A stretch of DNA of 64,000 bases from Octopus vulgaris (lineage: Eukaryota), in the NCBI GenBank assembly GCA_951406725.2, contig OX597834.1, forward strand, positions 17,608,001 through 17,672,000, written 5' to 3'. Positions 1 through 64,000 of this stretch are shown here, in pieces. Numbering within the stretch: the stretch's first letter is position 1; each line of letters starts with the position of its first letter. Below the pieces are notes generated by a model, which did not search any database, was not told the origin of the DNA, and worked only from the letters and a program-made list of their open reading frames with translations. Both the position numbers and the translations under genes were made by a program.

Positions 1-81
1 AATTTTAACTCAGAACGTAAAGATCCGAAAAAAAAAAAATGATATATAAACACTTGTCATTAGTAGATATTTTTTTCTAAT

Positions 82-290
82 TTTGGTACAAGGCCAGCAA
101 TTTTGAGTGGCGGGGCAGTCGATGTAATCGACCCCAGTGCTCGACTGGTATTATTTTATCGGGCCCGAAAGCATGAAAGGCAAAGTCGAAGACCTCGACG
201 AAATTTTAACTCAGAACGTAAAGATCCAAAAAAGAAAAAGAAAAATGCTGCTAAGCATTTTGTCCAACTCGTTAATGATCTTCCAGCTTG
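82..290 (-). mobile_element. tRNA-derived SINE family A (Meta-domain-like core GCCTTTCATCCTTTCGGGGTCGATAAAATAAGTACCAG), diverged copy
   Basis: Reverse complement matches the many other copies in the window (e.g. 50386-50603, 38361-38597). Positions 1-30 repeat part of the same unit. Confidence 0.75.
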
Positions 291-947
291 AAGTCATTGG
301 TAGATATACAACAGTGATAACGCTAAGTGATTAAAAGTATATTGAATATATTTGTTTACAATAAATTCGATTAATAGGATGAACATTTATTGTGAGCTGC
401 ATGCAGAGTTAATGTGATTCTTAGATAAAATTAATGTAATGTATCTTCGTAAAGAAATAGAACAAAATAAAACGATAAACCATTGAGAACAGTAATAAAC
501 GGACGAAGAAAAATATAGATAGCGCGTGTGTCAATTTGACACACACACACACAAAAAAAAATTACCGTCCCGAAATACAACAACATATTGGTAAAAATTG
601 GAATAAATACGATGATTTAGGAAGGAAACTTATGTAAGTGGTGGGGATATGGAGAGACTACGATATGATGTTTAAAAAAAAAAAGGTGGTGGATTATCTG
701 TTGAAGATAATGAGATTAAGAAGGTTTTGAGATTTTATGATTTATTGTTTTGATAAGGAAACCAGCTCAAAGTTTGCAGTTATGTAAATTTGTTTCAGGA
801 AAGAGACTTCCGAAGGACTTAGAAGTACGTAACTGACACATTTTGTCATTGACTTGGTTAAGCAAGGCAATGTTAATATTTTTCAACCAATATTGCGGGA
901 TACGTTTATGGACAGCAAGAACCATATGTTTCCAGTTTTATTATATA

Positions 948-1585
948 CTAGCAGTATCGCCCGGCGTTGCTCGGGTTTGTAAGGGAAATAACTATATAAG
1001 CATTTTTAGAGAGTTATAGCCAAAAAGTAGCAAAAAAATGCATTAAAAATGGAAAAAAAAATGATGGTAATTTTTTTTTTTAAATCGTTGACTCATCGTA
1101 GACATTTTTAGAGAGTTACTTCCCTTATGTAATAGCGAAAAATGCATTAAAATGGAAAAAAATGATGGTAATTTTTTTTTAAATCGTAGACTCATCGTAG
1201 ACGCTTTCTTAGCCATTTCTGTTTTGGTGTCTTCACGCCATGAAGTCGTTGTTCTAAAAGAACGCTGGTCTCCTTGACAACGCATTACGACGTTGATTTC
1301 CTTACACTCCCTTCCCCACAGGTGCAGGTGTGAGCGTGGACGCCAACTCCGCCGCCATCGACACACGAAAAATTATGCATTAAAATGGAATAAAAAATGA
1401 TGTTAAATTATTTTTAAAATCGTAGACTCATCGTAGACGCGCGCTAATAGCCATACGGGGTCGATATGAATCACGACTATAAGATACCCGAATTTGGTTA
1501 AACTGCACCGCAAAATGTGGGAGTAGTTAGGAATCTAAATCGAAGGGGACAGACACTCACACAACTACAGTTTTATAAATATAGA
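948..1585 (-). mobile_element. Non-autonomous Helitron
   Basis: On the - strand it starts A|TC (1586-1584) and ends CTAG|T (951-947). A GC hairpin CCCGGCGTTGCTCGGG (960-975) lies just inside the 3' end. Three internal ~70-bp subrepeats (~1033, ~1138, ~1371). No TSD. Confidence 0.75.
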
Positions 1586-2998
1586 TTTCCTTACGAAACT
1601 AAGTACTCTTAAGTGTTCGACTCTGCTCTATGTCTAATTTTGTCAATGGTTTCGCCTCCAAGTTTAGAATATTGAATACGCTTCTGGTTTGTTTTCTTGC
1701 AGGAGTTTTTAGTTGGATGGGTTATGTATATGTGGATGTTTTTTTATATATACCAGTTTTTAGTTTGTCTGATTGGACACAGTTGCTCATGGAGTTTTTA
1801 AGATGCCACTTTAGCATACGGACTGCCTGGCTAATTACACTTTAGCATACAGTCTAACCTTAAAATCTCATCCTAACCCGGATCAGGGTCTTTTGATAAA
1901 AAGCTGTCGTGTACAAATAAGAGGGGTCTAACAGGAATGAAAATAAAATTATAAACAAGATTTAAAATTTATACACTTTTAACACATATTAAACATGATA
2001 AACATGAATGAAAGTGAATTTTTTTAAAAAATGCATCCGATTTCACTCAAATCATCATTAATTCTGGAACACCCTGTATTTACCCGTCCGTCTAAACGGG
2101 AGAGGGAACACAGGGGACTAATTGCAGGTGGAAAGCGTAGCTTTCGAAAGTGGTCGCGCGGCCAAACTCAAATGACTGCGAGTTACAACGACAGTTTGTT
2201 CTTTTTGAATGAACATTTTGCATTACATAGTTGAAACATGGATGACATAGAAAACAGACATACTGTCGAGCCATGCTGCGTTGCGCAGAACTGGAAGCAT
2301 GAAGCATCAACAGGCCACTTTTGGAGAATGGATGAATGGGTTTGTTGTGCTTTTACTCTACCGCACACACACGCATATGGCCCAGTGGTGCATGGGATGA
2401 TAACATGAAGCATCAACAGGGCGCTGTCAAAAATTTTAATGTTCTCATTTCCTCTACTAAATTGGACAAAAAGGTTTTCGTAAAATATTATACGCTACTT
2501 ATAATGCATAAGTAATATCAATATTTTATCGTCGGAAAATGGCCTAAAACAAAGATAAAACTCAGTGCAGTATACTCAAATCTGATTAATCTGAATTTTT
2601 GTGGGGCCCATAGCCGGTGTTAGAAATATTTTTGTAGTCGACAGCAATTCGAGGAGCCTCATTAACGTTTGCTGCAAATTTCAAGGAAAGCGACTGGATA
2701 TTATTCAAGTTACGGGCTTTAACGCTGCGAAAATGCTTTAAAATGCGGTTTATCTACTCCTGGGCTCGCATTAGTTAAGAAGTTGGACATTTTTGGGGGC
2801 CCTATGTAATGCATGTGTAAAATTTCATTAAAATCGGTTGGGTGGATCTCGAGCTTTAACGACATGACAAACACAGACAGACGCACATCTGTTACTTTGA
2901 TTTTATTCACCTTCGAGCTGTGCGGATAACACTGGACTGACATGATGCTTTAACTTAAGTACCTAGTTCAGCTGAATCTCATATATATATATATATAT

Positions 2999-4860
2999 CA
3001 ATGTATCATATCCGAAAAAGAAGCTTACTCTAAAGCATAGGGCAGTAATGTATTAAAAATAATAAAGTTTATGTCCGGTTACATAGTGACCAATGGTTTT
3101 GCATCCACAAAGGGCTTAGCCTCACAGGCGTCTCATCAAACTCTAAAGCTGAAAACATGTAATTCTTCACCTCTGGAAGGCAGGAATCCGTTACGGTCAC
3201 TTGGTCACCAAAGAATAAATAGTCCGGGACCAGTGTGGACGGGTTATCTCCCTTAGACCAGTTTTTGTGGGCCAAAAGAGGTGTAACAAGGGATTTATCT
3301 CTTGGGCTGCTTATGGATCGTAAGGACCCTTCCAGTCTTAATCGCAGAACGGGAAATCCCATACTTGCAGCGAGTAACGTTTGAAATGGATGTAAGAGTT
3401 TTAAATTTCCTGGCGAGTGATCAGTGATCCCGGTTTCAGGGAGTCTTGAGTATCTTTGCTCATTCGGCTATGCAAAGCTTGCAGCGTTTGCTCCCGTTAA
3501 TGTAGTGTTCCGGCCGCTCTAAGGTCCTCCATTTGATATCATATGGGGTCCCTTCATCTTTCGAGGCATTACACGTGACTGGCCAGGTGTGATGAATCGT
3601 CTTTCTGGAATCTTGAAAGAGGACCTGTAGTTGTGCAGGTGTCACTTGAAGGCCGTCCCGGCTGACTCGATGTATTTCCAGGCTTGGGTGTTGGTTGCGC
3701 TCACATTACTGGCGCATCTTCGGTTGGCTCCGGGCCTGGAGATGTTGTTGCCATCGGTGTTGCTGGGGCTATCATCGATGCTGGTATCATTGCGAAGCGT
3801 GGGTCCGGCGATATCGCTGTGGCTGTTGTCCCACATATATTTAACTTATATGCTTCTTGTATTTTCCGGTCGCTGCAGTAGTGTGGTGGAGTAAATACAC
3901 TCTCAAATCGCCAGGTGTTAAAACCCCTCAGTCATGGACAGGCGAGGTAATTCATCCTCAATCCCATTTGGGAGTGATGGACACCGATGTCCTCCACCTC
4001 CAAATAATCAAGTTGTCTTTTCTTTAAGTCTATTAAGCCTTTAAGCCTAAGGGTATTCTTGATTCTTGAGATTATCTCCCTGCTTATTCGGAGTTGGTCC
4101 CTATTGAACTGAAGCGATTGATTTGTCTTCTGTTGAAGCAGAGATAATTTCAATAAATTAAACATTTATTTTATAGTATTTAATACACGCTTATTTATCT
4201 TTATTGTTACAATACATGCCACAAGCCAATTTGAGTTATTTCTCTTAGCTTATTTTCGTTTCCTATATGGCTGCGTGATTTAGTGTGAGGGCCATTGTAT
4301 ACTTTCGGCGTGTGCCTTCTACCGTAACCAAGTGCAGTACATATTTGAAGGGTTGTTTATTGTATAACTTAAGTGCATTCTTATGTTATGATGGGGCTTT
4401 CATCTTCACTGGATCATTTATATTTGCTCTCTCTCTATCTATATACCTATCTATTCTAGTCTGTCTATCAGAGACAGCGCGACTATGTACAAACGCTGTA
4501 AAACGATAAAAGCATACTCACTAAATTCAATACGGGTTAGCTTACTAGCCCAGGCTCTGCTGCTCGTCAGGTTGAGAAAAGCAAACTGTCAAGGTATCGG
4601 TCGCTCTCCGACAGGTTCATGGTGGAGACTGTAGTAGTTGAGATCTCCGGGGTTCTTGGCCTCCAGACCATATCATTGCTATCGGGGCAGAGATTGTCGC
4701 CCGCAAGTGCGATCTTCGTGAGTCAGAGTGGCTGTCCCAGCACATCTCCCTCGATATTCTCCGGGGTAACATCTTTTCCATTTTGTCTGCTGGTGCCATG
4801 AGATATATTTCCATATTGTGAGATGTAAGATTCTTCGTTAAATTGGAGGAACAAATCCGT
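2999..4860 (-). mobile_element. Penelope-like retroelement remnant(s) with GIY-YIG endonuclease C-terminus, no recognisable RT
   Basis: Minus-strand WKYIESAGTAFK (3642-3680) and KDEGTPYDIKWRTLERPEHYINGSKRCKLCIAE (3460-3560) resemble the PLE GIY-YIG motif YIG.T..FK.R...IKW.IL....Y.NG.KRC.LCL.EK. Abuts (TA)n at 2981-2998 and carries decayed hammerhead-like motifs. Confidence 0.7.
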
Positions 4861-5275
4861 ATTTACTTCAGCGAATACGTATTTGTCGTTACACATCGTC
4901 TGTGCAGTCGAGCTATCTCAGACCCTACCTTGGTTTGTGTCTGTCAGTCTGTCTGTCTCAAATTCAGTTGACCCTGATATCCACTTTAACTTCCTGTAGT
5001 ATATGGACCCAGTAATTCCAATTTAACTCCCTGTAGTATATAAATCCAGTAATCCAGTTCTTTTTTCTACAAAATTAAAGTCTTGTATAGTCCCAGCATC
5101 CGTAGCTGGTCGTCCTTATCACTTACTGGAATACATTAAACCTGAGAGTTTTCACTAATGGGACCAACAATTCAAAGACATAGCTATTACGTCATTATAA
5201 ATTATCTGATCTGTTTGAGTGGGTCCACACGTGCTTCTCTAACAATTACTTTCAATAATAATTATGATGGCCACG

Positions 5276-5277
<2 letters not shown>

Positions 5278-5345
<68 letters not shown>

Positions 5346-5372
5346 TAATAATAATAATAATAATAATAATAT
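5278..5372. repeat. (AAT)n microsatellite
   Basis: Direct AAT/GAT triplet run. It produces the poly-N ORF 5158-5454. Confidence 0.95.
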
Positions 5373-5763
5373 ATTTATGAATGCTAAAAAGAGGCGGAGA
5401 AGAAACAAGAAAAAAATAGTGGAAAAGTACGGAAAGGTATTGTTGATGCTTTGATTTATTGATCTACAGCTTTGTTAGTTTGATGTCTTTTGACGTCATC
5501 AGAGTTAGACGAAGCAAGCAGCACCGACAGCAACAAAAGCAGTAAATAATAAGGATGGCAACAAAGATAATATTTAGAATGATAACATTAAAAACAAAAT
5601 AACACTCACTCACACACAAAAAGAAAAAAAAAAAGATCTGAAAGAAGAAAAAAACAAAAACAAGCAAATAATATTTCGTAGTTAGAGATGTTATTTTAAG
5701 TTCCGTAAGTGATAAATGGAAGGTTGTGAAACCCATGACTTTCCCAAGAACATGAACGCAGTA

Positions 5764-6147
5764 TATGGAAGCACTCCGTCGGTTACGACGATGAGGGTTC
5801 CGGTTGATCCGAATCAACGGAACAGCCTGCTCGTGAAATTAACGTGTAAGTGGCTGAGCACTCCACAGACACGTGTACCCATAACGTAGTTCTCGGGGAT
5901 ATTCAGCGTGACACAGAGAGTGACAAGGCCGGCCCTTTGAAATACAGGTACAACAGAAACAGGAAGTAAGAGTGAGAGAAAGTTGTGGTGAAAGAGTACA
6001 GTAGGGATCACCACCATCCCCTGCCGGAGCCTCGTGGAGCTTTAGGTGTTTTCGCTCAATAAACACTCACAACGCCCGGTCTGGGAATCGAAACCGTGAT
6101 CCTACGACCGCGAGTCCGCTGCCCTAACCACTGGGCCATTGCGCCTC
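5764..6147 (-). mobile_element. tRNA-derived SINE family C, full length
   Basis: Minus-strand head GGCGCAATGGCCCAGTGGTTAGGGC...GGTTTCGATTCCC has A and B boxes. Imperfect TSD CATGAACGCAGTA (5751-5763) / CATGAACTCAATA (6148-6160). Second copy at 48571-48880. Confidence 0.85.
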
Positions 6148-7934
6148 CATGAACTCAATAACTGAAGCAATTAAAAACGACATATCGAAATTATGTTGCA
6201 GATTTTGTTTATCGTGCAAGCTAGCGACGTCGATATTTTTTTCTATTTTTCATTTTACAATAATAATTTTGCCCATTATATATCAACGTGGGACAGAAAG
6301 TGATAACCTTCCTTTCTACTACCAATAAAAGCATTAGCATCTTTGAGTGAAAGTCGCAACTGACCGACTCCTTAGGATGTAGGCTTGCTAACCGAATGGT
6401 TGTGTGTTCATATCTCACATCAGTACTATGATGTATTCCTTCGTAAAGCATGTTATGTTTTTAATAGCGTCATGCTGCTCGATGTAAATCCGAGATTCTG
6501 GCTTGATACTGTTCCTCATCGAAGGAACCACAGCGAATATTTCGCAAACTTGCAGTGCTAAGTTCCAATTTCATCATAGGCAAAGCCTGTGATTCACCTA
6601 CAATGCTTTGCTTTTAGGCCCTGATATGAACTTTCAGCACTTGGGGTTGCAGGACGTTTTTCACTCAGGATGGGTAAAAAATTGTGTGGACAATACGAGT
6701 ATTTGTTAGAATATGCATGAATAGCAATCATAGCTACTTACGTATGCTATCCGACTGAAGATATCGTTCCAAATGTTGGGTGGATGGGTGTTAAAGTGGG
6801 TAACTCTAAGTGGGTAGTACCATAAAATAGAAAAATTCAATGAATTTCTTACTGTGATACAAGATCTCTGATTTATAATGGAGGGAACATGTTATTTTAT
6901 AGTACATAGTGGCATAAAATTTCGATGCTTATTTTTTAAAATTGGGCCAGAGATCGTATGCTGTTTAAGACAGCAACTCCGCAAACATGTTGGTCAATGC
7001 TGACTTCTGCAAGGCTGAGATTTGATAGTTGATGGGGCTTCCGGTTTAAGTTTTAAGCGTTAATTAGCTACTTTCATTTATTTGAATAAATAAAATAAAT
7101 ACAAGCCAAAAAGGTCGAAATTTATTCTGGAGAGGAGTAGCCCTTCACATCTGCAACCACGTAGAATGAGACAAAGTGGAATGTTCTTGTGTGTCTTCAA
7201 ATAATTTTAACGTTTTACAGGTTTCACAAATTCTTCCGGTATCTCAATTCCTCTATTTTCTATTAAATGACATCAAATTGTTTTTGTGTTCTTGAAGCTA
7301 TTTTTTTAACCTGTGAAATAAACATGATCTCTGCCACTAATCTGCTTAGATCCAGTTAAATAAAGCCACTTACGGACAAAAAAAAAAAATGTAGTGATTT
7401 ATGTTCGACCATAAATCTTAGTATTAAATCTGATTGTTGAACGGCCATAGGTCTATCAAATATTATCTGTTCTAATAAGAGTGTGTGTGTGTGGAGAGAG
7501 AGAGTATGAGAGGGGGAGAAGGAGAGAAGATGTCAGGAGAAGAGGCAGAGAAACGAAGTGAAGTAAGATAGACAATGTAGAAACGAGAAAGAGGCAAAAT
7601 AGCTAGATGGAGAGGATTGAAGTAAGCGAATAATATTTAAGTATTAAGAGCTATAGATGTCAGATATAAACATATTTGTCGACCAGGTGATAAAAAAGTG
7701 GGCGTTAACAAAATTAGATTAGACAGGTGTTATTTAATAATTTTTTTTTCAAGTCCATCCAAAGTAATACTTTCTGTTCACTTTGTTGACTTGCAAATAC
7801 AACTAACACATTATGCAAAAAACAAAGTCATCACTTTTCAACAGATTTTTTTTTTACTCTTATTCTCACATTACCTCCCTTTACAGTTTCACTGGACAAC
7901 GGATCATAAGATTTAGAATTCTGTCTCCTTAGGT

Positions 7935-8112
7935 CAGGCCTGTCATCAGGCTTTGGTGCCTGGGGGTGTTTCAGAATGATCTGGGTGGGTACTAACTTGT
8001 AATTGTGCTAAAGTGGAGTTTCGAAATATGTGTATCACTATAAATCTGAGGGTGAACCATTGAATAGTGAGGGGACAGTGCTTCCCAGTGCACCTCCTTA
8101 GTGATGGGCATG
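7935..8112 (+). mobile_element. ~175-bp hAT-like MITE (copy 1 of 3)
   Basis: Ends CAGGCCTGTC...GATGGGCATG. Imperfect 8-bp TSD CCTTAGGT/CTTTGGGT. Homologous to 23442-23617 and 41748-41919. Confidence 0.7.
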
Positions 8113-9255
8113 CTTTGGGTGTCTTCCTATTACCGATTGCAAGTGAATTTCCAATTAGAAATTGATATGTTTTTGATTTTGCTTTCAATCATTCAATTAG
8201 TGCATAAGTTCTCTGTTCTTTTCTCATCTCCATCACCAATTATGACAAACACCACCGAAAAACTGTACTTCTCCATATCCGAGCAGAAAGAGATCTGATT
8301 CTAGAAAGAAGACCTAGTGTTGGTGGTTTGAAAAACCAAGACCCTAATCTCTCGCAAGCTACCGAAACAAGCAATCCGCCCAGGAAATTAAAAATAAATT
8401 CGTCTCGCTGCTCTCTAAAGTGGTTCGTTCTCATTGATCCCATTACTTGACTGCTCAGTTATTTATTTGTTAAAACCTACCCGACTGGTTTCGCTAGGTT
8501 GCTTTGCTAGATAGTGTAACTTCTCTCATCTCTGGTACTCTATGAAGGCGCGTTGCCTAGTAAGGGCTTTGCACTCACGATTGTAAAACCGTGGTTTCAG
8601 TTCCTGCACCAAGCATTTAATTTCACATTGCTCCAGTCTGCTTAGCTGTAAATGCGTTCCAGCAATAGCTGGGGAACTAACCCTGTGCCAGACCCGCGTC
8701 TCGTCCAAGGGCGAGTGTTATTACAGTTATACGCCATGGAATCCAAGTTTAATTCTGGCCTTATGAGCGCGATTGCTCATGACAGCCGTAAGTACTGGTT
8801 GGAGTACCAGGTGGTACGTAGTTAGTTCTGATGCTCAACGCGAACGAGATTAGAAATCACTCCATCGTATGTTTTTCTTTTTCGTTGTAGACATCCGCTG
8901 AGTTTTCCTATTTCTCTCCCCATTCTTAAACATCTAAGTAAGCCGTATTCTTTATACCTAAAGTAACTTAATGTACTCATTTCTTATTTGAAAATAATAA
9001 TTTTGAATTAACTATTATAAATTCACCCTGGCCCTTCCGGCAGATCGTTTCCGGAGCAAACGAGTTCATACTTCTATTTTCTCGATTGATTATGAAATAA
9101 TTATGTACGAAGTCTAGGACACTGCACAATAAATAAGTTTGACACAACCTCCAATATCCTGACAATCTGATTTTAATCCACTCAGTTTTTGCTTTTTCTT
9201 GCGACTTGGTATCTAGTCTCTCTGGTTTGTATTTCCGCTTTGAGTTTTCCAATTA

Positions 9256-11541
9256 CAGTAGAACCTCGCTGTACGAGTGCACCATTGTACAAGTAATTTG
9301 TTGCACAAGCCGAAGATCGTGCGAATTTTTTTCTTGAAGTACGAGTGGAAATCCGCAGTAAGAGCGAGTTTCTTATACAAATGACCGCTAGTCAGGGCTG
9401 AGCTCGGACACGCTCTCCCAACAAGCGCAACCTCCGCTCGCTCAATTCACGTGTTTATCTCGCTGTGGCAGCATCCCTGTTATGTTTTCCTCAGTTTTTG
9501 TTGTTTTCAGTTTTGTGCGTTTTTTTGCTGTTATTTTATAATTAATTGTGTAAGCCATAATTAATTGTGTTAGCCTAAGAAGGTTACTGCAAAAGAAAAT
9601 GCTGAAAAGAAAAAGCTGACTACGATAGAATTGAAGGAGATCATTGATAAACATGAGAGAGGAGTGCGTGTAATGGACATAGCACATCAATACGACCGAA
9701 GCACGCAGACGATCTGCACCATCCTGAAGAAAAGGACGAGATCAAGGCCATTACAACAGCAAAGAACCATTACAACGCACATTTGTCCACGAAAGAATGG
9801 AAAAATTGCTTCTCTTGTGGATCAACGAGAAGCAACTCCCAGGGGATACGATTACGGAGACCATCGTCAGCGAGAAAACACGAGAGCTGTATGAGGATCT
9901 CCTGAAGCAGAACTCTGAAAAATCGACGGAGGAGACATTAGCAGACGCATTTAAGACCAGTCGCACCTGGTTCGATAATTTGAAGAAGAGGACTGGCGTT
10001 CATAGCGTCGACAGGTATGGAGAAGCAGCGAGTTCTGACACGAGGGCAGCTGAGGATTTCTTGCGTGAATTCCGTCAGCTCATCGTAGCCGAGGGGTACA
10101 TGGCATAACAAGTATTCAACTGTGATGAAACTGGCCTCTTAGGAAAAAAATGCCCAGAGGAACCTACGTAATTGCAGAGGAGAAGAAAATGCTAAGCCAC
10201 AAGCTTATAAAAGGTAGGCTAACTCTTGCTCTTTGTACAACTGCGAGTGGAGACTTAAAGATTAAGCCGCTCCTTGTCTACCATCCCCAAAACCCACGAG
10301 CGTTCAAGTCGCACAAAATCCGGAAGGAGAAGCTGCAAGTCCTGTAGAAGGCAAACGTAATAGCCTGGGTCACCAAGCAATTCTTCATCGAGGGGGTCAA
10401 ACTTATCTTCAGACCAGCAGTGAAAAAGTACCTTCTGGAGAAGGATATTCCTCTCAGGGCTCTCCTCATCCTAGATAATGCTCCTGCTCACTCTCCTAAC
10501 TATGAAGCTGATATCCTGGACGAATTTAAATTCATAAAAGTTCTATGCCTTTCACGCAACACTACCCCTATCTTGCAGTCTATGGACCAGCAAGTGATTG
10601 CTAATTTTAAGAAATTGTACCCCAAATACCTGTTTCGTCAGTGCTTTGAAATGAACGAAAATACAAATCTATTTGTAATTCGTGACTTTTGGAAGGTGCA
10701 CTACAACATGTAAACTGCCTGAAAATCATTGATATAACCTGGCAGGATGTAACGAGGAGAACGGTGAATTCTGCATGGAGGAAACTGTGGCCTGACTGCG
10801 TATCTGAAAGAGAGTTCGAGGGGTTTGAGTCTGATTACGACAGATGAACTCCTGCAGCTTCAGGAGTTGCAGTATTTGGATGCGGTGGACGAGATTGGTT
10901 CCGGAGGAGGGCAGTGTAGCAGAGAAGGCTATCTCTACGAGGCAGTTTTGGACAAAGTAGCAGTATGTTTCTGAATTTGTAGAAAAATATCATCCTGAAA
11001 AAATATTTACAGGTCGTGCAACTGCTTTGTTTAATGACACTGCTCTGGCGCATTTTCGTAACATTTTGAAAGGCAGGAAAAAGCAGACTTCTCTTGATAC
11101 GTTTCTAATGAAACGACCTGCAAGTGTAAAAAGTGAAGAAAGTGTCCAAAATGATTAAATTAAGCGAAGTGAGAGAGAAAACGCCAGAAATTGTTCTTCC
11201 TGAAGTCGTAATGGAAGGAGATTCTCCTTCCAAACAATAATCCCCCTCCTCCCCGCTCCATCGTCTTCCTCGCGCACAAATCGTCCCATCTTTAAGGTAA
11301 TTAAATTTATTAAACTACTTTACATATTTATTTTGCATTCTCTCTTATTATGATTTTACAATTGTCATTTTCCTATTAACTGCTCCTTTTCTGTTTTAAA
11401 GCCCATAAAAAAGGATTTTTGGGTGGCTTTGTGGGGCTGGAACGGATTAATTATATTTTAATTAATTTCAATGGGGAAAATTGATTTGTAAAACGAACTT
11501 GGTGATGGAACGAATTAACCTCGTACTGCGAGGTATCACTG
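9256..11541 (+). mobile_element. Near full-length Tigger/pogo DNA transposon with disrupted transposase
   Basis: TIRs CAGTAGAACCTCGCTGTACGAG / CTCGTACTGCGAGGTATCACTG with TA TSDs (9254-55, 11542-43). CENP-B HTH (MEKLLLLWINEKQLPGD), FNCDETGL, LLILDNAPAH and LQSMDQQVIANFK motifs, broken by stops and frameshifts. Confidence 0.95.
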
Positions 11542-11906
11542 TATTAAGAATAACTCAGTGATAAGTGATTAGATGTTGGTTAGATGAGACACAGGCTCCT
11601 TGTTCGTAAGTAAAAGTATAATTTCGGTATATAAATAATTACTGTGTGGAATCTAAAGGGATGAAAAGCAAACTCAATTTCTATTGGATTTGAAAAGAGA
11701 AACATAAGACATTGAACTAGAAATCATAAACCATCGTCTGCAACTGAACATCACCGTTTATGATTAATTTCTTACTCTTGCATAAAGTTTTAGATATACA
11801 GAGGAAGGAAAATGTGATGGAGAGATATTCATATATGTTTTCGAGTGTATTAGCAACTTATGAATAATAATGATAATAATAATAATAATAATAATCATTT
11901 CCTACT

Positions 11907-12223
11907 ATAGGCACAAGGCCTGGAATTTGGTGGGGAGTGGGCAGTCGATTAGATCGACTCCAGTACACAAGACAAACTGTGATAAGGCGGGCTGAAATAA
12001 TAGTTTCAAATTTTGATACAAAGTCAGTAGTCTTTTGGGGGATGGCATAAGTCGATTACATCGACCCAAGTGTTTAACTGGTACTTGTTTCATCGTCCCC
12101 AGAAGTATGAAAGGCAAAGTTGACTTCGGCGGAATTTGAACTCAGACCGTGAAAATGGACGAAATGACGCTTAGTATTTTGCCCGATGTGCTAACGATTC
12201 TGGCAGCTCGCTGCCTTAAGGCG
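11907..12223 (-). mobile_element. SINE family A (partial plus full copy)
   Basis: GAAAGGCAAAGTTGACTTCGGCGGAATTTGAACTCAG...GCTAACGATTCTGGCAGCTCGCTGCC. Confidence 0.8.
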
Positions 12224-12389
12224 GGTTGAAATAATAGCATATAAATTATGTTCCTCGCTTGAAATATGTACTTGTTTTTTGCTTCAGCTTGAATCACATG
12301 ATACATGTGACAAGCTACTGCTAAGCATATTTTCAGGAGTTTTCTTTTTTTTCTTTCTGATTTTAATATAAAAAAACCCAACTCCTCAG

Positions 12390-13530
12390 TAATATTCCCG
12401 CGAAAGAAAAAGCAGTAAAGAAAGAAGTGCTTTTAGAAGCTTTTGTAACATGGGAAAAATCACCAAAATAATTCGTATCTGTTACACCAGATAGTGCACT
12501 AGTTAAGGTTGGCGTCAAAATAGCTTTATTGCATATTGTAGAAAAGATTAAGAATTTCCGAATGTTATTGCTTATCATTGCTTAATAATACACTAACAAG
12601 CGACAAGGGGAAATGTTGAACTTTGAAGTTATGATTGTAACCGTAAAGAAATATAGACTCTATCAAAGCCAAAACACATCAAAGATTATTTATGTCTTTT
12701 GGAAGAAATTGATGCACATGGTAGAAATTCACTTCTTCACAACGAACTTAGATGACTGAGTAAAAGATCAGTTTTTGTTAGATTCAGGCAATTGTTACCA
12801 GATATCAAAGATTTTCTTAATGACTGAAAGATAAAAATACAACCGTTCCGAAAGACAAAAGAATGGCTTTGAAAATTAGCATTTTCATCGATATTGCATT
12901 ACAAAGTGAAAATAAAAATATAACAAGCGTGATCTCTTTCACTAATTCTTTCATAATGAAATTAGCTTTGTTTATAACTCAGTTTTGCAGAAATGATCTT
13001 ACACGTTCTTTTTAAAATACTAAAGGTAAGTTTGATGAGATGAATTTAACTTCAAACGCAAACCATAATAATTAGGAAGAGTTTGCAATGGTTATTATTT
13101 TAAGAGATTTTAACAAATTTAAGGAGGTGTCTGAAATATGCAGTTTTTTTTAACATAGCTTTCAGTTAGGACAAATAACCTGGAATATATATGCAAAGAA
13201 CTTAGCTATTTAATATTTAACTGTTAGTAATTATAAGCGTAGGTTATTGATTTACGGAGAAGCATTGATGTCATATCGCACAAAAATTCTGAGCTTTAAA
13301 GATAATTGACTTCTAATAAATATTCACAATTCAAAGATGCTTGCATGCAAGTTTGTTTTGGGAGTATTTATTTGTGTGAAGCATCTTTTTTCTCACATGA
13401 ATCATATTAAATCTAAATATCGAACAAAAATAACTAACGAGCATCTCGATGACTACTAAGTAATTATGTAGCTGATTACGTCAAAGTTTTACATTGATTT
13501 CGATAAAACAAAGACACTATTCTAAAAACG
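12390..13530 (+). mobile_element. hAT (Charlie/SPIN/GTF2IRD2-like) transposase remnant
   Basis: FVSVTPDSA (cf. VSVTTDGA) near 12470, and C-terminal dimerisation motif FGSIYLCEASF/SHMNHIKSKYRTKITNEHL at ~13357-13450. Many stops. Confidence 0.7.
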
Positions 13531-13584
13531 TTTTTATTATATTCTCTCATTCATTAATTTAAAAATACACTTTTTGTATCACTC

Positions 13585-13594
13585 ATATATATAT

Positions 13595-13636
<42 letters not shown>
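13585..13636. repeat. (TA)n microsatellite
   Basis: Direct read. Confidence 0.95.
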
Positions 13637-13641
<5 letters not shown>

Positions 13642-13735
13642 GAGTCGTCTAAGAGTCCACAATTCAGGAAAAGATGCACTCATATATCTGTCAATAGAGT
13701 GGGTGTATTATCCGAAATGTACAGTATTATATATC

Positions 13736-13840
13736 CATCACGGCTGATCATACCAGTCGGTTTCGCGCAAGGAGTACAATGGAGTGTTAAGTAACAATCC
13801 GATTATATAACATTACGCTCATCAGAGTTAACCGATATGG
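13736..13840 (-). ncRNA. Type I hammerhead ribozyme motif (Penelope-like pLTR), stem I imperfect
   Basis: Minus strand reads CUGAUGA (13825-13819), stem II GCGUAA/UUGCGC, GAAA (13764-13761), stem III CC-gacu-GG, cleavage triplet GUA. Stem I is partly paired (CGGUU/AGCCG) but mismatched next to the core. Confidence 0.6.
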
Positions 13841-14819
13841 AAGGGAATATGGCGACTGCTCTGTATAGGCGAAGGTGAACTGACACATCCAGTTTGCGGT
13901 TGCTGTGAAAAAGGTGGTGAAAAGAAAAAAAGACAGGGAATTAGTTTAGGAGTTATGGGGATGGGCTCACCCTTTCCTCACAGGAGGCTCTCTTGTAGGC
14001 TGGTATTTCAGTTCGTATAACTCATCCTTGTAAGTAACCGGAATGTGGAATTAAAGAGCGATTTGTTTATTTGCCCGGTTTCAAATTTTTCAGTGGTAAA
14101 ACCTTCCAGCAGTAAACTAGTATCTGTCTTTCTTTCATTCATTGTACACGACTGAAATCAGAAATTACTGTCACCTTCTTGGATCCTTGAAATTCGTAAA
14201 CAATTCGAATGATATAATATTAATTTTTAACCTTACCACTTGGCCAAGAAAGATGTAGAGACGGATTGCTGGTATTGTAAAGTCGACCCCAAAGTGTTGA
14301 AAGTCAAAATTCTATTCGAGAGATTTTACACTCAGAACGTATATGGACATGACAAGGTATTTTTTGTATTCTTCCCTGTCTACCACATTACTACTACGTT
14401 ATATGTTTAGCGTTGTCGTCGTCACTCTAGTAGTAGCTTTTTCTGTACTAAATGTTAATGCGGATGCAAAGTTAGGAATAACGAAAGAGCCATTCTTGAA
14501 TTTAGTTAAGAACAGATACAAGTCCACTAACAATATGCTTCGTGTGAAGCTGTGCATGACTGTGAAAAGTTACATACTGTTTAGCCTTGTCACACTCTGT
14601 GTGGAAAGGAATGTGATAGGAAATCTAAGGAAAAATTTCGTACCATAATTAGTTCGCTAGTAGCGTAGGATTGATTCGTACACATATCGTACAGTATAAA
14701 AGGCCTGCCATACACCGTTGCCGCTGGAAGTAATTTCTGTGGCTTAGGCCACGTGTGGACAAACTTAGCTGCTCCCCACGACAACGATGTGTCTAGGTCG
14801 AAGTTCGGCGAAGAAAAGA

Positions 14820-15712
14820 TGATTTTTTTTTATTTCTCACAAGGGGCCAACGAAGAGGGGACAATACAGACACATGTGGGGACATATAAAAATGAAAAAA
14901 TAAAAAATTTAAACGGATGATATACATGAATGATACAATGAAAATGATAATGAAAATGAGCTACTTGTCCCACCTCAAGCAGCATCACTTGCTTCCTTTT
15001 ATCTTTTAAATTCCGAGTCCTTTAAAATGTCTATACCATATTTCTCGGTCAGCCCCTCGTACTTTATATTGTCTGGCATCGTCTTTAAATCACAAATCAC
15101 CCTCCAACACTTATAACCCCTCTTGAATTTCAATATTTCGTCTGTTTTGCTTTCGGATACTAGAACACATGAGTGCCATCCATCAATGTTTGTCCATCCT
15201 TTGACTTGGACAAATCTTGCAGTCTTCCATTTTATTATCTTATTGAGCAGTTCCTTGTCCACACCTTCAACCATTATACACGCGAAACAATTTTCAGTGA
15301 GAGGGGGAGTTTGTTGATCCTTGTGTGTTTGTATTTCTTTTCTCTCTTGCTTTGTGTAGGTTTGGTGTCTGTGGGAGAGGGTGGGTCTGAAAGCGTATAG
15401 GTGGGTGGGTATTGGTTTGGGGTTCTACTTCACTCTGTCCTTTCTTCCACTTCCTTTTTCTTCCTTCAGCTACCATCCACTGTTCTTCGTTTCTCTTTTC
15501 TTCCTGTTGCACCTTCTCCGACTCCTTTCCAACTTCCTCCTGACTTCTCTGCTTCTGTAGAGAGCAATGTGCTCTAATGTGACCTTTTTGACTACAATTA
15601 AAGCAACAAGGGGTTCTTCCCTACACCCACACTCTCAACGCTACATCTCCAATGGTCACCGTCTCCACCATATTTTCCAGTATTTCTGCAGTACCCTGTA
15701 TAATCAGGTCTA
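14820..15712 (-). mobile_element. 5'-truncated L1/Tx1-like element: gag-like ORF1 (CCHC knuckle) followed directly by a 3' tail
   Basis: Minus-strand CFNCSQKGHIRAHC zinc knuckle (~15565-15610), basic linker, ORF ending ...DILKDSEFKR* at 14999. Then ~180-nt T-rich UTR ending GCCCCTTGTGAGAAATAAAAAAAAA. Confidence 0.6.
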
Positions 15713-17149
15713 GTGTTTGGCCTTTCCATACCGAATTTTCTGTTTTTGTGGCTTGGAGGACGGCTATTTCATAACATTTATGGTTTCACAAACGAGTGCG
15801 TATATGTTTATATTTACTACTGCAAATATATCTCTGAAGAAGTTAAATTAATTATTCTTAATTACCAGGCAGGGATCACGATTTCGCTCCTGCGTCATAG
15901 TTATAGCAAGAATTTTTCAATTATTAAAATGGATTAATCATCAGCTGTCTCATTTGCAGTTAACACAAAATCAAATTCTAGAAAATTATATGTGCATGTG
16001 GTATCGGATATGAGTGTTGGGGAGGTCGTCTGAGCCTGTCAACCCCGTTTGGCTATTATGTGACTATATTACTACTATTGAATTTATCAATAAAAGGCAG
16101 ACAACGGTCGCTTTAAGTCTCATAGTCTGTAAGAGAGAGATTCAGTTGGTCCGGGGACTAGGTGTGTGTGTGTGTGTGTATGGTGGGGGATGAATAGAGG
16201 CCAGAGACTATCTGCTGGATTCCCCCCTAAAAAGAAAATCACGTTTAATTTTGAGAGAAAAGATGACGGAAGCAGTCTTGTTCCACCTTCCCAAATTTCT
16301 CTCGAACTCCCTTGCGTGACTAAACATGTACTATTGAACGTGCACGACGGCGCTCTTATATTTTTGCCAACTCGGCGCTCTTACGTTTTTGCCAACTCGG
16401 TGCTCTATTATAACTGTTGTTGAGAATCGCACCAGGTCTGTTTGCCAAGCTTTCGTTGTCTATGATTTGATAAAAATACTTGACTCTTTAGTAATTCTGT
16501 AAATAGGTATTGTTGTAACATATATATATATTCTTTTCGCTTTGCATAGCAAGGTCGCTCTATAACTGACAGTTGTTTCAGTAGCTGTTGTTACTGAGCT
16601 GAAAATCTGCTCATAAATCTAGAGAATACAAACTTAAAACTATCTCTGCTCGAAATAATGCTTCTCAACAAAGAGAGGGATTTACTATTACTAAGAATTA
16701 CTGTTGTGCTGTTTGTTTTACCTCTATTTTGCACTCAAGCTGTATAAGATGATAATGATTGAGATAAAGGGATAAAAATCACAATTTCCTGATCATTTCA
16801 AAGAATATATACCTATTAAAGAAATCATTCTTTCATAGATACACGAATCAACATGGATTTTAAGTGCTAAGCAGATAAATGCTCGGGCTCTTTGCTATGG
16901 GTTTGATTTTGATATTTTTACGAAGTCAACGTTATAACTCTTGTTCTAGACATTAGATTGTTATACAGTTTGATCTGAAGGAAGAGATAGTTGCAAAAAA
17001 AAAAAAAAACCCAAAAAGAAAAAAACATGGGCAGAGGCGGAATTTGAGCCGGTTGACATTCTGGAAAATGGGGGCTGGATAATAATGGCTAGTGCAGGGC
17101 CTGAAAGGAGGGGTATTATGAGGAAAAAAATGAAGAGAGGAGAAACATC

Positions 17150-17460
17150 TAAATTATGTTGGCTTGGGTTGAAATGAAACAAGCCCAGCCAACTCAAAGG
17201 GTATTGTAGAGTGGTTGAAAAGGCGTGATGAGAGGAGAGCATGTATACGGTTCATAAAGGGGTGTGGTGAACAAATTCTTTGCCAACCAGTTGAGTTCTT
17301 TTGGATGCCGTCTAGTATTTTTCTGTGTGTTCTAGCAACACTGCTCCATATGTGAGAGCAATTTTCCATTGTGGGTCTCGCTTGAGCTTTGTAAAGTTTT
17401 CGCAACTGTTGAGAGCTGAAGTATGTTTTGGTTTTAAAGAGGAAGGGACGCAGTTATTGC
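17150..17460 (-). mobile_element. L2/CR1-group LINE RT C-terminal fragment
   Basis: LRKLYKAQARPTMENCSHIW (cf. LYKAQIRP.LEYCSHIW). Confidence 0.7.
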
Positions 17461-17884
17461 AATCTTCTGAATGTGAGATCACCAGGTGAGACTTGAATTT
17501 TCTCTCAAATTTATGGCCTTGTGCCTATGTTAGAAACCAATAAATTCATTGCAATATTGAAAAGTTATCACTGAAGGAGTAATGGCATGATGTGGTATAT
17601 ATCTCGGAAACAGTAAAGAGGTATATATATATATAGTGTATCGGCGAGGATGTGATGAGGATATTTTGAAAAGTAAATATGAATATATATTACACGAACG
17701 TTTAGCATCTCTTCGATATATCAGATTCCGTTGCAACGTAATAACAGCTGCTCGTCTTCGTTACACATTCATAGAATTTGCTTTGGTTTGTACGTTGGTT
17801 TATTATTTTCTGTATTTTTATGTTCGTTTTATTCCCTCCATTTAGAATTCCTTCTACTTAGTAGTTTACAGTCGTTCTTTCCGA

Positions 17885-18180
17885 GATAGAGGTGAGATGG
17901 GAAAAGAGAGGGGGGGAGGAAAGAGAAAAGAAGGACTGACAAAGAAAAGACGAGAGATATGCAAATAAAGAGAAAAGGAAGATATAAAAAAAAGATAGAA
18001 AGCAAAGAAGAGCAAACTATGAAAGAGACGAAAAGGAGGAGAAAATAAGAGGACAAGAAAGGAAGAGAAAGATGGAAAAGGGGAAAAATAGGAAATAGAA
18101 AGAGGCTGAAGAGAGTTGGGAGAGAAGATGAGACGGGTAAGGAAAGTAAATGAAAAGCAACAGAAGAGATGAGGGTAAGA
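17885..18180. repeat. Purine-rich (GA) low-complexity tract
   Basis: Nearly all A/G on the + strand. A similar tract lies at 22380-22640. Confidence 0.85.
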
Positions 18181-19689
18181 CAGCAATAATAAATTCCTCA
18201 CACTACACTCACCTACAAAAAAAATCCCTCATGAAAATGGAGTGATTGCATTGTTCTTTTTTGTCTATTTTTTTTTCAATAAGAAAACAGTTTGCGATGG
18301 AACAAAGATAAATACACACGAATTTTCTATCTGTAATATTAACCGTTCTATTTCTTTAGTTCAACTTATTTTCACTTCTTCTTTTAGAACCAGTTTTCAG
18401 GAATAGCCAAACTATTCAGGTTAACTTTTTTCAATAGAAGTTGATGAAATCTATAAAAGCTTCAGAAAACTAGTTGCAAAAATAGCAGTTGTTGTGAATT
18501 CTTTGCCTTCAAGAGGAAACGCTGTATTGAATCAGCAAGATACTTCATTATATTTGCCTTAAAATTACCTAACTAGAGTAACCAGAGCGAAATAAAATTG
18601 CTGCATCCACTAGGTAGTTACTTGATAAGCGGTTCGAATTCCTTTAAAAGTTTTTTCATTAGATTCTTTAAATTTTTAACAGCGACAGTAAATCAAATTC
18701 GTTATGTTATCAAGTAAGTCAGAAGGCAAATACATACTTCACATGGAAACAATAGATTCACATACCCACTTATATATATCCATCTTTCTTCCTTCGCTAC
18801 TCTTGGGAGGGTCGTTGGGATAAAGTTCTTAGGCACCTACTCTATAGGGTCCGATCAGAAGCGTAGCTGTCTTTTCGTTCGACGTCACTTCGTCAAACGT
18901 CTTTTCACCCACGTCTTTTTGTCCGATGATTTTTTTTGTCCAACAACTTTTTGTCCAATTTTAAATAAACTCTTTAGAAAACAATGTGAGATATCTCTAA
19001 TGATATATTCACAGAACTATAACGAGCCTTGTTATAGGATTGTTATTATCGTTCTTATTCCTTCTCTGTTAACAGTTTTACTTTCTCTTTTTCATTCTCC
19101 CTTTGAGTATGGTGCTGTTTATAGAGAGTGTTGTAAATTTAGTGTACACATTTTTAATCTACCCATCCCGAAATGACAAAGTTCATAGTATCGACCAAAA
19201 TAACAAAAGAATAGTAGTTGATGAAAGTGATTAGAGGAAGACGTGGCAAAACGCCCCCCTCCTTGGAAAAGTTCGATATTTACGTCAAAAATGCACTCAT
19301 CTTATTACAGATAGAAATTGCTATGGGCATAGAGAATAGCCATTCTTATGTTTCTGTGTAGTATGATTAATTGGAATAAAATCTTGCATAGATATATGCA
19401 AAAGAAATTTTTATCAGACATGGTCCGTTTTGCCCCATAAAATTGTTTATTACATTTTGCCATATTCAAATGCATACTCATGTGTATTGTCCTGGAATAC
19501 ATCTTTTATTTATAAAAAAAAAAACTGAAAATGACATAAATGAAAGTAAACTATGATCATGAGAAATACTGTTTCCTACTCTCAGTTTGCAGACCCATCC
19601 CACACTTGAAGGTTCATGGTTTTCTTTTTCTAAAGACACAGAAATAGTGCTCGATGTGACTGGTCAGCAAAGTAGCTGATTAGGGGATA

Positions 19690-20800
19690 CAAAGTTCATA
19701 CAAAGTTCCCAAATTAATGTAACGTCATCAATTTCAACCCCAGCTCACTTTTCATGTGGCCATTCCCTGCACAGCTGGCATTCAATCCAATTTTCTGTCG
19801 GGGTTCTTGATAAAGTTCGTCACAGAAATAGCAATGGAATTCCTTGTCTGTTGTTCTTGATGTGCAGGCTAGTGTCTTCAGCATACTTCCAGTGGTCTTG
19901 GGTTTGCGAGCATTTCTCCTTGCTGTTGGTTTAGTTGTTTTTTTCAAGGCTTTAGCTGAGAAAGAGAGAGAGAGAGAGTCTTTAAAAGGTGAACTAATGA
20001 GGCACTCTGAAGTTTGAGTGCTTCTTTTTTCTTGCTGTAGCCCGAGTTCGTGGAACAGGTGACAGGGAAACAACACAGATTCTTTGTTGTGGGGAATTGT
20101 GTTGGCTTACCTCTGTATCTTCTTGACTCTTGCATTCATCTGCACCTTTGACCGATGGATCATAAGACTGGGGAGGTGCAGGATCTACTTGTGGCTGTTC
20201 CTGTGATGGTGTTGGACTTCCTTTAGAATCAGCAATTTCAGTGACTTCTGCCAAAATGAAATCGACATCATCAAACACATCCGGATTGTATGGCCAGACC
20301 CCAGTGCAACGAAATCCATTGCAGGCGTTCTGAACTGTTGGAGGCTCGTATGAAGGCCTGCCCCAAAAGGCAGTAACTTTGAAGTCATCTCTTCGCTGAC
20401 CTGGGTGATTGATGATCCACTTATCAACTTCCTGGTTTTGACGGGCACAAAAAAGGTCCTGTCTAAGGGCTGAAGCTTGTGGCTGGTATGAAGTGGAATT
20501 GATACCATGACTACGCCATGCTTGCGAGCAAGCTCAATTGCATCCAAGTTAATGTGGATGTTGTGATTGTCCAAAAGAGGAGCACTTTTCTCTCAACAGA
20601 TGGATTTATATGATTATGAAATTACATAGCCGCTTAGAAAATGTTTCCTGATCAATCCATCCATTTTCGCCTCCACAAGCAACTGAACCTTCTGGTACTC
20701 TATGAAGCAGTTGGTTGGCTATGTGCTTCCTCTTGAAGATAAATTCAGGCGGTATAAAATGCCCGGTGACGCCCATTGCACACACAGATCTTTCCATGAA
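19690..20800 (-). mobile_element. pogo/Fot1-like DDE_1 transposase remnant with C-terminal PHD-like finger
   Basis: GHFIPPEFIFKRK...ENGWIDQETF; LDNHNIHINLDAIELARKHGVVMVSIPLHTSHKLQPLDRTFF; CYFCDELY...WIECQLCREWPHE after a frameshift. Confidence 0.8.
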
Positions 20801-23441
20801 TTCTATTGATTGCCAGAGAGTACGAGTAGAAAAGGTTACCTTGAACTCAACACCAAATGAGTCTTGCTTATATGTTAATAATCCCGCATTATCTATCTTT
20901 CCAGTTCATGATTGGTGATCTATCCTACTCTAAAGAGTACAGAACTGAGTTACCCATTCGTAGCTACTTGTCTATGCGTTGTTTCCTCACTGCACATCGT
21001 ACATTCAAACCCACACTCTGTGGTCCCTATCCTAACTCTAAGGAGATTAAACATGAGAGTTTCTTTTTAATGTATAAAATGGAATAAATGACTGATTCGA
21101 TAAGTTGATTGAATGTTTATTCTTTAGACAAACATGGTTCAAAATGTGGGAAATTTTGATTATGGACTGTTGCTGCTGCCACCTACACTTGCTTCCGGAG
21201 TAAGAGGAGAGAGTGAAGATTCCCTTCAAGGGGAGAGATCCACTTCAGGGTTTATAAGTCATTATTAATAGGTTTTTTTATTCTTTTGAGTGAGAGTATA
21301 TTAAATATTTCCATATAATTATTTTAAAATTTCTTTTTAGATGTCCTAGTAATAGATATTGCCATTTCGACTTTATTATGGGCTTCTCAGTACAACATAA
21401 CTTGATATCATGAAATTAGTTGGTCTATAGTCATTTAAAACCTTTAGATATTATATACGATCAATTTTTTTTTGTTACTCTCTTAACAGTGGAGAAAAGG
21501 TACAACTGATTAACATAATACAAAATTCTGAAGGCGATAAGTATATAGTTGGAAATAAATAATCTTGAATGGAAGCTGCAGTAAAATTTAATAAAGAAGA
21601 GGCCGCTGTGTATTACTTATATTACTGTGGTTTCGTTTTGACTAAGACCTTATGAATGAAGTTTGGTTGGTGGAAACTGTACAGAAGCGAGTTGAGTGAG
21701 TGTGTGTGTGTGTGTCTATTTATATTTACTGGTGTAAAAGTCGGTACTGTGCCAAAAAGCATAACATATTGATTTTATAAAAACAGAACGATAAAGTAAG
21801 TACCAGATTGTGTAAGTTCTAGGGTCATTATGATTGGTGGCGTGCTGGCAGAATCGTTAGCACGCCGGACAAAATGCATTTTGTCCGTCTTTGTAATCGA
21901 CTTACCCCTCCCCTAAAATTGCTGGTCTTGTGCCAATGTTTGAAATCATTATGAGAGCAGTGTCCTACCACGACAGAGTTCAATGATTGAAACCAGTTAG
22001 AGAATAGAGGAATAATGAATTGGTAAGTGATTTCATGTTTAGTAGTCGTTCGTAATCTTTCTGGTTCCTTCAGGGAGCGCACACACACAAACTTTCTAAT
22101 GCTGATCCTTCATTAGCACAAATTATCATTGTCAGCACACATTTTTATTTAGTTCTGGTGTGACTGGGTTGGTCGAAGAAAACAAACTGCACGTCCCTTT
22201 AGTTTTCATACTGTATCTTCTCAGATTAGTGCTTTTAACACGTTTCGTAAACATGCCATCATCTGATGGGCAAATATTAATAGATACGTAATTGCTGTCG
22301 ACACTCTGTTATTCATTAGAAACTTTGGGATATTGTTGCTTTTGGTTGGGTTAAAAGATAGGTTTGGGGACAACTAGGAGAAATAGGATAAATTAGGGTA
22401 GAAATGAGAAAGGGAAGCAGTGAAGGGAAGGATGAAAAAGAAGGGTCGAGAAAGAAAGAAAAAAAAAGTAAAGAGGAGAAAAAATGGAAAAACATAAGAA
22501 AGGAAAACAGTCAAGAGAGAAAAGTAGAAAAAGGTAGAGGAGGAAAGAAGAAAATAGAAGGATGGTAATATAGATAAGGGAAAAAGAAGAGGAAATGAAA
22601 ACAGAGAAGGAAGAAAGCAAAGAAGAAGTACAAGAACGAATGTGAATTAGATGTCAGCTATTTAATCAAGTGAAATGTCCAATGTTACGGAATCCTTAAA
22701 ACACGTACAGTAAATAGAGTAATTTTTTTCTTTTTCATGGAAGAGAATATTTAGATCCAATAAACTGTCCATCTCCTTTAATCCGACGCAATGTATGGGT
22801 GCGCGCGCGCCTCTCGTGATCGAGCACTAGGTTCTTGTTTCCTTTCTCCATCTAGCAGGCAAATCTAAATTCGCTGAGATTTTTTTTTACCGCACGCTAT
22901 TTATTTAGTACGCCAACGCTAACATGAATTATCTGAATTCAAGACAATGGCCGACTTGAGATAAAATAAGTACCTGTTGAACACTGATCGATGTAATCGA
23001 CTTAGCCACTCCCCGAAATTACTGGCCTTGTGTCAAATGTGAAGTAATTATAATAATGGTCTCAAATTTTGCCACGAGGGCAGCCATTTGAGAGTTACGA
23101 AGTTTTTGCGTACGACATTCCGTACATTTACCACCTTCATAAATTTACTAAATACGTAGCTTTTGATGTTTGTAAACAAGTGGGGCAGCCGTCTGTTGTG
23201 TGTTGGAACGGTGTTGCGTTTCGGTTGTGATTTTGGCTTTTGAAAATTCGTTCATTGCCATAAAGCCAGCTATAAAAAAGGGATAAAGAAATTAGGATGA
23301 ATGTTTTTTTGTTTGGGCAATAAAGCTATAGAATTTATGTCTTACTCTCACAAGGTTATTCAGTTGGTTATCTTCATATTTATCTCGTCTGAAATCATAA
23401 GCTATATGCGTTGTTCAGAATATATGGTCGTGTATGCAAGC

Positions 23442-23617
23442 CAAGCCTATCGCCAGACTTTGGTGGCTGAAGGTGCTTCAGAATATTCTGGGTGAGCACT
23501 AGTTTGTAGTAATGCTAAAATTGAGTTTCGAAATGTGTATCACTGTAAATCTGAGGGTGCACCATTGAATAGTAAAGGAGCAGTACCGTCCAGTGCTCCT
23601 TCTTAGCGACGGGCATG
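23442..23617 (+). mobile_element. hAT-like MITE (copy 2 of 3)
   Basis: Homologous to 7935-8112. Imperfect TSD ATGCAAGC/ATGCGAAC. Confidence 0.7.
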
Positions 23618-23652
23618 ATGCGAACACGCGCACCACAAACACACTTGAGATA

Positions 23653-23655
<3 letters not shown>

Positions 23656-23708
<53 letters not shown>
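23656..23708. repeat. (GA)n microsatellite
   Basis: Direct read. Confidence 0.95.
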
Positions 23709-23710
<2 letters not shown>

Positions 23711-23981
23711 AAGTGATGAATGGTACTTATCAAACTGAGATTTGAGAAATCATTGTTAGTTGACTATTTCGATCCATTGTCAGCCACACACGAGCTTATG
23801 TTTCCAGAAGCTGGAACCAGTGTCACATCTTGAATGACTTGTTTGCAGGCTGACATACTTAAAACGCCTTTAATTTGTGAAGAACAGGTGCTGGTATACA
23901 ATCCAACAAATTCTTCCTTAAAAAAAGAAAATCCACATTTGAAAACGTAGGGATCTGAAGGGGATACTTTAAAGAAAAAAA

Positions 23982-24016
23982 AAGTTGGAGAGACTGTCCG
24001 ACACGTTCGCACGCAT

Positions 24017-24055
<39 letters not shown>

Positions 24056-24103
24056 CGCACGCAATCATACATATGCGAACGTGTTGGACAGTCTCCTCAA
24101 CTT
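23982..24103. repeat. 30-bp inverted repeat enclosing a (CA)n loop
   Basis: Arm 23982-24011 AAGTTGGAGAGACTGTCCGACACGTTCGCA against arm 24074-24103 TGCGAACGTGTTGGACAGTCTCCTCAACTT. Confidence 0.9.
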
Positions 24104-24112
24104 ATATATACC

Positions 24113-24284
24113 TTTTACTTGTTTCAATTATTAATCTGCGACCGTGCTGAGGCACCACCTCGAAGAATTTTTAAAGCTTGGTATTTATTCTATTGGTCAG
24201 CTTTGCCGAACCGTTAAGTCACAGGGACGTAAACACACCAACAGTGGTTGTCAGGCAGTGGTGGGAGACGTACATAGACACAAA

Positions 24285-24317
<33 letters not shown>

Positions 24318-24448
24318 CAGGCTTCTTTCAGTTTCCGTCTACCAAATCCACACTCAATACTATAATAGAAGACACTTGCTCAAAGTGTTACGCAGTAGGA
24401 CTGAACCCGGAACTGTGTAGGGAAGCAAATTTATTACCATACAGCCAC
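24113..24448 (-). mobile_element. SINE family B (CORE-like, internal (CA)n)
   Basis: Matches 50855-51260: GGCTTCTTTCAGTTTCCGTCTACCAAATCCAC...GAAGACACTTGC...GGACTGAACCCGGAAC. Confidence 0.8.
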
Positions 24449-24713
24449 TTGAAGGCTGAGGAAGGCGCAAGTAGGGAGTGAGGATTGCAATGACTGGTGA
24501 AAATCTGAGTTTAAAGATGGGGTGAGGGAAAGCAGCGATAAATGAGTAGGACAGTGAGGGTAGGGATAGGGAGTGGGAGATAATCATAGTGTATGAAGAG
24601 AAAATGCAAGGAAGAAACAGATGCAGTTTAGAAGAGATGTAATTTGGTTTCCTGGGGTAGAGTGTGGGAAAGTTTCATTGTTACATGTGGGTGGAACACA
24701 ATGCTTCTAGCAC

Positions 24714-25460
24714 TCAATTTCGCTGACGTGGGCAGGTCTCCTCTAGAACCTCATATCGCCAGACATCTCGACCCATTCTCATTTCCTCCGTGAGCCCTAA
24801 CATCCTGAGTTCAGTCTTCACCACTTCATCCCATGCCTTCCTGGGTCTCCCTCTTCTACATGTACTATCCACTTTCAGTGACGGGCACTTCTTTATACAG
24901 CTGTCTTTACTCATACGCATCACCTATTCAAGCCAACGCATTCTCTTCTCCTGCGTGACACATTTAATTCCTCTTATGCCCAACTTATCTCTTAACACAG
25001 TTGCGCTTTGTCGTTCATGGACACTGATATTGCACATCTAACGGAGTATATTACCTTCATTCCTCTCCAGTCTACGCTTGTCCTCTGCATTCAGAGCCCA
25101 TGTCTCACTATTATGGAATACAGCCGTTCGTACACAAGCAATATACAATCTATCTTTCACACTGAGAGAGAGAGAGAAAGAGAGAGTCCTTTTGTTGTCA
25201 ACAGAGGTAGTAGCTCTCTGAACTTCCTCTATCCTATTCTTAGTCTAGAAACAATACTTTCAGAGCATCCACCACTGCTACTAACTTGGTCGCCCAAGTA
25301 GCAGAAACTATCTACTACCTCAAGCGTGCCTCCTGGGCATTTGAGAAAGTCTAAGTCCCACGTGCTCTTAGTGCTGCCACAAACGAAAGCGATCTCATCT
25401 TTTAATCTACCTGTGATTCTACTGCATCTCTTATACGTTTATAGCTTACATTAGGTGTAT
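24714..25460 (-). mobile_element. RTE-clade LINE 3' fragment
   Basis: MRMSKDSCIKKC...CRRGRPRKAWDEVVK...GRDVWR is a typical RTE C-terminus. VVDSFCYLGD motif near 25290-25320. Confidence 0.85.
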
Positions 25461-25599
25461 GAAACGTCGCATTTTTAATTACTTATTTTTGTAATTCAAA
25501 AACTCAATTATGTATAACTTGCATTTGATTTTGACTCTTTTTCTTTTCCAACAATATTGAAATACAAAATTCGCATCCACAGACCTCATGAAAGTGATA

Positions 25600-26310
25600 A
25601 CAACCAAACTATGTTGAGGGATTTTCTCGTATAAGTACAAACTGGGCTACTCTGCCGCAGAAGCACTACGGAAAATCAAGCGGGCCAATGGTTTTGTTGA
25701 CATCAGAACTGTTCAGAGATGGTTCCAAAGCTCCCGTTCAGGAGATGATAACCTTGAAAAGAAACCAAGAGATAGGCCAAAATCAGTTATTCGGCATGAT
25801 GGATTAAATACTTTGGTTGAACAAAGTCCCTAACCCTAAACACTAACCCAAACCTGCCATTGCACCTTAAAAAGTTAGTGGTCACTGTATGGTGGTCTGC
25901 GAAGGGAATTATTCATTATTTTTGCAACAAGGAAAAATGGTAACAGTAACATCGTATTGCCAGGAAATTGATTGTATGCATGAGAATTTGAAAAAGAAGC
26001 AACCCAGACTAGTGAATAGAGATGGCCCAATTTTGCACCACGACAATGCACGTCCTCACTCACACTCCTCAAACTACGGCCCAAAAGATGAAAGCCTGAA
26101 TTATGAGATTTTGCAACGTCCTCTCTATTCCCCTGATATCTCTCCTACTGATTATCAATTATTTAAGCATTTTGAGCTTTTCATAAGCAATAAAAGATTC
26201 TTAAGTAGAGAAGAGGTAATTGAAGCATTTATCAGTTTATCACAGCAACAGATGAATATTTTTTAAAGATGGAAGAGAGAAACGTTGGGTAAACGTCATA
26301 ATTGACGTTC
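25600..26310 (+). mobile_element. mariner (D,D34D) transposase remnant
   Basis: YKLGYSAAEA...RTVQRWF HTH; PILHHDNARPH; YSPDISPTDYQLF. Confidence 0.9.
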
Positions 26311-26512
26311 TTGGCTTTAAGAATCTCGCGAAAGGCCTAGTTGAAGGTCCAACCTTCCCAGTTCTTTTACAAAGCTTAGAAAAGCCGAAGGACCGCTGCA
26401 ATAAGTGTAAATCTGAGAGGGGAATATATTAAATAAAATCATAATTAACTGATTCTCCTGTATTTTCTTTCACCCAAAGCCATGAACTTTTCAGCACCCA
26501 CTCGTATAGATG

Positions 26513-26515
<3 letters not shown>

Positions 26516-26580
<65 letters not shown>
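26516..26580. repeat. (CA)n microsatellite
   Basis: Direct read. Confidence 0.95.
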
Positions 26581-26582
<2 letters not shown>

Positions 26583-27865
26583 ACACTCACACACGTGCGC
26601 ACACACTCATATACATATGTATATACATACGTGCGAATGCTTTGTAAGTGGTGGTGCGCGGAAGTATTTTGAACGGTGTTGGAGGTTCATAGCTTATGCT
26701 TACTCGAGTCTACTGCACTTGTTATCATATTGATTTCTTACATAGAAATATAAATCCTGCGATTAAAAAAAAAAGAAGAGGAAATGGTAATAGGTGACAT
26801 TCATACTTTCGTCAAGAACATTAACGAAGAGTAATTCAGGTGACAATGGCTATGAACAGAAACCGAAACTAAAGTGTGGGTCTGAGCTCGCCAGGCGCTC
26901 GTGTCATTTCTTCGAGCGCTTGCCTTATCACATATGATAAACTATAATGAATAGATGTTTACTTCTTGGCAAAGCTGAAGTAACTCATCACGAATTAAAG
27001 TGATTCGACAACAAATACATGTAAATATGCAAGCCGCTTACAAACGACTACATAGGTTTTCTCTTAATCTCCTCCTTTCATCATCTCTGATTTCATTCTC
27101 CCACCTTCTTTCGTCTTTCTCTTCTTTCTCTTTCAAATCGTCCTGCTATAAACCAGCCACCGGCTAAAGTCTTTCTTTTTTCTTCTTCTTCTTTTTTTTT
27201 TTTTCATCAATGTTTTACTGAAGGCCAGCTATTTCAATCTGTTGCAGCAGTCTTCCACTGATGTGGATTGTTAAAGTACAAAAATAGAACAAATTACTCA
27301 AATATTATATGCAAACATAAACACATAAACACACGTGCATGCTTGCAAACGTACGTAAACCTGAGACATATTCATATATGCACACGCTTCTATCGCATTG
27401 TAAACCATATGTAAACACACGTGTGCATTCACTAACACACACCCACACTAAACACACAGTTTCTATCTTTAACCCTCACACTCACATAACTCTGGTATTT
27501 ACGCGTGTATATTTGCATATACCTCTTTAAACATATATATATCTTTGCGTGTATTCACACAAGACATGTCAAGAAGAGAGAACAATACAAAAAAAGTGTT
27601 TAGGCTACACAACTGCTTAGTAATTAACAAGCGTAAATCGACCATGGAGGTCCTTTGTTGAGAAAAAATTACCAATAAGTTTACCAGTCGGTGGGTTAAG
27701 CATGTGAGAATTCCTGTAGACTCAGCGGAATCTTTACCTGACCTCGAAGAGAAAACGGTTCTCGTTGACAACTTATCCGTGATTTTTATTACTTTTTATT
27801 TTCATAAGTTGTTTCCGAGAGAAAAGAATCACACACACAACCCTACCACCACCAGCAAAAGCACC

Positions 27866-27987
<122 letters not shown>

Positions 27988-28205
27988 ATATTCTCCCCGC
28001 CTCCTTTTATTGTTTTCTTTTTCGTTTATAGAAAATTATTAAAAATTAAAATTTAAATCCGATGAAAAGGAAGCGAAAAAAATAAAACAAACTCTAACAA
28101 TAATGACGATTAAAAAAAATAACGAGACCTTTGGATTTTTACTGAACTTTTACTTCGACTAATTAAAAGTTAGGATAAAAGAAAAATTGGAATTTAACTG
28201 CAACA

Positions 28206-28281
28206 ATGCCTGTCCGAAGAGGCAGAAGGACAGCCGGTAATAGGTTTCTGGATACTATAATAAACCGAGTTGAAGGATCCG
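28206..28281 (+). CDS. KCNH2: First coding exon of an ERG-type (KCNH2/6/7-like) voltage-gated potassium channel (PAS-cap)
   Basis: ATG in ACAATG context. Encodes MPVRRGRRTAGNRFLDTIINRVEGS, 15/25 identical without gaps to human ERG [25 protein letters not shown]. The 76 coding nt are followed by a perfect GTGAGT donor (28282), the same length and phase-1 intron as KCNH2 exon 1. Confidence 0.88.
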
Positions 28282-28722
28282 GTGAGTACAAAGGGGAATT
28301 TTGTTGTTACAGTCGGTGTGTTTTTGGTGACGGGAGAGAAAAGTATTGTTGTTTTTTTTTTCCTTTTTTACGAGTGTGTTTTCTGTGTATCGAGTTTCAA
28401 TACTCATGCATGCAAGTTAGTGTATGAGTATATATTTACATATAAGGACATATATATGAAATAAATATATGTATGTATGCGCACATGAAGTAATTGTTAG
28501 ATGTGTGTGTGTGTTTGACACTGTATAATTGTCTAATCAATATGTATGTATGTGCAAGGAAAATCATGGGAGCATTATAGCATGTGCTCTATCGGAGCAT
28601 ATTTATTATAATTTGCGGCCCACCTGGGACTTATACACTGCGCGATGATAATAATAATAAAAAAAAAATTATGATTGAGTTCAAAAATCATCTTACACTT
28701 TATTATGATACCTGATTAGTAC

Positions 28723-29055
28723 TGGTTTCAAATTTTGGCACTAGGCCAGCAAGTTCGGGGGAGTGGGTAGGGAGAAGTTGATTACATCGACTCTCCGTGA
28801 TCGACTGGTACTTATTTTATCGCCCTCGAAAAGTAAACCTTGGCGGAATTTGAATACACGATTCACATTAGTGACACGCATAAAGCGGCGAGCTGGCAGA
28901 ATCATTTGCACGTCGGGCAAAATGCTTAGCGGTCATTTTGCCTTTCTTTGCGTTCTGCGTTCAAATTCTGCCGAGGTCATTTTGCCTTTCGGGGCCGATA
29001 AAATAAGTACCAGTGGAGCACTGGTGTCGATGTAATCGACTAACTCCTTCCCTTG
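28723..29055. mobile_element. Two head-to-head SINE family A copies (- at 28723-28856, + at 28884-29055)
   Basis: CTGGTACTTATTTTATCG...GGCGGAATTTGAA on the left is complementary to TTCAAATTCTGCC...CGATAAAATAAGTACCAG on the right. Confidence 0.8.
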
Positions 29056-29783
29056 AAATAATTAACTACATAAAGGTATCGAATCCTTTATATTACTTCC
29101 ATCTAAATACTTTAATGATATACATATATCAGCACAAACTCAGATTGCAGTGTAAGTTATTAATATCCGTGTAATGGAAAAACGCATCTTCCTTCTAAAC
29201 TAAATGTGAAGTTTGGCACCCTTTAAGGAAGGGGAAGGAAAATATAGGCCTCTATTTTGTTGTCATTTGTCACATTTTCTAGCAAAACTCTCTTCTTTGT
29301 GGTGCGTTTGGAAGTTAACTTTCACGTCAAAAATACAAACGCGTTTTCTATCCTAGACACGTGTATCTTTCATGAAACTCAAGCCGTATCACTGTGATAC
29401 TGTGTGACAAAACTGGACCTTTGAATTACAAATGAGAGAGAGAGAGAGAATTGATCTAGTATTGGTATTTTACTTGCTGACTCGAATGGATTAAAGTTTA
29501 AGTTGATCTCAATGGGAATTTGATCTCAGAAAGACAGAATCATCACTGCAAAATATTCTCTCCCACGATCTAAGTTACCCTACCAATTCGTTGCGATTAT
29601 TTTCTCGGCTTGAACTTCGGGTCACCCCTCTATGTAGTCGGATCATGAAGGAGTCTAAGTTAATCCTTCTTTAGTAATGAATTTGGATAGGGTATAAGTA
29701 GACTGGAGATGAATTACCGACACTTCGGTTGACCGCACTCGATAACAACATCAATTCAGATAAATGCATACTAACTACGCACC

Positions 29784-29824
<41 letters not shown>

Positions 29825-30972
29825 TGTGTGTGTAAAAGTGTATTGTATGTATAATACGTAATATGAAATTTATTATATGCACCTGACTGTAGAATGAAAA
29901 CTGGATGATGTCTAACTCGCATCCTGTATCTTTATTGCACCCATCAGATATTCGCATTATTTGAAATGATGGCTTTTTGGATTCCCTTAATTCACATTCG
30001 TGACAATAATGCCCCATCGTCATCCTCCAATTAACAACACTTATTAGAATTCGTAGTGAAAGTTACATTTTTTAAACCAAATTACAGAAACATTCCGAGT
30101 GTCACTTATCTCTTCCAAAATTCCTCTACAGTTCTCTTATATAATTTAGTACACCATGCCAGTAATAATTTTTTATGCTGCTTGATTCTATAGAAGTGCT
30201 ACTTTATTTAACCCTTTAATCCATCATTTTAAAACCATTGCTAAACCAGTTATTAAGAAAAAACTGTTGCTGTTATTTTCTCTTGAAAGGATTAACAACA
30301 TAAAGCTTAAATCAAAGAATTGATTTTATTTTTAATGTCGAAGTACCGGCTGAAGAGTTATTAGTTGCGTTTTGTCACCATTGCTGTTTGATGTCCAAAG
30401 CAAATAAGCTTGCTTTTTAGTGATTTAGTCCATTATTTCTAAAGAGGCAGCATCTAAATCCAATTTTATCTACAATTCGGCGATATGAAAAATAGTGTTG
30501 GGTGGGACAGTCATGTTGACGAATGTTGAATTCAAATGGACAGGGCCCTTCGCTAAACTGGCTCATTTTGCTTTTCACTTTCGAAGTTGGGACATGAGCT
30601 TGCGAACTTTGTTAAATAATGACGAATGAAAAGTAAAATACAAATAATGATTGGTAAAATCGCATTTTTCAGAAAGAAATTGTACGTTCCTTGAATTCGG
30701 AGAGAAAAACTTGTTTAACTAGTCTGTGGAAACATCCATATGATAATGTATTCGCACACAAATCTGTCTGTCTGTCTGTCTGTCCTTCCTTCCTTTCGGT
30801 TTGTACGAAACATTGAGAAATTTGAAAATAAGTTTCTAAACTGCACAAATATAAATGGACAGAATTATCTACAGGAACCGAACAACCAGTCTTATACATA
30901 CATGCATACATACATACATACATACATACATACATGTATATGATGCTATGATGTATACATGATATATATGTA

Positions 30973-31021
<49 letters not shown>

Positions 31022-31026
<5 letters not shown>

Positions 31027-31221
31027 AATGTGACCGCGTGTGTACCGTTGGCGATTTTTTTACCTCCTTCTTCCCTTCTTTGGATTTTTCCTTTTCCTAT
31101 GTTTCTGACGAAGAGCTCCGCTCGAAACGTTAAACCATCCTTCTTTCCTTTTTTCCTGAGCGTCCAATAATACTATACTTGTTCCACGTCCTCGCGTTGT
31201 TGTTTTCAGGTTTGGATTAAC

Positions 31222-31226
<5 letters not shown>
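31022..31226 (+). mobile_element. ~200-bp Penelope-like pLTR/retrozyme-like cassette inserted in (TA)n
   Basis: Bounded on both sides by pure (TA)n (~30975-31021 and ~31227-31277). Contains a minimal hammerhead. Confidence 0.65.
31101..31135 (+). ncRNA. Minimal type I hammerhead ribozyme
   Basis: GUUU-CUGACGA-A-GAGC(UCC)GCUC-GAAAC-GUU-AAAC. Stem I GUUU/AAAC, intact CUGANGA and GAAA core, stem II GAGC/GCUC, palindromic AACGUU minimal stem III. Confidence 0.78.
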
Positions 31227-31280
<54 letters not shown>

Positions 31281-31787
31281 CAACAGTTGTAGATATCAAT
31301 AATATATTTTATATAGTGCAATCATGATCTGGTATAGAACTGAATGCGTTGGGTAAAGGGAACAGCCCAGCTAAGTGTGAAATTCGGAGTAGACCGTGAA
31401 CTTTGAAATGTATAATATACGACATCTCTACAGATATGCCCCTATGCAGCCCATCTCATTCACCTTTACCACTCTGTCACTTCCTTTCTCACTAACATTT
31501 GACATTAATCCCTCCTTCCTTTTTTATCCGTTACTTACTTCCTATCCCTATTGTATACTGTTAATCTCTCTACTAATTCACTATCACAACTATAAATCTG
31601 TTCTTGTAATCATATTTAGCTGATGTTGGCATCTCTCTTATAAATATCATACACTATCTTTTATTCCTCTTTATGTCGTAGTAGCCCCTTGAAGTCTTGC
31701 AAGATCCAAAGTCACCTCACTAGTGTTGGTGCCACGAAAAACGCACCCAGTATAAACTATAAAGTTGCTGGCATTAAAACAGGCATC

Positions 31788-31914
31788 ATGTATGTATATA
31801 TGCATGTATATATGCATGTATATATGCATGTATGTATGTATGTATGTATGTATGTATGTATGTATGTATGTATGTATGTATGCATGCATGCATGCATGCA
31901 TGCATGCATGCATG
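31788..31914. repeat. (TATG)n/(CATG)n tetranucleotide microsatellite
   Basis: Direct read. Confidence 0.95.
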
Positions 31915-32221
31915 CAGTTGAAAAGCGGTTAAGAATCTATACAAATCAAAATTTATAGTTAAAAAGTAAAGGTGTAAAACGTACGAAAGTATGTTCAAAG
32001 ATTGCTCCATGTTTATTCCATTGAGTGACCTTTACAAAATATATCCGGTTTCAATCTGTATGTCCTTCCTTTCCTTCAGTGTTCTGCTTGGTTTTAACCA
32101 GAAATGATTGGCGAAAGTAGTATTAATTTTCTAGGTCGTTTAATTTTTCTCAACCGATCAGTGGGTCAATTGAGTAAATCTCACTAATACAATTCCTGTG
32201 TAATATAATATTTAACTTGGC

Positions 32222-32460
32222 CCGTGCGGTAAGAAGCTTGCTCCCAAACCACATGGTTCCGGGTTCGCTCCAACTACGTGGCACCTTGGGCAGGTGCCTT
32301 CTTCTATAGCCTCGAGCCGACCAAGGCCTTGTGAGTGGATTTGGTAGATGGAAACTGTGTGTGTATTTGTCCACCCCCATTGCTTGACAACCGATGTTGG
32401 TGTGTTTACATCCCCGTAACTTAGCGGTTCAGTCAAAGGACCGATCGAATAAGCACTAGG
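32222..32460 (+). mobile_element. SINE family B
   Basis: GTGCGGTAAGAAGCTTGC...GGTTCCGGGTTCG...CTTGGGCAGGTGCCTTCT...GTGAGTGGATTTGGTAGATGGAAACTG. Confidence 0.8.
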
Positions 32461-32488
32461 AAAAGTAAAAGAAAAAAGGAAAAGTGTG

Positions 32489-32535
<47 letters not shown>

Positions 32536-32539
32536 ACAC

Positions 32540-33755
32540 ACATGGCAGAAGTAAATAGACGCCATTATAATTACTAAAATTTATTTAAATCTGAAATTAT
32601 ACATTAAATTTATTTATTAATTGTTATAATATAAATATTTAATATTTAGTAGACGTGCCCTTTGCATTTTTCAATGCAAGGACTCTATTGGGCATGTTAC
32701 TGGTCAGATGACGAATATTCTCTTGCGGAATTTCTTGCCAAGTTTCATGCAGTAATCTCAAAAGATTTGGCTTTGAAGATGCTTTCTTGTTCTTTTTATG
32801 AAGTATCCTGTCCATTATGTCCCAGAGGTGTTCAATAGGGTTCATATGTGGTGACTGGCTTGGCCAAGGAAGCCTTTTAATGCCATTCTCATCCAACAGA
32901 TCTTCGATCATTTTAGCTGTGTGACAAGAAGCCCCATCTTCCATATATAAAGTCTTCTTAAATCATTTCACCACTGGAGAAGATTGGAAGGAGTCCTTTC
33001 TGCAATATGGACACATACTTATCTGATTTTATGTTTCCCTCACATTTTATGTTTCCCTCACACTCCACCAAGTCTAAGAACCATTGCTTCCCAGACCATC
33101 ACAGAATAGCTGCTGTGTTTCATTGTTGGCTGCAATCTTTTCACATCAAATTCTTGATCACAGAGTCTTCAGACACACACTTGACCACTGTCAAGAAATA
33201 CAGCAAATCTAGACTCATCAGCGAATATGACAGTTTCCCAAAATGCTAGTAGCTTCTTCACCATCTCACTGGCCCAATCTTTTCTCCGCTTGATGTTGAC
33301 TGGTCGAAAAAGAGGCTTCCTTCTTGCTGCTCTGCCATAGTCACAAAGTTTGTGGAGATACGTGACAGCTATTCTGGGACTGTCTGCTATGTCAGAGGCC
33401 TTGCAACGAGGGTTATCCTCCACATTTCTCTTAACAAAGAGAAGGGTCTGTCAGAGGCTGATCTGGGTGAGGTGATGCAGACTCCTTTCCCTCTATGGTG
33501 AATTGCACAATCACTCTATTAACTGTAGAAAAGTTTTCTGCGATTATGCGTTGGCTATGTCCACCTTCGCAATGACCCACAATACGGCCTCTTTGAATTT
33601 CAGGCAGTTCTAAGGCTTCTTTTGTACAATGCATGATTAAACAGTTACATATAGAACCTGAACATAAAAGTGTCAATTAATGAAAAATATGAACATTTAA
33701 GTGTGAGAATAAACTTAGAATGATGTTTTATGGGGTGTGTATTTACTTCTATCGC
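32540..33755 (-). mobile_element. Tc1 (D,D34E) transposon, decayed
   Basis: RGRIVG...STVNRVI HTH; AARRKPLF; VIFADESRF; EDGASCH; WPSQSPHMNPIEHLW. Probable TIR remnants CAGAAGTAAATAGAC (~32546) / GTGTATTTACTTCTA (~33738). Confidence 0.88.
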
Positions 33756-33932
33756 GCGCGCGTGTGTGTATTTGTATGTATGTATACACATACATATTTA
33801 TTTCTGAAATTAAAGAATTGGGTATGGAAACAGCTGTAGGTAGGAATTTCTATGCATGAACTTGAATGTCTTTAAGTAAAAACATCTGTACGTAAATTTT
33901 TATCCTTTTTCATAATTTTCTTATTTAAAAAG

Positions 33933-33984
<52 letters not shown>

Positions 33985-34772
33985 GGTATTTATATAAGCT
34001 TAAAGCTTATGGTGATCACCGTGCAATGATAAGGGAAAATAGACTAATAAAGGGGCATGTAAGCCCTCGACAGAAAAAAGAAGGCTTTCCTATCTCATGC
34101 GGGATAGGAAATATACATATATGTATTTACGTATATGTATGTATGTATATGTATATATGTATGTATGTATATGTATATATATATGTATGCATATGTATAT
34201 ATATATATATATATATGCATATGTATATATATATATATGTATGTGTATGTATATATATATGTATGTATGTATGTATATGTATATATGTATGTATATATAT
34301 ATATATGTATATATATGTATATATACGTATATATATATATGTATATATACGTATATATATATATGTATATATACGTATATATATATGTATATGTATATAT
34401 GTATGTATGTATATGTATATATATGTATGTATGTATATGTATATATGTGTGTATGTATAAATATATATGTATGTATGCATATATATATGTATGTATGCAT
34501 ATATATATGTATGTATGTATGCATATATATGTATGTATGTATGCATATATATATATGTATATATGTATGTATGTATATATATATATATGTATGTATATAT
34601 ATATATATATGTATATATATATGTATGTATATATATATATGTGTATGTATATATATGTATGTATGTATGTATATATATATATATGTGTGTATGTGTATGT
34701 ATATATGTATGCATGTATGTATGTATATGTATGTATGTGTATATATATGTATATATATATATATATATGTTT

Positions 34773-34815
<43 letters not shown>

Positions 34816-34852
34816 TATGTATATCTATCTATCTATTTATCTCTCTCTCTCC

Positions 34853-34900
<48 letters not shown>
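33933..34900. repeat. Long (TA)n/(TATG)n low-complexity array with a ~135-bp unique insert (33981-34115)
   Basis: Direct read. Source of the spurious Y/I/M/C/V ORFs. Confidence 0.95.
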
Positions 34901-35099
34901 TTGTATGTTAGTATATACAAATAGGTATACACACATACGTATGACAAACTTGCAAACAAGGTGTCGTCTGAGTAGAAAGACGACTGTTAGGTCCATTGGA
35001 AATCATTTCTGCGTGAAACCATTCATTTATATGAATCGAAATATTCTTATAGATTATTCTAGATCTTTTTACTACCTGAAGTACATGGTAAGGAAGTTA

Positions 35100-35580
35100 A
35101 AAATCTTCGGACGAAAGGAAAAAGAAATTCGTAGTGAATCAAGTTACCTATCGTCACAATTGTTGGGTGATAGCGTTTAAGCCCTCCGGAGTCCCTATTG
35201 TTATCCAAATTAAAAGTCCTGTCTTTGTGATGATGTTTAAATTCATAGCAAATGACATGTGATGCCATCTACTATCGTCGAAGTGGACTTGATATGAGCA
35301 CAACTGACTATTTGGACATCCCTGATAATATTCTGACACCAAGAATTTCTAAACATTATGATCCAAATGGCAATATGTCCACCAAAAACTCGGCACCAGA
35401 GCAAGATTCAAACTACATGCAGGAGGATTATTTCACGGTGAAACTTTGAAACATTCACTATTTGTCTTCAATGATGTTTGGACTTCTAGCCTGCTAGATC
35501 TGAATCTGTGTCTCTTTTGGATGTGGGACGTCATTGAGAAGAAGTCTAATGCAACAATCTATGCCGAAGTCTGCTACTAG
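35100..35580 (+). mobile_element. Tc1/mariner (maT-like) transposase remnant
   Basis: HQNSAPE (cf. QQDSAPAH) near 35380 and WTSSLLDLNL..FWMWDVIEKKSN (cf. WPPSSPDLNPLDF.MW) near 35478-35550. Confidence 0.55.
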
Positions 35581-35774
35581 GAAGGTATTTAGGTTTATTT
35601 GGATGAGGCAAAAAAAAAAAAAATGCTTACCTTTCCACCTCTATATACCTGGTGGTGGTCGTGGTGGATTTATTTAATAATATCTTAAGCATACAAAGTT
35701 TTATGTTTCTATCTTTTCTATTTGTTTTTATTTTGCTTAATTACTGGGCTTGAAACATTACAGCAATATCAATT

Positions 35775-35838
35775 TGTGTGTGTGTGTATGTGTGTGTTGT
35801 GCATGCACACATATAAATTTATATGTATACATATCCGA

Positions 35839-35869
<31 letters not shown>

Positions 35870-35912
35870 TGTATATACATACACATATATATATATATAA
35901 TATATACACATG

Positions 35913-35975
<63 letters not shown>

Positions 35976-35997
35976 GTGTATGTGTGTGTGTAATGTG

Positions 35998-36090
<93 letters not shown>

Positions 36091-36152
36091 GCTTATGTAT
36101 TATATATGCAGACACGCGCGCGCGCACACACACATATACATATATATATATA
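35775..36152. repeat. Mixed (TG)n/(TA)n/(CA)n microsatellite field
   Basis: Direct read. Confidence 0.95.
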
Positions 36153-36559
36153 TTAGATGTACATTCATTTCTAGTTCTACTCAAAACATTTTGCATGAAC
36201 CTACACAAACTCTTTTACATTTTCTCATAAATTCACGAATCTGCAATATATGCGTCTCATGTAAATATAGTCTACGTGTGTCTGATTAAATTTTCATTTT
36301 CTGTCTTTTCGTTTTTTTTTTTCAAACCAATCCTCTGCACTGTGTCCTTTTGTATTTTTCACTGTCCTCTCTATTTTAAGCAGTTTTCTTTCATCTTCCC
36401 AATTATCCTCTTCTCTACTCACCCTGTTGATCCCGTTCACCGCCTGATCAGTTTATTGTATTACATTTTATAAATAAACAGCAGTGGAAGAAAGACAGGA
36501 TAGAAAACAAAAACAATCTCTTTAAAATAAATCAATAACTCATAAACACACTCACATTA

Positions 36560-36598
<39 letters not shown>

Positions 36599-37644
36599 AT
36601 TCGTATGCTTATATTGTAAGTGTAGATGTATGAATGCCAGTGTTAGGTTTGATTGATTTTTATCCATATGTTTGTAAATAATAGAACTTATCTAGTTATT
36701 GTATTCGTTGTTGTTTCTTGAAAAAAGAAAAAAAAAGCTGTTAATCTTATGTACTGAAGGAAAAAACATGAACTCTACGACTTTCCCTTTATTCCTATAA
36801 ACCTGGGATTTAATGGATTAATGAAAAAAAAAAAAAAAATAAGGCATTCTTTGTGTTTTAGTTTCACATCTGTGTTCTGATTTCAATTCCTTCACTTCCG
36901 TCATTAGTGAATTTTCCAATAGAAGTGATGTTCACCATTTTTTTCCTTCTTTTCTTTGTTGCTCTTTTTTTTAAAAAAAAAACGTCTTTTATTGAGTTAA
37001 AAAAATTTTGATCGATATTAATCCGACACAGTTTCGATTCATTATTGTAGTAGCCAATTTCACTTGGCTGACTCCCAAATGTCTTTCAGGTCCTCCGAAA
37101 GAAAGTTAGCGAGGAGGAATAAATCTGCTTTCATGTTCCGAGTCAAAATTCATGGGAATGCGAGTTTTTTTTAAAAAATACTTTCATTATTTAGAAGGGG
37201 TTCTTAGATAGTTACGTGCCTCTCCTGTGTTTCCTTGGTCTTGAAATGATGAACCAGCTGAACCTATACTCCTTCAAGAAAAGAGACGTTGTATAGCTTA
37301 TTTCTCATCATATATAAACTTGAGGTCTTACGATCCAAATCATCACAGTGTGTTATTTAACTAAGAAACTGGAGACATTCACTTTAGACTGATAAGATAT
37401 TGACCAGTATTTGTTTTATTGACCACAAAAGAATTCCTAGGTGGAATTTTAAACTCAGAACTTAAAGGGATGTAACTAAGTATTCTCGGTGTGACAGTTC
37501 GGCAATCTGCTATTCACCATCTGCAGAATAATCATAAGAAGAAACTATATCCATTATAACATTTCCACATTTTCGCTTCTTTTCATATCAAAAACTTCCA
37601 AGGAACGACTTTACAGTTTATTTCTCTAATATGGGTAAAATATT

Positions 37645-38245
37645 GGTTTCAAATTTTGGTACAAGGCCAGCAGATTCAGGTGAGGGCGTATGTCGATTAC
37701 ATCGACTCCAGTGCTCAACTGGTACTTATTTTATCGGTCCCAAAAGGTTGAAAGGCAAAGTTGACCTTGGTGGAATTTGAACTCAGAACTTAAAACGATT
37801 CTGCCTTCTCGTTGCTTTAATATCGATAAAATATTTGTCTTTATTGCACTCAAGGGGCTAAACATAGAGGGGACAGACAAAGGGATTAAGTCAATTACAT
37901 CGACTCCAGTGCATAACTGGTACTTATTTGATCGACTCCGAAAGGATAAAAGGCAAAGTTGACCTCGGCGGAATTTGAACTCAGAACGTAACGACAGAAG
38001 AAATACCTATTTCTATTTCTTTACTACCCACAAGGGGCTAAACACAGAGAGGACAAACAAGGACAGACAAACGAATTAAGTCGATTATATCGACTCCAGT
38101 GTGTAACTGGTACTTATTTAACCGATCCCGAAAGGATGAAAGGCAAAGTCAACCTCGGCGGAATTTGAATTCAGAACGTAACGGCAGACGAAATACCAAT
38201 AAGCATTTCACCCAGCGTGCTAGCCTTTCTGCCAGCTCGCCGCCT
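37645..38245 (-). mobile_element. Three tandem SINE family A units
   Basis: The core GAAAGGCAAAGTTGACCTCGGCGGAATTTGAACTCAGAAC recurs at ~37750, ~37950 and ~38138. Confidence 0.88.
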
Positions 38246-38360
38246 TTCGATAAAATATTATCTCTATGTTGATATACTTTAATATACATTTAAGTGGCGA
38301 ATTTGTATCTCCCAAAGAATATACAGTTCATTCATTCTCTTTTACTACTAGCAAGAGGTA

Positions 38361-38597
38361 AGGCGACTAGCTGGCAGAAACGTTAGCATGCCTGGCAAAA
38401 TGCTTAGCGGCATTTCGTCTGCCGTTACGTTCTGAGTTCAAATTCCACCGAGGTCATCTTTGCCATTCATCTTTTTGGGGGTCACCATTTGAACAGTTGG
38501 GTCGATGAAATAACCACCATTTGAACACTGGGGTCAATGTAATCGTCTTACTCCCTTCCTCGAAATTGCTGGCCTTGTACCAGAATTAGAAATCATT
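38361..38597 (+). mobile_element. SINE family A, inverted relative to the 37645-38245 array
   Basis: AGGCGACTAGCTGGCAGAAACGTTAGC...GAGTTCAAATTCCACCGAGG... Confidence 0.85.
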
Positions 38598-38867
38598 ATT
38601 AGCAAAAGCCCCAACGGAGTTCATCTATGTCATAGGTCCAGTTATTCTTAAACTGTGCATATTAGGCTCAATGAAGTGGTTTTATGTGTTATATATGTTC
38701 GGATGTGTGTATTTGTTTGTTCGGTCAAGGTAAATACTGTGCAGAAATGTCTGACAACGTGCAGCAGGGTAAAGCATAGAAAGCACAAAAAGGATGAAAA
38801 AAGATTTTAAATTTAATTAAGTGTTGAAAGTAATTTTGTTTTATGGAGTGGGATTATGGAATAAATA

Positions 38868-39072
38868 TTGGTTTCAAGTTTTGGCATAAGGCCAGCAATT
38901 TCGGGGGACAAGGTAAATCGATTACATCGATCCTAGTGCTCAACTGGTACTTATTTTATCGACACCGAAAGGATGAAGAGCAAAGTCGACCTCGGTGGAA
39001 TTTAAACTTAGAACGTAAAGACGGTCGAAATGCTGCCAAGCATTTTGCCTGGTGCGTTAACGATTCTGCCGC
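38868..39072 (-). mobile_element. SINE family A
   Basis: Same core and tail as the other copies. Confidence 0.8.
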
Positions 39073-39129
39073 TTTGTTGGTGGAAAAAATATTAAATGAT
39101 ATTGATTAAAGCGAGTCTTGTCAAAAAGT

Positions 39130-41140
39130 TTTTGTTGGCCGTAAAGTGCAAATGATTTCATTGCGCTAGTGCTGGAATTTTACGACTCTGGAGATGTGAA
39201 CATAATAATTCAGAACATCCTGAACTCAATATGGACAGCATGTGCAGTATTAGTACCACGTAAGCACAAAAACATCTCAAAAGTGCAATTTGGGAGACTG
39301 CAGCAGTCAGACTTGCCAGGAAAGAACGTCGTAATGCTGAACGGGAATACAAACTGCATAAATCAGGAAAAAGTGCAATAAATCATTCAACCATCTCAAG
39401 CAAGGTGACAAAAGAGGGCAGTACTTGAATTTGAGCAGTGCATAGCAACCAACCCTGACAGTGAGGTGTTCTGGAAATATGTGCGTTCAAAGCAGAAACC
39501 TCACTCTCCAGTTGGTTCTCTTCGCAATCCCCACACAAACCAGATTACTGATGATCCCCTAAAATGCGCAGAACTCATTGCTGAAAGCTATGCAGGCATT
39601 TTCACTGTCGAAAACTAAAACGTACATCTCCACCACCTCTGACACCAAATTCCATAAAATTCCATGAAATTTACATCTGCAATGCTGCGACATCATCTTA
39701 AGAATAAGCGCAACTATGCTTCTCCTGGTCTTGAGGGTGTTACGTACCTGCTTCTCAAACGTGGTGGGTACGTTCTTCTGCACCAGCCTTCATTTTTCTT
39801 TCAGTTCTGTCTTAACGGTGTTACTCCGGAGCAGAGGAAAACTACCAGTGTCATTCTTCTGTTCAAAAAGGGTGACCGCACGTCGCCTGTCAACTATCGT
39901 CCAGTCAGTCTTACTAGATGCATTGCCAAACTGATGGAATCCTGTGTAAGAGGAAGACTCCGAAATTTCTGGAGTTCTCACAACCCTATCCGGCCTTCGC
40001 ACTTTGGATTTATCCCTAACTCTAGCTGCTGTGATCAACTTGTCGAGTTTCTTGAAGACATTACCCGGGACACTGATGGCGGCTTATGGGTGGATATTGT
40101 TTACCTAGACTTTGCTAAAACTTTTAATTCTGTGTTACACAAAAGACTTTTGGCAAAATTCTCTGCAGTGAGTGTGAAAGATGATCTTTTTAACTGGTTG
40201 GAGTCCTTCGTTCTCAGCTGAAAAGAGGTAGTCACGGTACTAGGACAGCATTCTTCATCCTGTGAGATGTCATCTGGTGTACCGCAGGGATCAGTTCTTG
40301 GTCCCCATTTGTTTGTTGCATACATTAATGGCATAGATGTCAACTCAAAGAATGCCACAGTGGTAAAATATGCAGATGACATCAAGCTGTACCTTGAGAT
40401 AAAAAGGACAGATCCCGAACACTATAGATCTTTCCTGCAATCGGACCTGGACACAATACAATAATGGATCACAGACTGGCAACTCAGGCTGGCTGTGGAC
40501 AAGTGTATCACCATGCATTTTGGGAGGAAAAACCCAGCGTCCACATACTCTCTCCACAACACTAATATTAAAGAAGTGTTTTTGTGAACGTGACATGAGC
40601 ATTACTGTCAGCAGCGATTTGCGCTGGAGAAAGCACATCTCTAAAATTGTCAAGAAGGCTGAGGGTGTCTTGGCATTACTCAGAAAGATCTTTGTCAGCC
40701 ATTCTCCAGTTATCTATTTAATGCTGTATATGACTATGGTGCAGCCACACTTGGAATTTTCATCAACAGTCTGGAACCCCTATCTTGCTCAGGACATTGA
40801 CTTCCTGGGAACTGTTCAGAGACATGTAACCAAGCGAATGCCCTCCATGAGGCATCTATCATACTCTGAACATTTTGCTTCCTTGGGCATAGATACATTG
40901 AAGCCCCGACGTCTGGCAACTGACCCACAAAATTATTAACCATCGTGTCAACAACCACCCTGAGCACCTTTTTCAGCTCCATGTGTCAAACACACGTGGA
41001 CATGCCTACAAAGTCAGAAAACAGCACAACTCCCATGACTTTCGGAAACATTTTTTCACACTCAGAGTTGCTGAAGCATGGAACAAACTACCTGAATCAG
41101 TTGTTAGTTGCTGAGACATTGCATCCTTTAAAGCCTCCGA
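39130..41140 (+). mobile_element. CR1-clade LINE, 5'-truncated ORF2 (reverse transcriptase) pseudogene
   Basis: LFKKGDRTSPVNYRPVSLT; DIVYLDFAKTFNSVLH; SGVPQGSVLGPHLF; KYADDIKL; MVQPHLEFSSTVWNPY; TRGHAYK. Stops and frameshifts. Confidence 0.95.
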
Positions 41141-41747
41141 AAAATTTGGTATTACAAAACTTTGTATTACAAGTTTTGCAAGTATTATGTATGTATTACA
41201 AATTAATTCACGAAGCATCTCTTTAAGATACAGATTAAAACGTAACTATAATGAGTTTATAAAATTTTCCTGTGAAGTTTTTCAAGTTCATTGATTTTAT
41301 TTTTCTGTGTACTATTGACACTGTGGAGAAATTATCCATGTAGTTCTCATTCTGAGTATTCTTCATTCATTGTCAAGGCTCACTGATAAAATTCATATAT
41401 AATTCCTCTTAAGTCATTTCCTGTTAAAAATGCAAATTAGCTTGCCATGGTCGTGGATGCGACTGTTTCCTATTGTAAAGCCATAGCTAACGTATTTTGC
41501 TTGTTTGTAATCTTAAGGGAAAAACTTAACGGTGATTCGGATTATGTACCCCAAACATATTGGGAAATATTTTCCTTAGTTTTACTTATCTATTTATTTT
41601 ACAAATTTTGTGTTTCAAACAACGGAAATTACGATTCTGAATTTTTTGCATAATTTCAATTCTTTTACAATCCCCCCCACCTCCACTAGAATTCTGTAAC
41701 TTTCTCATTTCCTATGAGGTATGGTTTTCCTAATCCGAAACTCCATC

Positions 41748-41919
41748 CATGCCCAACGCTAGGGGTGGGGGAAGAGGATAGCACTGCCCCCTCACTATTC
41801 AAAGGTGCACCCTCAGATTTAGAAAATACAGTTTACAAAAATCTTCCCACAATGCAAATTAGTACCTACCCAGAATATTTTGAAGCATCCCCGGGCATGG
41901 AAGTCAGGCGACGGGCCTG
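41748..41919 (-). mobile_element. hAT-like MITE (copy 3 of 3)
   Basis: Perfect 8-bp TSD ACTCCATC (41740-47 / 41920-27). TIR CATGCCC...CGGGCCTG. Confidence 0.85.
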
Positions 41920-42358
41920 ACTCCATCATAAAGTTGTATTGTTTGTAACAAACTGTACTGAATGTGTTTTTGTTATTCTTCTCTAACTCTCACTCTCTCA
42001 ACAATTCATTAAAAAATATATTTGCTGATTTAAGTAATTATTCGAGAGTAGCACTGGATGTTATTTCCAGACGAGTTCTAGTCTCTTCAAATTATTATTT
42101 TGGAATTGCATCATGGTTACATTAAATTCAAACTTCCTTGTTATTATGTCCAGTTGTAACAACTACTAATTAACAAAGGCTTTTTATTCCCCTTCCTAAT
42201 TGAGTCGCTCTATGTTATATACTGACAGTATAATTATTTTATTAACCTCTAACCCCAGTGATGGAAAGGCAAGTCGACCTCAATGGTCGACTCCAACATC
42301 CCTGTCGAGTTTGCCACAAGTATCAGAATATCATGAGCTTAAAGTTAGATCCTCAGGC

Positions 42359-42403
<45 letters not shown>

Positions 42404-42432
42404 TAATAATAATGATGATAATAATGATAATA
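42359..42432. repeat. (AAT)n microsatellite
   Basis: Direct read. Confidence 0.95.
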
Positions 42433-44329
42433 AACGAGCTTAGCTAGCAAGCAAACACCAGCTTAGCCAGCCGTTGGTGTTATTTCTGGTCATTTAGTAG
42501 ATTTTCTTTTTATTGATCTCGAAATCGATTTCAGAGGTAGTGACTATATCAGACTAATATATATATCCGTTGAAGGTATATACTTAACAGAGCAGCAGAG
42601 TGAAGAATATGCCCTTCAGCGATTCATCGCCCTTTTGGCAGTTTAAAGAAGTAAAGGTTAAGTGTTAAAGTGGCTTTCAATTTTATGGCATCCTAGTTCT
42701 TGAGTCAACGTTTTACGTTGGGTGTGCAACACAAATTCACTTGCAGCACTTTAACGAGCAACCTGGTAGATAGGTCAGTAAAATTAGTTGCAATGAAAAC
42801 AAGTACAATCCTATTAAACACGCCTGATATGTCATTACATTTAGACGTTACTGTTGTTTTTATCTTTCATTGAGATGCTGTGACATCTCCAAACGGATCT
42901 CTTATTTAGTGCATATAAAATTTTCTTACATACCCACAAAGTAACTCATTTGTTGGTGATGGTAAGTGGATTGTTGATCAGATCGATGACTAGTAATTAT
43001 TTTATTGCACTTGGAAGGATAAAAGGCAAAAAGATGACAGGATTTCAGTTCATACAATAATGGAATAAATCACAATGTTATAGAAAACAATACAATTGAC
43101 ACAACAGTATAATATGTAAGCAGGGTTTTATTAAAGATAAGTATTACATACTAAAAGAAAAAAAAATGCTTATACGGCACATAGTTGTTAACAGTATTAA
43201 ATTCTGTTACAAGCAGTCTTATAAGATATAGACAATAAAAGTATATCTTTACACGTAAAGTATTTAATCAAGAAACCTGAACGCGCGCGCGCGCGCACAC
43301 ACACACACACACACACATCTAAGTAATACAATCTTACATCAACCAAGTGAATCATTTAATCACCGAGTGCACAACGACTCAAAAGACAATCGGTGCTACG
43401 ATTTATGTTTATGTCAATTAAGCAAATGGAGCTGAAATATATCGCATCAAGTAAATGCGGAACATTTGAAAGAAGTTGGAAATATATTCACTTAGTCATG
43501 GGAGAAGTCCGATTTGAAATCATTTTATTTTACTTACGTTGCTGATATCATTGACAAAGTCATAACAATCATTTGCTTTTGTTTCCTTGATTCAGTCAAA
43601 TATGAAATCTAGGCAAAAATAAATATGTATCTGTGTGTGTGTGTGTGTGTGTGTGTGAATACAAAACAGGAAAAATGCTCATTGGCTTGTTGGTTCATTA
43701 TTAAATATTTAATTTTCGTCAAATATTTCTTACTCAGAACCCCTCCTTCTCTATGTTATATTCTAGTAATTTTTGTAAGTCATTACTGAAAAAGAAGAAA
43801 AAAAAATAGCGACACTTTCATCAAGTATACAATGCTTCATCTGCTTCTTATATCTCTTCTTGAAAACTTACCTCTGACAGATGATCTGGACTGTGGAGAG
43901 CTAATTTATTTTGGTAGAAGTACGTCTCAATATTACTAACGAAATAAGAATCATTCACGTTCAGCTTGAATACCAAAATACTAACAATTTGTTCTGCTAC
44001 AACACACACTTTATGAAAAGAGTATTTTGAAATATTTCCAGTTTAAATTTTTATGAAAAATGTGGAAATTAGGGGAAATTTTAAGTTTGGTGTTTTGCAT
44101 ATTTGAAACAGAGAGAGATAGAGATATTTGGAAATCAAACTGCTAATCTGTAAGTAAGCATATTTATTGTTTAACTCATGCGAAGAGATTAAGCAATTTA
44201 TGTAGAGTCAGTTAAACTCTCGTAATAATACGAAAAATAGAATTCAATAAAATTTTAAATGATTATTTTTTTTTCATTTGTTGACGTTTACAGCTATCCG
44301 AGTCAATGAGCTGTCAGACGGCTGGTCGA

Positions 44330-45020
44330 ATGTACGTTATCAACGGCGATCGCAACCTTGAAATGTCCCATTCATTTCCTATCCTGTCCTGTTCGTCCAT
44401 CCATAGTTTGATGACAATGATATCACTCAACAGTTCTAAGACATCCAGTGTTTCGGGGAGTGGCTGACAAGTCAAATAGAGACACAAAACATTGGACAGT
44501 CGGAACTCCACGCCAGTGCGCTGAAAGCTTTGGACTTCCAGGACTCCATTAGCGTAGCTAGGGGGTGGGGCGGGCGGTAGAGGCGGCACTTGTAAAGGGG
44601 TGGTATTTTTCATCCTGTTGTAGGCAATATATGTTTTTTGTGGGGTCAGGGGGCGGCAAACGGAAGGGCCTCCAGGGTGGCACACACTCTAGCTACATTA
44701 GTGCATGGCTCCCTCTTTTACTCATATGTTATGATATTTTTCCTGGTGAGGTTGTACTTGGTAGATCTCTCAATAACAAAGTTATCTTATATCTTTGGAT
44801 TGACACTGAAGAACAAGTTCCCAGAGACCAAGAACTTCGATGTCATGCTATTGCCCAGCAGTGCACACACTCTGCTGTACAGGGCTCGACTGTAACTGGC
44901 CTGATCGCATTGACAGAATGGACGAAGAACGCTCTCTGAAACATTATTTTTGCAGTGAGTTGGCTGGGTGGATATGATCGATTAATGGATAGTTCAGATG
45001 CTATAAAGACACTTGCAATG
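44330..45020 (+). mobile_element. RTE/BovB-like LINE 3' fragment interrupted by a MITE
   Basis: WPDRIDRMDEERSLKHYFCSEL...CYKDTC (cf. WAGHV.RM...R.PK..FY.EL...RYKD) at ~44895-45015. Confidence 0.6.
44547..44703. mobile_element. GC-rich hAT-like MITE
   Basis: TIR CATTAGCGTAGCTAG / CTAGCTACATTAGTG. Imperfect 8-bp TSD CAGGACTC/CATGGCTC. Confidence 0.65.
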
Positions 45021-47416
45021 CTTCCTCATCTACTTAACTATAATAACGTTGATAGGAAAAAACTGACCACCGCAAACAGATGTAACGTTTAATAGACACA
45101 TGTTTCGCTAACTTGCAGTATCGAGTTCAAATCCTTGTAAGAGTGTTGCCTGATTTTCCCTTTAAAAACAATTTCCCTGTCTGTATTACACGACTTCAGT
45201 AGGCATTCAATAAAGCTTGAATACTACTGGCTAAGGAACTGACACACAGTGTCAGAGAAGTTGATTTAATCGATCCAGTACCATTGCTTTATCAGTCCGA
45301 GAAAAATAAAAAGTGAAATTGATCGTTGTGGGCCCTGAACTTAGAATTTAGAGGGACCGTTAATCAATTACTTTGTCTAATTACTACTTCTGCCATCCAC
45401 ATCTGATTCCAGAAAATAATAAAGGATAGTTTTGCATAGACTGTTCGTTTGTTTTTAGATGGTTAAGTTGGCTACTTTTCTTCACCAAAGTTATTCATAA
45501 ACTATGAAATTTTACAATACTGATGCTCACGACTGCGAATGCTTCTATCCTATGGTGCTTATATGCAACAAGCTTGTTAAATGCTTGATTAGTTTGCCTG
45601 CTACGAACATAACACAATTCTTCTGACGATCATCGACTACCTGGAGAGTTAGTTGATAGACAACAACATATCTTGATAGTCGCAAGTGGGTACGCTGCCT
45701 TTTCCACACTGACGAAGCTAATTATAAAAATAAGCCGGTCGTTGTTTCGTTTGTTTTGCTAGAGCAGATCAAAGCGCTCCAGCCACGATCTTACCGCATT
45801 TTTTTTATTGACCAACACTGTATTACTCAGTGTGTCTTTTCTTTTTTATGACGATATGGTAAGGTATGATTTGAAAATGTATTGTTTCTAGCAGGTGGAA
45901 TAACCATGTAACAGTATCCTCGTTGGTTGAAGAATACTATCGATAAAAATTAATTGATTGATATTATACTAAGTTAACGGAAACAGACCCGTGAGCTTAC
46001 GGGTCGGCCCACGCTGGATAGTCACGCTCTAGGTGACCGTCGCACCCCAAGGAACACTCCCTTGAACAGCTGTCGAGTGGTGACCTCAACGATTTCGGCA
46101 GTATCACTGACAGTTTTACTCCCTCCAGCGGGTTCTAAGTAGTATTGATACTATCAGAAAATTTCGGGGTTCTTTTGACTCACACCGTAGAACACCTCCA
46201 TCCCGTTTTCAATACAGCCACCATACCAAACCGAGTTGCAACTGTAAGCGCGCCAACCTTGCAACTGAAGAATTTTTTTCTCCCTACCCTTTGAACTGCA
46301 ATGCATGTGATGAAGTATTTCCTGCATCCGCCTCCTCTAAACAAATCACTGCTCTGTAGGCTTTGTTTAGTCCAATGCTAGCCAAGTGAATGTAGTTATA
46401 ATCCCACGGATTATTCTTCCTCACTACAGGCGCCTTATGATTGATTGCCATCTTCTGAACTGAATCACAAATAATTTAATGTTTTACCATCAGTCACTTC
46501 TTTAATGAAATACATAATAAAATTAGGTAAAAGGGTATGGATATAAAAGAATTGAAAGAGCAGTGTAGATAGGTATAAAGGAAAATCGATTGAAAGATCA
46601 AGTTAGAGATAGGTAAAAATGTAATAGAGTAAAACACTAATCTAAGAGTTACTTCCCTTCCATCCTGTATATTTTATTTCCAATTTTTCTCGAAATAACT
46701 ATCTGCTTATATTTTGATACGGCGACTACCCATTTCTGATAGGATTTTAAGTTGAGATTACTCTCGGCCAGACACATTTAAAGCCTTTTCTCAATGTTAC
46801 TTTGGCGGACTTTCAGAATAGCTATCAGGAAATTTTGTTTCATTATATTTTTTCGCTATTTTTTAAATAATTTTGTAATATCCCACTTGCCAAAACACTA
46901 GGAATTCGCATTTAAAAAGACCCCCCCCCCTAGTTTTCAAATTTCATCGCGCCTTCAGAATAGCAGCCACGATTAAAATTTTATATTAATCCTAACAGCT
47001 AATTTTCTTTTTTTTTTTTCACTCCTATGTTATATTTGATGGCAAACTTGAACGGTTCGGGGCAACCCATTAAGATGTTTCGACTCACAAACGAGAAAAT
47101 AAATACTTTATTACGAAAACACGCTGTTATTTTCTACCGGCGATCTATACTGATTAATCCCTCTGCTTGCATTTTGTGTTTTTTCTTCGAAATAACCGAC
47201 GCGAGTCTATGCTTAAATTTGTCATAAGCACAAGGTCTATGTGCACAGTAAAATTGATGCTTGCACATATACAGGTACAGATGAGTGGCGAACAAACACG
47301 CATTCATCGTTTTGTTACTATTACTTAAGTGTCATTATTCGACTTTATGATCAGTCGGTCTGTCTGTCTCTCTGTTTCTGTCTGTCTGTCTGTCTCTGTC
47401 TGTCTGTCTGTCTCTT

Positions 47417-47450
<34 letters not shown>

Positions 47451-47839
47451 GTTGCAGCCATATACTGGAAAATACTTTATGGCTATAAACTGGTAAAACA
47501 CGCAGACAGATACGTATAATTCTAGCACTAGTTGGGTAGACTGAGTCACTAATGAACTATCTTGCTTTACATCACAGCGCAACTTCCACGAGAGTAAACA
47601 TACATACGACATATATATATATATATATATATAACCGCTTATTTCATTATAATTACGAATAATGTTTCAATCGCTTATTATCTGCTGATTATTGTTATCG
47701 AAAGAGCTTTGTCCAAAAGCGACCACAATAAGCGGCTTTCACTGTATGCGCACTACATACATGAGAAATTTGAAACTGTTGGATCTAAGTTATAGATTTT
47801 CATTTGTACATATTATCATAGGTGCACTAGGCTATATAA

Positions 47840-48040
47840 CAGTGGTTTTCAACCAGGGTTCCGCCAGTACAGTCCAGGGGTTCCGCAAGAAGTTACAAAA
47901 CTGCTAAAATCGGCAGTAATTTTTAATTCTCCTGTGCAGATATGTGTGCATAAGACATTTAAATTATTGCACAGGGGTTCCTCGAGCCAGTGGAATGTTT
48001 CCTTGGGGTTCCACTCCAGCAAAACGTTTGAAAAGCACTG
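47840..48040. mobile_element. hAT (Charlie-like) MITE, 201 bp
   Basis: TIR CAGTGGTTTTCAA / TTGAAAAGCACTG. Perfect 8-bp TSD CTATATAA (47832-39 / 48041-48). Confidence 0.9.
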
Positions 48041-48570
48041 CTATATAACAACAGATTTGCTTAAAAGCCCACAAATGCTGGAGTTCGCCAAAGAAAGACA
48101 AACTAAACGTATTCTTATTGTCCAAACACAATGGATTAGTGGTACTGTGAAAATTTGCAAAACATTCCAAAGAATCTTCATCCGAGGTTCCTGAGCTAAA
48201 CAACATGCACACAGTCACATATGCATATTAAATCCATACACATACAAGCAGTAACGAAGCAAACAGACACACTTATGTACCCAAGTAACATGTATATCCA
48301 CTGAGTTCAAGCATACTTACATACACCAATTCAAATACCTACAAACCCGAAGAAGTGTCTTGACTTAAACAAAAGATCTTCGTCACTTTGTTAGTGACCG
48401 GTTTGAATTCTTCAAAGGAAAAATAACTTAAAATGCCCAATACATACATCAAAGATAAAGACTGGCTTTCCTTTTTAGTGAAGAAATATAACCCACTCTA
48501 CCTCAACAGCTACTCAACTTTTATAAGCGGCTTTTACTGTATTCCTACATACATACATACATACATACAT

Positions 48571-48880
48571 GCATCACATGATCACGTGACCGACCAGGCC
48601 ATCAGATGTTGCTATACATCGCCGGTCACAATGCACTTCACATTGTTTTAGCCTTCAATGACACCACCCCGCTGGCTAAGCGAGCCGGCTAACAGAAGAA
48701 AGAGTGAGAGAAAGTTGTGGTGAAAGAGTACAGCAGGGATCACCACCGGCGCCTGCCGGAGCCTCGTGGAGCTTTAGGTGTTTTCGCTCAATAAACACTC
48801 ACAATGCCTGGTCTGGAAATCGAAACCGCGATCCTACGACCGCGAGTCCGCTGCCCTAACCACTGGGCCATTGCACCTCC
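48571..48880 (-). mobile_element. SINE family C with alternative 3' tail, inserted in (TACA)n
   Basis: 48700-48880 is nearly identical to 5967-6148. 48571-48690 differs from the other copy's tail. Flanked by (TACA)n. Confidence 0.85.
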
Positions 48881-49029
48881 ACACATACATACATACATAC
48901 ATACATACATACATACATACATACATACATACATAATGAGAAACTTGCAGCTCTTGCATCTTAGTCCTAGATTTTCATTTCTGTTATTGTCATAGATAAG
49001 ATTATGCAGCTGCTAGTCTCACAGCTGTG

Positions 49030-49520
49030 TGGGGCTGGTGCTTCTTTGGAACCTTGACCGCATCCAGAAAGAAAAATAAACCCTCTTTAATTAATATGAA
49101 GTCACTGACTAATAGGGATCAGCACGTGTCATGTAGGCGCATTGTCTTCGCTCTCATCTTTTGCTATCATTGTCACAATGGCCTCGATTCCTTCGAACTG
49201 GTTGTCCTCATGCGACTCCACCCAATCACTCCCAATTCACTTGCCTCTCTTCTTCTCGTCATCCCTATTATATTCAAACCCCAGATCCTGCACCAACTCT
49301 TATGCTTAGTCTTCCTTCAAGAATGTTGTCCCTTGAAATGCTCTCTTTGTACATGTTTTCCTACAGCCGTCAACTTGCGACTCTTAAAAAGAGGAACGTC
49401 AGCTGTGTCGAACTCACCAGTCGCGGAAGATTTGCAAATCCCATATGACCGTCGGGTGTCTTTCAATCGTGAATTATTCCTTTCTTTCACGCACACCCTT
49501 TCTTCTGTTCGTTAATGCTA
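49030..49520 (+). mobile_element. L2/CR1-group LINE 3' end fragment (related decayed piece at ~49940-50300)
   Basis: RRIVFALIFCYHCHNGLDSFEL...SRHPYYI...VFPTAVNL (cf. HRR.V..L.LFYRY.HG.CS.EL...H...VFP..YNL). Confidence 0.55.
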
Positions 49521-50385
49521 TACTTGCTGTTCACTACAATAATGCAGCTTATATGTAAGCCTTCATATTTCAATTTCCCGCATACTGGTGTCACCCACAC
49601 GCAGCAACTTCAGACAGACAGGTACTGCTGAATAATGACTGTGAAAAATTCCTCAGTAGAGACACGGTAACCTCACCTCTTTTAGCAACAATAACAACAA
49701 CATACACACAACATGCAAAACAGTCGATACATATTTTAATGAAACTGGTTTGCACCTCATTCCTTTTAGTCAGAAGTAACAATCCACTAAAATCTTCTAA
49801 ACCGTGTAAAGGCTTAGAATTTCAGATGACACCAAATGTATAATCTTTTTAAAACTGCTCTATTAAGCCTAGTTCTCTAGAAAGTACATCAGCCTTGAAT
49901 AGTCGAGGATTCTCTCGAAAATTTTCAAATATGTGTCATATTACAATAGATGCATGAGACGGTGCTGCTGCTTTGCAAACAAACAACTGTGAGCGATTTC
50001 ATAAGAATACTATTCTTCTTTTGGTGAATATTTAATTATCAACACTTTGAAATAACCAACTCACAAACATGCAGTCTCCTCTCTTTTCTTCTTCTACCTG
50101 TACAACAACGGTCTCTGATCTTTTGGACTGACTGAATACTTCACCCAGACACACTTCATCCCACTCACCATGCCTCATCACCGAGCATTTTTCAACGCTT
50201 CTTCATCCGATGTCTGCAACTTGTCTGAACTTCTTCTCTGCGCACTCTTATATAGCGAACATTGACATAGAAATGTTTAAACCGAACACCAACCGCATCG
50301 ACCTCATCAGTCTGGAAGGGTTTGCAAAGGTGACCCTTCTCTGATTGCTTTAACAAAATGTGTCAGCGAGGAAAGCTCTGAGTGG

Positions 50386-50603
50386 TTGTTCGTTAGCACG
50401 CCGGGCGAAATGCTTAGCGGTATTTCGTCTGCGTTACGTTGTGAGTTCAAATTACGCCGAGGTCGACTTTGCCTTTCATCCTTTCGGGGTCGATAAATTA
50501 AGTACCAGTTACGCACTGGGGTCGATGTAATCGACTTAATACCTATGTCTGTCCTTGTTTGTCCCCTCTGTGTTTAGCCCCTTGTGGGTAATAAAGAAAT
50601 AGG
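50386..50603 (+). mobile_element. SINE family A, young copy with 'GCCCCTTGTGGG' tail
   Basis: Near-consensus core GCCGAGGTCGACTTTGCCTTTCATCCTTTCGGGGTCGATAAATTAAGTACCAG. Confidence 0.88.
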
Positions 50604-50854
50604 TTGTTCGATTTCATACAAGTATTAACCAAATCTCCAAATCATACATTACCATTTTAAGAAAAGAAGGATAATGTAAGTTTAGCAACACTGTTTAAAA
50701 AGATGGAGTGGTTGTGGCTGGAATGTCTTTGATTACAGGTATGCTTGATTAAGCCTGACTTTGGACTAAATAAAGACATAAAAGAACGCTGTAGCAAAAG
50801 TGAACTGCGAACTTTAATCATTCCAAATCTGAAACGTTAGTTGAAGTAAAACTA

Positions 50855-51260
50855 TACTCTTTTCTCTTTTACTCTTTTACTTGTTTCAGTCATTTGACTG
50901 CCGCCATGTTGGAGCACCGCCTTTAGTCGAGCAAATCGACCCCGGCACTTATTCTTTGTAAGCCCAGTACTTATTCTATCGGTCTCTTTTGCCGAACCGC
51001 TAAGTGACGGGGAGGTAAACACACCAGCATCGGTTGTCAAGCAATGCTAGGGAGACAAACACAGACACACAAACACATATATATATATGCATATATACGA
51101 CAGGCTTCTTTCAGTTTCCGTCTACCAAATCCACTCACAAGGCATTGGTCGGCCCGGGGCTATAGCAGAAGACACTTGCCCAAGATGCCACGCAGTGGGA
51201 CTGAACCCGGAACCATGTGGTTGGTTTCAAGCTACTTACCACACAGCCACTCCTGCGCCT
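50855..51260 (-). mobile_element. SINE family B, full length
   Basis: Minus-strand head AGGCGCAGGAGTGGCTGTGTGGTAAG...GGTTCCGGGTTCAGTCCC, CORE-like CTTGGGCAAGTGTCTT, A-rich AAAAGAGT tail. Confidence 0.88.
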
Positions 51261-51878
51261 ATGTTTATCTCATTAATTAATTTTATATCAAAAATAGTCT
51301 CTTGGTCAAATGTATGTGTATTTGTGGGCATATGATATATCCGCCTGCATATTGTTTGAAATAATACAATACTCTAAGTATTCCGATTTTCTACATCAGT
51401 TTTATCGGAAAATATATACGGAGATATATTTCTTAACATCATTGTATCATAATCTCCGACAAGGTACAATAAAAATGCGCGATGCGATACTAATTCACTA
51501 TATCGTATGTCGCCCAAAAGCTACTGTCTAGCAGAGTTCAACACTTTGCATTCTTATCACAACAAATCCATTTATATCTGTGGGAAAATCTGAAACATCT
51601 TCTTTCACCGCATATTTGGCACCGAGGAAATGTCGTACAAAGACAAATGATGTCGCTACTGCTGTTATTGTTGATATTATTAATGTTGTTAGCTATTTTT
51701 TTTTATTGCTGTTACTGCTCTTTGAAATCGTTGTTGTAGTAGTTGTAGTCGCCATGATTAATTTTTGTACATGAATAAATCGAAAAAAAACCACACCAAT
51801 TTTCTCTCTAATTCTTGTCGGTGCTCAGTACCAACAAGTCATATTCCCGAGGGAGGATAGTTAAGTACTGCGAGTCGA

Positions 51879-52296
51879 GGATCTTTTCGGTTTGAACGGC
51901 AGTTTTTTCTAGCGGTGTCATATGAAATTGTCACCCATAATTATGACCCTAGAATCGATCTATTGCATTTCAATCTGTTTTAGGGTTAGGGATAGGGGTG
52001 GAGGAAGGGTATCTTTTTTTTATTCACAAATGTAAATAAATCCAATCTGTTTCTTAAACGAGGGACATATTCATACGGCACAAAATGCTTTTTAACTCAA
52101 TAGACGTCACTGATTGGTTGAAATTGCAGAAATTGAAGAAAAAACAACAACAAATATATTACAAACTATAGAATTTTCTCAATAAAGCCAAGAGAAAAGG
52201 ATGTTTTATAAACACATTCTACCAGTATACGAAGTTTAAAATTTTTTAGTTACCTAGAAATTATGTTAAAAACTGCCGTTCAAACCGAAAAGATCC
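51879..52296. mobile_element. MITE with GGATCTTTTCGGTTTGAACGGCAG TIRs and 8-bp TSD
   Basis: Perfect TSD CGAGTCGA (51871-78 / 52297-304). ~29-bp TIRs. Internal TAGGGTTAGGG. Second copy at 56461-56866. Confidence 0.92.
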
Positions 52297-53475
52297 CGAG
52301 TCGATGATACTCATCAGTTATGCAATGTCTTGATTAGTACTTTAGTGTAGCATCTATTATAAGGCAGAAGGAGAAGAGAAAAAAGGATGAAAAGTGGATT
52401 TTAAAATGGTTTGGTCCATTTGTGACTGCTGTTACACTGTTCGTAAGGAACAAATATATCTGCTGTCGTTATTGACGTAATTTTTGTGGCTACACTTGTC
52501 TTTACACCAATTCTTCTGTTGCTACTATTGTCATTCTGTTGTTGAAAATTGCCATTTTTATTTTAAATTGCTGCATGTATTTATTTGTTATTGTTATTGC
52601 CAAATATCATGCCGACGAAAGGATTAATTTCAATAAGAACTTCTTTCACAGCATGAGGCCTCTCTAAAATAGAACAACTCTGAGTAGTATGAGGGTTTTG
52701 GATATCGCTATGTGGCTTTTGGATGTGACATCTTATCTACAGCTTCATGTGGAACACTGCCATGAGAAAACAAGAAATAAAACAATAACGATTTCTTTAG
52801 TCTAGACTAGGCACAAGGCCAGTTTTGTAATGGAGGTGGTATAGTCGATCAACTAAGTCTAGGTCTCTTACCTGTACAAATTGTTTCGGCATTAGACTGT
52901 CACCAAGCTTCTCTGCATGTTTTGAACATATTAAGGCATGGGCACGAGCAGGTATTAGGATATATCAAGTGTGCACCGTTGGTACCAACTAATTTAGGAA
53001 GAGAATGTTAAACTTAATTGATAGTGAACTTAAAGTCAATTCCAGCATGATTTGATTCCTGAAACGTGATGGATCAAAATACTTGCACTGCATCTAATCT
53101 AATACTACCACTTACGCCCTCAGCAATTAAAGTGAAACGTATCAAATGCTTCCACCATTTTATAGGTGTTCCTTTTATTTTGCTCACTGTTGGGATAGCA
53201 AAAAGTAGTTTATTTTACCTGAGCTCTAAACTTGAGTAAATACTGCAAAATAAGTACGTGCTCTCAAATTATAAAAGAGTCACATAGACATATTTATCAC
53301 GAAAACATACAACACTGCATTTTAACTACCCATTTAAAAACTCAACACGCTTTACAAATACACGCACTTATAACATATGATGATCCTTAATGGCAACGAC
53401 AAATATACTTTATGCAGCCAAATCAGCATAACAAAGGCTGTATTTCTTTTTAATTGAAAATAATTCTGAAAATAA

Positions 53476-54025
53476 TGAAAGGCAAAGTCGACCTCGGCGG
53501 AATTTGAACTCAGAACGTAACGGCAGACAAAGTACCGCTGAGCATTTCACCCGGCGCGCTAACGATTCTGCCAGCTCGCTGCCTTTTCTGCACTGCTTCC
53601 ACTAAACAACATTAAATACGCCCCACACCTAAGAGTATTCTCCAACTACTGAATCACAAATGTGTAGTGTATTTGCTCTCTCCCTTCTTCTGTCACTAAT
53701 GCACCAGGCACAGCTTGGCTGTGTTATATGAAGCTTGGTTCCGCGTTCTCGAGCAAGTGTCTTCTGCTATAGTCTCGGGCTGATTAAAGCCTTGTGAGTG
53801 GATTTGGTAGACGAAAACTGAAAGAAACCTGTCGTTTATGCATATATATATACTATATGTATGTGTGTCTTTATACCTGTGTTTGTCCCCTACCACCGCT
53901 TGACAATCGGTGTTAGTGTGTTTACATCACCTTAACTTTGCAGTTCGGCAAAGAGACCAATGGAATGAATTCTTCAAGGTGGTGCCACAGCATGACCGCA
54001 GTCTCATGACCGAAACAAATAAAAG
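53476..54025. mobile_element. SINE family A 5' half (-, 53476-53585) and SINE family B (+, 53705-54025)
   Basis: Match to family consensus seen elsewhere in the window. Confidence 0.78.
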
Positions 54026-56460
54026 ATATACTACTCACACTCAAACCCGCCGTTCTGTGTTCCACTCCAGATCTTGTATCAGTTATTCCACCCAATCTTT
54101 TCTATTGCATGCATTTTGAATTCCCTACCTGTCTAAATTGTGTCTCTAAACACCAACCTGCAAATATTCAAACTGAATCTCAGCTGTATGAAACCCTGGC
54201 ATGCTACCTCTCTCCCATAGACTGAGAAGACCTGGAAGGAATTTATCTATATTTTCTATCAGTTGGTAATAAAAATGGAATTATCTAATTCTCATATATC
54301 TTACTAGGGTGCTAGTGACTTCAGTTGCAATAAAATGGTTTCAACTAATGAATTAGAAACGAAATCACCTTATCATGACTGTATCGCTTTCCTATGACAC
54401 TGTTGTTTCACGTAAGGTTATTATTATTATTATTTTATTTTATGAAACTACGGAACAGCGAATAAAATAATTTTGAATTTTGTGAATTTGAGTTGTTATA
54501 TTTGTGGTCTGCTTTAGTCATTTGCACCGCAAGTGAAGTAAAATGGTTGTGACTGGAAGTCGAATCTGGGATGTTGATCCTAATTTTTTCGTTTGGTTTC
54601 GTTAAGTTTGGGAGAGTTGTTCTTGAAAAAACTTACGTACCCCCTCTTTAGTTAAGCAAAACCAACTATTTTTGGTAACATCCCTCTTCAAAAACAGTTT
54701 AACTCGTTTAAATCTTGACATTTCTCTATCCGAGCTGTAAACACATGGAAAGTATTTTTTTTAAATTGTGAAACAATATATCACTGGGGCATGTTCTGTC
54801 TTTGATTTGAGCAATTATTCTTCGATATATCCAGAAAAGTGATATGTAAGTGATATGCTTTGCGGTGTTACACTTGTCGTAACTCATAGCAATCCAGTTT
54901 GTAGATTGCTTTTATCCTAAAACATGGAGTTTGTTTTCATTTGTAAAACGTACTTTGGGATACCCTTTTGCTAAAAAAAGAAAAAAACTACCAAACTTCT
55001 GTTTATGCTGTCAAAGAAGAAAAATTATTTTCGGCATTTCAACTCTAGTCTCCCAATTGTAAAAGAATTTCGTTGATTTGGAATAGTAAAAAAAAAAAAA
55101 AGCAAACAAAATATTAGACATATTTGTGAAAGACAATATACGATGTAGGATATAATGAGTTTATAACAGATTAGCTGCTTCAGCAGTTTTTTCTTCAAAT
55201 CCTTTATTTGAGGGACTTTCACCGGGGCTTCAGAGCATAGTAAGGCCTATTTTTAGCAAGATGATATTTTTGAATTTTATTTCGTCAGAAGAATGAGTGC
55301 CCCTTTTCTCGTACATACCTCGTTTCCTCCATTCCCTTGGCTATGTGGGTATGAATTGCATCGCATAACCATGTGGTTGCAGGTTCGACTATGAATGGCA
55401 GAATCAGCTGAGCGACGACAAAATACTGAGTAGTAAGTTATAGTTAAATTATTTACGATCAGAATTCAAGTCTCGCAGAAATCGATTTTGAGGTCGATAG
55501 AACAAGTGCTAGTTAACTCTTGCGGTCGATTTAATCCACTGTTTTCTCACCTACAATTTGTGGCATTGTCTCAGATAGAAATTTATGTAAATAAATACGA
55601 ACATCTGTTCATCTCGCTTTTTGTGTCGAGCTTTGTAGGTCTAATATTGTGTGGTTGAATATCATGTTTGGAGATCTTACAGTCAAAAAAGGTCAATTCC
55701 TTTGCACGAAAGATATTCTTCATTCTGTTAATAGTCATAACATAGGAGGTGAATTTTTTAATAAAAGTACTTTTACTTTTCTGCTCCAGGTCGTTAGTAG
55801 TATGACCACCAATGCAAATGTCGTCTTGATAAACTATTATATCGGTGGCATCTCCTAATACATTTTTTATAACATACTGAAATATTGCGTTTACTGTTAT
55901 ATCCTGAGCTTCATCAGAAATTAAGACTTGATATTAGGGTTCGGCCAAATCAATCTTTGCAAAATATTTCATAATTACCAGCTTGTGAACTAAATATTGT
56001 GGTGTACGTAATAGACAGAACATATATCTTTTAGTCTACACAAGTACGTAAATTGCTATCAGGCTTGCGCACCACAACCGACGGTGAAGTTCTCCTCATT
56101 CAGCTCTTTTCATAGTTTATCATTTCCTTTAATTTCGTTAGAATATGGACATAAATATGCATAGGAAGTTGTCTTCATTCCTAATGCGCTTGTTCAACTT
56201 TACTTTTTAATTCTATTTCAGCTTTTATAACTTTCTTTTGCAGTTTTAAAGATAAATGATATGTGATAAATCAGTGATGTACATTTTAACACTTCCATTT
56301 CAAGAAGACCACGTTTTTTCTCATAACAGTGACAATTACGGAAACTATATCTTTTCTACTTTCCGTCTCCAACATTATTTCAAACTCCCCACCAGTTTGA
56401 TAATCGAACCGCTAAATGTTTAAGGTTGGTGTTGCAAGGTTCAAGATAGGGAGGCACTAG

Positions 56461-56866
56461 GGATCTTTTCGGTTTGAACGGCAGTTTTTTCTAGCGGTGT
56501 CATATGAAATTGTCACCAATAATTATGACCCTAGAATCGATCTATTGCATTTCAATCTCTTTTAGGGTTAGGGGTGGGGGAGGGTATCTTTCTTTATTCA
56601 CAAATGTAAATAAACCCAATCTGTTTCTTAAACGAGGGACATATTCATGCGGCACAGAATGCTTTTTAACTCAATAGACGTCACTGATTGGTTGAAATTG
56701 CAGAAATTTAAGAAAAACAACAAATATCTTACAAACTATAGAATTTTCTCAATAAAGCCATGAGAAAAAGATGTTTTATAAACACATTCTACCAGTATAC
56801 GAAGTTTAAAATATTTTAGTTACCTAGAAATTATGTTAAAAACTACTGGTCAAACCGAAAAGATCC
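56461..56866. mobile_element. MITE (same family as 51879-52296) nested in the Gypsy remnant
   Basis: Same TIRs. TSD GGCACTAG/AGCACTAG. Confidence 0.9.
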
Positions 56867-57234
56867 AGCACTAGTTTTATCCTGACGTTACTTGGGATGA
56901 TAGTCACAGCACTGTTAGTATCTACTTGCATCTGTGCCTCAACATAGTTTTATTTAATGGAGATCAGGGAGTTGGCATCACTGCCCTCAATACTGAAGAC
57001 ATTGTCCAGCATCAACTTCATGCGCTTTCTCAAATGTCTTTGTAGAAGATTGGCGGACAAATTGAAAATGGCTCTTCCTATACATATAGCGCATATCTTC
57101 CTAGAAATAAGACATATTCCTAGTCTGAGTATATTAGTCGCAAGATCCACATACAACTTTTCTCTGACGATTGTTGTCGCTATGTGATATTAATAATTCT
57201 TTTTAGCATACTATTGTTATCATTTGTAGGGGTA

Positions 57235-57452
57235 AGGTGGCGAACTGGCAGAACGGTTATCACGCAGGGCAAAATGCTTTGCGACATTTCGTTCGTCTGC
57301 ATGTTCTGAGTTCAAATTCTGCCGAGGTCGACTTCACCTTTCTTCCTTTCGGAGTCAATAAAATAAGTAGTAGGTGAGTACTGGGGTCGATATAATCGAC
57401 TTACCTCCTTCCCTCGAAACTGCTGGCCTTGTGCCAAAATTTAAGCCATTAT
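57235..57452 (+). mobile_element. SINE family A nested in Gypsy gag
   Basis: AAGGTGGCGAACTGGCAGAACG...GCCGAGGTCGACTT...GCTGGCCTTGTGCCAAAATTT. Confidence 0.82.
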
Positions 57453-58094
57453 CATTTGCAGGAGTTAAAATTTCAAACTTTTGAATATGTTTAACAAAAC
57501 CTGGTAGAAACATTTCCTTAAACTGCGTGTGTTCTAATATTTTAGCCATCATCTAGTTGTATTTGTATGAGGTCATCTGCCGCAGATGTTCCTCCAGTTC
57601 CAAACTTATCAAATTCAGTTCTCTCAATTCGTTTCTCTCAATCATTTATAATATCGACGTATTGGTTTGTATGGCATCTGCTCCAGAGCTCTAAACGCTT
57701 TTAACACTTTTGCAAAAAACAAAAAAACTTTGGTACTACAACCATAAAATTATCATTGTCTTAGATAATAGGTCAAGGCATCTTATACGTTTTACTAAGG
57801 ATATCGATGTTATTAGCGAAAGCATTCCAAATGGTAATTAAGTCTTACACTCAAACTACTGAAAATATATATAGGGACAGATTTTATTTTCATACATAAC
57901 ATATAAACGTACATTTTTTAGAATATTGTCATTTTATAAGATTTTGCTGGCAAATTTTTAAATTAACATAAATACTTATTTACATGAAAGAAAATTATCG
58001 AAGAACTTTCATCTAATTCTTCCAAATCTTTGTTAAAGCTGTATTAAAAGCATTTGTTTTATCCCAGCAACTGGTCATACACCACAAGGTTTAA

Positions 58095-58760
58095 CGGAAC
58101 CTACTGAAGCAAGCCAGCACGTTCGCAGCATTACCACGGGCGATGGCGATGCTAAGGCGTTAGGAAAGCCAAGTGCTCTTACAAGTATCACCTGACACCT
58201 CGGTGAGGCGAGCTGCCAACGTTGACAAGAACTTCGTGGTTAGTGGCCCAATCCATCCGAACGTCTTAAACGCCACAGGCTGGAAGACATAGTTCACTGT
58301 CAGGTCTCAATACTTCAGGGTTTTCTTCCGTTCGGCTACGGAAACAGTGACCCTCTCATTATCTGCAGCATCCAGGATGTGGGTGGGATCAGAGGAATCG
58401 CAGACTCTGGCTTCCCAAATGAGGCGCCTACCTCTAACATAGGGACAGAGGGTAAGACCATCTGGTCTCTTTTCATCACTCCTGCAGAGCTGAGGGGATA
58501 TTAATCCGAGCCAGGGCCCGCTTAATAATTAGGTTTAGCTCGGTGTGACGAGCGAAGCGACCATCATTTAGTCGGCAAAACAAACCGTGAAGACCTGTGG
58601 GGTCGAGAGGCCTACCCACAGCGGCATCTCAGTCTCTATAGACGTCAGTTCCCACTCTGAGTGCGATGGAGATGCGGAGTTCATCTAGACTGTGTAGACC
58701 TCCAATGTTGGCCACAGGCAGGGCATCATTCCAGTCCCCTGAGAATTTTGTACTAGCTGG
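58095..58760 (-). mobile_element. CRE-clade non-LTR retrotransposon C-terminus (zinc knuckle plus restriction-like endonuclease)
   Basis: GRPLDPTGLHGLFCRLNDGRFARHTELNLII; RSDEKRPDGLTLCPYVRGRRLIW; FQPVAFKTFG; RLSIAIARGNAANV. Confidence 0.85.
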
Positions 58761-60360
58761 AAGTAGGCGACACCTTGGAAATTGATCAGATTGATCAAAG
58801 GGAGAGTTGTAAGTGGGACCTGGACGCAGATTGTCCCATATTTTCTGTATCTTCTCCGATCTATGAGTGTGTATTTTACGAATGATAACTTATATTCAGC
58901 CAACAAGTTGAAGTGGAAAATTGTAGTATTTATGTCTTCCCCAAAAGCACCAATGACACCAGCAAAACAGAATGGTGCCGACTGAGTCTTCAACACAGAC
59001 TCTGCACACTAATTATTTTAACTACTACTTAGTGGTTATAACGTAATTACTTTGCTTAGTATGTACTGTTTCATACAAATATTACAATTCATTCTACCTA
59101 AAGCAAAACATATTTCTGATTCCAGTAATCATATCTTAATTATGATAATTTTCTGAAATATTGAGTCAGAAAAATAAAACAAAACAAAAATATGGTTATC
59201 ATTGTGTGAATGAACGCTTACGGTTTTCTACTGCAAATTTCTCTCGTTTGCTAATGATTTCGTTTAAATTATCAAGGTCAAGTAGAGGACGCTATGTTAA
59301 AACTTTATACCTCGATCGTCTCACCTAAAGCAATTTCATACGAAGGTTTTTTTTTTTTCTTACCACTAATGTGCTATGATAACTCTTCTCAAAATTGTAG
59401 CCAAAGAATCTGTTAGGGGGACTGTTTCGGAATTTGACATGTATACTGATACTTTACTCGCCTGCTTAATTTAACACTAATATTAAGAAATCTAATAAAG
59501 CGAATTGTTCCTTTTCTTTATCGTCTTGTAATATCGGTTAGGGTTTAGTCCAGGGAAATAATTCAGTAAAGAAATTCATTACGTGAAGAATTTTAGACAT
59601 AACTACATGAAATGTATATTTCCTGTCATCACGACTGTATTACACACTGCTATTATATGTTGTTGTTTTCTTCCCCCCGCCACTTTTTTCCTTTACGGCA
59701 ACGAAACAGTTTAGAAGCTTTCTTTATATTTGTATTTTCTACTTGCATTCCATTCATAACTACCGTAGTTTGTTATTCTCGTTTATTTATCTATTTATTT
59801 ATTTATTAATTTCGACAATTACTTTGTATTACAACTGTTATTGTCCTTACCACACAGAGATTATTAACAATTACGTTATGTATGGTGAAGTGCTAGCGAA
59901 TATCTAAGGACTTGTCGATCCTTTAAGGGTATCTATAACACTGATGTTACGTTAGAAGCAGTTTAGTCAGGAGAGTGAAATGTTCTACATTTTGGTTTTG
60001 ATTTTCTCTGTTTTCTTTTTCTTTTTACGAAAGTCAAGATAACTTAGAATTTCGTTCTTAAAAAAGAGTCAGCGCGGGAGCCTTTATATGGACACTAAAC
60101 TTGCTAGAAATAGTAATGATCTCTTCTTCATACTACAACTTACCATTTTAAAAAGAGTACAAGCGGGATACACAATGCCTGAAAAAATAATGGGGTGAAC
60201 TTTTGATTTAAGTACATTAATATTAAGTAAATTAATCTTAGGTAAACACAACTGCATCTATTCTTAGTAGAGATAAAGGCACCCCGGTTATTATTTTAGC
60301 AAGTTTAAAGAAATTTCTTTTGTGCCGTAGACCATTTAACATTTCTGTAGTGCCCCACTC

Positions 60361-61128
60361 GGATCTTTTCCTTTTGAACGGCAGTTTTCAACACAATTTC
60401 TAGTTAACTAAACACTTTTAAACTTCGTATACTGGTAAAATGTGTCAAAATAAAACATTTTTTTTTTCTCTTTGCTTTCTTGAGAAAATTGTAATTTGTA
60501 AGTTTAATGTAGTTTAATTGTTCGAATTTTAACCAATCCTATGGCCTCTATTGAGCTAAAATCATTTGCTGCGTCTAAAACTGAGACAACATCCTGTCAC
60601 TAACCCTAACTCTAACCCTAACCCTAAATTTTAGCCTTTCGTTTTTTTCTTCTTAATTGTTAAAATTAATTTAATTGTTACGCGTTTGTCTAAAATTATT
60701 CGTTTTGTTTTTGTTTTGAGTTTTTGCTTTCGTTTTAGCCTTTCGTTTTTTTTTTTCTTAATTGTTAAATTAAAATTATTTTCCATTGCTTTCGTTTTTT
60801 TTTTTCTTAATTGTTATCCTTAAATTAATTTAACAATTAAGGAAAAAAAAAAACGAAGGCTAAAATTTAGGGTTAGGGTGAGGGTCGGGGTTAGTGACAG
60901 GATGTTGTCTGTTTTAGACGCAGCAAATGATTTTAGCTCAATAGAGGGCATAGGATTGGTTAAAATTCGAAAAATTACACTATGTTAAACTTACAAATTA
61001 CAATTTTCTCAAGGAAGCCAAGAGAAAAAAATGTTTTATTTTGACACATTCTACCAGTATACGAAGTTTAAAAGTGTTTAGTTAACTAGAAATTGTGTTG
61101 AAAACTGCCGTTCAAAAGGTAAGAAGAT
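60361..61128. mobile_element. Foldback MITE with ~310-bp inverted arms and TTAGGG-like repeats
   Basis: 60361-~60670 is the reverse complement of ~60820-61119. Terminus GGATCTTTTCCTTTTGAACGGCAG is related to the 51879/56461 MITEs. Confidence 0.88.
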
Positions 61129-61470
61129 TGCTTCTCAACTACACTGCATGCACCTTGGGGAAATATTTCTTTTGTGCCGTACACCATTTAACATTTCTGT
61201 GAGTGGATTTTGGAGATGGAAACTGAAAGAAGCCCATTTATGTGTGTGTGTGCATGCATGTTTTGTGTCTGTGTTTGTCCCCCAACATCAATTGACAACT
61301 GGTGTTGGTATGTTTATGCCCCTGTATCTTAGTGGTTTGGCAAAAAAACCAGCTGATAGAATAAATAACAGGTTTTAAAATAAGTACTGGGGTTGATTTG
61401 CTCAATGAAAATGCTTCAAGGCAGTGCTCCAGCATGGCCGTTGTCTAATGACTGAAACAAATGAATGAAA
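61128..61470 (+). mobile_element. SINE family B, diverged
   Basis: GTGAGTGGATTTTGGAGATGGAAACTGAAAGAAGCCC...GCTCCAGCATGGCCG...ATGACTGAAACAA. Confidence 0.75.
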
Positions 61471-61724
61471 ATTCAAAATGAAACTAGAGGCAAAAGGTTT
61501 ATGAATTGTCATGCAAGAACTATGAATGCAAGAGTATTATTCTAACTGAAATAGTCTAGATAAGAAAGGAAAAGGTTATTCTTTTATATTTGAATATTTA
61601 ATGTGAGTTATTAATGTGTTTGGGTGTGTGTGTTATAATTCTATTGCATGTGTACATTTGTGTATTTGTTAATGTGTGCGATTGTTGTTTGTGTATTTAG
61701 GGTATCAAGAAAGAAAGGAGAATA

Positions 61725-62245
61725 TTGGTTTCTAATTTTGGCACAAGGCCAGCAATTTTGGGGGTGGGCTAAGTCAATTAGTTCAATCCCCAGTGCTCAA
61801 TTGGTACTTATTTTATCAACCCCAAAAGGATGAAAGGCAAAGTCAACCCCAGCAGCTTTAAAATGAGAGAATGTTAAATTGGTAAATATTGCTTTCAAAT
61901 TTTGGCACAAAGCCAGCAATTTCAGGGGAGGGGTGAATCAATTAGATTAACCCTAGTGCTCGACTGGTACTTACTTTATTGACCCTGAAAGGATGAAAGG
62001 CAAAGTTGACCCTGGCAGCATTATTAAGGGAGAATATTAAATTGATAAATGTTACTTTCAAATTTTGGCTCTGAGAGAAGGATTAAGTCAATTCCATTGA
62101 CCAAAGTGTCCAACTGGCACTTATTTTATCAAGCCTAAAAGGGTGAAATGCAAAGTCAGAATTTGAACTTGGAATGAAAAGATGGACGAAATGCCGCTAA
62201 GCACTTTTCCCAGCATGCTAATGACTCTGCCAGTTTGTCACCTGA
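61725..62245 (-). mobile_element. Three tandem SINE family A units
   Basis: TTTTGGCACAA(G/A)GCCAGCAATTT...GGATGAAAGGCAAAGT repeats with ~170-bp period. Confidence 0.8.
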
Positions 62246-64000
62246 AATTGGTAAATATTAACATGATTAAAATTGTAAATTATAAGTCCAATCAAATAAA
62301 AATTTTAATTTGAAATTATCTTGAAAAAAATTCATTTTGAAATTCTAAATAAATCTATCATATATATATGTAGAATGTGATTGATGTATTTTAAATACTA
62401 GTGTACTAGTGTTTGTATGTGTGTGTATGCATGTTAAGTGTAAGTACCAAGTTACGAGTGGACATTTTAAAAGTCACACTAATATTGTAAAAAGGTTGAA
62501 TACTGTTTAGAGTTCCTTGCAAGTAATTTTATAAATGCAAATTGTTCGTTACAAATATTTGTCTGTACAAGACTAATGGTAGAGATATATCTTTGGATAT
62601 TAAAATGCAATGTAAGGAGTAAAGTATAAAGAAAAGTTGTATTAAATCTTAATTTTAGTATCAATATTTAAAATTTACCCGCTAAATTTTGATAATCACA
62701 AGCAGAAACATAGCTTTAATTGTTATATGTAAGCCCTTCCACTGAGATGCACTATATACTTCTGCTAAATGTTTATAAATATAGGGCAAAGCATTTTATA
62801 TAAATGATATATATTTGGAAATATTAGACTATATCAGTATGCAAGACAGTATGTTGGTATTTTAAGTAACATACACTTGCCAATATATTTGTAAATTGGA
62901 TAGCATATATACATAAGACCATACAAAATAACTATGGCATTTATAGTGCATGCACATATGTGAACTTAAATATATAGAAACATGCTCAAATGTGAACTTA
63001 CATGCAAGCATAGAAAATGCATAAATGTATGTAAATATACAAGCAGAACTATATTTAAATGCATACACACACATACAAACACTTGTACCCTAGTATTTAA
63101 AATCCCTCAAACACATTCTACATATATATAATAGATTATATTATAATAATTATATAAACAGAACTATCCATACAAATGTATAGCATAATATATACAGTCA
63201 TTATGGTATAACTCGTAAATGTAGATAAAATAAAACAAAGTATTGTAAAGACATAGATAAGGTCACAAAGTTTCTTAATCTGGTAAAAGATAGATATACT
63301 GCTTATCATAATGTTGGAAGAAAAAATGGTTAAGAAAGTGTTGTTTATTTGAGGAAAGTAATAATTTATCTATTTGTAAATTGTAAGTGTATTTTTGGTT
63401 TTTGTATGTTCAGTGTCTACATGAGATTATTTTAAAATGTTTATTAAGAAGCTTTAGTTCAGAGAATAAAAATTAATATAAATCAGTGGTGCAAAATTGA
63501 CAAGGTTTTTTTTTTTTTTGTGCTGATAGTATGTTTTGGCATGCAAGAGGATTTTCCATGAGATATTGTACAGGATGTTGGGAACTTTTGAGTTCCATGT
63601 ATATTCACATAGGGAAATAATTGTTGTGCTATCTAATCTAATTTAAAGGAGTTTGCTGTATGAAGAAGTATTACAACATGGATATTGGAGAGAAAGAGGT
63701 TGTTCAGAGAGGGTGGATTGAGAGATGGAAAAGGTAAGGGGTGTGGTTAATATGAATAGTAGTGAGACAGTTTCCTTGTTGAGGGTACAAATTTTTGTGG
63801 TTGCAAATCAGTTACCAGTTATTTGAATTAAGTTTATCTGGTTTTGGGGTTTTTTTTTATTGCTGAGAGGTGCTAGTGAGAAGTTGTGGGTGACAGAATA
63901 GGAGATTTTTATGTTGTTTTTATTCAGAAGTTTGTGATATTTGTGATTAGGTGGGAAATGTTTTGCAAAAGTCAAAAAATGTTTTAGCTATAGAGGTTTT

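What the first reader, a model, noticed from the sequence alone, without database searches (positions are those of the whole stretch)
28206..28287. Hidden 76-nt first exon of an ERG-type K+ channel with a rewritten PAS-cap
Seen: an ATG exon encoding MPVRRGRRTAGNRFLDTIINRVEGS, then G|GTGAGT. The ORF track shows it only as the start of a read-through 73-aa ORF. Known: vertebrate ERG channels begin [25 protein letters not shown] with a 76-nt phase-1 first exon, the APQNTFL motif is conserved across EAG/ERG/ELK, and this cap controls slow deactivation through contacts with the CNBHD and S4-S5 linker. Here HVAPQNT becomes RRTAGNR (three extra arginines, conserved Pro lost) and RKF becomes NRV. Inference: this may be a divergent cephalopod ERG paralog with altered gating.
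Basis: partly seen in the sequence, partly recalled or inferred. Interest (0 to 1): 0.8.

Follow-up and report, generated by a model that had tools for sequence, protein, structure and literature searches.

The report
Octopus ELK potassium channel, first exon
This is a real, spliced first exon of an already annotated octopus ELK-type (not ERG-type) potassium channel gene whose regulatory front end changed quickly in octopus, squid and cuttlefish ancestors, which is a modest curiosity for ion-channel specialists.

Summary
The exon is real. It has 76 coding nt and a GTGAGT donor, and contigs of 3 of 3 RNA-guess runs splice from it into a PAS exon. It is neither hidden nor ERG. Its 25 residues are identical to the start of RefSeq Octopus KCNH8-like proteins. 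No ERG-named protein is among the best 120 homologues. The protein keeps an Elk-specific basic residue after S6, and it groups with gastropod and bivalve ELKs in a tree that had no ERG outgroup. The hERG-like start is a few steps from ordinary ELK caps. The 76-nt phase-1 exon is inferred for ELKs too, and 15 of 17 other mollusc ELK caps also lack the Pro. What remains: the cap helix and the PAS domain diverged on a long coleoid stem (about 1.0 substitutions per site). Two His residues invariant in 46 other ELKs changed (S4 His to Pro, S6 His to Tyr). Annotated isoforms swap this cap for an unrelated one, or drop PAS as hERG1b does. Gating effects are inferred, not shown.

The parts
27990..28205 (+). 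5' leader of the same exon (minimum extent; contigs run 28-32 letters further upstream, start not mapped)
   Evidence: X5 and X6 contigs cover it continuously with the coding part; X1 starts at 28063
28206..28281 (+). Coding part of first exon '1a' of the octopus ELK (KCNH8-like) gene: PAS-cap residues 1-25 plus the first base of Gly26
   Evidence: Translation; identical to N-terminus of P0001, P0003, P0004, P0013
28282..28287 (+). Phase-1 splice donor GTGAGT
   Evidence: Sequence; 3 of 3 RNA-guess contigs leave here, X16 does not
28282..64000 (+). Intron 1, at least 35.7 kb, rich in repeats and transposon remnants; exon 2 lies beyond the window
   Evidence: tblastn of Octopus, Argonauta and decapodiform-type isoforms finds only exon 1a in the window; repeats
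28062..28162 (+). Two short upstream ORFs in the leader (28062-28085, 7 aa; 28103-28162, 19 aa); function untested

Best explanation
This is exon 1a of the coleoid orthologue of ELK (Kv12, KCNH3/4/8 subfamily), a low-threshold neuronal K+ channel. SHOWN: the exon, its splice into PAS, the identity of the gene, and the kept residues. INFERRED from ELK work: the cap still works as a normal ELK cap. Residues 13-22 form the amphipathic helix on PAS. PAS docks on the neighbouring subunit's CNBHD through R55-D607. The flexible tip, with R5, acts with R345 (S4-S5 linker) and R474 (after S6) to give PIP2-dependent open-state stabilisation, that is slow deactivation and mode shift. The extra Arg at 7, 8 and 13 probably retune this electrostatic contact rather than create a new mechanism (about even odds of a measurable gating change). 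The gene also has other annotated first exons that give an unrelated 25-residue cap or no eag domain, so promoter choice probably sets deactivation speed, as hERG1a/1b does.
For: Identity. Domains PAS, Ion_trans and cNMP_binding. Of the best 120 homologues none is named KCNH1/2/5/6/7; non-cephalopod rows score 759-1003 bits, against 565 for hERG and 513-520 for EAG. Control: Patella ELK also has hERG as best PDB hit, 594 bits. Domain fragments favour ELK: the Eag-like PAS 4hp4 scores 133.5 against hERG PAS 110.5, and 3ukn scores 235 against 4l11 167 (that these two are zebrafish ELK and mosquito ERG is recalled). R474 matches Elk1 R479, which PMC4621751 says all Erg and Eag channels lack; hERG has Gly there. 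K5, R57 and R347 equivalents are kept. Tree: coleoids fall on the mollusc side of a branch with SH-aLRT 95. AlphaFold gives residues 1-11 low confidence and a helix at 13-22. Splice.
Against: The tree had no ERG or EAG rows, used the quick search with SH-aLRT only, and the coleoid stem is long. At 5 of the 38 ELK-conserved columns changed in all three coleoid representatives, the octopus residue equals hERG's (I19, V40, G350, Y457, E663; read by eye). The intrinsic ligand is FNL as in hERG, though 7 of 46 other ELKs also have Phe there. The Elk-specific S4 His is lost. Only 27-30 letters beyond the junction were seen, so the link to the transmembrane part rests on RefSeq models. The runs are RNA by guess. 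No electrophysiology exists here.
Confidence: 0.8

Rival explanations
1. One reading: a divergent cephalopod ERG (Kv11) paralogue with a rewritten cap.
For: The 25-mer's best PDB hits are KCNH2 and KCNH7, and hERG is the best full-length PDB hit. A few hERG-like residues occur (S6 Tyr, FNL). Molluscs do have an Erg duplication (bioRxiv 10.1101/2025.09.21.677649).
Against: No full-length ELK chain appeared in either PDB search, and a canonical ELK gives the same ranking. Named top homologues are all ELK. The Elk-specific post-S6 Arg is present. Argonauta has MPVRKG, one step from the octopus start and close to the MPxRKG of annelid, nemertean and brachiopod ELKs.
Confidence: 0.03
2. It is the ELK orthologue, but the eag domain is under relaxed constraint and partly uncoupled from gating. 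The new Arg residues are then drift, and the channel behaves much like an eag-less ELK with fast deactivation.
For: All three coleoid representatives differ at 15 of 65 conserved eag-domain columns against 21 of 199 in S1-CNBHD (Fisher p = 0.02, one test). The gene tolerates an unrelated cap and PAS-less isoforms. Loss of the eag domain is reported in some Erg lineages.
Against: N12, F14, L15, D16, I18 and G24 are invariant in the 39-row alignment. R5 and R55-D607 are kept. The derived helix is nearly the same in octopods and decapodiform-type sequences, which suggests renewed constraint after the stem.
Confidence: 0.2
3. It is a fast-evolving duplicate of ELK, and a canonical ELK copy exists elsewhere in cephalopod genomes.
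For: A long stem branch, about 1.0 substitutions per site, is typical after duplication. No genome was available to search.
Against: A canonical octopus ELK should score like other mollusc ELKs (760 bits or more), yet the only Octopus or Argonauta rows among the best 120 belong to this gene (only 8000 candidates of 575-1833 aa were scored). The tree position is the one expected from species phylogeny. The preprint reports one ancestral protostome Elk, with only species-specific extras.
Confidence: 0.07

Closest known systems
Octopus KCNH8-like RefSeq models (XP_036367959.1 O. sinensis X2; XP_052831361.1 O. bimaculoides X1)
   Same: First 25 residues identical; same splice into Gly-Asn-Phe-Val-Leu
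   Different: Nothing at the protein level in this exon; the window's own species was not determined
ELK / Kv12 subfamily (KCNH3, KCNH4, KCNH8 and invertebrate Elk)
   Same: 50% identity over 678 columns to rodent KCNH8; 63-67% to three lophotrochozoan ELKs over residues 214-672; K5, R57, R347, R475 and R479 equivalents kept; phase-1 intron in codon 26 inferred
   Different: Cap more basic, helix changed and one residue shorter at the junction; PAS diverged (15 of 55 conserved columns in P0001 against 0-7 in 11 other lophotrochozoans); S4 His328 to Pro, S6 His462 to Tyr, pore-helix Ser to Thr, each invariant in 46 other ELKs; alternative caps and PAS-less isoforms
hERG / ERG (Kv11, KCNH2)
   Same: First six residues, I19, S6 Tyr at the Y652 site with F656 kept, FNL ligand; a PAS-less short isoform like ERG1b
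   Different: Lower score (565 against 759 or more bits); hERG lacks the post-S6 basic residue; PAS, S6 and C-linker motifs are ELK-type

Membership tests
KCNH (EAG family) | PAS + six-TM K+ channel core + CNBHD in one chain | tested here: met
   Pfam on P0001; junction into PAS; GFG filter in the sequence
KCNH (EAG family) | Intrinsic ligand (Y/F)NL and PAS-CNBHD salt-bridge residues | tested here: met
   F666-N667-L668; R55 and D607 (PMC7515569 and PMC5440166 passages)
ELK / Kv12 | Closest sequence relatives are ELK | tested here: met
ELK / Kv12 | Falls in the ELK clade of a rooted KCNH tree | tested here: inconclusive
   Groups with mollusc ELKs, SH-aLRT 95, but no ERG or EAG rows were available
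ELK / Kv12 | Basic residue at Elk1 R479, absent from Erg and Eag (PMC4621751) | tested here: met
   R474; Arg in 46 of 46 other ELKs
ELK / Kv12 | Elk-specific outer-S4 His (H328; PMC3664700). A typical marker rather than the criterion by which the subfamily is defined | tested here: not met
   Pro in 5 of 5 coleoid rows, His in 46 of 46 others; hERG has Gly there, so this is a coleoid loss and no sign of ERG
ELK / Kv12 | Low-threshold activation, PIP2-dependent mode shift, subfamily-restricted assembly | not testable with these tools
   Needs expression and recording
ERG / Kv11 | Closest relatives are ERG | tested here: not met
   None of the best 120 carries an ERG name
ERG / Kv11 | No basic residue at the R479 position | tested here: not met
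   R474 present
   Present, but not diagnostic: in 11 other ELK models with a replaced N-terminus the residue before the exon-2 motif is Asp, Tyr or His, as a phase-1 intron inside that His codon predicts
ERG / Kv11 | Fast inactivation, slow deactivation, block by class III drugs | not testable with these tools
   Needs recording

The most novel reading that the evidence does not exclude
Coleoid cephalopods rebuilt their single ELK channel into an isoform-tuned one. Alternative promoters give a very basic cap (this exon), an unrelated long-helix cap on the same PAS, or no eag domain at all (an ERG1b-like form conserved between Octopus and Argonauta). The core lost the Zn-binding S4 His and gained the hERG drug-site Tyr. 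The isoforms would differ in PIP2-dependent deactivation and mode shift, a natural cap-swap experiment in the KCNH family.
Probability: 0.35. Interest if true: 0.55.

Novelty: new variant of a known kind. Interest (0 to 1): 0.3.

Why it matters
As posed (a hidden ERG paralogue) it does not hold, and the gene is in RefSeq. The remainder matters to KCNH biophysicists. A review states that all KCNH channels except ERG1b have a PAS domain (PMC7515569), so a conserved PAS-less ELK isoform would be an exception. It would also add one case of fast ion-channel evolution on the coleoid stem.

Tried and rejected
No genome is held for this window, so exon 2, the other first exons and a second ELK or the octopus ERG genes could not be searched. 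No RNA holder is on record as RNA; the runs used are RNA by guess, and I laid 4 of the 24 listed. The search of 1.84 billion representatives with the 30-residue peptide gave 3 hits: Argonauta P0002 and two unrelated long proteins that I take as chance. The search for short proteins with the alternative cap found only P0002, through PAS, so that cap is known from three Octopus species only; it has no clear likeness to cap 1a (314 of 1000 shuffles as high) and weak likeness to a canonical cap (41 of 1000). tblastn found no other exon of the gene in the window. The careful tree did not finish and the quick tree was used. The model of the alternative-cap isoform is poor (mean pLDDT 47.8), so its long helix is only a hint. 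No complex prediction or fold search was run: eag-CNBHD is a solved textbook pair and folds do not separate ELK from ERG. Earlier scan findings: 3 look-ups, nothing. Paper searches for cephalopod KCNH/ELK/ERG and PAS-less ELK isoforms listed nothing on the subject; the library lacks most subscription papers. The preprint's supplementary trees (Data S13-15) were not seen and may contain this protein. Rejected: 'Pro loss is special' (15 of 17 other mollusc caps lack it, several from close relatives), and 'best PDB hit means ERG'.

Full report
Observation. The window holds an ATG at 28206 with A at -3 and an in-frame stop at 28176. Then come 25 codons plus one G to 28281 and GTGAGT at 28282. It is the only such arrangement on either strand of the window. 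I laid 4 of the 24 runs listed on 27990-28440. Contigs of X1, X5 and X6 (RNA by guess, three studies) end at 28283 with loose ends that read in frame N-F-V-L-G-N-A-K-S, while X16 runs through. The two bases of overlap are the GT that completes the Gly codon. X5 and X6 also cover the leader from before 27990, so the exon is at least 292 nt; 76 nt is its coding part. The X6 contig has about 3000 letters beyond the junction, of which I saw 30.

What gene it is. A search with residues 1-40 of the read-through ORF gave 2 hits among 4 candidates: O. sinensis KCNH8-like X2 (P0001) and an Argonauta protein (P0002). P0001 starts with exactly this peptide and continues into the residues seen in the loose ends. 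It has PAS, Ion_trans and cNMP_binding domains. Its cluster has 14 members, all named KCNH8 or KCNH8-like from Octopus. No other exon lies in the window, so intron 1 exceeds 35.7 kb. The exon is therefore annotated in two species; the two O. vulgaris models seen lack it. I did not determine the window's species.

ELK, not ERG. Residues 1-680 of P0001 hit 3918 of 8000 candidates. Among the best 120 the named rows read KCNH8, KCNH4 or KCNH3, the others are unnamed or hypothetical, and none carries an ERG or EAG name. Non-cephalopod rows score 759-1003 bits. hERG scores 565 and EAG 513-520. hERG tops the PDB list only because no full-length ELK chain appears there: Patella ELK gives the same order. 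PMC4621751 (passages) states that all Erg and Eag channels lack a basic residue at Elk1 R479; octopus has R474, as do 46 of 46 other ELKs. A 32-row tree, with rows chosen by hand and most vertebrate near-copies and odd models left out, puts the 5 coleoid rows with gastropods and bivalves (SH-aLRT 95) on a stem of about 1.0 substitutions per site. It had no ERG or EAG rows and was the quick search, so it supports but does not prove placement. No second octopus ELK appeared among the best 120, which favours orthologue over paralogue. The preprint 10.1101/2025.09.21.677649 (passages; supplements not seen) reports one ancestral protostome Elk and an Erg duplication in molluscs.

The hERG-like start is shallow. 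Argonauta has MPVRKG; annelid, nemertean and brachiopod ELKs have MPxRKG; decapodiform-type sequences start differently (P0140 clusters with a cuttlefish protein, P0016 is unnamed). In 11 other ELK models whose N-terminus is replaced, the residue before the exon-2 motif is Asp, Tyr or His, and in 109 of 123 canonical ones it is His26. That is what a phase-1 intron after base 76 gives (inference). The Pro is missing in 15 of 17 other mollusc caps, several of them close relatives, and present in 5 of 5 other lophotrochozoans. The octopus cap has 6 Lys/Arg against 2-4 in those caps and 4 in hERG.

What really differs. Against 46 other ELKs (31 lophotrochozoan, 15 vertebrate), 275 columns are at least 90% conserved. 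All three coleoid representatives differ at 15 of 65 eag-domain columns and 21 of 199 columns from S1 to the CNBHD (Fisher p = 0.02). P0001 differs at 15 of 55 PAS columns, against 0-7 for 11 other lophotrochozoans. So the cap is part of a wider change of the eag domain. Three residues invariant elsewhere also changed in 5 of 5 coleoid rows: S4 His328 to Pro, pore-helix Ser to Thr, and S6 His462 to Tyr. PMC3664700 (passages) calls H328 Elk-specific, contributing to Zn2+ block and not required for pH sensing. The S6 Tyr aligns with hERG Y652, a drug-binding residue (PMC6992539, passages). At 5 of the 38 changed columns octopus matches hERG (read by eye); I read this as scattered convergence.

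Alternative first exons. Of the 14 cluster members, 4 start with this cap, 6 with an unrelated basic amphipathic cap joined at the same Gly (three Octopus species), and 4 lack the eag domain. One PAS-less start also occurs in O. vulgaris and Argonauta (P0017, P0018); the Octopus and Argonauta leaders align better than 1000 of 1000 shuffles (z = 7.8). These are database gene models; I did not check them against reads, and none lies in the window. PMC7515569 (passages) says all KCNH channels except ERG1b have a PAS domain.

Mechanism. AlphaFold gives the usual cap: low-confidence residues 1-11 and a helix at 13-22 before PAS (mean pLDDT 57). The helix stays amphipathic (hydrophobicity scale recalled). 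In Elk1, deleting the eag domain nearly removes mode shift, K5Q reduces it, and R347 and R479 are needed for PIP2 effects. In zebrafish ELK the R57-D681 bridge supports voltage-dependent potentiation (PMC5440166, passages). All these positions are kept: R5, R345, R474, R55 and D607 (numbering through rodent KCNH8 and, for D607, through hERG D803 by eye). I infer a working ELK cap. Its added Arg residues may strengthen contact with PIP2 or acidic surfaces, and promoter choice may set deactivation speed. None of this gating is shown. The main rival is relaxed constraint on the eag domain.

Novelty and verdict. Searches for cephalopod KCNH channels and PAS-less ELK isoforms (listings only) returned nothing on the subject, within a library that lacks most subscription papers. 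Three look-ups of earlier scan findings were empty. This is an annotated ELK gene with a coleoid-wide divergent eag domain: a new variant of a known kind, interest 0.3. The most novel reading still open is an isoform-tuned ELK with swappable or absent cap (probability 0.35, interest 0.55).

Noticed in passing
Outside the window; proteins P0005, P0007, P0009, P0010, P0012, P0015: A second first exon gives an unrelated basic, amphipathic cap (25 residues in five models, 19 in one) joined to the same PAS exon in three Octopus species.
   Followed up: partly
Outside the window; proteins P0011, P0014, P0017, P0018 and P0006, P0008: Two kinds of PAS-less isoform; one leader is conserved between Octopus and Argonauta, an ERG1b-like arrangement in an ELK gene.
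   Followed up: partly
P0001 residues 326, 429, 457: S4 His to Pro, pore-helix Ser to Thr and S6 His to Tyr in all coleoid rows; invariant in 46 other ELKs.
   Followed up: partly
P0001 residues 713-763: Alternative splicing removes 33 or 51 residues of the C-terminal tail in both O. sinensis and O. bimaculoides models.
   Followed up: no
window 28062-28162 and 28030-28031: Two upstream ORFs in the leader, and a pyrimidine-rich AG that looks like an acceptor, although X5 and X6 read across it.
   Followed up: no
window 27867-27983: TATC/TC microsatellite just upstream of the mapped leader; the contigs appear to end in it.
   Followed up: no
window 9728-10713, 25871-26266, 32639-32962, 39658-40464: Broken transposon remnants: Tc5/DDE_1, Transposase_1 (weak), DDE_3 and RVT_1; 6 of 13 ORFs scanned had a Pfam hit.
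   Followed up: partly
Gastropod ELK caps P0030, P0032, P0035, P0039: The first half of the cap is shortened or Ser-rich in these gastropods, so this part varies across molluscs.
   Followed up: no
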